Shown one piece after another: positions 1-64,000 of a stretch of 64,000 nucleotides of DNA. The notes below the pieces were generated by a model. The model searched no databases and was not told the DNA's origin. It worked only from the letters and a program-made list of their open reading frames with translations. Both the position numbers and the translations under genes were made by a program. Source of the stretch: a virus; IMG/VR virus record IMGVR_UViG_3300020442_000007, positions 1-64,000 of that record. One strand, 5' to 3'. The number at the start of each line of letters is the position of its first letter. The first letter of the stretch is position 1.

Positions 1-2
1 CA

Positions 3-779
3 GTAAACATACCCAATCTCAGTCTTTGGCTTGATCCAAGTGACACTTCAACAACAACTTACAGTGGCACAACCCTTTTATCAATCACAGACAAAACTGG
101 CACAGCAACAATGTCAGCCATTAATACGCCCGGTAAAGGCACGACTAATGGATTGGAACACGTAGTATTCGATCAATCACAGAATGAATACCTACAGTCG
201 GATACTACCGCACAAGTGGTTTCAGGCAATCACTGGGCATTGTTCATCGGACAGATAGCCACACCCAACAACACTAAAGATAGTATATGGAGTTTTGAAA
301 CAAATCAATCACCGAAAAGAGATTATGCTGTCAGTGCCAGTAGTTCAAGTGCTTTCGATGGTGAGTTGGATTTAGATGGTTTGAGTTCACAGAGGATCAG
401 CAGTAACGCAGGTAACTTGATAGAGTTTACTGCCCAGACACCTATTGCCTCATCAACCAATGTTATTGTAGTAACTTTCTTCAACAAGACAGGCAGTCAA
501 ATAGGTGTAAGAATAAACGGCACCAACGCATTTACTCCTGAAACAGACTATGACAACAACTTAAAAAACAACCAACTGTTGCGAATATTCCGTAACAGAG
601 GCAGTCAAACGTTTGGTGGCTCACTGTTTGAATTTTTGAGCGTGAAGGGATTACCAGGCACAGGCGGCACGGATATGACCTACATAGAACAAGCAGAAGG
701 ATATGTAGCACACAAATGGGGTGCGGAGTCGCTTTTACCCGTAAGTCACCCATACAAGAACACAGCACCAACAGGATAA
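3..779 (+). CDS. Tail-associated protein, C-terminal part (LamG/concanavalin-like domain); 5'-truncated by window edge
   Basis: Frame of ORF 111..779 is open back to position 3 and reads LSLWLDPSD...ITDKTG; ends IEQAEGYVAHKWG, typical of ConA/LamG-like phage tail domains. Confidence 0.6.
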   Translation, partial: VNIPNLSLWLDPSDTSTTTYSGTTLLSITDKTGTATMSAINTPGKGTTNGLEHVVFDQSQNEYLQSDTTAQVVSGNHWALFIGQIATPNNTKDSIWSFETNQSPKRDYAVSASSSSAFDGELDLDGLSSQRISSNAGNLIEFTAQTPIASSTNVIVVTFFNKTGSQIGVRINGTNAFTPETDYDNNLKNNQLLRIFRNRGSQTFGGSLFEFLSVKGLPGTGGTDMTYIEQAEGYVAHKWGAESLLPVSHPYKNTAPTG

Positions 780-801
780 ATAATACAAATAGGACAAAAA
801 A

Positions 802-3120
802 ATGGCGAATAGATTTCCAATAATACTTGATACAAATGATAACAACCGTCTAAAAGAATTGCCTAATGGTGATAGCATAGATTTAGCTAATGGTGGTATT
901 AGAAACGCAACTTTTGTAGAAACAACACAATTAATTTTAGCTGGAACTGCACTAACGCCATTTAGTGGTTCGTATAATGATTTAACAAGCAAACCAAATA
1001 TTCCATCGGATGTAAGTGAATTAACTGACACACAAAATTTACTTACTGGCACTAACTTTGCTAGTATTACTAACAAACCAACAACGCTTTCAGGTTATGG
1101 TATCACTGATGGATTTGATGGAAAGTATACAAGTTTAACTTTAATTCCAAATTTTGCTCCAGTTGCCACAGCAGGAACTTTTGATAGTTTAACAACAAAG
1201 CCTACAACCGTTGCAGGTTATGGAATATCTGATGCATTGAGTACAGCATCTAACATAGGAGATTTAGCTAACGTAAATAATGCAACTCCTACTGGTGGTC
1301 AACTACTAGGTTGGGATGATTCTAATAATTATTGGAAACCGATTACAGCAAGTGGTACTGGTACAGTAACGAGTATTACTGCTGGTACAGGACTAACTGG
1401 TGGAACTATTACAGGTGCAGGTACACTAAATGTAGACACAGGAACAGGCGCTAATCAAATTGTTCAATTAGACGCTAATGGTAAATTACCTAGCTTAGAT
1501 GGTATTGTTTTATACAATCTTAACATTACTTCATTAAACAATTCAGGCGATGTCACATACGCAAATCCACAAGTAGGACAAGTATTAAAATATGACGGGG
1601 CAAAATGGACCAATGCAAATGACACTGGTGGCGGCGGATCAATTACCTTTGTAGGTGATGATTCTTCAGGTACAACAGTTGACGGAAGCGAAACATTTAA
1701 AATAGCAGGCGGTGCTGGAATCACAACAGCAGTATCAGGAGATACACTAACAATTACAGCTAGTGGCATCACAGATATAGTTAACGATACCACTCCACAA
1801 CTAGGCGGTGACCTAGATGGGCAAGCATTTAATATTACCACTACTGGTAAAATTTTGTTTGCAAACATGTATAATAATCTAGTTGATTTACCAAATGCAA
1901 CAACATATCATGGTATGTTTGCACATGTACATGCAACAGGTAAAGCATATTTTGCTCATGGCGGTGTATGGCTACCTCTTGCTAATGAAAGTGCTCTAAG
2001 CGATTATCAAACCACAGCAGGTTTGAATACGGCTATCGACACACATATAAACACAAGCACGGCAAACACCGGTGAAGTATTAAGCTGGACCGGCACAGAT
2101 TATGATTGGGTTTCAAATGCAGGCGGCGGTGGCGGTGGATCTACTGGTAATTTTACGTTTGCTTCTAGTAACATAGACACAGACGATTCAAGTGGTATTA
2201 CAATAATTCCGTCATTAACAGTTCAATCTGATCTTACAGTAGAAAATGATTTGGTTGTTGCTAATACTATTACAGCAACAGAGTTTATAAGTACATCAGC
2301 AGGCTTACCAGAAATAAGATCAGCAACTAATTTAGATTTACATGCGGCCGGTGCAGTAGTTATAAAAAATGGTACTTTGAGACTTTATGGTGCAACGTCA
2401 ACAGTAAGAGATACATTATCAGCATCAGTAGGTGATGTGATATACAATACAAATGTAAATAAACCACAAGTTTACAACGGTAGCTCTTGGGTGAATCAGG
2501 CTTTGACTACAGATATTCCTACAGATACAAACCAACTTACTAACGGTGCAGGTTTTGCTACACTAAACAGTCCAACATTCACTGGTACAGTTAACGGAAT
2601 AACAGCATCAATGGTTGGCCTAGGCAATGTAACAAATGAATCCAAGACTTCTATGTTCACTGATCCTGCTTTTTCAGGAACAGTAACTGGTATTTCGAAA
2701 TCGATGGTTGGACTGAGTAATGTTGATAATCAATCCAAAGCTACAATGTTTACCGATCCAACATTCACTGGTACAATCGCAGGAACATTTGGAGGAGATA
2801 TACAACACACATTTACAGTAACTAATAACGGAGCAGCAGATTATGTTTTTGCCGCGGACAGTAAATTTTTTACAAGTAATAAAAATGATCCTATACTTTA
2901 TCTAAGAAGAGGGGAAAAGTATGTCTTCAACGTAAGTGCAAGTGGTCATCCATTTGAAATTAGAGTATCTAACGGAGGGTCTGCATATAATACAGGCGTT
3001 ACAAATAATACGCAGGCTGTAGGAACAATTACATTTGTAGTACCTATGGAAGCTCCAGCAACATTATATTATCAATGTACTGCACATTCAGGCATGGGTA
3101 ATACCATTAACATAGTTTAG
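802..3120 (+). CDS. Tail fibre/receptor-binding protein with C-terminal cupredoxin-like domain
   Basis: Thr/Gly-rich; KPTTLSGYGITD-type repeats, DTTPQLGGDLD, duplicated VGL(G/S)NVxN motif; C-terminal GHPF...YYQCTAHSGMG. Confidence 0.75.
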   Translation: MANRFPIILDTNDNNRLKELPNGDSIDLANGGIRNATFVETTQLILAGTALTPFSGSYNDLTSKPNIPSDVSELTDTQNLLTGTNFASITNKPTTLSGYGITDGFDGKYTSLTLIPNFAPVATAGTFDSLTTKPTTVAGYGISDALSTASNIGDLANVNNATPTGGQLLGWDDSNNYWKPITASGTGTVTSITAGTGLTGGTITGAGTLNVDTGTGANQIVQLDANGKLPSLDGIVLYNLNITSLNNSGDVTYANPQVGQVLKYDGAKWTNANDTGGGGSITFVGDDSSGTTVDGSETFKIAGGAGITTAVSGDTLTITASGITDIVNDTTPQLGGDLDGQAFNITTTGKILFANMYNNLVDLPNATTYHGMFAHVHATGKAYFAHGGVWLPLANESALSDYQTTAGLNTAIDTHINTSTANTGEVLSWTGTDYDWVSNAGGGGGGSTGNFTFASSNIDTDDSSGITIIPSLTVQSDLTVENDLVVANTITATEFISTSAGLPEIRSATNLDLHAAGAVVIKNGTLRLYGATSTVRDTLSASVGDVIYNTNVNKPQVYNGSSWVNQALTTDIPTDTNQLTNGAGFATLNSPTFTGTVNGITASMVGLGNVTNESKTSMFTDPAFSGTVTGISKSMVGLSNVDNQSKATMFTDPTFTGTIAGTFGGDIQHTFTVTNNGAADYVFAADSKFFTSNKNDPILYLRRGEKYVFNVSASGHPFEIRVSNGGSAYNTGVTNNTQAVGTITFVVPMEAPATLYYQCTAHSGMGNTINIV

Positions 3121-3129
3121 GAGATATAT

Positions 3130-3393
3130 ATGGCCGCGAACGGAATATCTACACTAGCTTTAAAAAGAACAAGACAAGATACAAAACTTGCTAAAGCTGA
3201 AGCTAAAAGGCAAGGTAAAGTTGTAGCTACAGATGGAACAATCTCTGGTTCAGCTGATCCTAGCAAACCTTACTACAGATCTGCAAACACTTTAGATGCA
3301 TCACTTCTTCCAACAAGGTACAACGCATCGAGTAACACAGGTGCCCTTGTAGATAATGCTGGTACTCTACAACAAGGTAGACCATGGACATAA
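3130..3393 (+). CDS. Small hypothetical (probably virion) protein
   Basis: 87-aa ORF, GGAG RBS, within structural operon. Confidence 0.6.
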   Translation: MAANGISTLALKRTRQDTKLAKAEAKRQGKVVATDGTISGSADPSKPYYRSANTLDASLLPTRYNASSNTGALVDNAGTLQQGRPWT

Positions 3394-3396
3394 TAG

Positions 3397-6162
3397 ATGG
3401 CAGAAAAAGAATACATTGTAAGTCTTAAAAGAGGTGTTGATTATGACGCCTTTAATACAGAAATGATTGCATCAACAGGTGCAGGTGACATTCCCAATAG
3501 AACAGTTACAGTAGAAAACGCAAGACCTTTAAGCCAGCGTAACACTCATTACATGCTTACTGATGAAGAAGCAGAAGCGTTAAAAAATGACAGTAGAGTG
3601 TATGGCGTGGAATTAAGACCAGAGGATAGAGACGATGTTGAAATAGGTTACGATGCACAGCAGTTTGGATCTTGGCGAAAGACTTCTGCAGATTCTCAAT
3701 ATGATTTGAATTGGGGTATGATGCGAGGTATACATCGAGACGATGTATGGGGTCCTAGTGTGATTGAGACCACACTACCTTTCAACTACAATCTTACTGG
3801 TAAAGGTGTTGATGTTGTTATTCAAGATACAGGTATTGACGTTGGCCATATAGAATTTACAGACAGTAACGGTGTATCAAGAGTTCAACAAATAGACTGG
3901 TTTACAGAAAGTGGTGTATCAGGAACACAGAGTGCAAATCATTATCGAGACTATGATGGTCATGGAAGTCATGTTGCAGGCACAGTTGCAGGTCGCACAA
4001 TGGGTTGGGCAAAAGACGCAAGAATATATGCTCTTAAAGTTTCAGGCTTAGAAGGAAGCGGTGACAGTGGTACAGGTATAAGTGTATCAAACTGTTTTGA
4101 TGTGATAAAAGGTTGGCATAACAATAAACCTATAGATCCTAACACAGGATACAAAAGGCCAACAGTTGTAAATATGAGCTGGGGTTATGGATATTCAACA
4201 AGTTCAACGCCATCTGGAGGATTCTACAGAGGAGCATCATGGTCATACGGAGACTCTGGTTATGCAAGTGATTCACAGATGTGGCAATCAGCAGGTATAG
4301 TGCAAAAGGTTAACGGCAAATATAGACTTAACTCAAGACTCTCAAGTGTTGATACAGATGTTCAAGAAATGCTTGATGCAGGCATACATATTTGTATAGC
4401 ATCAGGTAATAGTTATTACTATATAGATAATGCAAACGGTCAAGATTATAATAACTACGTAACATTCTTTGGAAGTGACAGATATTATCATCGTGGGTCT
4501 AGTCCGTTTGATGAAGAAGCATTTATAGTAGGTAATATGGATCTTGACTATACAGGAAATTTAGAAAACAAAGCTGGAAGCAGTTGTTGTGGCCCAGGTG
4601 TTAATATATACGCTCCTGGTACACAAATAATGAGTGCTAGTTCAAATGATAACCCAAGTGGTACAAACGACCTAGCGGCTTTTTATGGAAACAGGCAAAA
4701 TCATTTGCTTGATGCTACTCAATACATTTTTAAAATATCTGGTACAAGTATGGCTTCTCCTAATGTAGCTGGATTATTAGCTACTGCTCTAGAACAAAAT
4801 CCACAATGGACACCTGCTGAAGCTAAAAAATGGGTAGAAAATAATTCTACAAAAAACAAATTAAATAACGGTACCAAAGACGATTGGGATGATACCGATA
4901 GTATACACCTTACAGGAAACTCGGTTAATTATTCATCTGGATCTGTAACAACAATTAATGACCGTCCACCTTTTGCAAAAGAATTAAATGTGAGAGGTAT
5001 TAAACTTTTAGGACATGGGGCCTATGATGTAGCATCTCAAGGTATTAGTGATACATTTATGGAAAAAACAGCAAGGACAATAGAATTAATGTTAGACCCT
5101 GAATCAGCAGGCATTGACAAATCTAAACAAATGATTGTAATAGATGCCATGGCTGATGAAACTCTAGGCGATAACACATGGGGTAAAGGCCCTGTGGCTC
5201 AGAGAATTGGTTACATAAATGGTGATCAATACACTAGATCTATATTGAACAATCCTGAAAATTATTATCCAGGCTATAATGAGACATCATATTCTTATAG
5301 AGCAGTTGACTATGTTTGGGAATACCCTGATAATAATTCTAATGGAGCTGGTGTAGAAAATTGGAATGGATACACAGTTGGTGGACAAGTTACAGAAGTA
5401 ATTGAACACGTATTGCATACAATTTGCCAATACGGATTACCATATGCTTATCCTTATGAATTAAATATTCTAAATGGACAGATAGGAAGTCCGTTAATGA
5501 CTGCAATGCAAGAAGCTATAGACAACAATGTATTTGATGTATCGTCATATTCAGGATTGTATACACCAGATTCACAACCAGATTTAGATGAACTAATGGA
5601 TGGTATGCAAGCCGCGTCTAGCGGTACCTCACACAAATATAAGGAATATCTAAATGAAGTTGTTAGTGGACGCAAGAGAGGTGATATTAATAATGATGGG
5701 GATATTGATATCGACGATGTTATGGGATTCCTATCATTTAAAAATGGAAACCCAAATGCTTACATTACGGATACCATTATTACACCATTAACATATAATG
5801 GATATTATGCCGCTATTGCAAGAGAATATTCGTACTTGTTAATTTTTGCAATGTGGGAATATATTACAGTTTATATTTCAGGAGGAAGTTTATCACCAGA
5901 ATGGAATGACAATTCAAGAACACAAGCAGGCGTACTAGCAAATAATCCATTAGGATATGCATTGTATAACAATTTTATCAGTAAAATAATTTCAAAGCCA
6001 ACACAAGCCACATTAGATGCAATGTTTGCTGTTAGTGGTCCTTCAGGATATATTCCCGTACAAAATACAAACAGAGTTTTATATACACCATTTAATCAAA
6101 AGGACACTTTAACAGTAGGCAATTTTACAGGTGCTGGTACGGTTAGTGTAGGAAACAAATAA
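3397..6162 (+). CDS. Subtilisin-like S8 serine protease, probably virion-associated, with inserted zincin-like and EF-hand/dockerin-like modules
   Basis: Catalytic triad motifs IQDTG, HGSHVAGT, GTSMASP; later EHVLH and GDINNDGDIDIDD. Confidence 0.85.
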   Translation: MAEKEYIVSLKRGVDYDAFNTEMIASTGAGDIPNRTVTVENARPLSQRNTHYMLTDEEAEALKNDSRVYGVELRPEDRDDVEIGYDAQQFGSWRKTSADSQYDLNWGMMRGIHRDDVWGPSVIETTLPFNYNLTGKGVDVVIQDTGIDVGHIEFTDSNGVSRVQQIDWFTESGVSGTQSANHYRDYDGHGSHVAGTVAGRTMGWAKDARIYALKVSGLEGSGDSGTGISVSNCFDVIKGWHNNKPIDPNTGYKRPTVVNMSWGYGYSTSSTPSGGFYRGASWSYGDSGYASDSQMWQSAGIVQKVNGKYRLNSRLSSVDTDVQEMLDAGIHICIASGNSYYYIDNANGQDYNNYVTFFGSDRYYHRGSSPFDEEAFIVGNMDLDYTGNLENKAGSSCCGPGVNIYAPGTQIMSASSNDNPSGTNDLAAFYGNRQNHLLDATQYIFKISGTSMASPNVAGLLATALEQNPQWTPAEAKKWVENNSTKNKLNNGTKDDWDDTDSIHLTGNSVNYSSGSVTTINDRPPFAKELNVRGIKLLGHGAYDVASQGISDTFMEKTARTIELMLDPESAGIDKSKQMIVIDAMADETLGDNTWGKGPVAQRIGYINGDQYTRSILNNPENYYPGYNETSYSYRAVDYVWEYPDNNSNGAGVENWNGYTVGGQVTEVIEHVLHTICQYGLPYAYPYELNILNGQIGSPLMTAMQEAIDNNVFDVSSYSGLYTPDSQPDLDELMDGMQAASSGTSHKYKEYLNEVVSGRKRGDINNDGDIDIDDVMGFLSFKNGNPNAYITDTIITPLTYNGYYAAIAREYSYLLIFAMWEYITVYISGGSLSPEWNDNSRTQAGVLANNPLGYALYNNFISKIISKPTQATLDAMFAVSGPSGYIPVQNTNRVLYTPFNQKDTLTVGNFTGAGTVSVGNK

Positions 6163-6182
6163 ATACATAGTAAGGAATTAAT

Positions 6183-6893
6183 ATGCCAGTAAAAAAAATT
6201 AATATAGGACAATTAGCAAATGACGGTACAGGTGATGATATTAGAACCGCATTTGATAAAGTCAATGATAATTTTGAAGATTTAAATACTAGATTTCCTG
6301 AAGCCGCAAGTGGAGAAAATTTAGGGCCTACTGGTGAAGGAATTTTCGAAAGTTCTACTAATTCTAAACTAAGTTTTAAGAAAATTATAGGCGGCGATAA
6401 TATTACTTTAACTTCAACTGTCACTGGCATAACGATAACTGCTCCTCACAGTTTAGATCAATTGATAGCAGTTTCAGATAACGGAACTGTTACAGTCCAG
6501 CGTGGGCAGACTATGTCAATACAAGGTGGCACAGGAATAACAACATCTGTTAGTGGACAAAATTTAATAATATCAACTTCAAATGGTGCTTTATCAGGTG
6601 ATGGTTCTCCTGCGTTGTCAGCACAATTAAATGCAAATAATAATGATATTATTAATGGTGGCACAATTACAGCCAGCCAATTTAACGGTCCTATCGACGG
6701 ACTGGTATATGGAATAGACGTTAGGAACTTACAGGCAGCGGCTGGCGAAAATTCATTTGATTTTGGCAGGCTAAGCCAGCAGTATACAAATTTATTGGAT
6801 TTTCTACAAAGAGAAACAGACGTAGATTTTGGAAAATTCATTAATCCCGGTGTTTCAAGTGCAATAGTAGACTTAGGTTCAATAGCATCATAA
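6183..6893 (+). CDS. Baseplate/tail fibre connector protein (T4 gp9/gp10-like N-terminus)
   Basis: INIGQLANDGTGDDIRTAFDKVNDNF motif. Confidence 0.7.
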   Translation: MPVKKINIGQLANDGTGDDIRTAFDKVNDNFEDLNTRFPEAASGENLGPTGEGIFESSTNSKLSFKKIIGGDNITLTSTVTGITITAPHSLDQLIAVSDNGTVTVQRGQTMSIQGGTGITTSVSGQNLIISTSNGALSGDGSPALSAQLNANNNDIINGGTITASQFNGPIDGLVYGIDVRNLQAAAGENSFDFGRLSQQYTNLLDFLQRETDVDFGKFINPGVSSAIVDLGSIAS

Positions 6894-6926
6894 ATTCCGA
6901 TAAATACTTAAAAGTAAGGAATTAGT

Positions 6927-9900
6927 ATGGCAGTTTTTTGGACACAATTTTCTGGACAAACATTACAAACATTAACTGAGGGTGTATCTACGACTGTAGA
7001 TTTGCCATTAGATTTAAGTGTAGTCTCTGATGATTCAACACTATATACTGTCACACACATTAGCGGTGACCTTCCTTTAGGTATGGTCCTGCAAGATAAT
7101 GCCATTACAGGAACCCCTAGAGAAGTAGCACGAGATACTGAGTATAAATTTGTTTTAAGAGCAGAGTATAACAATCAAATAAGCGACAGGACTTATATTA
7201 TAAAAGTTGTTGGTCCTGATACACCTACTTGGAAAACAGCAGAAGGGTTATTGCCAGTTGGTCAAAATGATATGTTCTTCATATTGGATAATACTCCAAT
7301 TGATTTTCAACTTGTAGCAGAGGATTCTGATACAGCGGCAGGACAAAAACTTGAGTATTTTATAGGTTCAGGAGATGGAGAGTTACCACCTGGCATTACA
7401 TTGACTACAGATGGAAAACTTGTAGGTATAGTTGATCCTATTTTAGCTATTGAAAAAAGATTAGACTCAGGTAATTACGATGGTATACAATATGATACTG
7501 TAGGATATGATTTTGGTGTAAGAAGTAATAATGGTTTTGATAGTTTCTTTTATGATACTACAATTTATGATTTAGCTGTCCCAACAAGATCGCCTAGAAA
7601 ATTAAATAGAAATTATGAATTTGTTGTATCAGTCAACGACGGCGATACTATTGCAAGAAGAAAATTTAAAATATTTGTTGTAGGAGATGACTTTGTTAGA
7701 TCTGATAATACTATCATGCAAGTTGACACTGGTGTATTTACAGCAGATAACACTCATATTAGAGTTCCATTATGGTTAACTCCAAGAAATTTTGGCTACC
7801 GTAGAGCAAATAATTATGTTACACTTTTCCTAGATGTGCTTGATACAAATGAATTGTTAGGTGTAATTACCTATACTCTACAAGAAGTTAATGACGACGG
7901 TAGCACAAGCACACTTCCGGAGGGTTTATACTTAGATGGTACAACTGGAGAAATTGCTGGTAGAGTACCTTATCAACCTAATGTAACTAAAGAATACAAA
8001 TTTACAGTCAAAGCAAGTAGATTTGGTCCGGCAACGAATAAACAATATGTAAACTTATCTGTTTTTGAAGATACAGCATTAGGATCAAGCACATTAAAGA
8101 TTGTAAAGAATCAAGATATTTCATTGTTAGTAGGTCGTCAGATAGAAATAGATGAACGTTCTTTTACTATTACAAAAGTAGATACAACTAATGCAGATTA
8201 TGATATTATCCATCTAGGACAAAATATAACGGTTACTGTCCATGAAAATGCCTTACCTAATCAAAAAGAAATTTCAATTACTAAATTAGGTGACCCCTAT
8301 CTATCAAATATAATTGGAAAGCAACTGACCTTTGGTGACTTTAATTATACTGTTGATACTGTAGATTTAAATGAAAAAGTCTATAGATGTAAAATAAATC
8401 ATACATCAAGTACTTTTGCTTCTGACTTTAACAAGGTGCGTTGGGAAGAAGTAGTAGGAGCATCAACGACAGGAATCACTTCTTGGAACACTGAAGAAGA
8501 TTACGTAGTAGATCAACAAGTTAAATTTAATAATACAAACTTTGAAAAAATCACTGTGACAACAGATATCGCTACTACAGTTTATGCTGGAGCATTAACT
8601 CCTATAGAACTTATCCCTTTATATACTACACGTATTGTAAAGAAGGGTGAACCTTTTGAATTTAATTTATACAATGCATTAGAAAATGAAAAAGCAGAAG
8701 CTAACAAAACGTTCACCGTAAGCACATTAGGTGAAGTTGATTCAACTATCACTTGGAATACCCCTGCTACATTTGAAAGCATAAGTGCAAATTACATTTC
8801 TAATTTATCTGTCGTGGCGTCAAGTAATGTACCAAATGCAAAATTAATTTACACATTATCTAAAGGTAAGTTACCGCCAGGACTCAATCTTTTACTAGAT
8901 GGTTCTATATCCGGAAAAATCACAACATTTGGTAGCAATGCACTTACACAATTTGATAAAGGTTCTTTTATCTTAGATGGTAATACTTCTACGATTGATA
9001 GAAAATTTATTTTTGAAGTGTCAGTCCAAGACCAATTTAAGTATAGTGTTACTAAAAAAGAATTTAACATAACTGTAGGCGATCCAGATAATAAAACATA
9101 TAGTAACATATTTGCTAGACCAATGTTAAAACAATCACAGAGAACATTATTCAATACCTTCATAAGTGATACAGAAATATTTAATCCAGAATATATTTAT
9201 AGACCCGATGATCCAAACTTCGGAATACAAAAGAAAATAAACATGCTTGTATATTCTGGAATAGAAACAAAAACTGTAGACCACTACATGGCCGCAATAG
9301 CAAAAAACCATAAACGTAAAAGTTTTAAATTAGGAGAAGTAAAAACAGCAGTAGCTAAACTTCCTGGGACACAAAATATTGTATATGAAGTAGTGTATCT
9401 AGAAGTCTTAGACCCATATCTTCCTGCAAAAGGTAACGTAAAAAAACATATAAAAATAGATAATAAAACAAAAATTTTAGCAAGTGAATCACAATTTGGA
9501 GATAAACCTGCACCATTTATCAGTTTTAGTTTACAATCAAGAACATTAGGAGACAGCACAGAGGGCGTAGTCAATGTTGTTCCTAGCCAAGGAAATATAA
9601 GTGTTTTACAAAGATCAGGAGTTGAAGTTAATGCAGGACAAAATAACGAAATATTTGTAGGTTTACGTGACTTATCAACAGTAACATTTCCAGCAACTAT
9701 AAGTTCATACATAGCAGACGAAACTGCAACAAGTCCTTGGTATTTAGAATCAGTTAACACTAATACCATTAAAGTAGACACAAATGCTATTGGCGCTGAT
9801 CAAAGAAATGATACTAAAAAATATATATCAAATATAAAAAACATGAGAGATAATATTGCAGAAAGTGGTTCAACTGTACGGAACTTTTTACCTCTTTGGA

Positions 9901-10127
9901 TGCGTACAGCTCAAGAAGGTCAATTACAAGAATTAGGGTATGTAGCGGCAATTCCTTTGTGTTACACTATTAAAGGGAAAAGCAAAATCATAAAAAATGC
10001 AATAGATTTCCAAAATTTTAACTTTACACAGCTAGATTTTGATATAGATCGCTATATTATAGATAATACAACAGGAAATACAAATGAGCAATATTTACTA
10101 TTCGCGAATTATCAGTTTAACATATAA
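6927..10127 (+). CDS. Large baseplate/tail structural protein with putative Ig-like repeats
   Basis: Repeated G(D/E/K)LP(P/L)G-x-x-L...G-x-I-x-G motifs; structural context; upstream TAAATA box. Confidence 0.65.
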   Translation: MAVFWTQFSGQTLQTLTEGVSTTVDLPLDLSVVSDDSTLYTVTHISGDLPLGMVLQDNAITGTPREVARDTEYKFVLRAEYNNQISDRTYIIKVVGPDTPTWKTAEGLLPVGQNDMFFILDNTPIDFQLVAEDSDTAAGQKLEYFIGSGDGELPPGITLTTDGKLVGIVDPILAIEKRLDSGNYDGIQYDTVGYDFGVRSNNGFDSFFYDTTIYDLAVPTRSPRKLNRNYEFVVSVNDGDTIARRKFKIFVVGDDFVRSDNTIMQVDTGVFTADNTHIRVPLWLTPRNFGYRRANNYVTLFLDVLDTNELLGVITYTLQEVNDDGSTSTLPEGLYLDGTTGEIAGRVPYQPNVTKEYKFTVKASRFGPATNKQYVNLSVFEDTALGSSTLKIVKNQDISLLVGRQIEIDERSFTITKVDTTNADYDIIHLGQNITVTVHENALPNQKEISITKLGDPYLSNIIGKQLTFGDFNYTVDTVDLNEKVYRCKINHTSSTFASDFNKVRWEEVVGASTTGITSWNTEEDYVVDQQVKFNNTNFEKITVTTDIATTVYAGALTPIELIPLYTTRIVKKGEPFEFNLYNALENEKAEANKTFTVSTLGEVDSTITWNTPATFESISANYISNLSVVASSNVPNAKLIYTLSKGKLPPGLNLLLDGSISGKITTFGSNALTQFDKGSFILDGNTSTIDRKFIFEVSVQDQFKYSVTKKEFNITVGDPDNKTYSNIFARPMLKQSQRTLFNTFISDTEIFNPEYIYRPDDPNFGIQKKINMLVYSGIETKTVDHYMAAIAKNHKRKSFKLGEVKTAVAKLPGTQNIVYEVVYLEVLDPYLPAKGNVKKHIKIDNKTKILASESQFGDKPAPFISFSLQSRTLGDSTEGVVNVVPSQGNISVLQRSGVEVNAGQNNEIFVGLRDLSTVTFPATISSYIADETATSPWYLESVNTNTIKVDTNAIGADQRNDTKKYISNIKNMRDNIAESGSTVRNFLPLWMRTAQEGQLQELGYVAAIPLCYTIKGKSKIIKNAIDFQNFNFTQLDFDIDRYIIDNTTGNTNEQYLLFANYQFNI

Positions 10128-10133
10128 AAGCAA

Positions 10134-10150
10134 TAAATACTATATAAATA
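10134..10150 (+). promoter_or_regulatory. T4-like late promoter (TAAATA plus full TATAAATA); same box at 777, 6160, 6901, 15743, 20361, 28412, 37476, 39093, 58446, 62040
   Basis: Hexamer recurs in short intergenic gaps 10-40 bp upstream of starts of mostly structural genes. Confidence 0.7.
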
Positions 10151-10169
10151 AAGATAGGAGAGATCATTA

Positions 10170-10730
10170 ATGGCTAGTAACATACTTACAAGTGATATAG
10201 ATGAATTATATCCAGTCGCCGGCGCTGATAACGATAGTCAGGGATTTAGAGATAACTTCCGTCTAGTTAAAACAGGATTAGCAACAGCGGCTACAGAAAT
10301 AACCGCTTTGCAAACTACTACCGCAAAGTTAAACGGAAGTAACGACTTCAACGGGAACGTTATAAGAGAAGCAAACTTTATTGCTAACTCTGAAGAAGTA
10401 TATGTTACAGACGAAATTGTAGCAAGTCAAAATATAAGATTTGTTAACGGAAATTACCAAATTATTACAGTTGGTGCTGATGTAACATTGACATTGACAG
10501 ATTGGCCTGCAACAGGAAAATTAGGTAAAATACGTTGTGCAGTAAAAGGTGATGGAACTTCAAGATTAGTTGAATTTTCCGCAGGTCCTAATAACGTGTT
10601 TAAAAAAGACTCAAACTGGCCTGCAAGTTTTCTAGCTGTTAGTACTACAGATCCAATTTTTATTGACTTATGGTCAAGCGATGGTGGATTAACTGTATAC
10701 GGACAGTACCATGGGCAATTTACCTCTTAA
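10170..10730 (+). CDS. Putative tail/baseplate structural protein
   Basis: YPVAGADNDSQGFRDNF N-terminal motif followed by a coiled coil; late promoter upstream. Confidence 0.55.
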   Translation: MASNILTSDIDELYPVAGADNDSQGFRDNFRLVKTGLATAATEITALQTTTAKLNGSNDFNGNVIREANFIANSEEVYVTDEIVASQNIRFVNGNYQIITVGADVTLTLTDWPATGKLGKIRCAVKGDGTSRLVEFSAGPNNVFKKDSNWPASFLAVSTTDPIFIDLWSSDGGLTVYGQYHGQFTS

Positions 10731-10962
10731 TCCTTTTGTAGATAATTTGCAAGATATTTCTACAACAGAATTATCTGAAAAAATAGCCGACCTTTCTAAA
10801 AAGTATTTCATGACTAATAACCCTGAAGTACAAAATCAAATTAGATCAGTTTTGGATATGTATAAAGCCGAAGCTATATCAAGACAAGCAAAAGAAACTT
10901 TTGATCAAAATAAATCAGAAAACGGCGAAAATAGTCTTGACAATTTGATTAATATCAGTTAA
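10711..10962 (+). CDS. Hypothetical protein
   Basis: 83-aa ORF overlapping the upstream gene end. Confidence 0.55.
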   Translation: MGNLPLNPFVDNLQDISTTELSEKIADLSKKYFMTNNPEVQNQIRSVLDMYKAEAISRQAKETFDQNKSENGENSLDNLINIS

Positions 10963-10965
10963 TAT
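10937..10965 (+). promoter_or_regulatory. Sigma70-type early/middle promoter
   Basis: TTGACA-17-TAATAT before the DnaE fragment. Confidence 0.6.
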
Positions 10966-10971
10966 ATAAAG

Positions 10972-11493
10972 ATGCTTATGAAGACAGATTCTCTTGGTAT
11001 ACCCAGATTCTCAACAAAAGATCTAGTAGATATGATCTATAGCGGCCATGTGGACAAATGCCATGTTGTATTATGTGACAAGGATGACGAAATTGATAAG
11101 TTTAATAAAGCTATGAGAGAAGAAGGACTTACTGAACTCTCAACATATATTCCACTAGATGTAGATCAGAAGACTTTTGACGGCGTATGCCAAAGTGAAT
11201 GGTTTATGCCTGAAGAATATAAGAACATGGATATTTCAAAATATTTACAAGACAAGTGTAACACACAAGAAGAACTTACACGTTATTTTGAAGAATATGC
11301 AGAGTTCAACAAAAGAGGAATGCTACCTCTATTAAGATATATGGTATATCTAGTAGATTTTATGAAAAAGAATAATATAGTATGGGGAGTAGGACGTGGA
11401 TCTAGTGTAGCCAGCTATATATTGTACTTAATTGGAGTACATAGGGTAAATTCAATCCAGTTTGACCTGGATTGGAGAGAGTTCCTGAGATAA
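10972..11493 (+). CDS. DNA polymerase III alpha (DnaE)-like fragment
   Basis: WGVGRGSSVASYILYLIGVHRVN...DLDWREFLR matches the DnaE GRGS palm segment; stops before the catalytic DxD motif. Confidence 0.75.
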   Translation: MLMKTDSLGIPRFSTKDLVDMIYSGHVDKCHVVLCDKDDEIDKFNKAMREEGLTELSTYIPLDVDQKTFDGVCQSEWFMPEEYKNMDISKYLQDKCNTQEELTRYFEEYAEFNKRGMLPLLRYMVYLVDFMKKNNIVWGVGRGSSVASYILYLIGVHRVNSIQFDLDWREFLR

Positions 11494-11521
11494 GTAAGTA
11501 TATAACTAAGGAGGTATTATT

Positions 11522-11920
11522 ATGCCAATGAAACAAACAGGTCGAACAATTTATAAAACCATGCAAGGTAAGCAAATTGATATGGACCTATTGCGTCAAC
11601 GCAACGAGCTTACTCCAGCAGTAGGTAATGCAAAAGTTAATGCACGTGGTGACGAACTAGGGCCAGGTGGTAAAATTATTCGAAAAAAAGAAGATGTACT
11701 TAGAGAATACTATGAAAATTCTTCAAGTATGCCTGAAGAAGTTGCAGTAAGACGTGACCAAAAAGTAGAAATAGCACAAGAAAAACCTGCAACAAAAAAA
11801 TCAAAATCTAATACTTCATCTGTAAAGATTCCAGAAGGCAAAGACTTGACTGACGACTGGGTAGAAGATGCAGATGGAAATTTTGTAAAACCTGAAGATT
11901 TAGCTAAAAAGGAAGATTAA
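11522..11920 (+). CDS. Hypothetical phage protein
   Basis: GGAGG RBS; AVGNAKVNARGDELGPGG motif. Confidence 0.65.
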   Translation: MPMKQTGRTIYKTMQGKQIDMDLLRQRNELTPAVGNAKVNARGDELGPGGKIIRKKEDVLREYYENSSSMPEEVAVRRDQKVEIAQEKPATKKSKSNTSSVKIPEGKDLTDDWVEDADGNFVKPEDLAKKED

Positions 11921-11922
11921 AA

Positions 11923-12354
11923 ATGGCTGTACACTTAAAGACTTATAAAGGAAAGCCACGAGCAGTTGGCAACCGTGTTCTTGTTAGTGATATGTATTTT
12001 GGTGAACAAAGGACTGCTGGTGGATTAATTATCAACAGTGATGATGGAAAGGTACATGGTATCCGTCCAAGATGGGGTAAAGTATTTTCTAAGGGTCCTA
12101 GAAACAAAGATGACTATAATGAAGGCGATTGGATTTTAATCGAACACGGTCGTTGGACTAGAGGAATGCAAGTCGAATTTGATGATCAAAAAGTTGAATT
12201 GCGTATGGTTGAATCAGAAAGTGTACTTGCCTATCAAGATGAAAAACCAACTGGTTTTGAAATTGGTAAAGAATTTAGCGGTGCAGAAGCCGCTGATACA
12301 GGCTTCGGCGAATATAGAGGCCCAATCGAACAAATGAATAGTTTCAATAATTGA
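11923..12354 (+). CDS. groES: Co-chaperonin GroES-like protein
   Basis: NRVLV...EQRTAGGLII...GKVFSKGP...GDWIL matches the Cpn10 pattern. Confidence 0.75.
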   Translation: MAVHLKTYKGKPRAVGNRVLVSDMYFGEQRTAGGLIINSDDGKVHGIRPRWGKVFSKGPRNKDDYNEGDWILIEHGRWTRGMQVEFDDQKVELRMVESESVLAYQDEKPTGFEIGKEFSGAEAADTGFGEYRGPIEQMNSFNN

Positions 12355-12366
12355 TAGGAGGAATTA

Positions 12367-12777
12367 GTGTCTGATATTGATCTAAACAAATACAAAGAAT
12401 TTGTAGATGCTGTAACATCTAATGAAAGTAAAAACAACGATGCTTTCCAAACTCGTTGGAATACATTAGAAAATCAAAGAGATGCTAACATGCCCAGACT
12501 GCTTACGGCCGCTTTTGGTTTAGGTGCAGAAGCAGGTGAATTTACCGAAATAGTAAAAAAGATTGTCTTACAAGGCAAGCCATTAGATAAAGACAACATT
12601 TTTCATATGCAGAGAGAACTAGGTGATGTAATATGGTATTGGATGCAAGGTTGTATGGCTCTTAATATTGATCCAAATGAAGTCATCCAAATGAACATAG
12701 ACAAATTAAAATCTAGATATCCTGGGGGCAATTTCTTTGCCCATTATTCCGAAAATAGAAAAGAAGGTGATATATAG
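12367..12777 (+). CDS. mazG: MazG-like nucleoside triphosphate pyrophosphohydrolase
   Basis: GLGAEAGEFTEIVKK...RELGDVIWY...NIDKLKSRYP. Confidence 0.85.
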   Translation: MSDIDLNKYKEFVDAVTSNESKNNDAFQTRWNTLENQRDANMPRLLTAAFGLGAEAGEFTEIVKKIVLQGKPLDKDNIFHMQRELGDVIWYWMQGCMALNIDPNEVIQMNIDKLKSRYPGGNFFAHYSENRKEGDI

Positions 12778-12780
12778 GGG

Positions 12781-13305
12781 ATGCTCACACCCGGAGAGAT
12801 ATATAATCTGTTTGGTGATGTGTTTGCTTTAGATCTGTATGCACCTGAAGAACCTTTAATTGAATCTTTAGTAATAGAAAAAAGATATGTAGATTCTATG
12901 GGAAACAAAACAGTCTACAAATATAAAGAAGCTCCTGAATCTTGGAACTTAAAAGGAAAAGTTTCTAAGCCTATTAGAGTGGAACACCAACTTGGAAGTT
13001 TTTTTGCTCCGCATAAAGATCATATCAAAGACGGTGCTAATGAAAGATTAATTAGACTAAATTGTCATTCTGATTATACACACCCAGAAGACTGTACATA
13101 CATAATTGATGGTAAAATACAACATTGGCGTAAAGGACAGTGGATGGTTATGAATCCAAATAAAACACATTATAGTATGTGCTTTGCAGACAAAGCAGTT
13201 CATTATGTAGCAGACTTAGATATTTCAGATAAAGCAACATATGAATGGTTTATGGAATCAATCGAGCATAGGGAAAAAGTCGGAGACAGACAAGGCACCA
13301 AATGA
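12781..13305 (+). CDS. 2OG-Fe(II) oxygenase (Asp/Asn beta-hydroxylase-like)
   Basis: PHKD (HxD) ... WRKGQ...KTH distal His. Confidence 0.6.
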   Translation: MLTPGEIYNLFGDVFALDLYAPEEPLIESLVIEKRYVDSMGNKTVYKYKEAPESWNLKGKVSKPIRVEHQLGSFFAPHKDHIKDGANERLIRLNCHSDYTHPEDCTYIIDGKIQHWRKGQWMVMNPNKTHYSMCFADKAVHYVADLDISDKATYEWFMESIEHREKVGDRQGTK

Positions 13306-14021
13306 AATTTTTAACAATTTTAACTTTCATGAGTGGTGCAGGCGGCCATGGAATAGCAAGAACTTTATTTGAAAATGATCCACAATATCGATGGTACGAC
13401 CACCCAAAAAATAATAAGTCACACAAAAAAAAATTTTCCAAATTAAACATTGCAGAAAAACATTTTCAAAAAATATTTGCTGATGGACAAAGGTTCCCTC
13501 ATTTATTTGATAGAATTGAACCTTATCTAAATGATTTGGAAGCATATTACAAATTAATAGAACCAGAAATTAAAAAATGTTCTAACGGCAAAAGATTAGT
13601 GTATACTTGCCATACGAGTCCTAAAGATATTAGAGAAAGGTATCCTAATTGTTATATTATACAAATTCTTCCAACAGAAGATGTTCGTTTGCAATATTTT
13701 GATAGACATATGGAAACAGCAATGTTCTTTCCATTACAAACTAATATTGATACATTGCCAAGACGGAAAGAATTATTAAATGACTTATATTGGACACAAA
13801 AAGAATTTGTTACGTTGTATCCTCAAAAAAATTCTTTAGTAGAATTTTATAAGCATAAAGGTTATTCAAAAGACCAAATTTACAATACAGAATATGCTAA
13901 CCAAAATGAACTATATAGAATACATCAAAATGACAAACAATTTTCGGACAAAACAATACAATTTTCCTCATTAGAAGATCTAAATTCCCAAGTGCAAAAT
14001 TTAGCCGAAAAAAAAACTTGA
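13302..14021 (+). CDS. Hypothetical protein, possible P-loop/sulfotransferase-like fold
   Basis: N-terminal hydrophobic strand followed by SGAGGH; ATGA-coupled to the oxygenase. Confidence 0.4.
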   Translation: MKFLTILTFMSGAGGHGIARTLFENDPQYRWYDHPKNNKSHKKKFSKLNIAEKHFQKIFADGQRFPHLFDRIEPYLNDLEAYYKLIEPEIKKCSNGKRLVYTCHTSPKDIRERYPNCYIIQILPTEDVRLQYFDRHMETAMFFPLQTNIDTLPRRKELLNDLYWTQKEFVTLYPQKNSLVEFYKHKGYSKDQIYNTEYANQNELYRIHQNDKQFSDKTIQFSSLEDLNSQVQNLAEKKT

Positions 14022-14046
14022 CAACTTATAGATTATAAGCTATAAT
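14018..14046 (+). promoter_or_regulatory. Sigma70-type promoter
   Basis: Perfect TTGACA-17-TATAAT before the exonuclease. Confidence 0.85.
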
Positions 14047-14070
14047 ATTATAAAGTTTGAGGAGTATATT

Positions 14071-14610
14071 TTGGCTACACATGGAATGATCGATTTAGAA
14101 ACACTAGGCGTTGAGCCGGATAGTGTTGTTGTAACTTTGGGTGCTATTAAATTTGACCCTTTTACAGAAACTGAACCGCACACTCCATTATATATCCGTG
14201 GAGATATAGAAGAGCAATCAGAAAAATACAATCGAACTATTGATAACAACACATTAGAATGGTGGAGCAAACAACCTCAAAAAATACAAGACGAGGCGTT
14301 TGGTGATCATGATAGAGTTACTGTCGCAAGCATGTTGAAGCAACTTAATAAATGGTGTGTAGGATTAGATTACATTTGGTGTCAAGGGCCTACATTTGAT
14401 TTTGTAATGCTTCAACACTTATATAAAAGTGCAGAAACTCCTGTGCCTTGGAACTATTGGCAAATACGAGATTCTAGAACTTTATTTAAAATGATGCCTC
14501 AGGATCCGCGAAAGGCTATACAAGAACAGCTACATAATGCATTAGCTGATTGTTATTATCAAGCAAAATGTGTACAACAATCTTATAAACACTTTGGAGT
14601 GAAACAATGA
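14071..14610 (+). CDS. DEDDh 3'-5' exonuclease
   Basis: MIDLETLG, QGPTFD, HNALADC motifs; TTG start with GAGGAG RBS. Confidence 0.85.
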   Translation: MATHGMIDLETLGVEPDSVVVTLGAIKFDPFTETEPHTPLYIRGDIEEQSEKYNRTIDNNTLEWWSKQPQKIQDEAFGDHDRVTVASMLKQLNKWCVGLDYIWCQGPTFDFVMLQHLYKSAETPVPWNYWQIRDSRTLFKMMPQDPRKAIQEQLHNALADCYYQAKCVQQSYKHFGVKQ

Positions 14611-14834
14611 ACAGTATAGTATTAGTTACATATTTGGCAGGAGCAATTATTAGTTCAGCCACATTCAAAGATATGGATTCTTGTATAGAAGCAAGAGATC
14701 GTGTACTTACACAAGCAATGCCAGACTTAAATGCTGTCTGTGTGTACAAAGAAGTTAAACCTGATCGCAGTCAAGAGATGTTTAAGATCTTTAGCGATAT
14801 GATCAAAGAACTAGGAGAATTAGAACAGCAATGA
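14607..14834 (+). CDS. Hypothetical small protein
   Basis: ATGA-coupled at both ends; two Cys; hydrophobic N-terminus. Confidence 0.55.
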   Translation: MNSIVLVTYLAGAIISSATFKDMDSCIEARDRVLTQAMPDLNAVCVYKEVKPDRSQEMFKIFSDMIKELGELEQQ

Positions 14835-15745
14835 AAGATTTATGGGTAGAAAAATATCGTCCTAAGACGGTTGATGGTTATGTGTTTAGAGATGATGCAC
14901 AACGTAGTCAAGTTAACAATTGGATAAAGGATAAAACTATTCCACATTTGTTGTTTAGTGGCAATGCAGGTATAGGCAAGACTACTCTTGCTAAACTCTT
15001 ACTTAATGAATTGGAAACAAATGACTTAGACATTTTAGAAATAAATGCAAGCCGTACAAATAGTGTTGACGATGTAAGAGATAAAATTGTTAATTTTGTG
15101 CAAATGATTCCATTTGGAGATTTTAAAGTTGTACTTCTTGATGAGGCTGATTATCTTAGTCCTAGTGCCCAAGCGGCTTTACGAGGTGTTATGGAAGAAT
15201 ATCACACCACTGCAAGGTTTATTCTTACTTGTAATTACCCCAACCGTATTATCCCTGCTTTGCATAGCCGTTGTCAAGGTTTTCACATTGCTAAAATAGA
15301 TCAAACTGAATTTACTGCAAGAGTTGCTGAAATTCTATTAGCAGAAGGCGTTACTCCTAATTTAGATATACTTGACACTTATGTAAAAGCTACATATCCT
15401 GATTTGCGTAAATGTATCAATACTGTACAAATGAATGTACAAGACAATAGTTTACTCAAACCTAACGAAGGCGATACTGGTGAAACAGATTGGAAACTTG
15501 AAATGGTTGAGTTATTCAAAGCAGGAAAAATACAACAAGCAAGGAAACTACTTTGTGGTTCAGTAAGGCCAGAAGAGATGGAAGAAATTTATCGCTGGTT
15601 GTATGACAATATTGAACTATTTGGTGATGAAGAAAAACAAGACACCGCAGTATTAACAATTAAACAAGGCCTAGTTGATCATACACTTGTAGCCGACCCA
15701 GAAATAAATTTGGCGGCTACATTAATTAGGCTAGCTAGAATCTAA
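14831..15745 (+). CDS. Clamp loader ATPase subunit (RFC small/T4 gp44-like)
   Basis: [25 protein letters not shown] motifs. Confidence 0.93.
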
Positions 15746-15752
15746 ATACAGT

Positions 15753-16100
15753 ATGACTTATCTTGTAAACGAAAATTGCATTAAGTGCAAGCACATGGAT
15801 TGTGTAGAAGTATGTCCAGTAGATTGTTTTTATGAAGGTGAAAATATGCTTGTCATTAATCCTGATGAGTGTATAGATTGTGGTGTGTGCGAACCAGAAT
15901 GTCCTGCAGAAGCTATTGTACAAGATAGTGTATATGAAGGCAGTGAACTACAAAAATGGTTAGACTTAAATACAAAGTATTCAAACATATGGCCTAATAT
16001 TACAGAGATAGGTGAGCCACCCGAAGATGCAGAAGAATGGAACGGAGTTCCTAATAAACTAGAGGAGCATTTTAGTGATAAGCCCGGAAAAGGTAGTTAA
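15753..16100 (+). CDS. fdxA: FdxA-family ferredoxin
   Basis: [18 protein letters not shown]...[12 protein letters not shown]. Confidence 0.92.
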
Positions 16101-16269
16101 CAAAAAATTAATCAATGATATTATTAGGATTGATGTTCTTGAAGAAGAAATAGAATACTACAAAACTTTACTCCGTGAACAAGACACGGGACATATTCAT
16201 ACAACAATAGGATTCTTAAAAAGAAGAATACAAGATTTAAAAGGAGAAGCGCCATGGCCGTTAGATTAA
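16075..16269 (+). CDS. Hypothetical protein
   Basis: 64-aa ORF filling the gap between fdxA and thyX; start uncertain. Confidence 0.5.
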
Positions 16270-16925
16270 TTTCATATAGTAAAGCATCAGAATTTGCAGT
16301 TTGGGGTAATGATAATCCACTAAACTGTCAAGACTTAATTGCTTTCTGTGCTAGAGTAAGTAATCCAAGTAATCAAATGAATACTGAGACTAGTGCAAAA
16401 CTTATAAAATATTTGGTTAAGAATGCACACTGGTCTCCATTAGAAATGGTTAATGCATGTCTTGAAATTGAAACTACAAGAGACATTGCACATCAAATTG
16501 TTAGACACAGAAGTTTTAGTTTTCAAGAATTTAGTCAGCGTTATGCTAATCCTGAAGACATGGCTGATACATTTCAAACAAGAGAAGCTAGACTACAGGA
16601 CGAAAAAAACAGACAAAACAGTATTGAAATAAGTGACGAAAGTGAATTACATTATGAATGGAAACGTAAACAACAAGAAGTGATTGATCAAGCTCGTATA
16701 GCCTATGAATGGGCTATACACAATGGAATTGCAAAAGAACAAGCCCGTGTTGTATTACCTGAAGGGTGTACTAAAACTAGATTGTATATGAACGGCACAT
16801 TACGTAGTTGGATACATTATATTGAATTACGTAGTGCAAACGGTACGCAAAAAGAACATATGGAAATAGCAAAAGAATGTGCTCATGTAATTGCTAAAAT
16901 ATTTCCGCTAATGGATGAACTTTGA
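16254..16925 (+). CDS. thyX: Flavin-dependent thymidylate synthase
   Basis: RHRSFSFQEFSQRY (RHRx7S) motif, HWSPLE, EQARVVLP. Confidence 0.95.
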   Translation: MAVRLISYSKASEFAVWGNDNPLNCQDLIAFCARVSNPSNQMNTETSAKLIKYLVKNAHWSPLEMVNACLEIETTRDIAHQIVRHRSFSFQEFSQRYANPEDMADTFQTREARLQDEKNRQNSIEISDESELHYEWKRKQQEVIDQARIAYEWAIHNGIAKEQARVVLPEGCTKTRLYMNGTLRSWIHYIELRSANGTQKEHMEIAKECAHVIAKIFPLMDEL

Positions 16926-18043
16926 TAAAAGACTTATACAATATTTGGAATATAAAAACTAACAATATCCATGGTGAAGAATTTACAGGATATGAACCTG
17001 TCTATGACCAATTAGATAAACTTGATAAGCCTGCATTTAACAAAGACCCTGAAGGAACTGTAGACAAAGTATTTGACATATATAGATCAATTAATATTGT
17101 ACCTATACTTTATTACACAGAAAAAGGGCTAATCAATGCAATTAAAGAATTTAAATCCATTAGTTACAACTCCGTAAAAGACAGTAGAATAAGTTTAGGA
17201 AATAATAGAGGACAGCCTTTAAGTAGATTTCTATTTCCAAACATGATGACTGCTGAACCAAAAGGTAGAGGTAGTAACAGTTTGAAAGATAGATTCTACA
17301 ACGACACAAAACTTAAAAGAGCGATACGCATTTGTTATGAAATGCGTGAAGGACATAAACTTGTATATCCTACTGCACTACGTAGGGCGTTAGAATTAGT
17401 AACTGGTGAAAACATACAAAACTTTAAACCTCAAAATGCTAGAGCTTTAGTAGAGCATTTATGTCCTGTCCTATGGGGAAATGTTTATGATTATAGTGCA
17501 GGATATGGTGGAAGATTATTAGGTATAAGTTGTAGTAATATGAATTATAATTATACAGGTATTGACCCCAATACTGAAACAGTAAAATACTTAAACTATT
17601 TTAATGATTTATTAGAAGAAGCAGTTGGTGTAAAAGGCAATATAATACAGGAGGTGAGTGAAGAATATCAACCAACTGACGTAGACTTAGCCTTTAGCTC
17701 TCCTCCTTATTTTAACTTGGAGAAATATTCAGATGAAGATACACAATGCATGGTACGTTATAGCACCCTTGACGAATGGTTTGGTGGATATGCTGAGCCT
17801 ACTATTAGGAACATTTATAAAAGTCTTAACCAAGATGGTTTATTTGCTACAAACATTGCGGATTACAAAACCTACGGAAAAAAAGAGTACAAAGTCGTCG
17901 ATGACTGGATCAAGATATCTCATGGAGTAGGCTTCAAACATGTAAGTACAATTAAGATGATGTTAAATACTCGTCCCGGAGTAGGTAATCAAAAACTTGC
18001 AGGTCGAGAAAAATGGGAAGGCGTATATGTCTTTGCAAAGTAG
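16922..18043 (+). CDS. Amino (N4-C/N6-A) DNA methyltransferase
   Basis: Motif I YDYSAGYGG followed by motif IV SSPPY. Confidence 0.75.
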   Translation: MIKDLYNIWNIKTNNIHGEEFTGYEPVYDQLDKLDKPAFNKDPEGTVDKVFDIYRSINIVPILYYTEKGLINAIKEFKSISYNSVKDSRISLGNNRGQPLSRFLFPNMMTAEPKGRGSNSLKDRFYNDTKLKRAIRICYEMREGHKLVYPTALRRALELVTGENIQNFKPQNARALVEHLCPVLWGNVYDYSAGYGGRLLGISCSNMNYNYTGIDPNTETVKYLNYFNDLLEEAVGVKGNIIQEVSEEYQPTDVDLAFSSPPYFNLEKYSDEDTQCMVRYSTLDEWFGGYAEPTIRNIYKSLNQDGLFATNIADYKTYGKKEYKVVDDWIKISHGVGFKHVSTIKMMLNTRPGVGNQKLAGREKWEGVYVFAK

Positions 18044-18051
18044 GAGGTAAT

Positions 18052-18858
18052 ATGAAATTTGATAATGTACCAGAATGGGATTGGCGTAATTTAAAAACCA
18101 AAGAACCAGTAGACTATAAAAATTACGATAGTTTATTTGAATTTTGCAAAGCAACAAGCAATTACCATTTTGATGAAACACGTGATGATACCGTTGGTGA
18201 TATTCCAACACATATTCCAATTTGCGAATTCGAAGGTAATTGGGATCAAGAAACTGCTAATTTAATACAAAATACAACTCCAGCTACTTTTAATTATCGA
18301 TCAGATGTTAGAATGGATAATAACAATCAATTAGAATATAACGATTTTAAAAAATGGGGATATGATATCGATTCTGACGAAAATAGTTATGCAGTATTGA
18401 ACAGATACATGCAAAGAGACTTTCCTAAAATTTTTAAAAAAATAGCAAAACTATTTTGTTTTGATCATCCAGCTGGAAAGAAAAATGGAAGGCCAAATAT
18501 AAAATTTGACGTACAAATACCCGGACAAATGTTTTATTGGCATTTAGATAATTTTGGCGGATTATTACAAGATCAAAGACAAGATTATAAAAAATTTGCA
18601 GATTGTGATTATGACCAAAGACTTATAATGAGAGTTATTGTTTTTTTAGACGATCAGAAACAAGGACAGGTTTGGAAACAAGGTAATGACTTTTTAACTT
18701 GGAAAAAAGGAGATTGTTTTACATGGCCATGGAGAGATATTCCGCATGGTACAGCAAATTTTGGACATGACCCAAGACCGACTCTTAATATAACTGGTGA
18801 AGTTACAGAACAAACATATGATTTTCTAAAATCGTGTCCTAGGAAAATTCAATTGTGA
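18052..18858 (+). CDS. 2OG-Fe(II) oxygenase family protein
   Basis: WHLD...WKKGD...PHGTAN...R; start moved to ATG 18052 after AGGAGG. Confidence 0.7.
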   Translation: MKFDNVPEWDWRNLKTKEPVDYKNYDSLFEFCKATSNYHFDETRDDTVGDIPTHIPICEFEGNWDQETANLIQNTTPATFNYRSDVRMDNNNQLEYNDFKKWGYDIDSDENSYAVLNRYMQRDFPKIFKKIAKLFCFDHPAGKKNGRPNIKFDVQIPGQMFYWHLDNFGGLLQDQRQDYKKFADCDYDQRLIMRVIVFLDDQKQGQVWKQGNDFLTWKKGDCFTWPWRDIPHGTANFGHDPRPTLNITGEVTEQTYDFLKSCPRKIQL

Positions 18859-19487
18859 ATCAAGAATTAAAAGATTATCTAACTGAATTTTTTTCATATA
18901 ATAAAGATAAAGAAGAATGGAAACGTAAAAAGGATTCACATAATAGATTATACAAATGGGGCAATATCAAAGAAGATATTGACTTAATAAACTCATTAAA
19001 TCCTAATGTAGTTTTAGATTTAGGATGCGGCGATAATAGATATAAACCAGTAGTAGAAAATCTAATTGGAATAGATATATGTGATAGACCGGGAGTCGAT
19101 TTAGTAAGTGATTTTACAAAGTTAGATTTTGAAGACAATAGTATAGATGCTATAATAGCATACGGTTCTATAAATTTTGGCGATGAAGATTTAATAGAAA
19201 AACAATTACTAGAAACAAAAAGAGTGCTACGGAAAAACGGTATCATTTGTTTCCGTGGATATTCAAGTGATGACCCATTTTATTATTGCTGGACAAAAGA
19301 AAAATGTCTTTATTTCACAGAAAAATTAAATTTTTGTTTAATCAACGAACCACAAATAGTTAATCGACTAAATCGTAAAGGCGAAGCAAAAAGCTCTTGG
19401 CGTGATAAAAGGTATGAAAAATTACATAATAAAGATAAAACTAAACGCCGTGCTTTAACTAGACTTCATTGGAGATGGAAAAAGTAG
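18855..19487 (+). CDS. Class I SAM-dependent methyltransferase
   Basis: VLDLGCG, GIDI, FEDNSID, RVLRKNG. Confidence 0.85.
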   Translation: MNQELKDYLTEFFSYNKDKEEWKRKKDSHNRLYKWGNIKEDIDLINSLNPNVVLDLGCGDNRYKPVVENLIGIDICDRPGVDLVSDFTKLDFEDNSIDAIIAYGSINFGDEDLIEKQLLETKRVLRKNGIICFRGYSSDDPFYYCWTKEKCLYFTEKLNFCLINEPQIVNRLNRKGEAKSSWRDKRYEKLHNKDKTKRRALTRLHWRWKK

Positions 19488-19510
19488 AGGAATAGATCCT
19501 CTACTCTTTT
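19483..19510. terminator. Likely bidirectional intrinsic terminator between convergent genes
   Basis: AGTAGAGGA-ATAGA-TCCTCTACT 9-bp stem flanked by an A-run and a T-run. Confidence 0.75.
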
Positions 19511-19515
19511 ATAAC

Positions 19516-20238
19516 TTATACGTCACCGTATACTTGTAATACTTCTTTCACTGCATTGTGCCTTTCAATATCTCTTTGCTCAAACCGGACTATGTCCAAG
19601 TGTGTTGCATTGCCTGCATTGTGTAAAAGATTAACAAAGTTAATTAATCCATTATCTTGCATTCGATCTGCTTGTGCTAGATCTCCGGTAACCGCCATCT
19701 TAGAGTTTTCGCCTAATCGTGTTAGCAACATTTTCATTTGACTAGATGTAGCATTTTGCATTTCATCTGCTAGTATAAAACTGTTTTTAAATGTTCTTCC
19801 ACGCATGTAAGCCAGTGGGGCGATCTCAATTATACTTTCGTTTATCATTCCTTCTATTTCTTTTGCATTAAAATACTCCCTTAATACGTCAAATATTGGC
19901 CTTGTCCATGGTGCCATTTTTTGTTCTAATGTACCTGGTAAGAAGCCTAAATCTTCGTCTACTGACACAGCTGGTCTTGTGACTATGATTTTATCAAGTT
20001 TGCCTTCTTTGAATAATTTCACTGCTACCTGCACAGCCAATAATGTTTTGCCTGTTCCTGCTGGACCTATACCAAAGACTATATCTTTTTTATGATCTAG
20101 TAGTTTTAACACGTATGTTTCTTGATTTCTGTTTCTTGGAAGGATATTTACTTGTTTTTGTTGTTTTTGGAATTGTTTGATTTCAACCACATTATTGTAG
20201 TTGTTTATTGAGTTGTTACGCCTGCGTTTTGCACCCAT
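19516..20238 (-). CDS. phoH: PhoH-family ATPase
   Basis: GPAGTGKT, LGFLPG, YMRGRT, DEMQN, TGDLAQ. Confidence 0.95.
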   Translation of the reverse strand: MGAKRRRNNSINNYNNVVEIKQFQKQQKQVNILPRNRNQETYVLKLLDHKKDIVFGIGPAGTGKTLLAVQVAVKLFKEGKLDKIIVTRPAVSVDEDLGFLPGTLEQKMAPWTRPIFDVLREYFNAKEIEGMINESIIEIAPLAYMRGRTFKNSFILADEMQNATSSQMKMLLTRLGENSKMAVTGDLAQADRMQDNGLINFVNLLHNAGNATHLDIVRFEQRDIERHNAVKEVLQVYGDV

Positions 20239-20308
20239 TAAGTGTCCTCCTGTGGATATTGACGTAAGGCCGCATGTCCTATAACATAGGAAGCTAGTCC
20301 CTACAAAG

Positions 20309-20314
20309 TATTTA
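20309..20314 (-). promoter_or_regulatory. Late-type TAAATA box for phoH (divergent from the box at 20361)
   Basis: TATTTA on + strand, about 70 bp upstream of the phoH start. Confidence 0.55.
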
Positions 20315-20397
20315 CCTTAAAGTGCGAATTAAAAAATAGTCTGTTATCTTTTTGATACGATAAATAAGTATAGTAGAATTTAGAACAGGATTTAATC

Positions 20398-20973
20398 ATG
20401 CAAGATATATACGATGTCATAGAAAACGTTAATAATATCTATGATAGTAACTCTGCCTTTGAGGTGCTAAAGGACTTTGAAAGAGTTATAGATGAATTAG
20501 ATATTTACGTGTACGATAATTGGAAAGATGGGGAATTAGTATCTGGGCCAAAAATCACTAGACATTGGGTATCTTGTTCATTTATGTGGCCTTTAAAAAA
20601 GATGCCTGACCCAATGGGAGGCAAGCGATTGCTTGACTACGATTGCAAAGTGCGTATGGGTAAAGATTATATAATTAAACCTAGAAAAATTCGTAAACCT
20701 GATGATATCAGACCTGGAACAAAAAAAGGTAAATTAGATAAGGTAGCAATTTGGCTAGTCCAAATTGACATGCCAAAAAAACTAATCCAGACGATCTATA
20801 GTGGATATGACGAATTAATGGACTTTGAGCAAGAACCAGCTACAGGAGGGCAATCACAAGAACTACAACAAGGCGAAGCTGATCAAGCTGCGGCTGCACC
20901 TGCTGCACCGCCAGCACCAGCACCAGGAGCAGAAGCGCCAGCTGAAACACCACCAGCTGAGGGAGCAGTATAA
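20398..20973 (+). CDS. Hypothetical phage protein with Pro/Ala-rich tail
   Basis: 191-aa ORF after TAAATA box at 20361. Confidence 0.65.
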   Translation: MQDIYDVIENVNNIYDSNSAFEVLKDFERVIDELDIYVYDNWKDGELVSGPKITRHWVSCSFMWPLKKMPDPMGGKRLLDYDCKVRMGKDYIIKPRKIRKPDDIRPGTKKGKLDKVAIWLVQIDMPKKLIQTIYSGYDELMDFEQEPATGGQSQELQQGEADQAAAAPAAPPAPAPGAEAPAETPPAEGAV

Positions 20974-21698
20974 TGGGATTACAAAAATCAGACTTAAAAG
21001 ATATGGTAGATTACATTTTTGAGATCGATTCTTTTAAAAGTAAAATGGGCGAAGACCAAAATATTGTAACTGTAAGTTTTAGTACTAAAACAAATGAAAC
21101 AGCAAAAGATTTAGTAGAATTTTTAGAAAAAGGATATTCATTCATACTAGATGCTGATGCTACATCAGGTGAACAAAAAGACGGTACATATAAAGTTTTT
21201 ATAGAAATGGAAAGAAATGATAGTGTACCAGAACAAATTGTAGAAATATTAGATGGTGTAGGAAAATTATCAGGGCATGATAAATTTAAATTCCGTTACT
21301 ATAAAAACTTCAGATCATATGAAGCTAATATAGATAATCTACAAGAAAATATTCCTTCCGAACCAGACGACTACGGTATTAAAGTACAAAATACTGCAAT
21401 GGAAAGTTATGATAAATTTTTTAACAAAAGTTTTTTAGAATCAATCTATATGCAAGATGATATCGTTACAATCAAAAAAATTCATGGAGATCCTTTACTA
21501 TTTAAATTTATAGATATAGGCGAAAAGGATTATATACTTAATAATATAAATGAAACTATATCTGTAGATGACAATAATTTTGCTGAAATTATATATCTTA
21601 GCAAATATTTAGGCGATTATAATATTACAAAGTTTGGAGACAAACTTACTTTTGAAAACAAAAACAAAGTTCTTGTGTTAACTCGTATTAACACCTAA
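20973..21698 (+). CDS. Hypothetical phage protein
   Basis: 241-aa ORF, TAATG-coupled. Confidence 0.65.
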   Translation: MGLQKSDLKDMVDYIFEIDSFKSKMGEDQNIVTVSFSTKTNETAKDLVEFLEKGYSFILDADATSGEQKDGTYKVFIEMERNDSVPEQIVEILDGVGKLSGHDKFKFRYYKNFRSYEANIDNLQENIPSEPDDYGIKVQNTAMESYDKFFNKSFLESIYMQDDIVTIKKIHGDPLLFKFIDIGEKDYILNNINETISVDDNNFAEIIYLSKYLGDYNITKFGDKLTFENKNKVLVLTRINT

Positions 21699-21713
21699 AA
21701 CAGGAGAAACAAA

Positions 21714-22562
21714 TTGGGTAAAGAACATTTTAAATTCGACTTTGAAGAGTGGATGGCAGAAGAGCTTATCCATAGAGATGACTGGAAAGAATGGTATGAC
21801 AGTATGTGTGAAATACTACCTTTGTGGGGAGTCGATACAATAGAAAGAGTAGCAGGTTTTATTGCACAATGTGGACATGAGTCTGGCGGCTTTCGGGTAT
21901 TAAGCGAAAACTTAAATTATAGCGCCAAAGCATTGAACACAATATTTCCTAAATACTTTAGACGTGCTGGGAGGGACGCTAATGAATATCATAGACAACC
22001 TGAAAAAATTGCGAACGTTATTTACGCAAATAGAATGGACAACGGCGATGCATCATCCGGTGACGGGTGGACATTCAGAGGCGGCGGCATTCTTCAGCTT
22101 ACCGGCAGATACAACTATACACAATTCGGTAAAGCAGTCGAAAAAACAGCGGAAGAAGCAGTCGAATACGTCAGGACGAAAAAAGGTGCGTTAGATAGTG
22201 CATGTTGGTTTTGGGACGAAAATAATATAAATGATTACTGTGACCGCCAAGATATTGTTGGTATGACCAAGCGTATTAACGGTGGCACAATAGGTTTAGA
22301 AGATCGTAAAAAACATTACATACATGCATTAGATGTATTAGGTGGCGATTACGAAGAACCTGAAGTAGATTATAAACAAACAATAAAACAGGGATCAAGA
22401 GGACCATTAGTTGCAGAAGTACAAGAAAAACTTGACATTGATCCAGCTGATGGAATTTTTGGACCTGGAACAGCTAGAATTGTAAAAGAATGGCAACTCA
22501 AAAATGGCTTAACAGCTGACGGTATCGTTGGTCCTAAGACATTGGGAAAGTTGCTAGGGTAG
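21714..22562 (+). CDS. Endolysin: GH19 chitinase/lysozyme-like domain plus peptidoglycan-binding domain
   Basis: FIAQCGHESGG, FRGGGILQLTGRYNY, TKRINGG; C-terminal DGIFGPGT...DGIVGPKT. Confidence 0.9.
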   Translation: MGKEHFKFDFEEWMAEELIHRDDWKEWYDSMCEILPLWGVDTIERVAGFIAQCGHESGGFRVLSENLNYSAKALNTIFPKYFRRAGRDANEYHRQPEKIANVIYANRMDNGDASSGDGWTFRGGGILQLTGRYNYTQFGKAVEKTAEEAVEYVRTKKGALDSACWFWDENNINDYCDRQDIVGMTKRINGGTIGLEDRKKHYIHALDVLGGDYEEPEVDYKQTIKQGSRGPLVAEVQEKLDIDPADGIFGPGTARIVKEWQLKNGLTADGIVGPKTLGKLLG

Positions 22563-22570
22563 GTAGTACG

Positions 22571-23035
22571 GTGGGATTAAAACTTGCAGGTATAATGTTA
22601 GTTGCCATGCTTGCCATGGGCGGCGTTGGATATTGGTATTATAATGATACCCAAGAAAAAATTGCTACACTTCATGAAAACAATGCAAAGTTAGAGTCCG
22701 CAGTAGCTATAAGTGAAGAAACGATTTCGACTTTGAGAGCAGACTATGCCAAAGCAAATGAAGAGTTGCAAAAAGTAAATCAAGAATTTGCAAACATAAG
22801 ATCACAGAATAACGTTTTAAGTAAAAAACTTGCAAAACATGATCTTGCCGTACTAGGTGCTGGCAAGCCTGGATTAGTTACAAAGATAATTAACAATGCT
22901 AGTGACAAAGCAGGAAGATGTTTTGAAATTCTAAGTGGTGCAGAATTAACACAAAAAGAAAAGGAAGCAAAAAATGGTAAAGCATTCAATAGTGAGTGTC
23001 CTTGGCTGTGGCCTGGCAATACTGTTGCTGAGTAG
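22571..23035 (+). CDS. Inner-membrane spanin (Rz-like)
   Basis: N-terminal TM helix plus coiled coil, follows endolysin, overlaps a lipoprotein gene. Confidence 0.7.
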   Translation: MGLKLAGIMLVAMLAMGGVGYWYYNDTQEKIATLHENNAKLESAVAISEETISTLRADYAKANEELQKVNQEFANIRSQNNVLSKKLAKHDLAVLGAGKPGLVTKIINNASDKAGRCFEILSGAELTQKEKEAKNGKAFNSECPWLWPGNTVAE

Positions 23036-23447
23036 TTGTTCTACTCCAGTACAGAAAATTGAAGTTACAGCAAAACCAATACAAAAGCCTGAACTTATCT
23101 TACCAGCTGTTGATAAACTTGAAATGAAAGACGTCGATTGGGTAATTATCACTGAAGAAAATTATGAAGAAGTTTTTAAACAATTAAAGAAAAACGGAAG
23201 ACCACTTGCAGTCTTTGGTTTGACTGATAAAGGTTATGCACATTTAGGAGAAAATTTAAGTGCTATTAGAGCACTTGTACAACAACAAAAAACAATTATT
23301 GCAGCCTATGAAGCGTATTATTTAAATGCTGAAAAGGCATTAGAAAATGCTAATAAACAGGTTGAAGCAGTAAATGATGAAGTAAAAGAGTTAAATAGTA
23401 AGCAACCAAAGGAATCAACTTTGCAAAAACTTAACCCTTTTAAATAG
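22974..23447 (+). CDS. Outer-membrane spanin lipoprotein (Rz1-like)
   Basis: Signal peptide with lipobox LLLSSC; Pro-containing segment; overlaps the i-spanin 3' end. Confidence 0.7.
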   Translation: MVKHSIVSVLGCGLAILLLSSCSTPVQKIEVTAKPIQKPELILPAVDKLEMKDVDWVIITEENYEEVFKQLKKNGRPLAVFGLTDKGYAHLGENLSAIRALVQQQKTIIAAYEAYYLNAEKALENANKQVEAVNDEVKELNSKQPKESTLQKLNPFK

Positions 23448-23455
23448 GAAAAATT

Positions 23456-23731
23456 ATGTGGGAAATGATCGAAAGAATGGCAAGCGATAGATTGTGGATT
23501 TATACAGGTATTGCAGGATCATTATTCGGTGCAGCATTTTTAATGTGGTTCAAAGACACTCGAATGGGGTTGTGGGCTTATGCAAAATTTGATTCTACAT
23601 TAGACTATCTAGTAAATCGTTGGGGGTGGACATGGTTGCAAGAACCTGAAGATATTTGGCGTAAGAGATATCCTCGTATAACAAAAAAAATAGACGAGTT
23701 AGAAGCTCGCATAAAAAAATTGGAGAAATAA
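23456..23731 (+). CDS. Small membrane protein (holin/antiholin candidate)
   Basis: One TM helix, charged C-terminus, inside lysis cassette. Confidence 0.45.
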   Translation: MWEMIERMASDRLWIYTGIAGSLFGAAFLMWFKDTRMGLWAYAKFDSTLDYLVNRWGWTWLQEPEDIWRKRYPRITKKIDELEARIKKLEK

Positions 23732-23735
23732 TATT

Positions 23736-24110
23736 ATGCCTAGAATGAAACCAGAAGATTTAGAATCAAAAAAAGTTTCTAAACCTGCACCAAAACCAGA
23801 TGCAGAAGTAGTAGTTCCTGCAAGTAGCAGTGGAGCAACTAAAAAAGTAAAATTAGATTTAGAAGTCGACACCAGTGTAAAAGATTTAGGACCAAATCCG
23901 TTTGCTAAAGTAATACATATGGCAAGGGCAGTTGATGCTTGGAGAATTTTTCCAAGAATTTTTATTACAACGTATATAATTTTATTGTATAAATGTGTAA
24001 TATGGTATATGAACCTACCTAATCCAACTATGGAGCAATCAGGACTCATTTCAATTGTAGTAGGTGCTGGTGCTGCATGGTTCGGCCTATATACCAACTC
24101 TCGTAAATAG
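23736..24110 (+). CDS. Two-TM membrane protein (holin candidate)
   Basis: WRIFPRIFI...W...GLISIVVGAGAAWFGLY; two hydrophobic helices. Confidence 0.5.
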   Translation: MPRMKPEDLESKKVSKPAPKPDAEVVVPASSSGATKKVKLDLEVDTSVKDLGPNPFAKVIHMARAVDAWRIFPRIFITTYIILLYKCVIWYMNLPNPTMEQSGLISIVVGAGAAWFGLYTNSRK

Positions 24111-24136
24111 CATAGTCAGTTATAATAAGTACTAGT

Positions 24137-24997
24137 ATGGACTACTATGAAATACTAGGCGTATCTAAATCTGCATCTGACAAAGAACTTAAATCAGCTT
24201 ATAAGAAAAAAAGCATGCAACACCACCCTGACCGTACAGGAGGAAGTGATGAAAAGTTTAAAGAAGTCAACGAAGCTTATCAAGTTTTAAGTAATCCAGA
24301 AAAAAGGCAGATGTATGATCAATTTGGAACAGCTGATCCACAACAAGCTGGTCCAAGAGGTTTCCAAGATTTCCATTTTACAGCAGACGGTTTCCAGGGC
24401 GGTATAGATATCAATGATTTAATGAGACAATTTGGAATGGGAGGAATGCCTTTTGGACATCGACCACCTATCAAAAATGAAGATATAACAGTTATTATAA
24501 ATTTAAATTTAGATGAGATTTACACAGGCAAAACAATTAGGTTATCATACGAGCTACAAAAAGGCGGCGTACAAACACACGAAATCACTATTCCCCCTGG
24601 TGTGCATGATGTAATAAAATTTAGGGGTTTAGGAAATAATGGTATCGACGGTGTTCCACGTGGAGATTTATTTGCGAAAATTAGGATACACGATAGTAAT
24701 AATTGGAAAAGAAATGGATTAGATTTACATACAATAGTGCCTGTCAATGTTTTTGATTTAATTTTAGGTACCGAAATAAATGTAACTACTCCAGAAGGCA
24801 AAAATTTATCGGTAAAAGTTCCAAAAGGAAGCCAACCATCTGTAGTTTTTAGTATTCATGGATATGGCATACCAGATTTGCGTACAGGACAAAAAGGTAT
24901 TGTTTTTGTAAAATTGAAAACTACTGTGCCTCAGATCAACAATCAAGAAATTTTAGATCGAATAACTACAATAAAGAAAGACTTGACAAACAACTAA
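24137..24997 (+). CDS. dnaJ: DnaJ/CbpA-type co-chaperone (no zinc finger)
   Basis: DYYEILGV, HPD motif, G/F region, C-terminal DnaJ domain. Confidence 0.92.
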   Translation: MDYYEILGVSKSASDKELKSAYKKKSMQHHPDRTGGSDEKFKEVNEAYQVLSNPEKRQMYDQFGTADPQQAGPRGFQDFHFTADGFQGGIDINDLMRQFGMGGMPFGHRPPIKNEDITVIINLNLDEIYTGKTIRLSYELQKGGVQTHEITIPPGVHDVIKFRGLGNNGIDGVPRGDLFAKIRIHDSNNWKRNGLDLHTIVPVNVFDLILGTEINVTTPEGKNLSVKVPKGSQPSVVFSIHGYGIPDLRTGQKGIVFVKLKTTVPQINNQEILDRITTIKKDLTNN

Positions 24998-25011
24998 GTT
25001 AAATATATAAT
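24983..25011 (+). promoter_or_regulatory. Sigma70-type promoter
   Basis: TTGACA-17-TATAAT before clpA. Confidence 0.85.
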
Positions 25012-25053
25012 GTACTACATAAGACTTTTCACAGATAAGGATAAATTAAAAGA

Positions 25054-27291
25054 ATGGTAGAACCTAACGAAGAATTACAATTGGTTTTTGACAAAGCGAT
25101 TAAAGACGCTAAAAAGCTAAATCATGAATATGTAACACTAGAACATTTATTGTTTTCAATGCTTTGTTCTGAAAATTTTTACAATCTTCTAAAAGGATAT
25201 GGTTGTTTAATTGACGAGATGAAAACTAATTTGGAACATTACCTTAAGACTGGTTTGACTGAAATTACTTTAGAAAAAGGTTCGAAATATAAACCTAAAA
25301 AAACACAAACAGTAGAACGTGTTTTAAACAGGGCATTCACACAAGTTTTATTTGCAGGACGTCCACATATTACATTAGGAGATGTGTTATTAAGTATTCT
25401 TTCTGAAAAGAAATCACATGCGGCATTTTTCCTTGATCAAAGCGGAGTTGACAAGGATAAATTTGCAGAATATGTAACAGCAGAATTAGGACAAGATGAT
25501 GCTGAAAGTGCTAGTGCAAGTCAAAGAGCATTAAATGCATTTACAACAAATTTAAATGAGGAAGTGACTAGGAATAAAATCGACCCAGTGATAGGAAGAA
25601 TTGATGAACTTGAATCTATTTCTCTTGCATTAGGTAGACGAACAAAAAATAATGTTTTATTAGTAGGCGATCCTGGAGTAGGAAAAACAGCTATTGCTGA
25701 AGGTCTTGCATGGAATATTGTTAATAAAGCAGTTCCGGAATTCCTTAAGGAATATAATGTTTATATGTTAGATATTGGAGCCATGTTGGCTGGTTCAAAA
25801 TACAGAGGTGATTTCGAAGAAAGGTTCAAACTTGTTTTATCTGGGTTACGACGCAAAGGTAAAACAATTATGTTTATTGATGAAGCACACATGGTAAGTG
25901 GAGCAGGCACGGCAGGAGCAGGCGGTTCTAACGACTTAGCTAATATGCTGAAACCAGCCTTATCTAAAGGCACAATTAAAGTTGTTGCTTCTACCACATG
26001 GGAAGAATACCGTAAACACTTTGAAAGTGATCGTGCTTTGATGCGTAGATTTCAGCGTGTAGCAGTTGACGAACCAACTTCTTCAGTCACAAAAGATATT
26101 TTACAAGGGATTAAAAAATACTACGAGGATTATCACGGTACAGAAATTAGAGAAGACGCAATTGATGAAGCAATCAAATTGAGTGTTAAATATCAACCAG
26201 ATAAAAAATTACCAGACAAAGCAATTGACTTGATTGATCTTGCTTGTTCAAGATTCAATTTGAGCATGCCAGATAAAAAAGTAGTTACTGCAAGCCAAAT
26301 TCAATTTGAACTTTCAAAAGTTGTTAAAATTCCCGCAGAACAGGTGGCAGAAAGAGAAACAGAAAATTTAGTTAATTTAGAAAATAACATTAAAAAAGAA
26401 GTTTATGGACAGGATGAAGCTATTGTATCAATTGTTGACAAAATATTAATTGCTCAAGCTGGATTAAAAGCAGACGATAAACCAGTAGGTAGTTTTGTAT
26501 TTATGGGTCCTACTGGTACAGGTAAAACAGAAACCGCAAAACAACTAGCAAAACATCTTGGAGTAAATTTAGTAAGATTTGATATGAGTGAATATCAAGA
26601 AAGGCATAGTGTTGCTAAATTAATCGGTTCACCTCCTGGATATGTTGGTCATGAAGAAAAAGGCGGATTATTGATTGAAAAATTACAGGAAAATCCTAAC
26701 TGTGTATTACTTTTAGATGAAATTGAAAAAGCACATCCAGACGTATCCCAGCTATTATTACAAGTTATGGACAACGGAAAAATTACAGGTTCAAATGGTA
26801 AAGAAGCAGATGCAAGAAACTGTATATTAATTCTAACTACTAATTTAGGTTCTAAAGATGCCGAGAAAAACAATTTAGGTTTTGGTAGTGACTTAGAGAG
26901 AGTTTATGAAGATGCAGACTTGAAAAAATACTTTGCTCCTGAATTTAGGAACAGGCTTGATGCGACAATTACATTTGCTAAATTATCAAAAGAAACAATG
27001 ATGAAAATTGTAGGTAAGTTTCTATTAGCATTAAAAGATATGGTCAAAGATAAAAACATTAAAATTACTATTGCAGATGAAGCATTAGATTATCTAGTAG
27101 ACAAAGGATTTGACTCCAAGTTAGGTGCACGGCCTTTACAAAGAGTAATTGATCAAGATATAAAAAGACCACTTTCAAAAGAGTTACTTTTTGGCAATTT
27201 GAAAAACGGAGGTACTGTTCATATAGATGTAAAAGAGAATGAATTGGTATTTAAATCCAAGCCAGTGAAAAAGAAAGTAAGTACCCTTTGA
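25054..27291 (+). CDS. clpA: ClpA-like Hsp100 AAA+ chaperone
   Basis: Clp N domain, GDPGVGKT, GPTGTGKT, FDMSEY, GARPL; no ClpB middle coil; LGF loop. Confidence 0.92.
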   Translation: MVEPNEELQLVFDKAIKDAKKLNHEYVTLEHLLFSMLCSENFYNLLKGYGCLIDEMKTNLEHYLKTGLTEITLEKGSKYKPKKTQTVERVLNRAFTQVLFAGRPHITLGDVLLSILSEKKSHAAFFLDQSGVDKDKFAEYVTAELGQDDAESASASQRALNAFTTNLNEEVTRNKIDPVIGRIDELESISLALGRRTKNNVLLVGDPGVGKTAIAEGLAWNIVNKAVPEFLKEYNVYMLDIGAMLAGSKYRGDFEERFKLVLSGLRRKGKTIMFIDEAHMVSGAGTAGAGGSNDLANMLKPALSKGTIKVVASTTWEEYRKHFESDRALMRRFQRVAVDEPTSSVTKDILQGIKKYYEDYHGTEIREDAIDEAIKLSVKYQPDKKLPDKAIDLIDLACSRFNLSMPDKKVVTASQIQFELSKVVKIPAEQVAERETENLVNLENNIKKEVYGQDEAIVSIVDKILIAQAGLKADDKPVGSFVFMGPTGTGKTETAKQLAKHLGVNLVRFDMSEYQERHSVAKLIGSPPGYVGHEEKGGLLIEKLQENPNCVLLLDEIEKAHPDVSQLLLQVMDNGKITGSNGKEADARNCILILTTNLGSKDAEKNNLGFGSDLERVYEDADLKKYFAPEFRNRLDATITFAKLSKETMMKIVGKFLLALKDMVKDKNIKITIADEALDYLVDKGFDSKLGARPLQRVIDQDIKRPLSKELLFGNLKNGGTVHIDVKENELVFKSKPVKKKVSTL

Positions 27292-27292
27292 T

Positions 27293-27727
27293 ATGAAATA
27301 TTTTATCACTGGCACACGTCGAGGTCTTGGTGCAAAATTAGTAAATAAGTATGGAAACTGCGGATCACTTGAAGACTGTGACATTTTTATTAACTGTAAA
27401 CACGATGGATTTAAACAAGTAGAACTTTTGTATGAAGCTGCAAAATTAAACAAAAAAATAATAAACATTGGTTCAAATTCTCCAGATCAAGATAAAAGTA
27501 AACCGCACATATATGCAGTAGAAAAATCAGCTTTAGATAAAGCTAATAGTCAACTTTTTTATCAAGGTGTAGACACTACTGTTGTTAGATTTGGATATTT
27601 TGACAGTCCAAGAGTGAAAAGAGTGCAAGAAAACAAAATGAGTATGGATTATTGTTGTTCAGTTATAAACTGGATTATAGAGCAACCACACAGAGTAAAA
27701 GATATAACCATATGCCCTTCAATTTAG
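27293..27727 (+). CDS. Minimal short-chain dehydrogenase/reductase-like protein
   Basis: ITGTRRGLG Rossmann motif, IINIGS, YAVEK (YxxxK). Confidence 0.65.
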   Translation: MKYFITGTRRGLGAKLVNKYGNCGSLEDCDIFINCKHDGFKQVELLYEAAKLNKKIINIGSNSPDQDKSKPHIYAVEKSALDKANSQLFYQGVDTTVVRFGYFDSPRVKRVQENKMSMDYCCSVINWIIEQPHRVKDITICPSI

Positions 27728-27739
27728 ATAGAACATACT

Positions 27740-28408
27740 ATGACTACAAATTATTTTATAAATCAAAAAGAAACAAAAAAATTATTTTATAATCAATATC
27801 TATACAAAGCAGCATTACACAACCCTTTAGCCACTATATTTAGAGATAAAAACTTTACATACGCAAGACAACAGTTAGATATTCTTCAATTAAAATATGA
27901 AAGTGGCAAAAAACTACAACTTAACCAACATAGGAAAAGTGTTTCAGTAGAACAATTTGTTGCGGCAAAATTTTTGCTTGCCGAATTAGATAATAGAAAT
28001 GATTATCAAATTAGGATAGAATGTCCTAGAATGTCAATTTATTCCAATGATAAAAAATGGTTAAAATACTTAATGAGCAAGCCATTAAAGTTTTTTGAAT
28101 TCTATTCCCCTGATCAAAAACACATACATTTATTGCAAAAAAATACTATTCTTGTAAATGATGTTAATTTTAAGTACAAATATAAGGTCACTTTAAACAA
28201 CAAAGTAGATCCCAATTTCTACAATTGGCTTGTCAATAATCCTACTAAAGTTAAAGTTGGCGATACTTGTTTAGAAGGTATAAAAAAAGGGCAATATGTG
28301 CGTGGATTTTACTTGTATATAACAGATGAAAAAATTTTAACTTTAGTAAATTTAATGATAGGTTCGCAAATAGCCCGTATTGACAATATAGTATACAAAA
28401 GCAGTTAA
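27740..28408 (+). CDS. Hypothetical phage protein
   Basis: 222-aa ORF. Confidence 0.6.
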   Translation: MTTNYFINQKETKKLFYNQYLYKAALHNPLATIFRDKNFTYARQQLDILQLKYESGKKLQLNQHRKSVSVEQFVAAKFLLAELDNRNDYQIRIECPRMSIYSNDKKWLKYLMSKPLKFFEFYSPDQKHIHLLQKNTILVNDVNFKYKYKVTLNNKVDPNFYNWLVNNPTKVKVGDTCLEGIKKGQYVRGFYLYITDEKILTLVNLMIGSQIARIDNIVYKSS

Positions 28409-28422
28409 GGATAAATAATAGT

Positions 28423-28764
28423 ATGCCGAGTTATAGCGAAATAATACTATCAAATCAAGTTCATCCTGGAGACAGTACAAGTGAAACTGTTACTGGAACC
28501 AAGTTTAAAGGCGATGGATACTATGGTAGAGCAGATGGATTTCATACTGTTCAGTACAACGTATCTGGGTTCAGTGGAAATATAAAGATGCAAGGAACAC
28601 TTGCAACTAATCCTACTGACTCTGATTATTTCGATATTGCAGGCACAGAAAGCACAGGCTCTAATGGCTCATTTTTTAAAAATTTTACAGGAAATTATGT
28701 ATGGGTCAGAGCTGTAGTAACATATACAGATGGAACAGTACAAAGTATACTTTTAAATCATTAA
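28423..28764 (+). CDS. Hypothetical beta-rich (probably virion) protein
   Basis: Follows TAAATA box; KGDGYYG...FTGNYVWVRA. Confidence 0.6.
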   Translation: MPSYSEIILSNQVHPGDSTSETVTGTKFKGDGYYGRADGFHTVQYNVSGFSGNIKMQGTLATNPTDSDYFDIAGTESTGSNGSFFKNFTGNYVWVRAVVTYTDGTVQSILLNH

Positions 28765-28774
28765 GGACGGAACT

Positions 28775-31768
28775 ATGGAAAATTTTATAAGTGTGTCTAT
28801 TCCAAGCAGAACAGCAAAGAAAGCTGTATTATCGAAAATGATATCATCTGCCGGTGGACATCTACATGAAGGAGAACCAAATTATGGTATCTTTGAAGGT
28901 GATGATAAAAATATCATTTTAAAGTTAGAAATACCAAATCAAATGAATGCAAAAGATTCAGATATGGTAGCACATAACTTATCAGAAGATTTATTTAATT
29001 TAGGCTATAGTGATTTCGACATTGAAATAAGTTCCGATCCGCAAGAAGAAAATACTTTAGAAAGCACTGACTGGCATACCATCGATGAAGCACCTATACA
29101 AATAGTACAAATTGGTCCTAAAGGAGAGTATGTAAATTTCAACATAGACAAAAGTTTACCATCTATAGAAGTTATAGGCCCAACAGGAAAACCAAGAAGA
29201 ATTCATGGTACTCCTGCTCAGCTTGCAAAAGCACAAGCTGATTTAGAAAAAAAGGGCTCACAAATTACAAAGCCAATTAAAGCAAAAGGCGGTGTACAAG
29301 GTGTTACATTCAACAAAGATGGTAGTATGAAGAGAGACGGTGATGCCGCTGTTAAAAAAGATCCAAATTTAGTGCCAGATAAAAAGTCAGCACCAGGTGC
29401 GGAACCTGGAAGTAGAGACGCATTAATGGCTATTGTTAACCAATATGCAAAACAAGGTATGACCTTAGCAGATGTAGACGCTATGGAAAGAGCAGCTATT
29501 GCTTCTGAAACAAAATCAGCTCCTGACGATGCAAATATTTTAAGTAAAGCGTTTCAAGGATTTAAACGTTTTGCAAGAAATAAAGATTGGAGAGTAAAAT
29601 TTGTTTTAGCTAGTGCCGCAGAAAAAATGCAACTACCAGGATTATTTAATTCAAAAGGTAATTTTATTTACATGGCAGAAGACAGTCAGGGTGATGATGG
29701 GTTCGAACAAGGCGGACCATCTTCGGCTGCTGGAGCAAGTTTAGAGGACTATATGACTCTTGCTAAAGTAGGCTTAGTCCCAGCTAGTAAATTAGAAAAA
29801 ATACAAAAAGCATTTGCCAATCAACCCAAGAATATGGAAAAAGTAAATGCTATTGTTGCCGCACAAAAGGCAGCTACAAGCAAAACAGTTTCCGGCGATT
29901 TACCAGGTGATGGTAAAACAGATGCGGAAAGAAGTAGTGGCGCTGGTCAAGGTGTTGATACAGGCACTGATACAAATAAATTCGCTGACTTATCAAGAGC
30001 AGAAGCAAGTCAATTATTGTTTGACAAATTGAAACAACTTAGAGAATTAATACGTAATAATCCTGAACCACGCGGTGTTGTAGCAGAGAACAAAAAAATA
30101 CTAATGCGTAAACTGCACAATAACTTTATTTTTGAAGATGCGGCCGCAGACAAAGCTATTGCAGAACTTGTTGCAGATATTGAATTATTAATACCTAAAG
30201 TAAGTGATGCAAATGCCCGTATTGCAACACAGGCAGTTAGTAAAGCAAAGCCATATGTAAGACGACACAAAGCTGTGGCTAGTGCTACTGTTAAAAAAGA
30301 CAAAGAAAAACCAGCAACTGATAAAAAATCAGATGCAGACGACCCTGTAAAAAGATTAAACATTCCAGGTAATCCGTTAGCAGACTTTGCTAAATCAGGA
30401 AAAGGTGGATTAGCAAACGATCCAGATGAACAACTTGCAATAGATGAATTGCAAGCATTTTTAAATATTCCTGTAACAGGAAAATATGATCAAGCTACAA
30501 GAGATGCTGTATCTGCATACCAAAAAGCAAATGGCCTTAAGGTAGATGGAGATGCAGGACCAAATACAATAGCAAAAATGATGGGTGTAAATCCACAGGA
30601 TCTTACAGATCCTAATAGAAGTGATGCTAAAGCTAAATCTAAAGAAAAATCAGCTGCTGATCAACGTAAAGCAGATGCTAAGAAAGATTTACGAAATGGT
30701 GTTGCTCCACCAGAAGAACAAAAGCTAGAAGATGCTATCAAGTTTAACTGGAAGGGCAAAAGCTATTATGTAAGCACAACTAAAGTTGAAAAAAATGAAG
30801 CTAACAACAATATTGCTTGGGTATTTTACAAAGATGAAAAACTAACGCAAGGACAAAAAGTTGCTGTGCTAGGTTCACATTGGGAAGCTCAGTTAGAAAA
30901 AGAACTTCAAAGACGAGCTGAAGCAGGAAGTAAAAAAGCTAAAGAGGCTTTAGAAATAATCAATCCAGAAGGCACTGAACCTAAGTTCCAAGGAATGCAA
31001 ACAGGTGGTAGAGAAGATGGAGCTGCATATAAAGTTGTTACAGGAAGTGGTCAAGGTAGAAGGTTTACAACATTTGACAAAGACGGCAACAGAGTAGACG
31101 ATGGTCGCGGAGGCGGTCCTAACTTACCAAGCAAACAAGAATATGCAAAAAATAATCCTGTAGATGATACGGAAAAAGAACCAAAAATGCAAGCCAATCA
31201 AACTGGTGATGCTGACAAAAAAGATACAAAGACTGATACAGACGATGCAGGCCCACAGGATGATACAGAGAAAAAAGCTGACACAGATAAAAAAGATGAT
31301 ACAGATAAAAAAGATGGTGAAGCTGAAACACCTAAAATAGGCGGTAATCAGCTTAAAGCTATTCAAAAGAATGCACAATTACTGTATGATGCTGGAGATA
31401 TTTTGACTGGCACTGACGAGGATGCTGTTGCAAAAGTAATTAACAGAATTACTAATGTAGGTATTTACAATGCATTAGATAAAGAGTTTAAAGCTCTAGA
31501 AGATAACAAGAAAAAATTAAGCATGTTTGATTACTTGAAAAAAGAAATGTATGATGGCGTTACTGGTAGTGGCAAAGATTTTGATAGATATTTCCTTGCT
31601 ATACTTAGAAAGAAAGGTATTGCTCACACGCTACCAAAAGACATGTTACCTCGTAAAGGAAAACGTAGAGGCAAAAACGTTACATTAGGTGGTAGTTATA
31701 CAACTAAAAACTTTGGAGATTCATATGATGACAAAGGCAAATTTATAGTCAAAGGATCAAAAAAATGA
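28775..31768 (+). CDS. Large modular protein (putative internal head/ejection protein) with peptidoglycan-binding domain and annexin-like repeat
   Basis: TRDAVSAYQKANGLKVDGDAGPNT; AQLLYDAG..TGTDEDAV; K/D-rich linkers. Confidence 0.65.
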   Translation: MENFISVSIPSRTAKKAVLSKMISSAGGHLHEGEPNYGIFEGDDKNIILKLEIPNQMNAKDSDMVAHNLSEDLFNLGYSDFDIEISSDPQEENTLESTDWHTIDEAPIQIVQIGPKGEYVNFNIDKSLPSIEVIGPTGKPRRIHGTPAQLAKAQADLEKKGSQITKPIKAKGGVQGVTFNKDGSMKRDGDAAVKKDPNLVPDKKSAPGAEPGSRDALMAIVNQYAKQGMTLADVDAMERAAIASETKSAPDDANILSKAFQGFKRFARNKDWRVKFVLASAAEKMQLPGLFNSKGNFIYMAEDSQGDDGFEQGGPSSAAGASLEDYMTLAKVGLVPASKLEKIQKAFANQPKNMEKVNAIVAAQKAATSKTVSGDLPGDGKTDAERSSGAGQGVDTGTDTNKFADLSRAEASQLLFDKLKQLRELIRNNPEPRGVVAENKKILMRKLHNNFIFEDAAADKAIAELVADIELLIPKVSDANARIATQAVSKAKPYVRRHKAVASATVKKDKEKPATDKKSDADDPVKRLNIPGNPLADFAKSGKGGLANDPDEQLAIDELQAFLNIPVTGKYDQATRDAVSAYQKANGLKVDGDAGPNTIAKMMGVNPQDLTDPNRSDAKAKSKEKSAADQRKADAKKDLRNGVAPPEEQKLEDAIKFNWKGKSYYVSTTKVEKNEANNNIAWVFYKDEKLTQGQKVAVLGSHWEAQLEKELQRRAEAGSKKAKEALEIINPEGTEPKFQGMQTGGREDGAAYKVVTGSGQGRRFTTFDKDGNRVDDGRGGGPNLPSKQEYAKNNPVDDTEKEPKMQANQTGDADKKDTKTDTDDAGPQDDTEKKADTDKKDDTDKKDGEAETPKIGGNQLKAIQKNAQLLYDAGDILTGTDEDAVAKVINRITNVGIYNALDKEFKALEDNKKKLSMFDYLKKEMYDGVTGSGKDFDRYFLAILRKKGIAHTLPKDMLPRKGKRRGKNVTLGGSYTTKNFGDSYDDKGKFIVKGSKK
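31259..31312 (+). repeat. Three imperfect 18-bp coding tandem repeats (DDTEKK/ADTDKK/DDTDKK)
   Basis: gatgatacagagaaaaaa gctgacacagataaaaaa gatgatacagataaaaaa. Confidence 0.8.
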
Positions 31769-32346
31769 AAATCTTTGAAATTACAGAAGATAGGTCAACG
31801 GGCAGTTTAAATGAGTTCTCATATAAAGGTATGAAAACCGTAATGAAAAACGGTCGTAAAGTTTACGGGCACGAATTAACAAATAAACTTTGGGCGTCTG
31901 AACAGGATGCCCGAAGTGATTATTTTGCTAAGAAAACCGAAAAGGATATAACGGACACAAAAGACAGATTTTTAAAATTAATGCAAAAAGTTAATCCAAA
32001 AGCCGATGCTCATAAAGCATGGGTTAAGTATTCAAGTAATTTTGGTATGAATTTGAAAGCTCTAAAGGCAAGTTTAGATAAACAAGAAAAAGCAATGGGG
32101 CTACGTGAATTTGAAAAATTAACAACTTTCAAAGGCAAAAGCAGTGATGTACAAGACTTTAAAGAAGTTACTCCAGAAGAACTTAAAAAAAGATTAGGTG
32201 ATATTCTAGGAGCGTTGGGTGCAAGCGGTGCTTTACAAAATTTAGAAAAAAACTTCAATAAAATGTTGCAACAATTTAAAGGTGATATTGAAGTGATGGA
32301 TAAGATATTGCAGCAGAAAGAAGACGAGCTTGGGTTATCGATATGA
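31765..32346 (+). CDS. Putative internal head protein
   Basis: MKIFEITE leader; ATGA coupling. Confidence 0.55.
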   Translation: MKIFEITEDRSTGSLNEFSYKGMKTVMKNGRKVYGHELTNKLWASEQDARSDYFAKKTEKDITDTKDRFLKLMQKVNPKADAHKAWVKYSSNFGMNLKALKASLDKQEKAMGLREFEKLTTFKGKSSDVQDFKEVTPEELKKRLGDILGALGASGALQNLEKNFNKMLQQFKGDIEVMDKILQQKEDELGLSI

Positions 32347-32672
32347 GATTAAACGAATTCACAGACAAAGAAGAATTACCATTTGACGTAGTAGATGATA
32401 CACTTGTATTCATGCGTAATGATCCTGTCTTCTATCGCAAATATTATTATCCAGCAGTATGTGAACTTGCTGATTGCCAACGTGCAGGCAAAGATGCTGA
32501 CCCAAAAAAATATCTCACACCTATGATTGAAAAAGGTTGCGATGCATATGTTAAAAAATACAACGTAGGACGTAATTCAGAAGAAGTTTTCACAGCTGAA
32601 GACCGCACAAATCTCCTTCAAAAAATAAATGATGAAGAAACTGAAAATATTCGAAAAGGCGATTACACGTGA
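32343..32672 (+). CDS. Putative internal head protein
   Basis: MRLNEF leader; NDPVFYRKYYYP motif. Confidence 0.55.
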   Translation: MRLNEFTDKEELPFDVVDDTLVFMRNDPVFYRKYYYPAVCELADCQRAGKDADPKKYLTPMIEKGCDAYVKKYNVGRNSEEVFTAEDRTNLLQKINDEETENIRKGDYT

Positions 32673-33448
32673 AAATCTATGAAGTTACAGGCGCAAACAA
32701 AACAGCTTCTTTTGCACTAGGTAGATTAAATCCAGCAACTACCGGACACGAACTTCTTGTAAATGCAATAAAAAAAGAACAAGGTGACTCTTTCTTATTC
32801 CTTACTGATAGGGCGCCAAAGCTACCAAAAGATCCGTTAACATCAGAAGATAAATTAGACTGGGCTCGTAAGAGTTTCAATGGTATAAGTATTGGACTTG
32901 CAAAAAATGTTTTAATAGCTGCGGATAGATTATACAAACTTGGGTATAGAGATATTGTTTATTTAGAAGGTATAGATCCGGAAAAACCTTTTCCTTTATC
33001 AAAGCTAATTAAAGATTATAATGGTGTTAAGAAAGATCTACATGATTATAATTTTAATAGTATAAGAGTAGTACAACTTCCAAGAAATGCAAGTGCTGCA
33101 GATGCTAGTGGGATGAGTGCAAGTAAATTACGTCAAACAGTTATGGATAATAATTTAGAAGAATTTAAAGCAGGAGTTACACAAATAGCACAACCATATG
33201 CAGAAGATATGTTTAAAAAATTACAAGGCATAATGGGAGTTGATCCTGTAGAAGAAGGATTGTTAGATTTAATAAGTTTTTCAGGAAATGAAATGGAAGA
33301 AAAATACATTCCATTTGTTATAAAAAATGTTAGGAGATATGGTACTCAGAGAACTGAAAGATTGTTAGTTAAAAAATTTCCTAAAATTAAACCAGTAGAC
33401 GTAAAGAGAGCTATGAGACAAGCTCTAGATATTATGAACAAAGGCTAG
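32669..33448 (+). CDS. HIGH-superfamily nucleotidyltransferase (phage cytidyltransferase-like) with leader peptide
   Basis: GRLNPATTGH (HIGH-like) and MSASKLR (KMSKS-like) motifs; MKIYEV leader. Confidence 0.75.
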   Translation: MKIYEVTGANKTASFALGRLNPATTGHELLVNAIKKEQGDSFLFLTDRAPKLPKDPLTSEDKLDWARKSFNGISIGLAKNVLIAADRLYKLGYRDIVYLEGIDPEKPFPLSKLIKDYNGVKKDLHDYNFNSIRVVQLPRNASAADASGMSASKLRQTVMDNNLEEFKAGVTQIAQPYAEDMFKKLQGIMGVDPVEEGLLDLISFSGNEMEEKYIPFVIKNVRRYGTQRTERLLVKKFPKIKPVDVKRAMRQALDIMNKG

Positions 33449-33452
33449 ACAG

Positions 33453-33671
33453 ATGGATGAACTAGCATACATTAAAAAACTAGCTGGCGTAAATGAATTT
33501 AAAGGATACACAGAATACCAAATAGATGAAAATCCAAGTATTACAGCGGCAGGAATTAAAAAGAAAGAAAAGAAACTAGGGCTTAAACCAGGCGATCCAG
33601 ATTGGTTTAAATTATGGTTTAGTAAACCATACATGACAGGGGCAGTACAATTTAGAGGAAGAAAAAAATGA
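33453..33671 (+). CDS. Small hypothetical protein
   Basis: IKKLAGVNE...KPGDPDWFKLWF. Confidence 0.6.
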   Translation: MDELAYIKKLAGVNEFKGYTEYQIDENPSITAAGIKKKEKKLGLKPGDPDWFKLWFSKPYMTGAVQFRGRKK

Positions 33672-33907
33672 AAATGTTTCTAATAGTAATTGCAATGATA
33701 GCTAGTCCAGGTTCTAAGGATACGGATTTATATATAATACAAGAACCTAATTTCAAACAACCTCAACATTGTTTACAATTTGTTCAAATCAATACCCGTC
33801 CTTTAATTGAAAAAGCAAAATCTGTATACCCTACCCAAGAAGTTGAAAATATTTATTGTATTACTGAAGAAAAATTAAAGGTATTAATTAGCGGAACCAA
33901 GGCATGA
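33668..33907 (+). CDS. Hypothetical small secreted/membrane protein
   Basis: Hydrophobic N-terminus, two Cys, ATGA-coupled. Confidence 0.5.
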   Translation: MKMFLIVIAMIASPGSKDTDLYIIQEPNFKQPQHCLQFVQINTRPLIEKAKSVYPTQEVENIYCITEEKLKVLISGTKA

Positions 33908-36900
33908 AATTTAAAGACATAAAAGTTAAGGAATACGGCGTAGGTAGAATTACTAAACAAAATACTACCGCGGATGTAAAGCCTGGTGAAACTAAAAGAC
34001 AAGCTGCTAAATTTGGTTTCAAATTAGGTAAAGACGGAAGGCCGCCAACTCTAAGTAAAAAGGTCAAAGGATCTAAAACTAATGTTCTTTTTAACTTTGG
34101 TCTAGCAGAAACAAATAGAAAAAATAATCTTATCGATTTTGTAAATTTTTGTAAAGAACAATTACAATTAAAAAATAGTCCACCTATAAAATTTGTAAGT
34201 GATACAGAAGATACTACTTTTGGATATTTTGACAAAGATAACAAAAATATAGTTGTTCAAAATACTGGTAGGCATCAAATGGATGTGATGCGTACTGTTG
34301 CACATGAATTAATCCATTACAAGCAAGACCAAATGTTTAATAGAGAACTTGATGGAGAAGATGGAAGCCCAGACGAAAATCAAGCAAATGCATTGGCTGG
34401 AGTAATTTTAAGAAGATGGGGACAAAAAAATCCAACTTTATTCACCGAATCGGTTGACGAAGATACCCAAAGTAGTGTATACTTTACTAATATGCAGGAG
34501 CAGTTAGGAGAAATAGGAAAAACCACAGAAATTTATGTAGACATGGACGGAGTGTTAGCTGATTTCTTTGGAGAATGGACAAAGCTAATGAATGTAGATC
34601 ATTGGAGTCAAATTGATAACGATGGCTTATCCGGTGCTTTACAAAAAATTAGAGATACTGACGAGTTTTGGTTAAAGTTACCAATGCTTCCACAAGCAAA
34701 AGAATTACTTCAATTAATAAAAAATATAAAAGGTGAGTATAATATATGTTCTAGTCCCCTAGCAGATGATCCAAATTCGGAACCACACAAGAGACAATGG
34801 ATAAAAGATAACCTTGGATTCTTTCCTCCTAAGAATGTATATATTACACATGACAAAGCACAGTTTGCTAAAAATGTAGATGGCACACCCAACATACTAA
34901 TTGATGATTTTGGTAGGAATGTAAGACAATGGGAGTCTGCAGGTGGCATAGGCTTCAAATATAAAGACCATAAGTTCGAAAGAACTGCAAAACAATTACA
35001 AAAGCATATTGCAGAAAACAAATATTCTGATTTAGGACATAAAAAACCTAAGAACTTAAAAACTGATCTTAAGTTACCTAATGGTGACAAAAAAGTTTTA
35101 CGTGCAGACGATAAAGATCATATCAGAGGACTAGTTGTGAGAAGTAATGCTGATGGAAGTTACGATTCATATTACTGGTATAATGACCCTACAAGAAAAG
35201 TTCCTATAGAAATCACAATTGATGGCAAATCAGTTGCTAAAGATGCAAAAAATATTCATTGGAAGTTTCACCCTGAACTAAATGAAGAAAAAATGAGTAA
35301 AAAAGACCTAAAATCTGCTCATAAAACTGCTGATAAAATTTTAGATAAACCTAAGGCAAAAAAGTCTATTGCAAAATGGGCTAAGGACAAGGGAATGGAT
35401 CCCGAAGGTGCAGTATATGCAATAGCAACAAACATGCAAAAAAAGAAAAAAACAGAAACTTATTCAAGAGATGAGTTACCTCAGCTTAAATTAAAACAAT
35501 TAAAAGAAAAAAACTTTCCTTATAAGATTGTGCCTTTATCTTTGAAAAATATTATTCCTGTACAAAAAGAACGTATTAAAGAAAATTATAAAAAGCATCT
35601 AATTAATATACAAAAAGGTGTTTTCAATCCTATTGTTGTAGATAGTGAGAATAAAATAATAAATGGACATCATAGATATGATGTAATAAAACAAATTGGA
35701 ATGAAAGAAGTATCGGTGGTACAGGTTCCATTTACATTAGAAAGTTTATTAGAAAAGTTGGATCAAAAAAAAAATCTGAATGCTCTAATTACACCAAATC
35801 TAAAAAAACTACATAACATTTTTTCCAAAAATAAATTTGAAGTTCGTATAATTGGCGGAGCTGTTAGAGATATTGCACTAGGTAAACAACCTAAAGATAT
35901 TGATCTAGCAACAGATGCTACTCCTGATGAAATGATTGCTATGTTCGATAAGGCAGGTATTAGACACATTCCTACAGGTATAGAGCATGGAACAGTAACC
36001 GCAGTAATAGATAAAGAACCTTATGAAATTACAACTTTACGTGCAGACGTTGAAACTGATGGAAGAAGAGCAAAGGTAAAATTTGTAAGAAATTGGAAGG
36101 CAGATGCACAAAGAAGAGACTTAACTTATAATGCTATGAGTTTAGACTTTAATGGTAAAATATATGACTATTTTGATGGTATGAATGACTTACAAAATAA
36201 GGTAAGCAAGTTTGTAGGTGATCCTTCAGAACGTATTAAGGAAGACTATTTAAGAATTCTAAGATATTTGCGATTTCAAGGTAGACTTAATAAACCAAAA
36301 TGGGAAGAAGACACGACTACTGCTATCAAAAAAAATGTAAAAGGATTGAAAAATATTAGTGCTGAAAGAGTTTGGCAGGAAATGTCCAAAATTTTGTCTG
36401 GAGGAAATGTAAAAGAAATAGTTTCATACATGGATAAAACTGGAGTAGCAAAACAAATTAATTTGCCTACAAACAATGCAAAAAAATTAGTTGATAATGA
36501 CAATGAAATTATAAATTTAGCTAGATTAGTAGACAATGATGATCTTGCATTAAAATGGAAATTAAGTAAAGACGAACACACTACATTATTAACTCTTGTT
36601 AACAATAAGGACAAAAAACTTACACAAAAAGCGGCAGAAGATTTACTTGTAGATGGAAAAAATAAAGAAATATTAGCAAAACTTGCTGTGTTACAAGGAG
36701 ATCCAGAACTATCAAATTATATACTTAATTTTAATCCGCCGGTATTTCCAGTCACTGGTAATGACTTAATAGCTATGGGATATAAAAGCGGGCCTGAACT
36801 AGGTCAAACGCTTAACAAGGTCAAGTCTGCTTGGAAGCAAAGTAATTTTACAGCTAATAAAGATGATCTTTTACAAAATTTAAAAGAAGATATAAATCCA

Positions 36901-37458
36901 ACAATGCCAAATTTTGATTATGAATGGGGAGAAGCACAACGCTATCCTGAATTTGAAAAACTTGGTAAGGAAAAATGGATTGAGTTAGCTAAACAAGGAA
37001 AAATATTTACTTTAACAAAAAAAGATATTAGGGATATTCATAACACAGATGCTGGAGATATGGGTAGTTTTAAAAAATTAGAATTAGCAAAACAATTAAG
37101 AGTGTTAGATAAACTAAAAAAGGGCGAATATGAATTGCCTATAATTGCTATGTACAGCGACGGTTGGTTAGAATTAATCGGCGGTAACACTCGTCTTACT
37201 GCGATGATTGGCATGCAAGATCAAGCTAAGGTCTGGGTATTTAAAGTTCCTGATGAAGTTGCAAATTTAGCAGTTAATGAAAACTTTGCAGATGGTAAGA
37301 AAAAAGGTAAAAGTCGTCCAGGTAGAGTAAAACGTGCAGGAGCTAGTTGTAAAGGTTCTGTAACAAGCCTTAGAGCAAAGGCTAAAAAAGCAAGTGGCGA
37401 ACGTGCTAAGATGTATCATTGGTGTGCTAACATGAAGAGCGGCCGTAAAAAAGGTTAA
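33904..37458 (+). CDS. Multidomain polyprotein: zincin-like, HAD 5'(3')-nucleotidase, ParB-like, CCA-adding tRNA nucleotidyltransferase, second ParB-like, basic C-terminal module
   Basis: HELIH; YVDMDGVLADF...LIDD; INGHHR; GGAVRD/DIDLAT/RRDLTYNA/EDYLRILR; IGGNTR. Confidence 0.85.
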   Translation: MKFKDIKVKEYGVGRITKQNTTADVKPGETKRQAAKFGFKLGKDGRPPTLSKKVKGSKTNVLFNFGLAETNRKNNLIDFVNFCKEQLQLKNSPPIKFVSDTEDTTFGYFDKDNKNIVVQNTGRHQMDVMRTVAHELIHYKQDQMFNRELDGEDGSPDENQANALAGVILRRWGQKNPTLFTESVDEDTQSSVYFTNMQEQLGEIGKTTEIYVDMDGVLADFFGEWTKLMNVDHWSQIDNDGLSGALQKIRDTDEFWLKLPMLPQAKELLQLIKNIKGEYNICSSPLADDPNSEPHKRQWIKDNLGFFPPKNVYITHDKAQFAKNVDGTPNILIDDFGRNVRQWESAGGIGFKYKDHKFERTAKQLQKHIAENKYSDLGHKKPKNLKTDLKLPNGDKKVLRADDKDHIRGLVVRSNADGSYDSYYWYNDPTRKVPIEITIDGKSVAKDAKNIHWKFHPELNEEKMSKKDLKSAHKTADKILDKPKAKKSIAKWAKDKGMDPEGAVYAIATNMQKKKKTETYSRDELPQLKLKQLKEKNFPYKIVPLSLKNIIPVQKERIKENYKKHLINIQKGVFNPIVVDSENKIINGHHRYDVIKQIGMKEVSVVQVPFTLESLLEKLDQKKNLNALITPNLKKLHNIFSKNKFEVRIIGGAVRDIALGKQPKDIDLATDATPDEMIAMFDKAGIRHIPTGIEHGTVTAVIDKEPYEITTLRADVETDGRRAKVKFVRNWKADAQRRDLTYNAMSLDFNGKIYDYFDGMNDLQNKVSKFVGDPSERIKEDYLRILRYLRFQGRLNKPKWEEDTTTAIKKNVKGLKNISAERVWQEMSKILSGGNVKEIVSYMDKTGVAKQINLPTNNAKKLVDNDNEIINLARLVDNDDLALKWKLSKDEHTTLLTLVNNKDKKLTQKAAEDLLVDGKNKEILAKLAVLQGDPELSNYILNFNPPVFPVTGNDLIAMGYKSGPELGQTLNKVKSAWKQSNFTANKDDLLQNLKEDINPTMPNFDYEWGEAQRYPEFEKLGKEKWIELAKQGKIFTLTKKDIRDIHNTDAGDMGSFKKLELAKQLRVLDKLKKGEYELPIIAMYSDGWLELIGGNTRLTAMIGMQDQAKVWVFKVPDEVANLAVNENFADGKKKGKSRPGRVKRAGASCKGSVTSLRAKAKKASGERAKMYHWCANMKSGRKKG

Positions 37459-37499
37459 ACTATACTAAAATCAGCTAAATATTACGAGAGGGAATTGAT

Positions 37500-38417
37500 A
37501 TGAGATTCAGTGAAATAATAGCAGAAGATAGATTCAGAAAATTCAAACTGCAACGCAAAGGTTCTAAAGGTCCAGCAGTAAAAGAAATGCAAAAAATGCT
37601 TATTTCTTTAGGTTATTTAGACCCAACATGGACAAGTAAGCGTTCTGGTAAATCATTCCCTAGCGATGATGGAAATTTTGGCAATGGTACACTAAGAGCT
37701 GTAAAGGCATTCCAAGAAGCAGAAGGATTGAAAGTAGATGGATTAGTAGGCAAAAATACTATCAAAGCTATGATGAAACTTGCTGATCGAAAAGAAAAAG
37801 ATGAATTAGTTGCAAAAAAAGATGCATCAGTAGGTAAGTCTAAAGCTGAACTAGATACTATGATTAGCAAAGTTTTAAAGAAGAGAGAAGATAAAAAAAT
37901 TGCTGATCTTGTAGATCAAAAGATTAAAGGCAAAATGCGTAATCCAGATATGTACGATGATCTGAAAGCATTAATATCAGCCAAAGGTAGAGTAAGCGGA
38001 GAAGAATTTGGTAAACTAGCACGAGCTTACATAAACAAATCCCTTGCTAAGTATGTGCAAAAATTAGACTTTGCTGGAGCATTGGACTTTATGCTTCAGA
38101 AAACTACTATGTTACCGCCGGCAGAAAGAAAAGACGTTGTGCAACAAGTTATGGCGATGCGTAATGAAATATTAGCAGTCAAAAAAATGACTCCTGACCA
38201 AGCTGTTGCTAAACATGGAGATGAAAAACAAAAAGCCAAACTTGCAAAATTAAATAAAGAATTAGATATATTAAACAAAAGAGAAAAAGAAATAGATAAC
38301 AGAACATTAGACGGAGTACCTGTAGGACCAGAAGCCGAAAAAGATTTTCAAAATAAGGCAGGATTTAGAAATCCTTTTGATGCAGCGGCCGCAATGAAAG
38401 CAGGGAAAATCAAATGA
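37500..38417 (+). CDS. Putative internal head protein with peptidoglycan-binding domain
   Basis: MRFSEIIAE leader; GSKGPAVKEMQ...DGNFG..T..AVKAFQ...LKVDGLVG. Confidence 0.7.
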   Translation: MRFSEIIAEDRFRKFKLQRKGSKGPAVKEMQKMLISLGYLDPTWTSKRSGKSFPSDDGNFGNGTLRAVKAFQEAEGLKVDGLVGKNTIKAMMKLADRKEKDELVAKKDASVGKSKAELDTMISKVLKKREDKKIADLVDQKIKGKMRNPDMYDDLKALISAKGRVSGEEFGKLARAYINKSLAKYVQKLDFAGALDFMLQKTTMLPPAERKDVVQQVMAMRNEILAVKKMTPDQAVAKHGDEKQKAKLAKLNKELDILNKREKEIDNRTLDGVPVGPEAEKDFQNKAGFRNPFDAAAAMKAGKIK

Positions 38418-39088
38418 AATTAAGAGAAATTTACAAAGAGGAAATGGGCATAGGCGGCATAGGCAGTAGTATGATAGCTGTCGCTCCTGTTGGCGTAGGA
38501 GGTATGCAAAAACGTAATCCAGATGGTACTGCTAAAAATGCATTAGATCAAGATAGCTTGTTAGGTAGCACAAAGAAGAAAAAGAAGAAGAAAAAACTAA
38601 GTGAAAACGATATTTCAAAATTAAAAAGTTTAGAAAAAGAACTAAAATCAACTGAGAAAAAAATACAAGCAGGTGATGTAAATTACACAGATAAAGCAAC
38701 AATTGATTTATTTAATAAGACTGCTCATACTATTGCGTCTATAAATTTTGAGCAAATGGCTGTTAATATGTTTAAAAAATTTGTAGAACAAGTTGACCTT
38801 GGTATAAAACAAGGAAAATATAGTGCAGAAGATTTGCCAAAAATGCAAAAAGCTAGAGATGAAATGGCAGCACAAATTCCAACACTAGAAAAATATGCGG
38901 CAAAAGCTAAAGAAAGAATAGCAAAAAATAAAGGAAATGAAGTTGGAATGGAAGATATGAGGATGAACAGTAAAGGTAAACTACAATACGATACTCCTTA
39001 TAGTGACTTTCCTAATGATCTTGAAGATGATTTAGACAATTTAAAAGCAGAATTTGACGCTATGCTAAAACAAATGACGAAACAGTAA
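38414..39088 (+). CDS. Putative internal head protein with poly-Lys tract
   Basis: MKLREIYKEE leader; TKKKKKKKKLSE. Confidence 0.55.
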   Translation: MKLREIYKEEMGIGGIGSSMIAVAPVGVGGMQKRNPDGTAKNALDQDSLLGSTKKKKKKKKLSENDISKLKSLEKELKSTEKKIQAGDVNYTDKATIDLFNKTAHTIASINFEQMAVNMFKKFVEQVDLGIKQGKYSAEDLPKMQKARDEMAAQIPTLEKYAAKAKERIAKNKGNEVGMEDMRMNSKGKLQYDTPYSDFPNDLEDDLDNLKAEFDAMLKQMTKQ

Positions 39089-39119
39089 TGCATAAATACT
39101 GTATCAAGGAGAATTAAAA

Positions 39120-39674
39120 ATGGCCAAACAAAATAAAAAAGGTTCTTCGATTAAAGAAGGGTTAGCTGACCTTGCACAAGTCGCTGAACGTGATCACGAA
39201 GTGCAAATGGCTAGAGCACAATTATACAAACTAGCCAAATATTCTATTAAGTTACATGAAATGCTTAAAACAGTTACTGAGCAAGAAGGCTTAGAAGGCT
39301 GGGTACAAGCTAAGATTACAAAAGCATCTGATTATATGAGTAGCGTATATCACCACTTAGATTATGATATGAAATTTGCAGAAGATGGTGTAGCAGAAGG
39401 ACTCACAGTAGGTAAAGACAAAAAGAAAGTCAAAGAAGGTGATGGAATATATCACGATTGTGCGAAAAGTTTTAAACATCCTACATATGGTGAATGTAAA
39501 GTAATTCCAGGTGAACATACATTATATGAAGATGGTACAGTAACACATTACGATGCAACATTTAAAAGTTGTGGACAAGATTATATTGTTAGAAATGTTC
39601 CAGTTGAAAAAATGACAGACGTAGTATACGAAGGTCATCATCATGCGGCAAGAAAAAACAAAAAGAAAAAATAG
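39120..39674 (+). CDS. Two-module hypothetical phage protein
   Basis: DHEVQMAR...LEGWVQAKIT module, then HDCAK...HYD module; late box upstream. Confidence 0.6.
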   Translation: MAKQNKKGSSIKEGLADLAQVAERDHEVQMARAQLYKLAKYSIKLHEMLKTVTEQEGLEGWVQAKITKASDYMSSVYHHLDYDMKFAEDGVAEGLTVGKDKKKVKEGDGIYHDCAKSFKHPTYGECKVIPGEHTLYEDGTVTHYDATFKSCGQDYIVRNVPVEKMTDVVYEGHHHAARKNKKKK

Positions 39675-39686
39675 CAAGGATATAAG

Positions 39687-40274
39687 ATGTCAGATTTTTA
39701 CGATATAAGTGCAAAAATGAAAGACCTATTTCCTTCTAATGCAGAAGAAGATAGAGCTGCTCTTACAGCTATGGCCAATGCTCCAGTAAAAGAAGATGTC
39801 AAAGTAGATCATATTAACGAAAGTGTATCTGTAAAAAAAGGCAGTTTACCAATAGACTTAGATTTACAAAGTTTTTCAAAATTAGCAGGTATAAATGAAA
39901 AACAAAAAGACGCAGATCAAGTACGAGGTTCAGAACCAACACCAGCTATGTCCAAGCCAGGCGGCAACGAAACTCCGCATCCAATGAAAGACAGACTTGT
40001 AGGGGACAGTATAGAAAACGATGAAGAAAGCACAGAAGGTATAAGCATTGTGCCTACAGGCAAAGATCCAATGGCTGACTTACAAACACAACTTAAAAGA
40101 GGAATGGATTTAGTATCCCAAGGATCGGCAATGATTGAAGATGCACAATCTAAAATGAAAGAAATGATGTCTAAGTTGAGTATGGAAAGTAAACCAAGTG
40201 TTAAGACATCAAACGAGTCAACAATAAATTCAATTAAACAAGAATTATTAGCCAAATTAAAAGCGAGTAAGTGA
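39687..40274 (+). CDS. Hypothetical low-complexity protein (scaffold/internal protein candidate)
   Basis: KLAGINE and several I/S-N-E sites. Confidence 0.55.
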   Translation: MSDFYDISAKMKDLFPSNAEEDRAALTAMANAPVKEDVKVDHINESVSVKKGSLPIDLDLQSFSKLAGINEKQKDADQVRGSEPTPAMSKPGGNETPHPMKDRLVGDSIENDEESTEGISIVPTGKDPMADLQTQLKRGMDLVSQGSAMIEDAQSKMKEMMSKLSMESKPSVKTSNESTINSIKQELLAKLKASK

Positions 40275-41443
40275 TGCGAGTACTAGAAGTACTAGAAGAA
40301 ACACTTGTATTAGAAAATCCTGAATCTACGGATGACGAGATTAAGAAACTGCAACGTTTTGGAATATCTGCAGACAACATAGATGATTATAAAAAGAAAT
40401 CTACTCTAACAAAAAATTGGCAAACAACATCATTTAGTAAAGATGCTTGGTTCTTAATTTTTGCATTATCTAATAGCAATAGATATGCAGAAACACGCAT
40501 AGGAATCATAAAAAAGAATTTTGATTATTGGTATAAAAAATTAGTTGAGCAACCTAAACCAGACTATTCTATATCATTCTGGCTACAACAGGCATTGGCC
40601 CTTGCTAAATTACAATTAGTTTCTTCAAGTGCAGAAGATATTGTTACAGAATTAATAGGAAGAGTGCAGAATGTGTTAGGTATCACTATTGGTCCTGCTT
40701 GGCAAGCGGATGGCACAAGTGTAAAAAATATTAAAGAGCCATACAAAGATTTTTATGCAAGATTTTTACAAATACTAGGTGCGGCACCTCAAGATTATAA
40801 CTTTGGTAAAGATCCAACAGACCCAGTTGATCAGACAGATATAGACAAAGAGATTCCTCCGTATTCAGTCAAAGAAGCGAATCAAATTGCGGCTAGGTTA
40901 GAAGATGCATTAGATGGTGCATGGAGTGTCTCCCAATTATACAATTGGAGTGCTGATTTTGATGATGATGAAGTGCTAAGTATTTTATTAACAATTAAGT
41001 CTAACACCAATTGGGATCTTGTGCAAAAATCATATAAAGAATTATATGACGAAGATCTTATAGAAGAAATAAAAGACGAACTTGGTCCTAAAAGTATAGC
41101 AACTTTAAATAAACACTTAGTTGGAATAAAAGCAAAAAGTTTAGATCCAAAAAGCATCACTTCATATTCTGACAAACGTGATGGCTATGTAGTTGAATCT
41201 CCACAAGAATTGCTCAAAATAATCAAAGGATTTGAAGAGTACTTTTTCAAACAAGAACCAAAATACAAAAAATTTGCTGAGTCAAAAAGTGGTAAATCTG
41301 CACATCTTGCATTTAGCAAAAATATGTTAGATGAAATGAAAAAGCAGTTCAAAAAAGACAACAGGATTACTGTACGTGATATAAAAAGAATTTTTGCCAA
41401 ACATCGTGACGGTTTTAAGAAAACTGCTGATAATCTCTTATAA
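40271..41443 (+). CDS. Putative internal head protein with annexin-like repeat
   Basis: MRVLEVLEE leader; AARLEDALDG...DDEVLSILL..SN...YKELYDEDLIEEIKDELG. Confidence 0.6.
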   Translation: MMRVLEVLEETLVLENPESTDDEIKKLQRFGISADNIDDYKKKSTLTKNWQTTSFSKDAWFLIFALSNSNRYAETRIGIIKKNFDYWYKKLVEQPKPDYSISFWLQQALALAKLQLVSSSAEDIVTELIGRVQNVLGITIGPAWQADGTSVKNIKEPYKDFYARFLQILGAAPQDYNFGKDPTDPVDQTDIDKEIPPYSVKEANQIAARLEDALDGAWSVSQLYNWSADFDDDEVLSILLTIKSNTNWDLVQKSYKELYDEDLIEEIKDELGPKSIATLNKHLVGIKAKSLDPKSITSYSDKRDGYVVESPQELLKIIKGFEEYFFKQEPKYKKFAESKSGKSAHLAFSKNMLDEMKKQFKKDNRITVRDIKRIFAKHRDGFKKTADNLL

Positions 41444-41475
41444 TTCAAAATATTTTCATATCCCAAATAAAATGC

Positions 41476-41504
41476 TTGACTTTCTGTTAAGTATCTAGTA
41501 TAAT
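41476..41504 (+). promoter_or_regulatory. Sigma70-type promoter
   Basis: TTGACT-17-TATAAT before the DsbA-like/polymerase operon. Confidence 0.85.
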
Positions 41505-41534
41505 ATACAATAACTAATAACTAAGGAGATACCT

Positions 41535-41795
41535 ATGAGTGACCGTACCTATGGCGTAGAAGAAAAAGCCAAATTAGAAAGGCTTGTTAACGAAGGTGTT
41601 ACTGTTCTTCAAGAGATTGAAGATTTAAATGAAGGACTCAAAGATACTGTGAAAGCAGTAGCTGAAGAGTTAAATATTAAACCAAGTTTAATTAATAAAG
41701 CAATTAAGATTGCACAAAAAGGTGATTGGGCCGCACATGCTGATGCGTTTGATGATCTTGAAACACTAGTTGTAACTGTTGGCAAGGACAAGTAA
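41535..41795 (+). CDS. Small dsDNA-binding protein (T4 DsbA/GapR-like)
   Basis: Helical EIEDLNEGLKDTVKAVAEELNIKPSLINKAIKIA; upstream of the polymerase behind a sigma70 promoter. Confidence 0.65.
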   Translation: MSDRTYGVEEKAKLERLVNEGVTVLQEIEDLNEGLKDTVKAVAEELNIKPSLINKAIKIAQKGDWAAHADAFDDLETLVVTVGKDK

Positions 41796-41797
41796 GT

Positions 41798-42079
41798 TTG
41801 GACAGAATAATAAGTTTTTTCAAAGAGAGCCATCGTCTCAGTCCGACAGCATTCTATTGCGAGATGGCCGAAGCAACTTTTTTAATTTCAGCAAGTGCAA
41901 TTTTGACATTTACTGTATTAGACCCTGCAACTAAAATTTTTATACCAATGTATTTTGTTGGTAGTATATTAGGTGTAATTAGTGCAGTAATAAGGCAAGC
42001 CGCATTTGTAATTGTATTGTGTAGTTGGTTTACACTTATGAATGCAATAGCATTAGTAAAGTTATTTTTTATAGGATAA
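41798..42079 (+). CDS. Small membrane protein
   Basis: About three hydrophobic segments. Confidence 0.6.
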   Translation: MDRIISFFKESHRLSPTAFYCEMAEATFLISASAILTFTVLDPATKIFIPMYFVGSILGVISAVIRQAAFVIVLCSWFTLMNAIALVKLFFIG

Positions 42080-42082
42080 GAT

Positions 42083-44752
42083 ATGAGTTATGTAGATGCA
42101 ATTTTTGATCGTGATGCTGACATTATTAGAGCAGTAGAACGCAGAGACGGCAAAAGAAAATTCACAGAGTATCCTATCAAGTATACATTTTACTATGAAG
42201 ATCCTAGAGGAAAATACAAGAGTGTTTATGGTGATCCTCTTACTAGAGTTGTTTGTAAAACAACAAAAGACTTTAGGAAAGAAGTTGCCATAAACAATTC
42301 TAAAAAATTATTTGAAAGTGATATCAATCCTATCTTCCAATGTTTGAGTGAAAACTATCTCAATCAAGATGCACCTAAACTAAACATTGCGTTTTTCGAT
42401 ATTGAGACTGACTTTGATCCAGAGCGTGGCTTTGCTGATCCAAGTGATCCGTTCATGCCAGTGACATCTATAAGTGTATATCTACAATGGATGGAAACAA
42501 TGGTATGTTTAGCAGTCCCTCCTAAAACACTCACTATAGAGCAAGCTAAAGTAGAACTTGAAGGCATTGAAAATGTAATGTTGTTTGAAAAAGAAAGTGA
42601 AATGATTGATACTTTCTTAACACTTATTGAAGATGCAGATATACTATCGGGTTGGAACAGTGAAGGTTATGATATTCCATATCTCATAAACAGAACAAGT
42701 CGTGTACTTTCTAAGGATGATACAAGACGTTTTTGTTTATGGCAACAACTTCCAAAGAAACGTGAATTTGAAAAATATGGAAAAACAGCTGAAACCTATG
42801 ACCTAGTAGGCAGAGTGCATTTAGATAGTTTAAACTTATATCGTAAATACACATATGAAGAAAGACACAGTTACAGACTTGATGCAATCGGAGAAGTTGA
42901 AATTGGCGAAACTAAAGTTCCTTATGAAGGCACTTTGGATCAATTGTACAACAATGACTTTAGAAAGTTCATTGAATACAACATACAAGATACCGCACTA
43001 TTGGACAAGCTGGACAAAAAGCTAAGATTTATTGATCTTAGCAATGAACTTGCACATGCAAATACTGTTTTGCTACAGACCACTATGGGTGCAGTTGCAG
43101 TTACAGAACAAGCGATTGTTAACGAAGCACATCACAGAGGACTTCAAGTTCCAAACAGAAAAAAACGTGACGACGAAAGTACAGCCGCGGCAGGTGCTTA
43201 TGTTGCATTTCCTAAAAAAGGTTTACACAAATGGATTGGCTCTATGGACTTAAACAGTCTATATCCAAGTGTAATTCGTGCATTGAATATGGCTCCAGAA
43301 ACTATTGTAGGACAAATCCGTCCTGATATAAGTGATGCTCGAGTACACGAAGATATAAATTTGAAAAAGAAGTCATTTGCTGGTAGCTGGGAAGGACGTT
43401 TCAGCACAGAAGAATATGAAGCAGTAATGGACAAACGTAAAGATGTTGCACTTACAATTGACTTTGAAAATGGGCAAACAGAAGTACTGAGCGGTGCAGA
43501 GATTAACAAACTTATTTTTGATAGTAATAATCCTTGGATGCTTTCATCTAATGGTACTATTTTTACAACAGAATTTGAAGGTGTGATTCCAGGTATTCTA
43601 AAACGTTGGTATGCTGAAAGAAAAGAATTACAAGCACAACTAAAAAAAGCAAAAGACGCAGGCAATGCTATAGAAACTGAATACTGGGATAAAAGGCAAC
43701 TTGTTAAAAAGATTAACCTAAATAGTTTGTATGGTGCTATCCTAAATCCAGGTTGCAGATTCTTTGATAAACGTATAGGACAATCTACAACACTCTCAGG
43801 TAGAACTATTGTAAAACACATGAGTGCAGAAGTAAACAAAGTAATTACAGGTACTTATGATCACACAGGTGAAGCAGTTATATATGGTGATACAGATTCT
43901 GTATATTTTAGTGCCTTTCCAACTCTTAAGAAAGACATAGAGTCTGGTACTATTCCTTGGTCGAAGGAAAATGTAATTACACTTTATGATCAAGTAGCGG
44001 AAGCGGCTAACGATACATTTGAAGACTTTATGTATGATGCATTTCATTGTCCAAAAAGTAGAGCTGAAGTAATTGCGGCAGGTAGAGAAATTGTTGCAGA
44101 AAGCGGATTGTACATTACTAAAAAACGTTATGCGGCACTAGTGTATGACGTAGAAGGTTTTAGAAGTGACGTAGACGGCAAGCCAGGTAAAGTAAAAGCA
44201 ATGGGCTTAGACTTGCGTAGATCAGATACGCCTGTGTTCATGCAAGAATTCTTAAGTGAAATATTAATGATGGTGTTACAAGAAAAACCACAAGAAGATG
44301 TATTACAACGTATTACACAGTTTAGAAAAGAATTTAGTGAACGTCCTGGATGGGAGAAAGGTTCGCCTAAACGTGCAAACAAGATTGGACACTATCAACG
44401 TCTTGAAGAAAAACAAGGCAAAGCAAATATGCCCGGACACGTTCGAGCAAGTATAAATTGGAATACATTGAAACGTATGAATGGTGACAAGTATTCGCAA
44501 GAGATTGTGGATGGTATGAAGGTTATTGTTTGTAAGCTAAAACAAAATCCATTAGGTTATACTTCAGTGGCGTACCCAACAGACGAGTTGCACATTCCAG
44601 AATGGTTTAAAGAACTTCCGTTTGATGATGCGGCAATGGCAGAAACAATTATTGATAATAAACTTGGAAATTTAATAGGTGTTCTTAATTACCCACTTGA
44701 AGATACAAAACAACATAATACTTTTAACAGCTTGTTTGATTTTGGAGGATAA
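42083..44752 (+). CDS. Family B DNA polymerase (T4 gp43-like)
   Basis: FFDIET (exo I), DLNSLYPS, KINLNSLYG, YGDTDS, KKRYA. Confidence 0.96.
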   Translation: MSYVDAIFDRDADIIRAVERRDGKRKFTEYPIKYTFYYEDPRGKYKSVYGDPLTRVVCKTTKDFRKEVAINNSKKLFESDINPIFQCLSENYLNQDAPKLNIAFFDIETDFDPERGFADPSDPFMPVTSISVYLQWMETMVCLAVPPKTLTIEQAKVELEGIENVMLFEKESEMIDTFLTLIEDADILSGWNSEGYDIPYLINRTSRVLSKDDTRRFCLWQQLPKKREFEKYGKTAETYDLVGRVHLDSLNLYRKYTYEERHSYRLDAIGEVEIGETKVPYEGTLDQLYNNDFRKFIEYNIQDTALLDKLDKKLRFIDLSNELAHANTVLLQTTMGAVAVTEQAIVNEAHHRGLQVPNRKKRDDESTAAAGAYVAFPKKGLHKWIGSMDLNSLYPSVIRALNMAPETIVGQIRPDISDARVHEDINLKKKSFAGSWEGRFSTEEYEAVMDKRKDVALTIDFENGQTEVLSGAEINKLIFDSNNPWMLSSNGTIFTTEFEGVIPGILKRWYAERKELQAQLKKAKDAGNAIETEYWDKRQLVKKINLNSLYGAILNPGCRFFDKRIGQSTTLSGRTIVKHMSAEVNKVITGTYDHTGEAVIYGDTDSVYFSAFPTLKKDIESGTIPWSKENVITLYDQVAEAANDTFEDFMYDAFHCPKSRAEVIAAGREIVAESGLYITKKRYAALVYDVEGFRSDVDGKPGKVKAMGLDLRRSDTPVFMQEFLSEILMMVLQEKPQEDVLQRITQFRKEFSERPGWEKGSPKRANKIGHYQRLEEKQGKANMPGHVRASINWNTLKRMNGDKYSQEIVDGMKVIVCKLKQNPLGYTSVAYPTDELHIPEWFKELPFDDAAMAETIIDNKLGNLIGVLNYPLEDTKQHNTFNSLFDFGG

Positions 44753-45160
44753 ATGCAGAAAAAAAATATAAAAAGCAAATTACATTGGACTACTGAAGTA
44801 AGTGAAAAAGGTTTACTTGCAGTGATTGGTGCTCTTACAATGGTAGCCGCTGGCTTAGATATATACGAAATGGTGGTTGTAGAAATGAAAATTGAATTAG
44901 CTGATTTATTTTTACTATTCATTTATGCAGAAATAGTTGGCATGGTGGGTGCTTTTTATGCAAGTAACAGAATACCTGTAACATTACCTATTGTTATTGC
45001 AATAACTGCCTTATGTAGACTAATTGTTTTGAATAGTAAAGATGCTGATCCTTGGTTACTTGTAGCAGAAGCGACTGCAATACTTGTATTAGCTGGTGCG
45101 GCATATTTAATGAGCATGAAGGATAAATTAAGTCTAGAAAAAGAAAGATTACGTAAATGA
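44753..45160 (+). CDS. psiE: Phosphate-starvation-inducible PsiE-family membrane protein
   Basis: LADLFLLFIYAEIVGMV...IPVTLPIVIAITALCRLI. Confidence 0.75.
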   Translation: MQKKNIKSKLHWTTEVSEKGLLAVIGALTMVAAGLDIYEMVVVEMKIELADLFLLFIYAEIVGMVGAFYASNRIPVTLPIVIAITALCRLIVLNSKDADPWLLVAEATAILVLAGAAYLMSMKDKLSLEKERLRK

Positions 45161-45498
45161 AACTACATATAAATGATATAGGCGGCGAAATTGCAAAAGA
45201 AGATGAAAGATATGTTGTAAAAGATAACACAACACTTAAAAATCTAATACTCAGTAGCACAGATTTGAAAGCAATGAAATGTACGACTGGTCATGCACAT
45301 GTAGGACAAGAAGAAATCTATAATTTTGTTAAAGGTTCGGGCAGAATGGAAATGATTGATCTCAACGGTTCTAAATATGATATTCCTTTTAAAGAAGGTG
45401 ACGTAATTTTAATTCCAGATGGCTGGTTTCATCGTGTACATGCAGGACCTTTCGGTACTTACTTTGTATGTATATTTGATGGTAAAAGGAAATATTAA
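45157..45498 (+). CDS. Cupin-domain protein
   Basis: GHAH...EEIY...GDVILIPDGWFHRV. Confidence 0.8.
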   Translation: MKLHINDIGGEIAKEDERYVVKDNTTLKNLILSSTDLKAMKCTTGHAHVGQEEIYNFVKGSGRMEMIDLNGSKYDIPFKEGDVILIPDGWFHRVHAGPFGTYFVCIFDGKRKY

Positions 45499-45902
45499 TG
45501 AAAGTAGGATTTACTTGTTCAACTTTTGACTTACTACATGCTGGTCATGTTATAATGCTTCGTGAAGCAAAAGAACAATGTGATTATCTTATTTGCGGAT
45601 TACAAATTGATCCAAGTATAGATAGAGCAGACAAGAACGCACCTATTCAAACTGTAGTTGAAAGATACACGCAATTAAAAGGTGTAGAGTATGTAGATGA
45701 GATTATTCCGTATGGAACAGAAGCTGATCTTGAAGATATATTAAGTATGTACCCAATTGATATAAGAATATTAGGTGAAGAATATAGAGATAAAGATTTT
45801 ACAGGTAAAGATATCTGTAGGAAAAGAGATATAAAATTACATTTTAACAAAAGAGACCATAGATTTAGCTCTAGCGATTTAAGGAGAAGGGTTTGTGAAT
45901 AA
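45498..45902 (+). CDS. Glycerol-3-phosphate cytidylyltransferase-like (TagD family)
   Basis: STFDLLHAGH, YVDEI, RFSSS. Confidence 0.85.
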   Translation: MKVGFTCSTFDLLHAGHVIMLREAKEQCDYLICGLQIDPSIDRADKNAPIQTVVERYTQLKGVEYVDEIIPYGTEADLEDILSMYPIDIRILGEEYRDKDFTGKDICRKRDIKLHFNKRDHRFSSSDLRRRVCE

Positions 45903-46611
45903 ACAAAATAAATTTATATTTGATGTAGACGGAACATTAACTCCAAGTAGATGTCAAATAGATATGGACTTTGCAGTATACTTTACAGATTTTTGTACAG
46001 ATAATCATGTATATCTAGTAACAGGTAGTGACAGAGAAAAAACTTTAGAACAGGTAGGTGAGGAGATATACAGTCTTGCAAAAAGGGTATATAATTGTTC
46101 AGGAAGTGATGTTTGGGAAGGTGAAAAAAATGTTTACACAAGCGATTGGAAACTACCAGAGCAGGCTAGAGAATGGTTGACAAAAGAATTAAAATCTAGT
46201 TCATTTCCATTAAGAACAGGTATACATATTGAGGATAGACCAGGAATGGTTAACTTCAGTATAGTTGGTCGTAATGCAACAATGGGTGAACGAAAGCTAT
46301 ACGTAAGATATGATACTGCAAACGAAGAAAGAGTAAAAATTGCAAAAGAATTTAAAAAACGGTTTCCTGATATTGAAGCAGTAGTCGGCGGTGAAACCGG
46401 CATAGACATATTTCCAGTAGGCAAAGATAAAGCTCAAATCGTAGAGGACTTTAATAAAAAAGATAAATTATATTTTTTCGGTGATAGAATGGATAAGGAC
46501 GGTAATGACTATTCCTTATCTAAAAAAGTACACTATGCTAGATCAGTTACTGGTTGGCAACAAACTAAAGAAACATTATGCTATCTACAAGAGGCGGGAA
46601 TAGCCGCATGA
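45895..46611 (+). CDS. HAD-IIB phosphomannomutase-like enzyme
   Basis: FDVDGTLTPSR, VTGSD, NFSIVGR, GGETGIDIFP, FFGD...GNDY. Confidence 0.8.
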   Translation: MNKQNKFIFDVDGTLTPSRCQIDMDFAVYFTDFCTDNHVYLVTGSDREKTLEQVGEEIYSLAKRVYNCSGSDVWEGEKNVYTSDWKLPEQAREWLTKELKSSSFPLRTGIHIEDRPGMVNFSIVGRNATMGERKLYVRYDTANEERVKIAKEFKKRFPDIEAVVGGETGIDIFPVGKDKAQIVEDFNKKDKLYFFGDRMDKDGNDYSLSKKVHYARSVTGWQQTKETLCYLQEAGIAA

Positions 46612-47333
46612 AAATATTAATCACAGGTCATGAAGGCTTTATTGGTAAAGTTCTTTTTGACAGACTGTGGCACAAAGGTCATGAACTAATAGGTTTAGAT
46701 ATAAAAAAAGGAGATGATATTACTAAGTGTTCCTTAGAATTTACAGATCTAGATTTAATTATACATTTAGCTGGTAAAAGTGGAGTAAGAGAAAGTTTAA
46801 ATAATCCTGGCGATTATTGGACAACAAACGTTGAAGGCACAAGAAGAATATTTGAAAGATTTAAAAAAGTAAAAATATTGTATGCAAGTTCCAGTAGTGC
46901 ATACGAGCCTACACTTAATCCGTATGCGGCTTCAAAATTTATAATGGAACAAATTGCACCACCTAATAGTTTAGGTATGAGATTTCATACTGTTTATTCA
47001 GACACCCCTAGAAAAGGAATGTTCTTAGACAAATTATTGAAAAATAAATTAGAATATGTAACTAATCACAAAAGAGATTTTATACATATAGAAGACTTGT
47101 GTGATGCTATTGAATTATTATTTGGTAAAGATTTAAACGGAATAATAGATATTGGGACAGGAATAAGTGTTAAAGTCCAAGATCTTGCACCTAATGTTCC
47201 TATCCGTCTAAATACTAAAAATGAAAGGTTATATACACAGGCAAACATACAAACATTACGGAATTTGGGCTTTAAACCTAAATACAACATAGAAAAGTTC
47301 TTGACAAACAAGAATTTAGGCACTATAATATAA
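46608..47333 (+). CDS. NAD-dependent sugar epimerase/dehydratase
   Basis: ILITGHEGFIG, ASSS, YAASK; start at ATG 46608 (ATGA overlap). Confidence 0.85.
   Translation: MKILITGHEGFIGKVLFDRLWHKGHELIGLDIKKGDDITKCSLEFTDLDLIIHLAGKSGVRESLNNPGDYWTTNVEGTRRIFERFKKVKILYASSSSAYEPTLNPYAASKFIMEQIAPPNSLGMRFHTVYSDTPRKGMFLDKLLKNKLEYVTNHKRDFIHIEDLCDAIELLFGKDLNGIIDIGTGISVKVQDLAPNVPIRLNTKNERLYTQANIQTLRNLGFKPKYNIEKFLTNKNLGTII
47301..47329 (+). promoter_or_regulatory. Sigma70-type promoter
   Basis: TTGACA-17-TATAAT before clamp-dpdA. Confidence 0.85.
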
Positions 47334-47356
47334 ACAATACAAATGGAGAAATAGGC

Positions 47357-48100
47357 ATGAAAGACATTTTACAAGACATAGTATCGCATACACATTCTTT
47401 AGGTTTCCTTAACCTAGTTAAAGTTTCCGCTGACAATGATAATACAACTATAGATTCAATGGCAGAAGACAGATCAGTGATACTATCATCGCAAACACAT
47501 AATAAAGTATCTGAATTTGATGGAACTTTTGGTATGCCTAACTTAGATAAGTTAGCATTACATTTAAAGAATCCTGAATATCAAAAAGATGCAAAACTAG
47601 AAGTAGTAAAAGCTGATAGAAACGGCGAAGAAATTCCTACACATATTCACTTTGAAAATGCTACTGGTGATTTCCAAAATGATTATCGTTTTATGAACAA
47701 ACAAATCATTGAAGAAAAATTAAAAACAGTAAAGTTTAAAGGTGCTCAATGGAATGTATCATTCAAACCAACTATTGCCGCAATAAACAGAATGAAATTA
47801 CAAAGTGCAGCACACTCTGAAGAACCAACTTTCAATGTAAAAACTGAAGACACAGGTGGGGCTACAGACTTAATTTTTAGCTTTGGCGATTCTGCTACAC
47901 ATGCTGGAAGTTTTGTATTCCAGAATGCAGTAGAAGGTAAATTAAGTCATACTTGGAGTTGGCCTGTTGCACAAGTTCAATCAATCCTTAATCTGGATGG
48001 AGAATTAACTATGAGCATAAGCGACCAAGGAGCAATGCAAATTAGTGTTGATAGTGGTATGGCAAAATACGACTATATTCTACCAGCTCAGAGTAAATAA
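47357..48100 (+). CDS. Putative DNA polymerase sliding clamp (gp45/PCNA-like)
   Basis: 247 aa alternating beta/alpha pattern, C-terminal YILPA; clamp loader and PolB are in the window. Confidence 0.6.
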   Translation: MKDILQDIVSHTHSLGFLNLVKVSADNDNTTIDSMAEDRSVILSSQTHNKVSEFDGTFGMPNLDKLALHLKNPEYQKDAKLEVVKADRNGEEIPTHIHFENATGDFQNDYRFMNKQIIEEKLKTVKFKGAQWNVSFKPTIAAINRMKLQSAAHSEEPTFNVKTEDTGGATDLIFSFGDSATHAGSFVFQNAVEGKLSHTWSWPVAQVQSILNLDGELTMSISDQGAMQISVDSGMAKYDYILPAQSK

Positions 48101-49626
48101 TGAACTGTGATCTAACTTCCACACAAAAAGATTATGCACACTTTTTGCCTGCCTTAAGTGGATTTTATGCTACTTACATAGGAAAACAAAGGTTTGACAA
48201 TTATGTTGAACCTTCACGTATTCCTTATGCTAACGGCATGGAATCTATGAATTGGTTAAACAAAAAAGATGGATTGTTTAATTATCATTGGACTTTATAT
48301 AGTGCTGGACATGCCGAGCTTGATATAAGCAAAGATGCACCTAAAGAAGATATGGTGCGTAACAGAGACAGGCAGAACAGTTGGTTGTTAGGTGATTCAG
48401 GTGGTTTCCAGATTGGTAAAGGTGTATGGGAAGGTGATTGGAAAGATCCTAACTGCCCTAAAGCAAAAAAGAAACGTGAACAAGTCCTTGCCTGGATGGA
48501 TGCATACATGGATTATGGTATGATACTTGATATTCCTGCTTGGGTGTCTAGATCACCTGCAGGTGCTAAAGCAACAGGTATTGATAATTATCAAGATGCT
48601 GTAAATGCAACAAGAATTAACAATGACTATTTTATGAAAAATAGAAATGGTAATTGTAAATTTTTAAATGTGTTACAAGGTGAAAATCATGCTGATGCAG
48701 AAGATTGGTATCAGCAAATGAAAGATTTTTGTGATCCTAAAAAATATTCAAATCATTTTAATGGTTGGTCAATGGGTGGACAAAATATGTGTGATGTTCA
48801 TCTAGTATTAAAAAGATTAGTGTCTTTACGTTTCGATGGACTCTTAGAAAAAGGCGTACATGATGTTATGCACTTTTTAGGCACAAGTAAACTAGAATGG
48901 GCTACATTACTTACTGACATACAAAGAGCAGTTCGTAAGTATCATAATGAAAACTTTATGATTACTTTTGATTGTGCAAGTCCTTTTTTAGCAACCGCAA
49001 ACGGCCAAGTTTATTGTGAACTAGAAACACAGGATAGATCAAAATGGGTGTATAGAATGGTTCCAAGCATAGACGACAAAGCCTTGGCAAAAGACACTAC
49101 ACCTTTTGGACAAGCATTTGTAAGAGAAGGCAAACATTCTAGTTTCAAAGATTCGCCACTTACAAAAAACTTAATGGCAAAAGATATTTGTGTATATGGT
49201 CCAGGAGATTTAAACAAAATAGGCAAAGAAGGAAAAACTAGCTGGGATAGTTTTAGTTATGCTATTCAAATGGGTCATAATGTATGGAGTCATATTGATG
49301 CAGTACAAGAAGCAAATAGACAGTATGATGCAGGCACTATTCCTAGTATGTTAGTACAAGAAAAATTTGACAGAGTGTTCTTTAGAGATATTGTAGAAGC
49401 AATCTTTATGACAGATAATAAAGATGAAGCAAATGCAATCATTGAAGAATTTAGTAAATTTTGGATGGAGATACCTGGTACAAGAGGTGCAGTTGGTAAG
49501 AAAACTGTAAATGCAGGTACTTACTTTGATTCATTGTTTGAAGTTGATAATACAAACGATACAACTACAGATATTGAAGAACTTGACGAAACTAAATTAG
49601 AGAGCCTTGTGGATGAGCAAAATTGA
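48100..49626 (+). CDS. dpdA: TGT-family transglycosylase (DpdA-like 7-deazaguanine DNA insertion enzyme)
   Basis: GDSGGFQ, MILDIP, NVLQG, HFLG, FDCAS motifs of the TGT fold; clustered with folE/queE/queD-like. Confidence 0.75.
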   Translation: MNCDLTSTQKDYAHFLPALSGFYATYIGKQRFDNYVEPSRIPYANGMESMNWLNKKDGLFNYHWTLYSAGHAELDISKDAPKEDMVRNRDRQNSWLLGDSGGFQIGKGVWEGDWKDPNCPKAKKKREQVLAWMDAYMDYGMILDIPAWVSRSPAGAKATGIDNYQDAVNATRINNDYFMKNRNGNCKFLNVLQGENHADAEDWYQQMKDFCDPKKYSNHFNGWSMGGQNMCDVHLVLKRLVSLRFDGLLEKGVHDVMHFLGTSKLEWATLLTDIQRAVRKYHNENFMITFDCASPFLATANGQVYCELETQDRSKWVYRMVPSIDDKALAKDTTPFGQAFVREGKHSSFKDSPLTKNLMAKDICVYGPGDLNKIGKEGKTSWDSFSYAIQMGHNVWSHIDAVQEANRQYDAGTIPSMLVQEKFDRVFFRDIVEAIFMTDNKDEANAIIEEFSKFWMEIPGTRGAVGKKTVNAGTYFDSLFEVDNTNDTTTDIEELDETKLESLVDEQN

Positions 49627-49810
49627 TAGTTTAAAAAATCATATAAAAGTTTTAGAAAATAAACATAGAGAACTTGACAAATACATAGAAAGTTGTTATA
49701 ATAACACTAACATTACAGATGAACTTAGGCGTATGAAAACATTAAAATTATGGTACAAAGACGAAATTCATAGACTTAATCAAAAGTTAGTGCATATGGT
49801 GTTAAAATGA
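49613..49810 (+). CDS. DUF465/YdcH-like small coiled-coil protein
   Basis: LENKHRELD...MKTLKLWYKDEIHRL. Confidence 0.55.
   Translation: MSKIDSLKNHIKVLENKHRELDKYIESCYNNTNITDELRRMKTLKLWYKDEIHRLNQKLVHMVLK
49674..49702 (+). promoter_or_regulatory. Sigma70-type promoter inside the DUF465-like ORF
   Basis: TTGACA-17-TATAAT. Confidence 0.75.
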
Positions 49811-50325
49811 AAAGAGACTATCAAGATATATCGGCAGATGATGCAACATTTTTTACTGGTAAAGAAGTAGAAAAAACTCCTGCATTTGGCTTAAAAACTT
49901 TATTCGTAGTTGGTATACAAGATACAACTAAAATTCTAAATTGGTATCATACAGAAAACTGTGAGCATATCTTTTTTGGTGCTAATCATAGCTTTAGAGC
50001 TGACAATCATATTACATGGGATCAATGGGAAAATATGATACAAGAATTTTTGGATAAAGATATTTTATGTTCTCTTGATATTCCTCTATCAAATGCAGAA
50101 ACATTTAATGATAGTAGACTAGTAGAATATGATAATTTTATTCCACAAATACGTGTACCATTACCATATATTAGACTTTGGAATTATAATACAATGATTA
50201 AAATTGATGATAAAGGTTTTGATCAAAGTAATCCTGGTGTTTGGTGCCATAGTTTACATGATTTAATGGATAGAGAAAAATTTACAGATTGGGGCAAATA
50301 TAGCCTTGACAAAGTATTAGAGTGA
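49807..50325 (+). CDS. Hypothetical protein in deazaguanine cluster
   Basis: GKEVEKTP..GLKTLFV, HIFFGANHSF, SNPGVWCH. Confidence 0.65.
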   Translation: MKRDYQDISADDATFFTGKEVEKTPAFGLKTLFVVGIQDTTKILNWYHTENCEHIFFGANHSFRADNHITWDQWENMIQEFLDKDILCSLDIPLSNAETFNDSRLVEYDNFIPQIRVPLPYIRLWNYNTMIKIDDKGFDQSNPGVWCHSLHDLMDREKFTDWGKYSLDKVLE

Positions 50326-50334
50326 GTGTAAAAT
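50306..50334 (+). promoter_or_regulatory. Sigma70-type promoter
   Basis: TTGACA-17-TAAAAT before the QueD-like gene. Confidence 0.7.
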
Positions 50335-50824
50335 GTTAGATATTAATAATATAAATGAACGTGAGCATGAACCTTATTGGGAATATATGGGTCGACGCTT
50401 AAGAGAGGAAAATGACAATATGACGTTAAATAATGCTGAAAGAAGTATCTGGGTAACCTTTAAAAAAGAAGGTATCCATAAATATCCAGGAGCAGAGAGT
50501 GATCCAAAACTTGCAACAGGCGATTGGGACGATGTATCGTTTCTTGGCTATCCTCACCGTCATATTTTTCACTTCAGGGTGCGGATTGAGGTGTTCCACG
50601 ACGATAGAGAGATCGAGTTTATACAATTCAAGCGATGGCTCGAAAGACTTTACAGTACTGATAAGAGTGATGAGGTGCTCATTTTAGATCATAAATCCTG
50701 CGAAATGATTGCAGATGAACTTTATGAAAAAGTTTCTACAAAGTATCCCGGCCGCTTTGTTGAAATTGAAGTCTCCGAAGACGGAGAAAATGGCTGTCAA
50801 ATCTACTACCCGAAACCTAAGTAA
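50333..50824 (+). CDS. QueD/PTPS-like T-fold enzyme (true start probably downstream, e.g. 50420)
   Basis: EGIH...HRHIFH, IEF, SCE, EVSEDGENG; the annotated ATG overlaps a -10 box. Confidence 0.65.
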   Translation: MLDINNINEREHEPYWEYMGRRLREENDNMTLNNAERSIWVTFKKEGIHKYPGAESDPKLATGDWDDVSFLGYPHRHIFHFRVRIEVFHDDREIEFIQFKRWLERLYSTDKSDEVLILDHKSCEMIADELYEKVSTKYPGRFVEIEVSEDGENGCQIYYPKPK

Positions 50825-50836
50825 GGATGAAAGAAA

Positions 50837-51037
50837 ATGAATACAAACTTTCCGCCAGTGGATCAAGTGTTTGATGACTTGGAGAAGTTTAGAGAGTATT
50901 GTCGTTTTGAAGGAAAACCGTATAATGAAAAATTTCTTTATAATGACAACTCACCTGTTTGGCAATCTTACAAACGATGGCAACATTGGATGAAGAATAA
51001 AAAGAACAAAAAAACAAATAAGAGGACGAAGCATTAA
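50837..51037 (+). CDS. Hypothetical protein
   Basis: 66 aa; VFDDLEKFREYCR. Confidence 0.55.
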   Translation: MNTNFPPVDQVFDDLEKFREYCRFEGKPYNEKFLYNDNSPVWQSYKRWQHWMKNKKNKKTNKRTKH

Positions 51038-52104
51038 TGACAATTTATATTGTAGACATCGAAGCAGTAGACACACGTTATACAAAACAATGGAAAGAAC
51101 ATCTTCCTGTGCAACTGCGACGTGCTACAAATGATGAAGTTGTTGTTATAAGCGGGGGAGAGACGCCTCAGGCTACTACGCCTGGGGCATTTCTTAACTT
51201 CGGTGGCACTAATGTTTACAAGTCTAAGCAATTAGAACAAATTGGTAAATATTTTTGCGATGGACTTATTAAAGACGGCGATTATTTTATCTACACCGAT
51301 GCCTGGAATCCTACAGTTATTCAATTACGTTATATGGCAGAACTATTGGGTGTTAACATTCGCATTGGTGGTCTCTGGCATGCAGGTAGTTATGATCCAC
51401 AAGATTTCCTAGGTAGACTTATAGGTAATAAACCTTGGGTAAGACTAGCTGAACAGTCTATGTTTGAAACATATGATCATAATTTTTTTGCAACTAACTT
51501 CCACATAGAAATGTTTGGTAATACTTTACTTGCTTGTATGCAAGAAGATTATGAACAAGAAGGTAAAATTGTACGTGCAGGATGGCCAATGGAGTATCTT
51601 GCTAGTTCATTAGAACAGTACAAAGGTATGCCTAAAAAAGATTTAATTTTATTTCCACACAGGATTGCTCCTGAAAAACAGGTTGATATATTTAGAAATC
51701 TAAAAGATAAATTACCACAATATGAATTTATAGTTTGCCAAGATCAACAATTAAGTAAAAATGAATACCACAATTTACTAGGTCAAGCCAAACTTGTGTT
51801 TAGTGCAAATCTACAAGAGACACTAGGTATAAGCTGGTATGAAGGAGCCTTAGTAGGGGCTTTGCCTATGGTTCCAGATAGACTTAGTTATACTGAAATG
51901 GCATTAGATACATTTAAATATCCAAGTGAATGGACTGAATCTTACAATTCATACATATCTAATCAGCAAAAAATTGTAGATAAGATTACAGACTATATGG
52001 AAAATTATGAAAAATACCTTCCTAAATTAATTACACAAGTTGATATGTTAAAGAAAGAATATTTTTCTGGTATAGACTTATATAAGGAGATTAAAAATGG
52101 GTGA
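51037..52104 (+). CDS. GT-B glycosyltransferase (GT4-like)
   Basis: FPHRIAPEKQ, QETLGISWYEG (Ex7E), VPDRLSYTE. Confidence 0.8.
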   Translation: MTIYIVDIEAVDTRYTKQWKEHLPVQLRRATNDEVVVISGGETPQATTPGAFLNFGGTNVYKSKQLEQIGKYFCDGLIKDGDYFIYTDAWNPTVIQLRYMAELLGVNIRIGGLWHAGSYDPQDFLGRLIGNKPWVRLAEQSMFETYDHNFFATNFHIEMFGNTLLACMQEDYEQEGKIVRAGWPMEYLASSLEQYKGMPKKDLILFPHRIAPEKQVDIFRNLKDKLPQYEFIVCQDQQLSKNEYHNLLGQAKLVFSANLQETLGISWYEGALVGALPMVPDRLSYTEMALDTFKYPSEWTESYNSYISNQQKIVDKITDYMENYEKYLPKLITQVDMLKKEYFSGIDLYKEIKNG

Positions 52105-52417
52105 CGATAAAATTACAATTAGTAATATTGACTACACTATGGCGTCAAATGAGTATGGTATTACTGACTCCGGTAGCGAATATGTTATAAATTTGACTAG
52201 CACTTCAGATACTTCATGTGTTACTACCCATTCAACATTTGCTCCTACTTTTACATATGACTTAGGATTAGATAAAGAATTAGATTTAATAGATTTTGAC
52301 GAAATTGAAGAAATGTGTGAAGAATATCCTGGTTTAAAAAATGTTTATTTAAAATTCAAACATGTATATGACCTTGTAAGACAAGATTGGGTAGGTAAAC
52401 AAAAAGATGTTGTTTAA
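52097..52417 (+). CDS. Hypothetical protein
   Basis: 106 aa; MCEEYPGL motif. Confidence 0.55.
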   Translation: MGDDKITISNIDYTMASNEYGITDSGSEYVINLTSTSDTSCVTTHSTFAPTFTYDLGLDKELDLIDFDEIEEMCEEYPGLKNVYLKFKHVYDLVRQDWVGKQKDVV

Positions 52418-52832
52418 TTTTTTAAAAGATCGTAAAAGAGTAATACTTGATCGTGTAGGACAAAAACCTTACTTAATACGTTACTATTTGTTCTTAAAAG
52501 AACGCAAATGGTTTCCTTTCAATATCTTTTTACATAAATTTTTACAAGGTGATCCAGATGAATTACATGATCACCCCTGGCCATATTTAACAATCATCTT
52601 AAAAGGAGGATACTGGGAGGTGACACCTAAAGGTAGATTTTGGCGAGGCCCTGGTAGTTTTAGATTTGCAGGACCAAAGAGTTTACACAGAGTAGAATTA
52701 GAAAAAGGTATCAATGCATGGACACTTTTTATTCCTGGACCAAAAGTTAGAGATTGGGGATTTATTGTAAATGGAAAATGGATGCAAAATGAAAAGTATT
52801 TTAAATGGAGAGTGAGTAAGGACGCAAGATGA
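52407..52832 (+). CDS. Cupin-fold protein
   Basis: LHDHPW...GGYWE...HRVEL. Confidence 0.7.
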   Translation: MLFNFLKDRKRVILDRVGQKPYLIRYYLFLKERKWFPFNIFLHKFLQGDPDELHDHPWPYLTIILKGGYWEVTPKGRFWRGPGSFRFAGPKSLHRVELEKGINAWTLFIPGPKVRDWGFIVNGKWMQNEKYFKWRVSKDAR

Positions 52833-53389
52833 CAAATAAACATTTTTATTCTTGGACTGATGTAGAAAATATGTGTTTAAGTATTTCTAATCAAATGTTT
52901 AAGGAAAATTGGAAACCAGATTATATTGTAGGAATCACAAGAGGAGGAAATGTACCTGCTACTATACTAAGTAATATGTTAGGTATACGTTGTGAAACAT
53001 TAAAAGTAAGTTTACGTGATGATAGTACCGAAAGCGAAAGTAAATTATGGATGGCCGAAGATGCGTTCGGTTATGAACATGACATTGCTACTTTTAAGAA
53101 CAGATGGAACCCGGCCAAAAGAAAAAATATTTTAATAGTAGATGATATAAACGATACTGGGGCTACGTTTAATTGGATAAAACAGGATTGGCAGGATAGT
53201 TGTTTACCTGATCATTCTGATGTATGGGAAAAAGTTTGGGGAAAGAATGTTAGGTTTGCAGTACTGACAGATAATTTAGCAAGTGAATTTGATCAATGTG
53301 TAAATTATTGTTGTCATTCCGTGAACAAGACAGAAAAAGATGTTTGGTTAGTATATCCTTGGGAAAATGTAGGTCAGTATAATGCATAA
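52829..53389 (+). CDS. Type I purine phosphoribosyltransferase-like protein
   Basis: IVGITRGG, PRPP motif ILIVDDINDTGAT, WLVYPWE. Confidence 0.85.
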   Translation: MTNKHFYSWTDVENMCLSISNQMFKENWKPDYIVGITRGGNVPATILSNMLGIRCETLKVSLRDDSTESESKLWMAEDAFGYEHDIATFKNRWNPAKRKNILIVDDINDTGATFNWIKQDWQDSCLPDHSDVWEKVWGKNVRFAVLTDNLASEFDQCVNYCCHSVNKTEKDVWLVYPWENVGQYNA

Positions 53390-53564
53390 GGATAAGAAAA
53401 ATTACATCAAAGCACTTGAAAAAAGTGTAGCAGAAGATATAGAAACATTAAAAAAAATGCAAGAAAAAAATTCTAAGTTTCAACACATGCAACCAGTAAA
53501 AGAACAAATTTTTAAAAAAAGACGTACAATAGCAAAACTTGAACAGGAAATAAAAAATGGTTAA
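53382..53564 (+). CDS. Hypothetical small protein
   Basis: 60-aa ORF overlapping both neighbours. Confidence 0.45.
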   Translation: MHKDKKNYIKALEKSVAEDIETLKKMQEKNSKFQHMQPVKEQIFKKRRTIAKLEQEIKNG

Positions 53565-53955
53565 ACCTTGGACGAACGTTTTGATTGATACTAAAGACTA
53601 TACTGTATATAAAGATGGTTATCCGGTTACAGAAGGACATGTTCTTTTTGTACCCAAAGAAGATAATTGGAAATCAATGGTTACTTGTTTCAAAGCCGCA
53701 TATAGATGGGGTTATGATTGGGTAGACCGAGGATACTGTGATGCATTTAACATTGGACAAAATGTTGGCGAGGCAGCAGGCCAAACTGTAATGTATCCGC
53801 ATATCCATCTTATTCCCCGTCGCAAGGGCGACATGGATGATCCTCGGGGAGGAGTTAGGCACGTAATCCCTGATAAAGGAAATTATAAAAAAGTGCCAGA
53901 CGCAACTAAAGAGTATTATGAACACGTTGCTAAACAGGAACGATTTGATTTTTAG
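53557..53955 (+). CDS. HIT-family nucleotide hydrolase
   Basis: YPVTEGH, GQNVGEAAGQTV, HIHLIPR. Confidence 0.9.
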   Translation: MVKPWTNVLIDTKDYTVYKDGYPVTEGHVLFVPKEDNWKSMVTCFKAAYRWGYDWVDRGYCDAFNIGQNVGEAAGQTVMYPHIHLIPRRKGDMDDPRGGVRHVIPDKGNYKKVPDATKEYYEHVAKQERFDF

Positions 53956-53972
53956 TATACAGGAGGTAAAGT

Positions 53973-54194
53973 ATGGCAAGTCAAGGTGAGTATAACAGAG
54001 AGAATATGCTAAAAGCTATTCGAGAACATGCAAATGGACACATTGCAAAACATGCAATGAATGTTGAAATTTATTTGCAAAGAGCTGCAGGTGTTGGTGA
54101 ACACCCAGATATTCTAGATGCTATTGAGAAAGAACTAGGTGTTATTGCTCAATATCATGATCAACTAGAAGTATTAGACAAGTATTTTAAATAA
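53973..54194 (+). CDS. Small hypothetical phage protein
   Basis: AGGAGG RBS; GVGEHPDI motif. Confidence 0.65.
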   Translation: MASQGEYNRENMLKAIREHANGHIAKHAMNVEIYLQRAAGVGEHPDILDAIEKELGVIAQYHDQLEVLDKYFK

Positions 54195-54198
54195 ATGC

Positions 54199-54227
54199 TT
54201 GACAAAAACCTAAATACAATGTATAAT
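54199..54227 (+). promoter_or_regulatory. Sigma70-type promoter with nested late TAAATA box
   Basis: TTGACA-17-TATAAT, with TAAATA at 54211-54216, before folE. Confidence 0.85.
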
Positions 54228-54282
54228 AAAGTAAAATTATGCATTGTATTGGCAATCCACTGCCTTAACATCGGAGAAAGAA

Positions 54283-54972
54283 ATGAGCAAAAGTGAACAA
54301 ATAAAAGCAAAATTAGAAGAAGCAGGCATTAGATATTGGGCTAATGATAACATTAGTGAAGTATTAGAAGAAGGCGACAAACAGGCACTTATTGAAGAAG
54401 CTATCCCAGCTTTTGAAAATGTATTACAAAAATTATTAATTGATACAAAGACAGATCCTAATAGCCAAGATACTGCAAGACGTATGGCTAAAATGTATAT
54501 TAATGAGATTATGTCTGGTCGTTATGATCCAATGCCTAATCCAAGTAGTTTTCCAAACTATATAGAAAATGGTTATGAAGGCATGTTGGTAGTAAGGAGT
54601 GAACTTACAAGTTTGTGTTCACATCATCACCAGACAGTAAAAGGTGTAGCATACATTGGTATTATTGCAGGACCTAAACTACTTGGATTAAGCAAATATA
54701 CACGTATTGCACAATGGTGTGCTATGAGAGGCACCTTGCAAGAAGAACTAAATGTTATGATTGCAAATGCAATACAAAAAGAAACTGGTAGTGAACACGT
54801 AGGTGTATATGTTCAAGCAACACACGGTTGTTGCGAAAACAGAGGTATTAGAGCAACTAGTAGTTTAACACAAACCACTGTACTACGTGGTGCGTTCAAA
54901 GAAGATCCTGCTACTAAAAAAGAGTTTATCGATAACGTTAAACTTCAACAGGAGTTTGCTTGTGGCAAATAA
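54283..54972 (+). CDS. folE: GTP cyclohydrolase I
   Basis: TARRMAKMY, SLCSHH, GLSK, LQE, HGCCENRG; start ATG 54283 after GGAGA. Confidence 0.93.
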   Translation: MSKSEQIKAKLEEAGIRYWANDNISEVLEEGDKQALIEEAIPAFENVLQKLLIDTKTDPNSQDTARRMAKMYINEIMSGRYDPMPNPSSFPNYIENGYEGMLVVRSELTSLCSHHHQTVKGVAYIGIIAGPKLLGLSKYTRIAQWCAMRGTLQEELNVMIANAIQKETGSEHVGVYVQATHGCCENRGIRATSSLTQTTVLRGAFKEDPATKKEFIDNVKLQQEFACGK

Positions 54973-55861
54973 ACTTAGGTATTCAGAAGCATTTTATTCT
55001 GTGCAAGGAGAAGGACGCTTTGTAGGTGTTCCTTCTGTCTTTTTAAGAACGTTTGGTTGTAACTTTCGTTGTATGAACTTTGGTACAGATGAAAAAAGAG
55101 ATCGTTGGGAACAACACAAAGATGGAAAAAAGCATAATGCTGAAGTAAAAGCACTTATCGATGCTGGTGTACACGAAACTACAAAAAATTTTAACGACTT
55201 ACCTATTATACATACAGGTTGTGATACATATGCAAGTATCTATCCTGAATTTAAACACTTTAATAAATTAGCTACTATAGATGAAGTAGTGGAACATTTA
55301 TTAAGTTTGACTCCAGAAGGTAAGTGGACACAGGACAACGGTCAAGATATTCATCTAATTTTTACCGGCGGCGAACCTCTACTGGCGTGGCAGAGATTGT
55401 ATGTCGATTTATTTAAACATCCACGAATGAGGGATTTAAAAAATGTCACATTTGAAACAAATACTACACAACCTTTACACGACGAGTTGTTCGACTATCT
55501 ACAAAATCAAAACCACTTTGAAGTCACTTGGAGTTGTTCCCCAAAACTTTCAGTTAGCGGAGAACCTTGGGAAACTGCAATTAAACCTGATGTTGCTTTT
55601 GAGTATCAGCTTGTTAACAATAGCAACATTTATCTCAAGTTTGTTGTCGCTACTCAAAGTGACTTCGATGAAGTTACTAGAGCTGTACAAGCATATCGAG
55701 ACGCAGATATCGATTGCCCAGTATATCTCATGCCGTTGGGCGGACGTTCGGAAGAGTATAACCTCAATGTTAAAGAAGTCGCCGAAGCATGTATGGAGCG
55801 AGGTTGGCGCTTCACACCAAGGCTCCACATCAGCTTATTCGGAAATGCCTGGGGAACATAA
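54962..55861 (+). CDS. queE: 7-carboxy-7-deazaguanine synthase (radical SAM)
   Basis: YSEAFYSVQGEG...VFLRTFGCNFRC...GCDT, TGGEP, FETN, SPK; GTG start after CAGGAG. Confidence 0.88.
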   Translation: MANKLRYSEAFYSVQGEGRFVGVPSVFLRTFGCNFRCMNFGTDEKRDRWEQHKDGKKHNAEVKALIDAGVHETTKNFNDLPIIHTGCDTYASIYPEFKHFNKLATIDEVVEHLLSLTPEGKWTQDNGQDIHLIFTGGEPLLAWQRLYVDLFKHPRMRDLKNVTFETNTTQPLHDELFDYLQNQNHFEVTWSCSPKLSVSGEPWETAIKPDVAFEYQLVNNSNIYLKFVVATQSDFDEVTRAVQAYRDADIDCPVYLMPLGGRSEEYNLNVKEVAEACMERGWRFTPRLHISLFGNAWGT

Positions 55862-55862
55862 G

Positions 55863-55949
55863 ATGACGTATAAAAATAAACAACATAAAACTGCAATGAA
55901 GGCTGAAATAAAAGATCCTTCGGATGCAATTAGAAAGGCAGGATGGTGA
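55863..55949 (+). CDS. Possible 28-aa micro-ORF (MTYKNKQHKTAMKAEIKDPSDAIRKAGW)
   Basis: Fills the gap exactly between the queE stop and the next gene. Confidence 0.35.
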   Translation: MTYKNKQHKTAMKAEIKDPSDAIRKAGW

Positions 55950-56335
55950 TGAACAAAGTAAAAGACTGGTTCGATAAAGCTATCGGAAAAAAGAAAAAGA
56001 AAAGTCCTCCAACTAACGAACAAACAAGACGTAAAACACTTGAGTTAGAAAAAGAAGCGGCTACAAAAGCTGGTAAACCTTGGGTAGCAGTAATCGATAC
56101 ACAAGTGAATCCGAAAGATATAAAGAACGGATTCTTTGAACTAGACTGGAATAATGAGTTTATCGAGCAACTGCTTGATGCAGGTTATTCTGGTGAAACT
56201 AATGAGCAAATAGTTGATGCATGGTTTAGAACCATTGTTATTCAAATGCTAGAAGAAGAAGGCCACTCTCCAAATAGAGATATGGGCTATATAAATGTTA
56301 TTCCAATTGATAAGAACAAAAGTGAAGTATCATGA
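55943..56335 (+). CDS. Hypothetical phage protein
   Basis: GFFELDWN motif. Confidence 0.65.
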   Translation: MVMNKVKDWFDKAIGKKKKKSPPTNEQTRRKTLELEKEAATKAGKPWVAVIDTQVNPKDIKNGFFELDWNNEFIEQLLDAGYSGETNEQIVDAWFRTIVIQMLEEEGHSPNRDMGYINVIPIDKNKSEVS

Positions 56336-56742
56336 TGCGAGAAGACCTTATGGTCCAACAACAGGTAGAATCTGTATGGCAACATATGGTTGGAGTAATA
56401 TGCCTTAACCAAACTAGTAGAATACAAGTAAAAAGAGTATTACCTGTACTTTTCGATTCATGCCCTACTCCAGAAATTCTTCTTAAAACTTCTCCAAAAT
56501 TAATTAAAGAAATAATAAAACCATTAGGAATGGTTAATGTTCGTGAAAAAAGAATACGCCAAATGTCAAAAGATTTCTTGACATGGGACGGAAATGATGC
56601 TACTATGTTATATGGAATCGGGAAATATGGCAGTGACAGTTATAGATTATTTTACAAAAATGAAATACCCGAAGACATTGGAGACCATGAACTTAAACGA
56701 TACGTAAGAGAAGAATTAAATGAGCACATACATACTAGTTGA
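56332..56742 (+). CDS. HhH-GPD DNA glycosylase, MBD4-like
   Basis: ICLNQT, LYGIGKYGSDSYRLF, DHELKRY. Confidence 0.8.
   Translation: MMREDLMVQQQVESVWQHMVGVICLNQTSRIQVKRVLPVLFDSCPTPEILLKTSPKLIKEIIKPLGMVNVREKRIRQMSKDFLTWDGNDATMLYGIGKYGSDSYRLFYKNEIPEDIGDHELKRYVREELNEHIHTS
56578..56606 (+). promoter_or_regulatory. Sigma70-type promoter inside the glycosylase gene, facing rnh
   Basis: TTGACA-17-TACTAT. Confidence 0.55.
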
Positions 56743-57709
56743 TACCGCAAATACATTTTTTAGAGCAAGGCACGTAATTAGAGGCGATCTTGATACAAAG
56801 ATTGGTATGGCGTTGCATATTACTCTTAATAGTGTAAAAAAAGCATGGAATGACTTTGAAGCAGATCATGTTGTATTTTGCTTAGAAGGACGTAGTTGGC
56901 GTAAGGATTATTACGAGCCTTACAAAAGAAATCGTACTGAAGCTAGAGATGCTTTGACAGAAGCACAACAAGAAGAAGATAAAGTATTCTGGGAAATCTT
57001 TGATGAATTTAAAGACTTCATTGGTACAAAAACTAATTGTACTATGATGCAACATCCGCAATTAGAAGCAGATGATCTTATTGCAGGTTGGATACATGCA
57101 CACCCTAAAGATAATCATGTTATCATTAGTACTGACGGTGACTTTGCACAATTGATTGCTCCTAACGTAAAGCAATATAATGGTGTCAGTAACACTATTA
57201 TTACACATGAAGGATACTTTGATGATAAAAAACGTAAGCCTGTAATAGATAAAAAAACAGGTGAGCCTAAGCCTGCTCCTAATCCTGAATTTATGTTATT
57301 TGAGAAATGTATGAGAGGCGATACTAGTGATAATGTGTTTAGTGCATATCCAGGTGTACGTAAAAAAGGCACAAAGAACAAAGTCGGCTTAATAGAAGCA
57401 TTCGCTGACAAAGATACTAAAGGATACAACTGGAATAACATGATGTTACAACGATGGGTTGATCATGATGGTAATGAGCATCGTGTATTGGACGATTACA
57501 ACCGCAATGTTACACTATGCGATTTGACTGCACAACCTAGTGACATTAGAAAAATACTTGATGATGTAATAGAAGAGCATATGATTGCAAAAGATATCAG
57601 TCAAGTAGGTATGAGATTAATGAAATTTTGTGCAAAATGGGATATGCAAAGGGTTGCAGATCAAGCTACACATTTTGCTGAACCACTAAATGCGAGGTAT
57701 CCACAATGA
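56720..57709 (+). CDS. RNase H/5'-3' flap exonuclease (T4 rnh-like)
   Basis: ILVD, YKRNR, EADD, STDGDF, GDTSDN. Confidence 0.9.
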   Translation: MSTYILVDTANTFFRARHVIRGDLDTKIGMALHITLNSVKKAWNDFEADHVVFCLEGRSWRKDYYEPYKRNRTEARDALTEAQQEEDKVFWEIFDEFKDFIGTKTNCTMMQHPQLEADDLIAGWIHAHPKDNHVIISTDGDFAQLIAPNVKQYNGVSNTIITHEGYFDDKKRKPVIDKKTGEPKPAPNPEFMLFEKCMRGDTSDNVFSAYPGVRKKGTKNKVGLIEAFADKDTKGYNWNNMMLQRWVDHDGNEHRVLDDYNRNVTLCDLTAQPSDIRKILDDVIEEHMIAKDISQVGMRLMKFCAKWDMQRVADQATHFAEPLNARYPQ

Positions 57710-58176
57710 CAATAAAAGCAAAAGAAGTTTTGAAAAATAAATTTTGGCTCGTTGAAGACGATGGTGAGAAAATTGGTACACTATCATACGACAATGAAAA
57801 ATACATGTTAAATGACAGTCATGGACAATGTCATTACTTTAATACACAAAACGCAATATCTAAAAACTTAGGAAAAATTAACTGGACTAAATTAGATATA
57901 ACAGAGACTGCACCTTCAGAAAAAATTGTACATGGTATGCCTACCAGTTGTATACCGCACAATCCTGTGTACGATGTAAAACGAAAATTACCAATGTTTA
58001 GTAAATCTAATAAATCTAAAAGCCTTTATTGTGCAGGTTATTTTATAATTAGATTTGATAAGGGTTGGGTAAAAAGTTTTTGTCCGAAGCTAATTACTAT
58101 TGAACGTTATGAAAGCAAAGGGCCTTTTAAAACTGAATTAGAAATGCGAACGGAGTTATCACGTGTCAACAAATGA
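57706..58176 (+). CDS. Hypothetical phage protein
   Basis: KSLYCAGY...FCPK motif. Confidence 0.65.
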   Translation: MTIKAKEVLKNKFWLVEDDGEKIGTLSYDNEKYMLNDSHGQCHYFNTQNAISKNLGKINWTKLDITETAPSEKIVHGMPTSCIPHNPVYDVKRKLPMFSKSNKSKSLYCAGYFIIRFDKGWVKSFCPKLITIERYESKGPFKTELEMRTELSRVNK

Positions 58177-58405
58177 ACCTTTAAATACCAGTGCAATACA
58201 AAACTTTATTCAAATGGTTAAAAGTGCAGAAGGTTCTAATGCTCCAGAGATACGTTTACCTATAGCCCAGGCTAAGAACCTTGCATATACCTTAGGTATT
58301 ACTATGGCAAGATTACATGGTGACTTAGAAAAATTTGTCAAAGAGAACAAATCCAATAATGATGAAGTTATAGAAGTAAACATGGATATGGGCGGGAAAT
58401 GGTAA
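58163..58405 (+). CDS. Hypothetical protein
   Basis: 80 aa, acidic C-terminus ending MGGKW. Confidence 0.55.
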   Translation: MSTNEPLNTSAIQNFIQMVKSAEGSNAPEIRLPIAQAKNLAYTLGITMARLHGDLEKFVKENKSNNDEVIEVNMDMGGKW

Positions 58406-58481
58406 AATTTACCATTATTAAGTACATACTTAACTAAAAAAGAGATAAATATACGTAGTTAACTAACAAGGACTATGTATA

Positions 58482-58772
58482 ATGAGTAGACCAAAACCTA
58501 ACATATTATTAGAACATGTCGATAAAAAGACATATAAGAGTGAACAAGTATTACAAGCCGATGCTATCTGGGCTGTATTTTACGAAGGTGCTCCTTTTAA
58601 TCTTAAAACACAAAATATACTTACAAGCTATCCTGGTCCAAAATATAAAAAAGTTAGTTTTAGTAATCCAGGACATGCAATTAATCTTGCAAAGAAACTA
58701 AACGACACATTTGATTGCAATAAATTTTCAGTAGTAAAACTCACTAAAGGTGAAGAAGTTACTGAATCATGA
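58482..58772 (+). CDS. Hypothetical phage protein
   Basis: MSRPKP...GPKYKKVSFSNPGHA; late box upstream. Confidence 0.65.
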   Translation: MSRPKPNILLEHVDKKTYKSEQVLQADAIWAVFYEGAPFNLKTQNILTSYPGPKYKKVSFSNPGHAINLAKKLNDTFDCNKFSVVKLTKGEEVTES

Positions 58773-59158
58773 ATTGGAAAGAAGCATACACAAAAATATT
58801 CTTGAAAGAAGTTGGTAAATCAGTAAATGAATCTACTTTACAAGAATATATGCCTGTATGGTGGCAAAATACAAGGAACAAAGATGCAGGCGGCTTACGT
58901 TTGACTGACATTGGTATTGAGTTTGTCACAGAAGAACTTAAATTAACAACATATGATGTCCCTTTCCCTCAAGACTTTAAATTGACTTCCAACGTTTTGG
59001 TTTGGCTAGATGAATTTATAGACTGTCCATATTGGATTGGATCACACGGAATGATTGTAACGAACGAAAAGAAAGCATTAGAACTGCATCTTTTTTCTGG
59101 TGATGTGAAAAAATATGGCATAAACAAAGCATTATCAAGACAAAAAAAATCAAAATAA
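58769..59158 (+). CDS. Hypothetical phage protein
   Basis: GGLRLT motif; ATGA-coupled. Confidence 0.6.
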   Translation: MNWKEAYTKIFLKEVGKSVNESTLQEYMPVWWQNTRNKDAGGLRLTDIGIEFVTEELKLTTYDVPFPQDFKLTSNVLVWLDEFIDCPYWIGSHGMIVTNEKKALELHLFSGDVKKYGINKALSRQKKSK

Positions 59159-59171
59159 TTGCAAAAAAAGG

Positions 59172-59199
59172 TTGACTTTTATTCTAAAGGTGCTATACT
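59172..59199 (+). promoter_or_regulatory. Sigma70-type promoter
   Basis: TTGACT-16-TATACT before moxR. Confidence 0.65.
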
Positions 59200-59250
59200 A
59201 TATACATACTTAGAAATTAAGTATGGCACTGAAAAAAGAAGGAGTACATT

Positions 59251-60345
59251 ATGTCAACAGAAACACTAACAAGAACCGTAAGTCCCAATAAAGCTAAGAA
59301 AAGTATTTTACGGGCTTTTAACAAAAAACGTCCAATATTTTTATGGGGACCTCCAGGTATTGGTAAATCCGAAATTGTAGGACAAATTAATGATAACGTC
59401 CTAAAAAATAGTTTCCTTATTGATATTAGATTATCACTTTGGGAACCTACAGATATTAAAGGTATTCCATACTTTGATAGTAATTTATCTTCGATGGTAT
59501 GGGCACCTCCTGCAGAACTTCCTACAGAAGAGTTTGCATCTAAGTACGATAATATTGTATTGTTCTTAGACGAAATGAATTCAGCCGCTCCGGCAGTACA
59601 AGCGGCGGCTTATCAACTTATCCTAAACAGGAGAGTTGGACAATATAAACTTCCTGACAACGTTCTGATTGTTGCGGCAGGTAACAGAGAAGCCGATAAA
59701 GGTGTCACATATAGAATGCCTGCTCCGTTAGCTAACCGTTTTGTTCATTTAGAACTTGCCGTTGATTTTGATGATTGGTTTGCATGGGCAACTGAAAACA
59801 AAATCCACAAAGACGTTGTTGGTTATTTGACTTTTGCAAAGAAAGACTTGTATGACTTTGACCCTAAAAGTCCAAGTCGATCTTTTGCAACACCTCGTTC
59901 TTGGTCATTTGTGTCCGAATTACTTGAAGACGACGATGACGAGAATACCACTACTGATTTAGTTAGTGGCGCAGTCGGCGAAGGTTTGGCTGTGAAATTT
60001 AGTGCTCACCGTAAAATTGCGTCGAGCTTGCCTAATCCAACTGACATATTGGACGGCAAAGTAACAGACTTGAACACCCAAGAAATCAGTGCCATGTATT
60101 CCTTAACGGTGTCATTATGTTACGAATTGAAAGAAGCATCAGACAAAAATGATAAAAAGTTTGATGACAAAGTCAACAACTTTTTGAAGTTCTCAATGGC
60201 AAACTTTGAAACTGAGTTAGTTGTAATGGGTATTAAACTTGCACTTACTCAGTATGGTTTACCAATTGACCCGGATGAAGTTGCATGCTTTGATGAATTC
60301 CATGAGAAATATGGAAGGTATATCACAGCCGCTCAAAAGGCGTAA
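59251..60345 (+). CDS. MoxR-like AAA+ ATPase
   Basis: GPPGIGKS, FLDEMN, AAGN, ANRF, TPRSW. Confidence 0.88.
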   Translation: MSTETLTRTVSPNKAKKSILRAFNKKRPIFLWGPPGIGKSEIVGQINDNVLKNSFLIDIRLSLWEPTDIKGIPYFDSNLSSMVWAPPAELPTEEFASKYDNIVLFLDEMNSAAPAVQAAAYQLILNRRVGQYKLPDNVLIVAAGNREADKGVTYRMPAPLANRFVHLELAVDFDDWFAWATENKIHKDVVGYLTFAKKDLYDFDPKSPSRSFATPRSWSFVSELLEDDDDENTTTDLVSGAVGEGLAVKFSAHRKIASSLPNPTDILDGKVTDLNTQEISAMYSLTVSLCYELKEASDKNDKKFDDKVNNFLKFSMANFETELVVMGIKLALTQYGLPIDPDEVACFDEFHEKYGRYITAAQKA

Positions 60346-60352
60346 CGGTGAC

Positions 60353-60392
60353 AATGAGTTTGGACGTTCTCATTCAAAAAAACGTCCTTTTT
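60353..60392 (+). terminator. Terminator-like hairpin / H-type pseudoknot after moxR
   Basis: GGACGTT/AACGTCC stem followed by TTTTT; interleaved AATGAG/CTCATT stem. Confidence 0.6.
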
Positions 60393-60395
60393 CTC

Positions 60396-60424
60396 TTGAC
60401 TTTTGACGTTAAATATAGTATTAT
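60396..60424 (+). promoter_or_regulatory. Sigma70-type promoter
   Basis: TTGACT-17-TATTAT before the VWA gene. Confidence 0.6.
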
Positions 60425-60460
60425 TAATACATAATAAGGCACTGAACAAAGGAATATATT

Positions 60461-61768
60461 ATGACAACTTGCACTACAAAGGTAACAGATGTTACAAAAA
60501 TAGGCAAAAAACATTGGCAACCTGATCCAAACATTACACAAGAAGAATTAGAAACTATGAGAGCAGACGTTATAGAACGTATTGTTGTTGCTCGTGTTGG
60601 ATTATTGCTTAGACATCCTTTTTTCGGTAACATGGCTACACGTCTACGTATTAAAGAAGCTGACGAATGGATTCCTACCGCGGCTGTAGATGGTCGTAAC
60701 TTATATTTCAATACACAATTTTTCAATGCAATGTCTAACAAAGAGATTGAATTTGTTATTGCACATGAAATATTACATTGTGTTTTTGATCATCTTACAC
60801 GTAGAGAAGATAGAGATGCTCGTATTCATAACATTGCGGCTGACTATATTGTAAACAATTTATTGGTACGTGATAGAATTGGTGAAAAACCTAAATTAAT
60901 TGACTGCTATCAAGATTTTAAATATGATGGTTGGACATCTGAAGCAGTATATGATGACATATTTGAAAAGTATGACGAAGAAGAATTAGAACAACTAGGC
61001 GAATTATTAGACGAACATGTTGACTGGGAAGGCGCAGGAGATAAACAAGGTTCAGGTCCAGGCGTAAAAACAAAATCTAAAAATGGGAAGCCTTCTTATA
61101 CTAAAGATGAGCTTAAAAAGATCCGTGATGAAATAAAAGAAAATATGATGTCTGCGGCACAAGCCGCTGGTGCAGGTAATGTTCCTGGTGAAATTGAAAG
61201 AATGATAAAGGAACTTACTGAACCTAAGATGAGCTGGCGTGAGATATTGAGACAACAAATACAGTCTACAATACGTAATGATTTTACGTTTAGTCGACCT
61301 AACAGAAAAGGTTGGCATACTGGTGCAATACTTCCAGGACTTAATTTCGATGAAACAATAGACATTGCAATTGGTATCGATATGAGTGGTTCTATTGGTA
61401 ATGATCAGGCAAAAGATTTTCTAAGTGAAGTCAAAGGAATCATGGACGAATACAAAGACTTTAATATCAAATTATGGTGTTTTGATACTAAGGTCTACAA
61501 CGAACAAGACTTTACTGCTGATAACGGAATGGATATTAGAGATTACCAAATTATGGGAGGTGGCGGCACCGAATTTGATTGTAATTGGAATTATATGAAA
61601 GAAAACGATATACGACCTAAAAAATTTATTATGTTTACAGATGGTTATCCTTGGGAGAGTTGGGGTGACGAGAACTATTGTGATACAGTATTTGTAATAC
61701 ATAGTCATCACGATAAAAACCTTGAAGCACCATTTGGACTTACTACACACTATGAACAAGCCGCATAA
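60461..61768 (+). CDS. Metallopeptidase-like plus VWA domain protein (MoxR partner)
   Basis: AHEILH, MIDAS motif IDMSGS, GGGGT, FTDG. Confidence 0.85.
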   Translation: MTTCTTKVTDVTKIGKKHWQPDPNITQEELETMRADVIERIVVARVGLLLRHPFFGNMATRLRIKEADEWIPTAAVDGRNLYFNTQFFNAMSNKEIEFVIAHEILHCVFDHLTRREDRDARIHNIAADYIVNNLLVRDRIGEKPKLIDCYQDFKYDGWTSEAVYDDIFEKYDEEELEQLGELLDEHVDWEGAGDKQGSGPGVKTKSKNGKPSYTKDELKKIRDEIKENMMSAAQAAGAGNVPGEIERMIKELTEPKMSWREILRQQIQSTIRNDFTFSRPNRKGWHTGAILPGLNFDETIDIAIGIDMSGSIGNDQAKDFLSEVKGIMDEYKDFNIKLWCFDTKVYNEQDFTADNGMDIRDYQIMGGGGTEFDCNWNYMKENDIRPKKFIMFTDGYPWESWGDENYCDTVFVIHSHHDKNLEAPFGLTTHYEQAA

Positions 61769-62042
61769 ACTTAAAGATCCCAATGCATTAAACTTTTTTA
61801 AGTTACGGAAACTTAACAGAATCCCACCACATTTTGAATTCATTTCTGTGCCATTAACTTATAATTTACAAGGAAGTATTGAGAAATGGATAATGACTAA
61901 TCTAAAAGGTAGGTACTACATCGATAAAAATATAGACGTTGATGACAGAGATTCTATCCAAAATGTCCTAAAAATTGGGTTTGAAGAGGGCAAAGAGATG
62001 AGTTATTTCACTTTAGCCTGCCCACATTTGAAATATAAGTAA
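61752..62042 (+). CDS. Hypothetical protein
   Basis: IGFE...E.SYF.L motif; start ATG 61752. Confidence 0.6.
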   Translation: MNKPHKLKDPNALNFFKLRKLNRIPPHFEFISVPLTYNLQGSIEKWIMTNLKGRYYIDKNIDVDDRDSIQNVLKIGFEEGKEMSYFTLACPHLKYK

Positions 62043-62064
62043 ATAATACGAAGGAGAAATACTT

Positions 62065-62367
62065 ATGAGCGAAGACGCAAAGATCAACGAACTAGGAGAT
62101 ATTTCCGCTGCCGCGCCAACACCAGAGCAAAATAAAGATGCTGGTAAGCCTGCAGATCCTGCTACACCTCCAGGAGAAGGAAAGACCTTAGAATTAACTG
62201 TAAACGATTTACAGTTATTACGCCAATCAATTGAAGTGGCAACATCAAGAGGTGCTTTTAAAGCAAATGAAATGTTGACTATCGGAACGGTATTTAATAA
62301 GTTAGAAACCTTTTTAAATATGGTTGCCCAGCAACAACAAAAACAAGGAGACGCAAATGGCTCTTAA
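62065..62367 (+). CDS. Hypothetical phage protein
   Basis: AGGAG RBS; IEVATSRGAFKANE. Confidence 0.65.
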   Translation: MSEDAKINELGDISAAAPTPEQNKDAGKPADPATPPGEGKTLELTVNDLQLLRQSIEVATSRGAFKANEMLTIGTVFNKLETFLNMVAQQQQKQGDANGS

Positions 62368-62974
62368 ACATGTCGGAAGACTAAAAAACAATAAAAATAA
62401 AGTTGTAGTAGCATATAGAACTGTACCTGGCGATGCCAAACATGCAGTTGTAGTAAACACTCCAGCTTTGTCCGCAGACGAACATGATTCATTGATGAAA
62501 TATGTAGAATCACAAGCAGGACAGGATGCTTATGAGTTTGCAGAAATGATGGCTAGAGCAACATTACCAGATGGTAGAAATATGTTAGCCGCATTTCATA
62601 CTACAGGAAAAATGATGAAAGTTGCAGTTGAAGAAGTAGAAATGCAACCTGATCATCAAACTGTAATGCCTTTAGATGAACTCAATCAAATGATTGCAGA
62701 ACAAAAAGGTGTAACTATTGACGAACTTGCAATCAAACCAGATGTGCCAGTAAATGAAAGCACAGAAGCAACACCAGTTGCGAGTATGCAAACAGCTGAT
62801 ATACCAACTTCACAGGACAATAATGTATTGTCAGATGCAGACTTAGCTGCACAATATCGTAGTCAGGCAGATGGTTTGTACAAAGAAGCAAAAGCTCTTA
62901 GAGCGAAAGCTGAAGAACTAGTACCGACTATTAAAAAGTCTAAAGCAAAAGCTACGTCAAGTGTCGCCGGATAA
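62357..62974 (+). CDS. Hypothetical phage protein
   Basis: Start MALKHVGR at 62357 after AGGAG. Confidence 0.65.
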   Translation: MALKHVGRLKNNKNKVVVAYRTVPGDAKHAVVVNTPALSADEHDSLMKYVESQAGQDAYEFAEMMARATLPDGRNMLAAFHTTGKMMKVAVEEVEMQPDHQTVMPLDELNQMIAEQKGVTIDELAIKPDVPVNESTEATPVASMQTADIPTSQDNNVLSDADLAAQYRSQADGLYKEAKALRAKAEELVPTIKKSKAKATSSVAG

Positions 62975-63281
62975 GACAAAACTTCCGAAGCATGTAATAG
63001 ATATATGGCCGGATGTATTTAAAGACATAGACTTAAAAGTAGTCCCAATCGACTACATACATACCATTAGGGTAGTGTTTCATGATGGCAAAATATGGGA
63101 CATAGACATACAAAAGTCTAAAGATGAAAATGGACGTAAAGTAAATGTTCAAAAAGAACTTGAAGGCATCTTTAGACAGTATGAAAAAGATATTTCCAAT
63201 GTAGATTTTAGACTAGATACTGAACGTTTGAAAAGGGACATCAAGAAAAGAACTGCTCTTTTTATGAAAAAACGAAGGTAG
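62961..63281 (+). CDS. Hypothetical phage protein
   Basis: WPDVF...P..Y...F.DGK.W motif. Confidence 0.6.
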   Translation: MSPDKTKLPKHVIDIWPDVFKDIDLKVVPIDYIHTIRVVFHDGKIWDIDIQKSKDENGRKVNVQKELEGIFRQYEKDISNVDFRLDTERLKRDIKKRTALFMKKRR

Positions 63282-63286
63282 ATCTA

Positions 63287-64000
63287 ATGAAAGCATTTGT
63301 TATACAACATGATAATCCTTTAGATTCTTGGTTTTATCGAGTAGTAACAAACTATACAAAATTAAACTTTGATTATTGTATGGCAAATCGTTTCAAAGAA
63401 AATCAAGACTGGAAATTCTTTGAATCTTATTCTCCTATTGATAATTGCATTGAAGATTTTGAATATACAATAGTTGTCAAACCAGGAGTAATTTTTCCTT
63501 ATTCTTATTTCCAACGTGAGATAGAACATAAACTTGGAAAGTACAAAATTACAAAAATCGGTCCTGCTAAAGTTTATCATTCAGATTTAAGCCTACCACA
63601 AGAGGGCACTTTACATGTGTCTTATAGATTTCCTTATATTGATCCAACAAACGAAGATACATTTGCTTCAACTCACGATCAAGGAATAGAAATGTTGTTG
63701 AAGAATTCTAACTTGTCTTATGTTGTACACAATGAAATACCAGAACCAACCTACAATTTAAATATGCCTATAAAATGGGCAATGACTGTGAGTTCTGGCT
63801 TTTATATAAATTATATTTTAGATGCCGGAGGTTTTGATACTGATACTATTATCAATCACGTTGATATAAGCAAAAGTAGTTTGGAAGTTAGAAGGTATAC
63901 GATAGATTATTGGAATGGGTTAGATTATTTAAAATGGCTTGATCATTTATATGAAAAATTTCCTCTATTGAATGTATTTAACGGAAAACAGTTTAGACGT
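63287..64000 (+). CDS. Hypothetical protein running off the window end (possible methyltransferase-like fold)
   Basis: ATG 63287 opens a stop-free frame to 64000 (MKAFVIQH...TVSSGF...NHVDISKSSL); not in the supplied track. Confidence 0.6.
   Translation, partial: MKAFVIQHDNPLDSWFYRVVTNYTKLNFDYCMANRFKENQDWKFFESYSPIDNCIEDFEYTIVVKPGVIFPYSYFQREIEHKLGKYKITKIGPAKVYHSDLSLPQEGTLHVSYRFPYIDPTNEDTFASTHDQGIEMLLKNSNLSYVVHNEIPEPTYNLNMPIKWAMTVSSGFYINYILDAGGFDTDTIINHVDISKSSLEVRRYTIDYWNGLDYLKWLDHLYEKFPLLNVFNGKQFRR

Follow-up and report, generated by a model that had tools for sequence, protein, structure and literature searches.

The window analysed here is a stretch of 64,000 nucleotides, positions 1 to 64,000 of the IMG/VR record IMGVR_UViG_3300020442_000007, which derives from an uncultured giant T4-related phage (a myovirus) of a clade that is uncultured, giant, aquatic and very abundant. 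The record comprises 165,479 bp, or ~47% of the genome; hence, leaders of the kind described below may also occur beyond it. Within the window, two anchor genes enclose a series of genes that we call the slot, and the features of this locus are as follows:

28411–28417 (+): late-promoter-type box ATAAATA (motif match), 6 nt upstream of the 28423 gene
28423–28764 (+): upstream anchor gene, 113 aa, virion-structural-like by PHROG matches, without leader
28775–31768 (+): first slot gene, 997 aa, without leader; conserved N-domain of ~100 aa, the rest variable
31765–32346 (+): putative cargo gene, 193 aa, leader MKIFEITE, body of no assigned family; top PSSM score in the proteome
32343–32672 (+): putative cargo gene, 109 aa, leader MRLNEFTD, predicted helical-bundle body (alignment A1, AF2)
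32669–33448 (+): putative cargo gene, 259 aa, GTG start, leader MKIYEVTG; phrog_3041, 5.6e-28
33453–33671 (+): 72-aa protein starting MDELAYIKKLAGVNEFKGY, scaffold-tail-like LAG motif, without leader
33668–33907 (+): untagged protein of 79 aa, N-terminus hydrophobic and signal-like (ORF translation)
33904–37458 (+): putative 1184-aa cargo fusion, leader MKFKDIKVKE (domain searches, module map from relatives)
33928–34113 (+): N-module of the fusion, about residues 9–70, ending ...NFGLAE (from relatives)
37282–37455 (+): basic C-module of the fusion, residues 1127–1184 (NFADGKKKGKSRPGRVK...), after ...AVNE (from relatives)
37476–37481 (+): weak late-like box before 37500, in the context CTAAATA, lacking the leading A of the usual NATAAATA box
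37500–38417 (+): putative cargo gene, 305 aa, leader MRFSEIIAE followed directly by a PG_binding_1 domain (1.1e-16)
38414–39088 (+): putative cargo gene, 224 aa, leader MKLREIYKEE, body of no assigned family; second-best PSSM score
39092–39098 (+): late-promoter-type box ATAAATA before 39120 (motif match)
39120–39674 (+): slot protein, 184 aa, degenerate leader (MAKQNKKGSSIKEGL), 77 relatives
39687–40274 (+): slot protein, 195 aa, internal ...SKLAGINE..., family conserved in 29 relatives
40274–41443 (+): putative cargo gene, 389 aa, leader MRVLEVLEE (ORF, leader pattern), body of no assigned family
41476–41504 (+): sigma70-type promoter TTGACT-N17-TATAAT, closing the slot and opening a DNA-binding-protein/DNA-polymerase unit
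41535–41795 (+): downstream anchor gene, 86 aa, DNA-binding or transcription-regulator-like (phrog_12534, 1.5e-18)

The upstream anchor protein, which matches phrog_13657 (1.6e-15) and phrog_14467 (“virion structural protein”, 4.5e-08), has 269 relatives in IMG/VR, and the downstream anchor has 587. Both have homologs at equivalent positions in phage Phosso, that of the 41535 protein being 57% identical; a comparison of the locus found the Phosso slot between these anchors to be free of such leaders. Vibrio phage 2.275.O has no such locus anywhere in its genome, and its leader-type starts (6/523) are scattered. Since these nearest cultured relatives lack the locus, their virion proteomes are not transferable to the phage considered here.

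The original prediction had set the block under three late boxes and had seen no convincing sigma70 promoter inside it. Two of these boxes (28411 and 39092) have the full ATAAATA motif, but the one at 37476 is only the weaker CTAAATA. ATAAATA is rare, with 39 copies in the genome, 23 of them within 60 nt upstream of a start on the same strand, and the 28411 box is kept in 40 of the 52 distinct upstream regions of 28423 homologs from relatives. The second part of the claim was borne out: the best sigma70-type sites between 24 and 43 kb, at 24983 (12/12) and 41476 (11/12), both flank the block, and no site inside it rises above the chance level of 10/12. The 41476 site has a counterpart in 50 of 58 distinct relatives. 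Judged by motif matches, the slot begins with and contains late-type boxes, sigma70-type promoters being confined to its two ends, and the relatives share this arrangement.

All seven of the N-termini on which the prediction was founded are present at the predicted starts, that of 32669 by way of a GTG codon; the last gene truly begins with the ATG at 40274, which overlaps the upstream stop. The strict pattern ^M[KR][ILVFM]x[DE][ILVF] fits 7 of the 12 genes of the block (28775–41443), but none of the 163 other ORFs of the record (Fisher p 9e-10, a count that covers only the recorded ~47% of the genome). The predicted block needs correction in one respect: five of its genes, 28775, 33453, 33668, 39120 and 39687, do not have the leader. 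The expected frequency of the pattern is ~0.0009 per Met, and elsewhere in the proteome it follows no internal Met. Among the relatives (~160 uncultured contigs) the leader occurs in 94 of 414 slot genes versus 0 of 1926 outside or flanking genes; in their loci with a single anchor it was found in 168 of 1129 genes on the slot side. Of 52,145 proteome positions scored with a PSSM built from the relatives, the nine best include six of the window's leaders. The proposal of a dedicated locus is upheld by these counts, which also show that the motif is not equally frequent in early or metabolic genes.

The slot leader profile, M-[KR]-[LIF]-x-[ED]-[LIF]-x-E, describes a peptide of ~9 residues, M-[KR]-h-x-[ED]-h-x-(x)-E, that occupies residues 1–9 at the extreme N-terminus. 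A second Glu at positions 7–11 is found in 73% of the leaders versus 23% of controls and is most often followed by Ala; about a quarter of the leaders have no second Glu nearby. These features support the view that the leader is a separable N-terminal peptide which usually ends in a gp21-type cut motif, h-x-E. Grouping of 177 unique leader proteins yielded 23 superfamilies by single linkage, or 63 clusters; with at least 23 superfamilies behind the leader, the claim of unrelated bodies is supported. The leader and the body are conserved, and the length of the linker is hypervariable. The 19 members of alignment A1, which contains the 32343 protein, have linker inserts of 0–29 residues between a conserved leader and a conserved body. 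The AF2 model of this protein (mean pLDDT 78; a fold search with it returned no match) has a single low-confidence part, residues 1–8 (pLDDT <50), and its leader is thus predicted to be disordered and outside the fold.

In relative L002, the 31765 ortholog keeps its leader with a body that is 47% identical, and the leader of the 40274 ortholog is unchanged, with only 29% identity in the body; the 40274 protein itself matched no Pfam or PHROG family. The 37500 orthologs in L002–L005 begin with MRFSEIIAE, MRYHEFITE or MRYYEFIKE, and the relatives of the 32669 product, by its sequence a cytidylyltransferase-like nucleotidyltransferase, have leaders of the MRLRELFEAP- or MRILEIVEAP-type. Many of the 77 relatives of 39120 begin with M[RK]xKE[IL]KEGL, and L002 has a 39120-type body fused behind the leader MNIRDLTEE. 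The leaderless 28775 protein, with a PG_binding_1 domain at residues 562–602, has relatives of 88 to 1077 aa that match it over the first ~100 residues only.

In the 33904 fusion, the leader is followed by the N-module, an HExxH-like region, NT5C (1e-09), a ParB-like region, a CCA-adding enzyme (PolyA_pol, 9e-34; PolyA_pol_RNAbd, 4e-12), a second ParB-like region and the basic C-module; ParB-like PHROGs were matched and the metallopeptidase matches were sub-threshold. Its module boundaries each come after an h-x-E. The N-module is common to 59 proteins of 68–1216 aa and nearly always ends in NLG[LM][ATS]E, with divergent sequences beyond this end. The C-module, found in 63 unique proteins of the relatives, has Glu at P1 of its junction in 62 of them, with P3 mostly V, I, M, L or F; it also occurs in 6139 metagenomic protein clusters of a large collection, and in all 116 cases examined a Glu precedes it. 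In the shortest C-module proteins, the leader's own Glu is the junction Glu. The C-module is typically 95–100% identical among the 120 top-scoring matches listed, and its AF2 model (pLDDT ~90) consists of a flexible basic (Lys/Arg) arm and a small helical unit.

Textbooks give the T4 capsid-targeting sequence as the standard example of how a virus loads proteins that are delivered into its next host. To our knowledge, experimental proof of such targeting is confined to T4 and, for DarB, P1; for the close T-even relatives it is assumed. In T4, the sequence (CTS) is present on IPI, IPII and IPIII, as well as Alt, and is removed by the prohead protease gp21 (Mullaney and Black 1996, reviewed in PMC9026906, PMC3012670 and PMC5694885), which cleaves after L/I-X-E (PMC9026906); residues 4 and 7 of the T4 leader serve in targeting, 8 and 10 in processing (PMC9026906). 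The sequence MKTYQEFIAE, cited in the prediction for IPIII, was read from the T4 record at the start of both ipII and ipIII, ipI beginning with MKTFKEFTST. When MKTYQEFIAE is set against MR-YHEFITE, with one residue dropped, T4 residues Y4, F7, I8 and E10 correspond to positions 3, 6, 7 and 8/9, which the slot leaders conserve as hydrophobic residues or Glu. This match is one of similarity, and homology is not proven by it.

We consider it probable (roughly 0.7) that the leader is this lineage's version of the T4 CTS and that a cargo slot, transcribed late and changing fast, lies between the 28423 virion-protein gene and the early promoter at 41476. Alternatively, though this is unlikely, the leader might serve as a docking or sorting tag that directs the proteins to a site other than the head interior, such as the tail, the baseplate, the fibres, a membrane site or the replication compartment; the link between tag and head is, after all, drawn from sequence evidence only, and two slot proteins have peptidoglycan-binding domains that would also fit tail or lysis roles. 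However, the genome has a head module in the T4 gene order (portal, protease and MCP matched by PHROGs, and the scaffold), and inside it the gp67-position protein has a leader too, beginning with MILRELFY in this genome and ~30 relatives; that of Vibrio phage 2.275.O begins with MKLVELFE. Furthermore, the leader ends in the h-x-E motif of the protease, a Peptidase_S77 (gp21-type) enzyme encoded at 142478–143104 (98 bits); the MCP (36% identity with gp23 in the aligned core) has a site, ...YLSE↓AAG, which aligns with ...LTEAE↓IGG of T4 gp23 and is kept in relatives. The close match to T4's experimentally defined CTS and the absence of hydrophobic signal-peptide character likewise speak against such a tag. 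The leader also resembles internal repeats of the scaffold, but this likeness is weak once composition is corrected for (P ~0.02).

The companion LAG motif also argues for the head. The predicted KLAGVNE and KLAGINE were found at residues 9–15 of the 33453 protein and 65–71 of the 39687 protein, respectively, and the motif copies the scaffold C-terminus, RLAG[IL], which is invariant in 80 relatives and is reused in slot proteins; a LAG-motif protein is present in 36 of 37 slots. By this likeness, the minority of slot proteins that bear a copy of the scaffold C-terminal ...[KR]RLAG[IL] instead of the leader probably use a second docking route. The single address label that had been envisaged hence survives in the leader, but the system appears richer, with RLAG copies on some proteins and, in one family, N- and C-modules bounded by h-x-E.

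Less probable still is that the leader is not a packaging signal but is recognized by an enzyme or chaperone acting on the proteins, such as the phage's own ClpA/B-type AAA+ ATPase and DnaJ-like protein, or a modifying enzyme of the kind known for RiPP-like leader peptides. Genes for a 745-aa Clp-type ATPase (25054–27291; AAA_2 1.8e-55, ClpB_D2-small 5.5e-25) and a DnaJ-like protein (24137) do lie near the slot on its upstream side, but the Clp gene is under its own sigma70-type promoter, Phosso keeps it at the same position beside a slot without such leaders, no modifying enzyme is conserved in the slot, and the gp67-like leader, the scaffold-tail copy and the h-x-E junctions are left unexplained. 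That the shared N-terminus has no sorting role and reflects translation-initiation constraints (ATGA coupling, A-rich early codons) or recombinational common descent of 5' ends would suit the tight coupling of the slot genes and the ATGA-type overlaps in which most leader genes begin, favouring K or R at codon 2, but is very improbable, since with a codon 2 beginning with A the h-x-[DE]-h core occurs in 62 of 158 slot genes versus 2 of 526 flank genes, the leader codons differ (third-position identity 0.49), 37500 has its leader without any overlap, and the extra Glu at positions 7–11, the variable linkers and the junction evidence remain unexplained.

If the leader is a T4-type capsid-targeting sequence, then late in infection it would, by analogy with T4 and from the sequences, dock each protein on the prohead core of scaffold and gp67-like protein; the shell would then close around this core. 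The gp21-type protease would cut after the h-x-E at the leader's end and at the h-x-E junctions within multi-module proteins, and the matured proteins would stay inside the head, by then filled with DNA, and pass into the host along with that DNA. We infer this packaging, cleavage and injection of the slot proteins from the analogy together with the sequence evidence. A more tentative extension, which we think has about one chance in three, is that the slot is a plug-in cargo cassette: enzymes placed between the leader/N-module and an ultra-conserved 57-residue basic C-module would be loaded, and freed by the prohead protease at two h-x-E junctions, with the C-module riding the DNA so that cargo and DNA leave together, and RLAG providing a second, independent loading route. 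The h-x-E motif is short, and the Glu ahead of the C-module could alternatively be part of the module and not a cut site.

Because the slot leaders resemble T4's head-loading tag, the sequence probably suffices to recognize the proteins and enzymes that this phage injects as cargo, and which proteins a phage injects may become a sequence-readable question for hundreds of uncultured genomes. Candidates for a counter-defence in the first minute are the repair of tRNA 3' ends, nucleotide dephosphorylation, nucleotidyl transfer and binding to the cell wall, and the leaders themselves are possible new protein-delivery tags. Were the cassette also real, one could list from sequence alone what an entire, abundant clade of aquatic phages injects, including a CCA-adding tRNA-repair enzyme, a deoxynucleotidase, ParB-like nucleases, methyltransferases and nucleotidyltransferases.

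In phiKZ, 201phi2-1 and SPN3US, as proposed here, a giant-phage head contains many proteins and a gp21-related protease trims after Glu (PMC5694885, PMC9026906); the propeptides of their ejection or inner-body proteins are cut at (S/A)-x-E by gp21-homologous proteases (PMC5694885, PMC9026906). Paralogs in these phages can have identical N-termini. However, their propeptides mostly exceed 100 residues, the proteins come from scattered paralog families that are not gathered in a single slot, and a short leader that could be transferred has not been defined for them. P1 DarB resembles the putative slot cargo in that an N-terminal signal, for which the first 30 residues suffice, brings a large enzyme into the head, from which it is delivered to the host; by description, P1 differs in having no separate scaffold, no short leader common to many proteins, and a stepwise, Dar-dependent loading. 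The T4 CTS is the closest parallel: it too is a short N-terminal peptide (10–19 residues in the T4 type) on unrelated bodies with a hydrophobic-x-Glu end. T4 likewise has a gp21-type protease and the order portal, gp67-like, protease, scaffold, MCP; its cargo genes are late, as those of the slot may be to judge from motif matches, and reviews describe T-even cargo as diverse and fast-changing, with only the tag conserved. The system described here, known from sequence alone, differs from that of T4 in a leader that is one residue shorter and more degenerate, in cargo that includes large enzyme fusions where T4 has small basic proteins, in the use by some slot proteins of a scaffold-tail copy and by one family of N- and C-modules flanked by cut-site motifs, and in the grouping of the cargo genes, ~10–13 of them, in one dedicated slot between conserved anchors in a distant giant-phage clade. 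On these sequence grounds, it is probably capsid targeting of the T4 type, in a new clade and with modules added.

The short leader pattern ^M[KR][ILVFM]x[DE][ILVF] opens 7 of the 12 genes in the interval 28775-41443 and 0 of the 163 other ORFs of the record (Fisher p 9e-10). All seven N-termini that the original prediction had quoted as examples of a shared capsid-targeting leader were found in the sequence, and in a profile scan a scoring matrix (PSSM) built from relatives placed six of the window's leaders among the top nine of 52,145 proteome positions. After internal methionines, the strict pattern had 0 occurrences elsewhere in the proteome; its chance frequency is approximately 0.0009 per methionine.

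The viral record itself is uncultured, 165,479 bp long with a completeness rating of about 47%, and the window is its first 64 kb. The DNA polymerase shares 50% identity with that of Sinorhizobium phage Phosso, 45% with that of Atu_ph07 and about 43% with those of PBECO4/RaK2-like giant phages, and its major capsid protein (MCP) is 66-70% identical to those of Vibrio phage 2.275.O, Phosso and Serratia phage BF; because of these identities to giant phages, the record is assigned, by sequence, to a giant T4-related myovirus of which it is a fragment. The head module follows the T4 order: portal, an 82-aa protein, two more proteins (one of them very acidic), a Peptidase_S77 (gp21-type) protease (142478-143104), scaffold and MCP. 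The interval that carries the leaders, here called the slot, is bracketed by two anchor genes that start at 28423 and 41535; individual genes are named by their start coordinates. The features within it, beside it and in the remainder of the record are:

24137-27291, upstream of the slot: a DnaJ-like gene (MDYYEILGV...) and a 745-aa ClpA/B-type double-AAA+ ATPase with a Clp_N domain, preceded by a perfect sigma70-type promoter at 24983; a Clp-family ATPase is at the same place in Phosso
28775-31768: 997-aa slot protein without the leader, only its first ~100 residues being conserved; versions in relatives have 88-1077 aa
33668-33907, within the slot: small protein of 79 aa whose hydrophobic N-terminus resembles a signal peptide; in some relatives the LAG-motif gene is followed by small genes of this type (MKTIAILLTG..., MKILAILITG...)
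33904-37458: 1184-aa protein with HExxH-like, NT5C, ParB-like and CCA-adding domains
38414-39088: the MKLREIYKEE cargo gene, with a run of nine lysines encoded by nine consecutive A-rich codons, a possible slippage-prone site
103287-118847, minus strand, past the window: one 5186-aa ORF in the tail/baseplate region
133916-135301, past the window: 461-aa protein with the leader-like N-terminus MQILEVT; its gene is preceded by a late box, and about residues 20-45 are hydrophobic
141445-142458, past the window: Asp/Glu-rich and extremely acidic protein of 337 aa, encoded between the gp67-like and protease genes and resembling the acidic prohead core proteins of T4

In the first slot protein (28775), the C-terminal extensions behind the conserved N-domain are exchangeable. 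Outside the slot there are two near-misses to the leader, MQILEVT of the 461-aa protein and MILRELF of the 82-aa protein directly after the portal gene, both with late-type boxes upstream. The 461-aa protein, for which no PHROG or Pfam family was found, may be one more tagged protein that lies outside the slot.

Against cultured phages, a megablast search with the whole block gave no match, and tblastn with the 1184-aa and 305-aa proteins gave single-domain homologs only. Relatives were located via the bracketing genes 28423 (virion-structural-like) and 41535 (DNA-binding-like), which recovered hundreds of uncultured contigs; 160 loci were analysed. A search for related loci with the 40274 protein as query found none. 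The strict leader is present on 94 of 414 genes between the anchors and, in loci with one anchor, on 168 of 1129 slot-side genes, as against 0 of 1926 genes outside. The original prediction had allowed that the motif might prove equally frequent among early or metabolic genes, which neither these relatives nor the record's own ORFs bear out. With the 99th percentile of flank genes as PSSM threshold, the tag is scored on 136 of 322 unique slot genes, and of the 11 genes in a typical slot 4 carry it; the position profile of the leader in relatives is M-[KR]-[LIF]-x-[ED]-[LIF]-x-E. The cargo bodies, predicted to be unrelated, indeed fall into many groups: by single linkage the 177 unique strict-leader proteins form 23 superfamilies, by 60% mutual coverage 63 clusters, and the majority belong to no known family. 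Pfam searches of 20 cargo representatives returned only NT5C, DUF6267 and one marginal annexin match, and those of the rest of the window's cargo returned nothing.

In Phosso both anchors and the Clp gene are kept, and the genes at the syntenic position have no such leader; in the whole genome of Vibrio phage 2.275.O 6 of 523 ORFs match strictly, scattered and with no locus, so its virion proteome cannot stand in for that of the slot's phage. Since both cultured relatives are without the leader locus, the expanded slot is a feature of this uncultured clade. In three related loci (L003-L005, ~4400-13700) a peptidoglycan (PG)-binding cargo protein, 77-79% identical to that of the window, is found among other leader genes; the slot anchors are absent there, and a 770-aa and a 550-aa gene lie next to it. 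From this different, anchorless context, cargo genes or entire leader clusters may be mobile between lineages.

Two other origins of the leader were considered. That it copies internal repeats of the scaffold (E[IV][AS]E[FL]xED[KR]K) is a weak lead: in the leader scoring, scaffold windows take ranks 6, 10 and 21 of 52,145, a result that about 2% of composition-preserving shuffles equal. An ATGA stop/start overlap favours K/R at codon 2 but fails to explain the remainder of the motif, and among genes in which codon 2 begins with A the core is present in 62 of 158 slot genes versus 2 of 526 flank genes. The codons of the seven window leaders differ. Within families a conserved leader (top-residue frequency 0.6-0.9) is separated from a conserved body by a linker whose length varies greatly (0.0-0.13 in several families); in orthologs from the closest relative the leaders are identical while the bodies fall to 29-47% identity. 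An AF2 model of the 32343 family has a body that is a confident helical bundle, with pLDDT <50 at residues 1-8 only, and a fold search with it found nothing at E 0.001 or better. These observations argue that the leader is a separable peptide, selected at the protein level.

The T4 record confirms the targeting sequence given for IPIII, MKTYQEFIAE, which it holds for both ipII and ipIII; ipI begins MKTFKEFTST and the scaffold gp22 MLKEQLIAEA. Slot leaders such as MRYHEFITE, MRFSEIIAE and MKIFEITE align to the T4 leaders after one residue is dropped. In T4 this capsid targeting sequence joins all internal head proteins to the scaffolding core, with residues 4 and 7 serving targeting and residues 8 and 10 processing, and gp21 cleaves after L/I-X-E (PMC9026906, PMC5694885). 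In slot leaders the counterparts are a Glu at position 8 or 9 and the conserved hydrophobic residues at positions 3 and 6. At positions 7-11, 73% of leaders versus 23% of control N-termini have a second Glu, which the search pattern did not demand, Ala being the commonest next residue. In the MCP, ...YLSE|AAG aligns with the known T4 gp23 cut site ...LTEAE|IGG and is kept in relatives as ...YL[SA]E|[AST]A.

The 1184-aa protein extends this pattern to its interior. Relatives match it at the first ~70 and last ~60 residues only, with the CCA-adding part in one or two. Its N-module nearly always ends in NLG[LM][ATS]E, beyond which sequences diverge. Its basic C-module (NFADGKKKGKSRPGRVK...) closes 63 unique proteins that range from 65 to 1216 aa and are unrelated upstream of it; Glu stands directly before it in 62 of the 63, and the third residue before the putative cut is V/I/M/L/F/A/Y in 51. 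In the 1184-aa protein itself the predicted sites read ...NFGLAE|TN at the N-module's end and ...AVNE|NFADG at the C-module. In the shortest of these proteins the junction Glu is the leader's own terminal Glu (MLIFEITE|NFADG...), and one 122-aa relative consists of leader, N-module and C-module, joined at the N-module's terminal Glu. The C-module (57 residues; window 37282-37455) is present in 6139 protein clusters from public metagenomes, and identity across the 120 matches listed is typically 95-100%. In that larger collection it follows methyltransferase, CCA-adding, ParB, flavodoxin-like, nucleotidyltransferase, GST and PAP2 bodies, and Glu precedes it in all 116 proteins examined, 71 of which bear the strict leader. 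An h-x-E (h, hydrophobic) at module boundaries in three independent contexts is the look expected of a prohead-protease polyprotein, although this Glu could still belong to the module itself. The C-module is modelled as a flexible basic arm with a small helical unit, for which Foldseek found nothing and VIA-align generic helical hairpins only (Z <4); Pfam gave only spurious OAR-motif matches. Neither N- nor C-module had a match in cultured phages. A Cys-free variant of the C-module (NFADGKKPGRKGLAKR...) makes zinc binding unlikely.

Head proteins share two of the slot's motifs. The 82-aa protein at the gp67 position begins MILRELFY here and in about 30 relatives, the same variant as on many of the relatives' slot genes (MFLRELFE..., MLLRELYE...), and its equivalent in Vibrio phage 2.275.O begins MKLVELFE, the top-scoring N-terminus of that genome. 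The KLAGVNE/KLAGINE motif noticed earlier does occur in two slot proteins, and has its head counterpart at the scaffold C-terminus (...DMKRLAGIK); 80 of 80 related scaffolds finish ...D[IL][KR]RLAG[IL]. In the whole record the LAG motif is confined to the scaffold tail and those two proteins; in relatives 32 of 322 slot proteins, from about four families, carry it, versus 5 of 1367 flank proteins, where the matches are hydrophobic signal-like stretches. We infer that the motif is probably a second docking peptide.

The late-type box NATAAATA is rare (39 copies in the genome, 23 within 60 nt upstream of a start), and the genes it precedes include structural genes, the two near-miss genes, the gene heading the slot (box at 28411) and 39120 inside it. 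The slot lies under late-type boxes as originally described, the one at 37476 being a weaker CTAAATA, and the absence of a convincing internal sigma70 promoter also holds, the best two such sites between 24 and 43 kb (24983 and 41476) flanking it. Among relatives, the late box is kept in 40 of 52 distinct upstream regions and the downstream sigma70-type site in 50 of 58; compared with flanks, slots have about 2.4 times the density of late boxes, while their sigma70-like sites are about 2.3 times sparser. Late timing of the slot is a prediction from these promoter motif matches.

The best-supported reading remains the one first proposed: the slot would be a dedicated, fast-changing locus of proteins bearing a T4-type capsid address label, and the leader proteins are very probably trimmed by the gp21-type protease. 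Their packaging, cleavage and injection we infer. In literature searches neither the NFADGK module nor a targeting-sequence locus outside the T-even phages and P1 was found described, and in the searchable literature none of the clade, single slot, polyprotein cargo, C-module or scaffold-tail copy turned up. The same kind of system is already known in T4 and P1; compared with these, what is new is the clade, the organisation in a single slot, the cargo of enzyme polyproteins with cut-site motifs at its boundaries and, further, the widespread C-module and the copy of the scaffold tail.

Follow-up and report, generated by a model that had tools for sequence, protein, structure and literature searches.

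Which base does a phage place in its DNA when it carries genes for a 7-deazaguanine precursor without QueC, and what is a glycosyltransferase doing among them? The question arises from a window of 64,000 nucleotides, positions 1-64,000 of IMG/VR record IMGVR_UViG_3300020442_000007, which is 165 kb long and only ~47% complete. A sequence-only reading had recognized here a 7-deazaguanine DNA-modification cluster with an embedded glycosyltransferase and no QueC, and had offered two options, namely that the phage inserts 7-carboxy-7-deazaguanine (CDG) directly or that it uses a host or distal QueC. A third route has been published: in phages that lack QueC, among them Cellulophaga phage phiST with its dDG-containing DNA, the protein DpdL is predicted to decarboxylate CDG to 7-deazaguanine (PMC10516641). 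Gene identities, folds and linkage in our analysis bear out the cluster as such, and we propose, with a confidence somewhat short of even, a 7-deazaguanine system of the DpdL type, with glycosylation of its product as an added step.

Results

All listed open reading frames are present in place, all on the + strand (Table 1), and the region is best explained as a DNA-modification block that a giant, T4-like marine phage carries within its replication operon. Pfam and NCBIfam matches extend the functional cluster upstream to ~45157, where a nucleotide-sugar cassette begins that the earlier reading did not list; its mutase, nucleotidyltransferase and epimerase share an operon with the glycosyltransferase. 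The clamp-like protein at 47357 is a neighbor outside the modification pathway, the ORF at 53973 is probably not specific to it, and the ORF at 52097 has no family match in Pfam, NCBIfam or PHROG.

Table 1. Features of the modification cluster and its neighbors, in window coordinates
Coordinates	Strand	Feature	Evidence
45157..45498	+	small cupin, 113 aa	weak Cupin_1, ARD, Cupin_2 matches
45498..45902	+	cytidylyl/adenylyl-transferase-family nucleotidyltransferase	PF01467 8e-14
45895..46611	+	HAD-IIB phosphomannomutase-like protein (sugar-phosphate mutase or phosphatase)	PF03332 PMM 3e-25; TIGR01484 HAD-IIB
46578..47333	+	short SDR NAD-dependent sugar-nucleotide epimerase/dehydratase	PF01370 2e-24
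47357..48100	+	sliding-clamp-like replication protein	family HMM matches Phosso gene annotated sliding clamp and PA5oct gp170
48100..49626	+	divergent TGT-fold transglycosylase, DpdA-like, 508 aa	AF2/Foldseek, hhalign, DSGGFQ motif
49607..49810	+	small DUF465 coiled-coil ORF	PF04325 1e-7; 34/80 relatives
49807..50325	+	orphan 172-aa protein u172	conserved cluster member, no family match
50333..50824	+	DpdL homologue, T-fold, QueD-derived	LxxxHRHxF signature; phrog_17812 2.5e-34
50837..51037	+	conserved 66-aa ORF between dpdL and glycosyltransferase	62/80 relatives
51037..52104	+	retaining GT4-type GT-B glycosyltransferase (GT), 355 aa	fold match; donor-site motifs
52097..52417	+	acidic 106-aa ORF	tblastn: 55/80 relatives
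52407..52832	+	basic cupin-like protein, HxH...H metal motif, 141 aa	phrog_4786 8e-39
52829..53389	+	6-oxopurine phosphoribosyltransferase (PRTase)	PF00156; XPRT model below cut-off
53557..53955	+	HIT-family nucleotide hydrolase/transferase	PF01230 4.6e-9; PDB Hint/Fhit relatives
53973..54194	+	conserved 73-aa ORF	53/80 relatives; DNA-level matches in pelagiphages, cyanophages
54244..54972	+	FolE, GTP cyclohydrolase I, first step to CDG	PF01227 3e-37, above cut-off
54887..55861	+	QueE-like radical-SAM CDG synthase	phrog_2076 1e-52; NCBIfam QueE partial, below cut-offs

FolE and QueE, as claimed earlier, hold up on their family matches, the real start of QueE being probably near 54962 rather than 54887; this QueE is homologous to those of PA5oct (a Pseudomonas jumbo phage, Wroclawvirus), Acidovorax phage ACP17, phiST and Vibrio phage 2.275.O. 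A true QueD was not found in the 165-kb record at its ~47% completeness. A genuine PTPS/QueD accompanies DpdL in the marine relatives, PA5oct, ACP17 and Phosso; its gene lies far from the cluster in the relatives and inside it in ACP17. QueC and QueF, rightly reported as missing from the window, are absent across the whole of this incomplete record too. PA5oct, ACP17 and Phosso carry the same module and all have QueD, and their complete genomes also yielded no QueC, so its absence is a property of the system rather than a gap filled by a distal gene. Vibrio phage 2.275.O has both QueC and QueF.

The protein at 50333 had been called QueD-like, and this assignment fails: there is no PF01242 match and no CxxxHGH motif, and its LGYPHRHIFHF instead fits the DpdL signature, with 58% identity to ACP17 gp125 and 31% to phiST gp040. 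We therefore identify it as DpdL, a putative CDG decarboxylase. Because 50333 is DpdL and not QueD, both options of the earlier reading become less probable than the DpdL route already published (PMC10516641).

The protein at 48100 has no match in Pfam (TGT included), NCBIfam or PHROG. Its AF2 model is nevertheless confident (pLDDT 90), the top Foldseek matches are all tRNA-guanine transglycosylases, and hhalign against E. coli Tgt (89.5%) aligns D99, D144 and D291 to Tgt D89, D143 and D264, with all three catalytic or base-binding aspartates kept; hhalign also gives 96.6% to ACP17 gp123 and 94.8% to an X1 'queuine tRNA-ribosyltransferase'. The earlier TGT/DpdA-like call is thus sound, the gene is universally retained, and we predict that the protein inserts deazaguanine into DNA.

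No Pfam family matches the GT at 51037, and we confirm its GT-B class from structure: the model (pLDDT 76) matches the retaining GT4/GT20 enzymes BshA, MshA, SPS and OtsA at Z ~21. The motifs E261-x7-E269 and H208-R209..E213-K214 are invariant, leaving the donor-site motifs intact, and six lineages show strong conservation of the N-terminal acceptor domain. Identity is 48% to the Phosso homologue, 43% to PA5oct gp167 and 37% to ACP17 gp124. Homologues lie in the dpdL/dpdA/queE clusters of five cultured lineages (PA5oct-like, ACP17, Phosso, Xanthomonas X1/BUDD, Burkholderia BCSR5) that differ in gene order, GT and dpdL being 3-4 kb apart in BCSR5 and elsewhere 1-2 kb apart or adjacent, and among ~160 marine IMG/VR loci, all those that reach far enough have dpdL immediately upstream of the GT. 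The association of GT with dpdA that the sequence-only reading had put forward for checking is thus present in all five cultured lineages and all marine relatives; members of the DpdA-like family without dpdL, in Vibrio phage 2.275.O and loci L091-L094, are also without the GT. Its fold and setting lead us to predict that it moves a sugar from an NDP-sugar onto the deazaguanine product; we found no paper mentioning this GT.

Within the cassette, the enzyme at 45498, whose best NCBIfam match is rfaE domain II (heptose-1-P adenylyltransferase; 1e-18, below cut-off), is predicted from sequence to activate a sugar-1-phosphate, and GalE and heptose-epimerase models match the SDR at 46578 below their cut-offs. 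The cupin at 45157 (18 of 80 relatives) is a possible sugar isomerase of uncertain membership. In relatives these genes change place yet remain within the cluster, near GT, dpdL or QueD: the nucleotidyltransferase has the u172 gene on one side and dpdL on the other in L101, L148 and L169, the SDR comes directly after the GT in L103, L137, L151, L152, L159 and L167, and a homologue of the mutase lies ~0.7 kb from the QueD/PTPS gene in G002.

The orphan u172, as a single sequence or as a profile, matches nothing in Pfam, NCBIfam, PHROG or PDB. It is present in 73 of 80 relatives, and among cultured phages its family recurs only in ACP17 (gp122, inside the cluster) and PA5oct-like phages (PA5oct gp121), an outcome that favors the co-occurrence suggested earlier; u172 is a candidate for the missing chemistry. 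The cupin call at 52407 is weak, with its PHROG match behind it and faint PDB cupin matches (Mn-cupin TM1459 among them); the protein may be an oxygenase or an isomerase, and with a presence in 48 of 80 relatives it is an optional member in this clade. The PRTase and HIT calls are both upheld. The nearest solved structures to the PRTase are 6-oxopurine PRTases, its nearest phage homologues belong to DpdL phages of the phiST group and to Synechococcus BUCT-ZZ01, and its predicted role is either salvage of the guanine set free or formation of a deazapurine nucleotide; the HIT gene occurs in 53 of 80 relatives.

Discussion

How might these genes work together? In the pathway we propose, CDG would come from FolE and QueE together with a QueD whose gene lies elsewhere in the genome, and DpdL would convert it without QueC, presumably by the predicted decarboxylation to 7-deazaguanine. 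The very divergent TGT-fold DpdA would then swap the product for guanine in phage DNA, and the PRTase would most likely recycle the guanine set free. Mutase, nucleotidyltransferase and epimerase would supply a sugar nucleotide to the retaining GT4 enzyme, which would decorate the deazaguanine, as free base or within DNA, with u172 probably readying the acceptor site, and the end product would be a restriction-blocking, sugar-bearing deazaguanine. Since the GT, found also in PA5oct and ACP17, is built into the set together with sugar-activating genes, the DNA may carry such an undescribed base; gene identities and folds, conserved catalytic residues and conserved linkage are what we show, while the DpdL reaction, the acceptor of the GT, the identity of the sugar and its presence in DNA are what we infer.

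Several observations count against this reading. QueD was not found in this record, and none of the sugar cassette, cupin, HIT and PRTase occurs in every lineage that carries the GT. The GT is acidic (pI 5.2), its nearest structural relatives all use small soluble acceptors, and no DNA glucosyltransferase is among the structural matches listed for it. Moreover, C7 of 7-deazaguanine presents neither a hydroxyl nor an amine as an obvious acceptor, so that the reading has to postulate an additional step or else an unusual bond (C-glycoside, ester on CDG, N-glycoside).

The DpdL/DpdA3 dDG system of phiST (Cui et al. 2023, PMC10516641) shares with our locus FolE, QueE, an LxxxHRHxF DpdL, the lack of QueC, a TGT-superfamily DpdA invisible to Pfam, a location beside replication genes and a PRTase homologue, elsewhere in its genome. 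It differs in having no GT, no u172 and no sugar-nucleotide genes, in a DpdA3 of 259 aa that is marginally alignable (46%) to the 508-aa protein here, and in the MazG-like and kinase-like genes of its cluster. ACP17, the source of the dpdL and dpdA that Cui et al. expressed in a paper that never mentions its GT (PMC10516641), carries in gp119-gp126 QueD, FolE, the u172 homologue, gp123 in the DpdA position, QueE, GT and DpdL, again with no QueC, but is without PRTase, HIT, cupin and sugar cassette; we found no published ACP17 DNA chemistry. In PA5oct, gp168-gp162 form a syntenic replication block with polymerase, clamp and exonuclease, including a DpdA-like gp168 (36% identity), GT gp167, DpdL gp166 (58%), a weak PRTase gp163 and QueE gp162; it too has no QueC, with QueD elsewhere, but its u172 homologue is 27 kb away and no recognizable sugar cassette is nearby. 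As an experimental hint, a paper that reports no mass spectrometry of PA5oct DNA finds resistance to restriction at G-containing sites and sensitivity to END nucleases, the DNA being recognized by a nuclease that detects diverse DNA hypermodifications (PMC12191111).

Modifying a base and then shielding the DNA by transfer from an NDP-sugar is also the strategy of the T4 alpha/beta-glucosyltransferases and of kinetoplastid base J (JBP hydroxylase, JGT). The T4 enzymes have the GT-B fold, and the 2OG-Fe(II) oxygenases that many marine relatives carry in the cluster recall this hydroxylation followed by glycosylation. However, the sugar would here go onto a purine analogue; a hydroxymethyl pyrimidine is unlikely since no ThyA-family hydroxymethylase was found in ACP17 or X1. 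The eukaryotic queuosine glycosyltransferases QTMAN/GTDC1 and QTGAL glycosylate a 7-deazaguanine derivative in nucleic acid, QTMAN being GT-B/GT4-like. Their acceptor, however, is the cyclopentenediol of tRNA queuosine, which cannot be made in this system because QueC, QueF, QueA and QueG are absent.

Could the base be plain 7-deazaguanine, replacing G fully or partly via DpdL and DpdA as in phiST? We consider this unlikely, though a serious contender; GT and sugar cassette would then act elsewhere, whether on host surface glycans for superinfection exclusion, on a protein of phage or host, or on a small metabolite, and nothing but early expression in common would tie them to the cluster. Such a role is harder to reconcile with a GT-dpdL linkage kept through the rearranged cultured lineages and the marine loci, with the absence of the GT wherever the DpdA-like gene occurs without dpdL, and with sugar genes that move within the cluster and not out of it. 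It does fit phiST and Vibrio phage VP1, which carry dDG with complete G replacement, and since phiST makes it without a GT, the GT is dispensable for insertion; the small acceptors of its structural neighbors, the reading of phage sugar-gene clusters as cell-surface polysaccharide modifiers (PMC7824862) and a distant homologue in PhiXhv-12, beside GlmS and an LmbE-like deacetylase and away from deazaguanine genes, point the same way. Yet from Pseudomonas, Acidovorax and Sinorhizobium to marine-bacterial hosts the acceptor domain of the GT stays highly conserved, so that a phage-made acceptor fits better than variable host glycans.

It is improbable that modification precedes replication, with the PRTase turning CDG or 7-deazaguanine into a ribonucleotide and the polymerase later incorporating a modified dNTP, HIT, host kinases and a reductase possibly serving later steps, the TGT-like protein in a side role and the GT perhaps acting on the nucleotide. 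Toyocamycin and tubercidin biosynthesis include such a conversion of base to ribonucleotide, and the PRTase that acts on CDG in the tubercidin pathway provides a precedent. DpdL phages repeatedly carry PRTase homologues, in phiST, where G replacement is complete, dpdL lies between a MazG-like NTP pyrophosphohydrolase and a kinase-like ATPase, and the window has a MazG gene at 12520-12723. But guanine salvage accounts for the PRTase equally well, neither PRTase nor HIT turned up in the cluster of ACP17 or the examined loci of Phosso and X1, the PRTase match in PA5oct is weak, the universally retained DpdA-like protein keeps its catalytic residues, and Cui et al. argue that DpdA is in every deazaguanine phage and that insertion is post-replicative (PMC10516641).

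Direct insertion of dCDG, or preQ0 or dG+ by way of a host or distal QueC, with 50333 serving as QueD, is very improbable: dCDG occurs naturally in Sulfolobus virus STSV-2, and a DpdL-like substitute for QueD is imaginable because the incomplete record has no canonical QueD, but genuine QueD stands beside DpdL in the marine relatives, PA5oct, ACP17 and Phosso, DpdL is missing the catalytic Cys of QueD, three complete genomes with the module are without QueC, and phiST, whose FolE/QueD/QueE/DpdL set is the same, has dDG but not dCDG in its DNA.

Thus we tentatively favor a DpdL-type system with a glycosylated product, and if this is true, the sugar-bearing deazaguanine in phage DNA would be a modification that nobody has described.

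Results

The 163-aa protein encoded directly upstream of the predicted glycosyltransferase (GT) had been taken, in a sequence-only reading of this DNA, for a QueD-like enzyme. Our analysis indicates that it is DpdL instead. Its sequence LGYPHRHIFHF fits the signature LxxxHRHxF, with the catalytic Cys of QueD replaced by Leu and the QueD motif CxxxHGH absent, and the His residues, the Arg and the Phe of LGYPHRHIF are invariant in 12 relatives. It is this change from CxxxHGH to LxxxHRHxF by which Cui et al. 2023 define DpdL (PMC10516641), proposed there as a decarboxylase of 7-carboxy-7-deazaguanine (CDG) in phages that have FolE, QueD and QueE and lack QueC; the DNA of one Cellulophaga phage, phiST, carries 7-deazaguanine (dDG) in place of every G (PMC10516641). 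By tblastn the protein is 58.5% identical to gp125 of Acidovorax phage ACP17 and 31% identical to phiST gp040, and the DpdL family HMM matches these two at 2e-49 and 6e-17. We found no match to PF01242 (PTPS/QueD) in the protein, hhalign against the QueD of ACP17 gives 17% only, the sole PHROG match is to an unannotated family (phrog_17812), and a profile search of the PDB with the DpdL alignment found nothing. The signature, the homology to ACP17 and phiST, and the missing PF01242 match together identify the gene as dpdL, and by this homology we predict that its product decarboxylates CDG.

The company of DpdL matches the published pattern, with FolE, QueE and DpdA present and QueC absent, and QueD seen in relatives only. 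The sequence-only reading had recognised neither QueC nor QueF in the window; neither they nor PTPS/QueD occur in the whole 165-kb record, which is judged about 47% complete. A PTPS gene lies at least 50 kb from the cluster in two marine relatives. PTPS is also found in the complete genomes of Pseudomonas jumbo phage PA5oct, of ACP17 and of Phosso, none of which contains QueC. Given these complete genomes we regard the absence of QueC as a property of the system, whereas the missing QueD is most readily attributed to the incompleteness of the record. Since relatives carry both genes, we set aside the idea that DpdL replaces QueD. An attempt to locate QueD immediately beyond the 5' terminus through synteny with relatives G001 and G002 failed, the regions proving not to be collinear.

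The IMG/VR virus record is 165,479 bp long, of which the window is the first 64 kb, with a GC content of about 34% and all genes between 41.5 and 62 kb on the + strand. The modification block shows synteny to the PA5oct replication module; the features are collected in the table.

Features of the modification block and its surroundings
Feature	Position	Strand	Remarks
MazG	12520-12723		further upstream in the window
ThyX	16326-16907		further upstream in the window
Family-B DNA polymerase	42083-44752	+	first gene of the order shared with PA5oct
PsiE-like phosphate-starvation gene	44753-45160	+	directly after the polymerase
Small cupin	45157	+	upstream of the modification genes; absent from the sequence-only list
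Nucleotidyltransferase	45498	+	best match RfaE domain II; absent from the sequence-only list
PMM-like HAD-IIB enzyme	45895	+	upstream cassette; absent from the sequence-only list
SDR epimerase	46578	+	upstream cassette; absent from the sequence-only list
Sliding clamp	47357-48100	+	after the polymerase in the order shared with PA5oct; modification genes next
DpdA-like protein	48100-49626	+	508 aa
Orphan protein u172	49807-50325	+	172 aa
DpdL	50333-50824	+	163 aa
Predicted glycosyltransferase (GT)	51037-52104	+	355 aa
Small ORF	53973-54194	+	73 aa
FolE (GTP cyclohydrolase I)	54244-54972	+	PF01227, 3e-37, 128 bits against a cut-off of 27
QueE	54887-55861	+	phrog_2076 'QueE-like', 1e-52
HhH-GPD (endonuclease III-like) protein	56332-56742	+	minimal, 136 aa; just 3' of queE
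5'-3' exonuclease	56720-57709	+	closes the order shared with PA5oct, after the modification genes

The polymerase gene of the window is a single 889-aa ORF, and its PA5oct orthologue (216595-221821) is interrupted by a homing-endonuclease gene. An Rfam scan of 44000-58000 found no preQ1 or other riboswitch. Promoters of the form TTGACA-17-TATAAT occur at 47301-47329 (clamp/dpdA), 49674-49702 (u172) and 54199-54227 (folE), each matching 12/12, and at 50306-50334 ahead of dpdL (11/12); the total promoter count does not exceed that expected from shuffling. The 73-aa ORF, a widespread marine-phage gene, is the region's sole part that matches other cultured phages at the DNA level, namely the pelagiphages HTVC103P, 104P and 115P and the cyanophages P-TIM40 and P-TIM68. 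The HhH-GPD gene takes several different positions in relatives, all within the modification cluster; its product may be a glycosylase discriminating between modified and unmodified G, or may serve as a decoy for END-type nucleases.

The DpdA-like protein contains the motif DSGGFQ, and its AF2 model (pLDDT 90.2) has a TGT-type TIM-barrel fold whose top Foldseek matches in the PDB are all Z. mobilis TGT (prob 1.0, E ~6e-7). Alignment to E. coli Tgt (hhalign 89.5%) places D99 (of DSGGFQ), D144 and D291 on Tgt D89, D143 and D264, and the three residues are invariant across 49 diverse homologues, aligned from 981 representatives gathered. Fold and aligned Asp residues bear out the original call of a TGT/DpdA-like protein, despite the absence of any match to PF01702 (TGT) at E <= 10 in the protein or the whole record; an HMM of the 49 homologues likewise retrieved no TGT from the PDB sequences. 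The family aligns with ACP17 gp123, the gene in the DpdA position (hhalign 96.6%), and with a gene of Xanthomonas phage X1 annotated as queuine tRNA-ribosyltransferase (94.8%), and marginally with the short DpdA3 of phiST (CGPG_00065 / gp042; 46%, E 2e-4, 82 columns). Its gene sits in a phage replication block together with the deazaguanine pathway. Sequence and model thus point to a genuine, very divergent DpdA-type transglycosylase, predicted to exchange bases on DNA. The family also seems to work in a preQ1-type pathway, judging by Vibrio phage 2.275.O (MG592671.1 330216-337242), where a homologue stands beside QueF, a YhhQ-like transporter, QueC, an amidotransferase-like protein and FolE, and where neither GT nor DpdL was found. 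In a metagenomic contig the gene after the DpdA-like one (L093:4184-5248) has a product that by eye resembles myo-inositol-1-phosphate synthase (GVGNCAKSLVEG motif).

The GT model (pLDDT 76) is a two-Rossmann-domain GT-B fold, with Foldseek prob 1.0 to BshA, MshA and PimA. Structure comparison with VIA gives Z 20-22 over about 300-318 residues, the nearest structures being the retaining enzymes BshA, MshA, sucrose-phosphate synthase and OtsA (Z ~21). An EX7E motif (E261-x7-E269) and the motif H208-R209...E213-K214 show no variation among 21 relatives, and the Glu, Arg and Lys residues of these motifs are retained across six lineages; we take EX7E together with a basic R/K donor-phosphate motif in the C-terminal domain to be marks of retaining GT4-type GT-B enzymes. 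Fold and donor-site motifs agree with the earlier GT-B assignment without any Pfam match to the protein, Glycos_transf_1 (PF00534) included; in one related Atlas cluster, 29% of the proteins contain PF00534.

Homologues of the GT occur in 22 phage records (tblastn), and in 17 of these DpdL is present too, either next to the GT or no more than ~4 kb away. They are eleven PA5oct-like phages, Phosso, ACP17 (two records), Xanthomonas phages X1 and BUDD, and Burkholderia phage BCSR5. The gene order is FolE, u172, DpdA, GT, DpdL, QueE in ACP17, GT, DpdA, DpdL, QueE in X1, and DpdL, GT, one gene, FolE in Phosso. The other five records hold distant homologues (23% identity) beside GlmS and an LmbE-like deacetylase; in Xanthomonas phage PhiXhv-12 (PV764601.1 120910-124144) the homologue comes after GlmS and an LmbE/BshB-like deacetylase. 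DpdL has no match in the 227-kb Xanthomonas and Erwinia phages bearing the distant homologue, which may belong to a different, amino-sugar-based system. In two sets of 80 IMG/VR loci, every contig long enough to show the region before the GT has dpdL immediately upstream. Conversely, where members of the DpdA-like family were found without dpdL, the GT is missing too, namely in contigs L091-L094 and in Vibrio phage 2.275.O; in the latter QueC, QueF and the transporter take the place of dpdL/GT. The GT follows DpdL, not any particular DpdA subtype. Identity to the window falls in near-identical order for GT and DpdL (Phosso, PA5oct, ACP17, X1, BCSR5, with PA5oct and ACP17 tied for DpdL), which we count as weak evidence since the lineages share common ancestry. 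The module abounds in ocean viromes: the GT is carried by at least 579 loci of IMG/VR, all 8,000 GT candidates scored matched, and so did more than 7,900 DpdA-like proteins. For the ACP17 GT, a single-protein query of IMG/VR retrieved ACP17 alone, and an alignment query was required.

Four genes upstream of the clamp (small cupin, nucleotidyltransferase, PMM-like enzyme and epimerase) could, from their families, together make an NDP-sugar. Their positions vary in relatives, always within the cluster: the epimerase is directly 3' of the GT in six related loci, the nucleotidyltransferase lies between u172 and dpdL in three, and in G002 a PMM-like gene is ~0.7 kb from QueD. A double 2OG-Fe(II) oxygenase gene is part of the cluster in 35 of 80 relatives, encoding a 389-aa protein with two such domains between cupin and PRTase (L014:11900-13069 and 34 other loci), and in other marine relatives dpdA is followed by a gene for a 195-aa 2OG oxygenase. 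Neither gene is present in the window; in the relatives these enzymes are candidates for making a hydroxyl acceptor.

For u172, searches of Pfam, NCBIfam, PHROG and the PDB, and a profile search of the PDB with its alignment, detected no family or solved-structure relative, and an Atlas look-up gave unnamed viral clusters only. The gene occurs at 73 of 80 marine loci; its homologue is within the cluster in ACP17 (gp122) and 27 kb away in PA5oct-like phages. Comparison of the 508-, 163-, 172- and 355-aa proteins with Pfam, NCBIfam and PDB sequences gave nothing useful, and PHROG yielded a match for the 163-aa protein only; because family models were insufficient for these key proteins, we used fold prediction and hhalign instead. 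The FolE, PRTase and HIT assignments, on the other hand, are backed by family models, as is, more tentatively, that of QueE. FolE falls below the cut-offs of the NCBIfam FolE equivalog models, and QueE matches five NCBIfam QueE models partially and far below their cut-offs, with Radical_SAM also below its own. The PRTase is of the 6-oxopurine type (PF00156; PDB purine, HGPRT and XGPRT enzymes), and ordinary models support the HIT protein. The cupin originally listed is a weak call, with a phrog_4786 match and faint PDB cupin matches.

Discussion

Deazaguanine DNA modifications are a main phage route past restriction and CRISPR. We consider it very likely that the core of this system is a DpdL-type, QueC-independent deazaguanine modification of DNA, and probable that the GT is part of that pathway. 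We are more tentative, somewhat short of even, about the sugar ending up on deazaguanine in DNA, since the acceptor chemistry is uncertain, dDG is made in phiST in the absence of any GT, and the enzymes closest to the GT in structure use small acceptors. Likewise short of even is the fuller proposal, in which the GT, with u172 and a phage-made sugar nucleotide, would put the sugar on 7-deazaguanine of DNA. To our knowledge this would be the first glycosylated purine-type DNA hypermodification. We know of eight deazaguanine DNA derivatives, none with a sugar, and found no description of a glycosylated deazaguanine in DNA in the literature.

What else could the GT be doing? The DNA might contain plain dDG, as in phiST, with the GT serving another target such as the small acceptors of its structural relatives would suggest; against this, the GT tracks dpdL in both cultured phages and IMG/VR loci. 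A nucleotide-level route through the PRTase is a second alternative; its closest phage homologues come from the phiST group and from Synechococcus phage BUCT-ZZ01, all of them DpdL phages, which links the PRTase with the DpdL pathway and not with the GT. Two narrower roles can be set aside: a helper in decarboxylation, because phiST does without the GT, and transfer to a hydroxymethyl-pyrimidine of the T4 type, because PF00303 (ThyA family) has no match in the complete ACP17 and X1 genomes, nor in our record. In PA5oct and in Phosso, by comparison, a single ThyA-family gene scores very high. Of the earlier suggestions, insertion of CDG itself (dCDG) or recourse to a host QueC, the latter sits poorly with complete genomes that also lack QueC.

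Returning to the proposed sugar-bearing deazaguanine, the window cluster differs from the published DpdL pathway in having a GT, the orphan protein and sugar-activation genes; a glycosyltransferase is nowhere mentioned by Cui et al. (PMC10516641). When dpdL and dpdA of phiST and ACP17 were expressed in E. coli, no dDG was formed (PMC10516641). The GT, the orphan protein and the sugar genes would be the missing component, and may explain this failure. They may also explain the G modification of PA5oct, whose deazaguanine system was pointed out by Iyer et al.: a 2025 preprint, which reports no mass spectrometry of PA5oct DNA, shows this DNA to be resistant to enzymes whose sites contain G and to be attacked by END nucleases, sensors of hypermodified DNA (PMC12191111). 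If our proposal is true, a sugar-bearing deazaguanine would occur in an abundant marine giant-phage clade and in cultured phages, including the therapy candidate PA5oct, and the new base would be relevant to sequencing bias, to studies of host defence (END nucleases, Dag glycosylases) and to the search for new enzymes.
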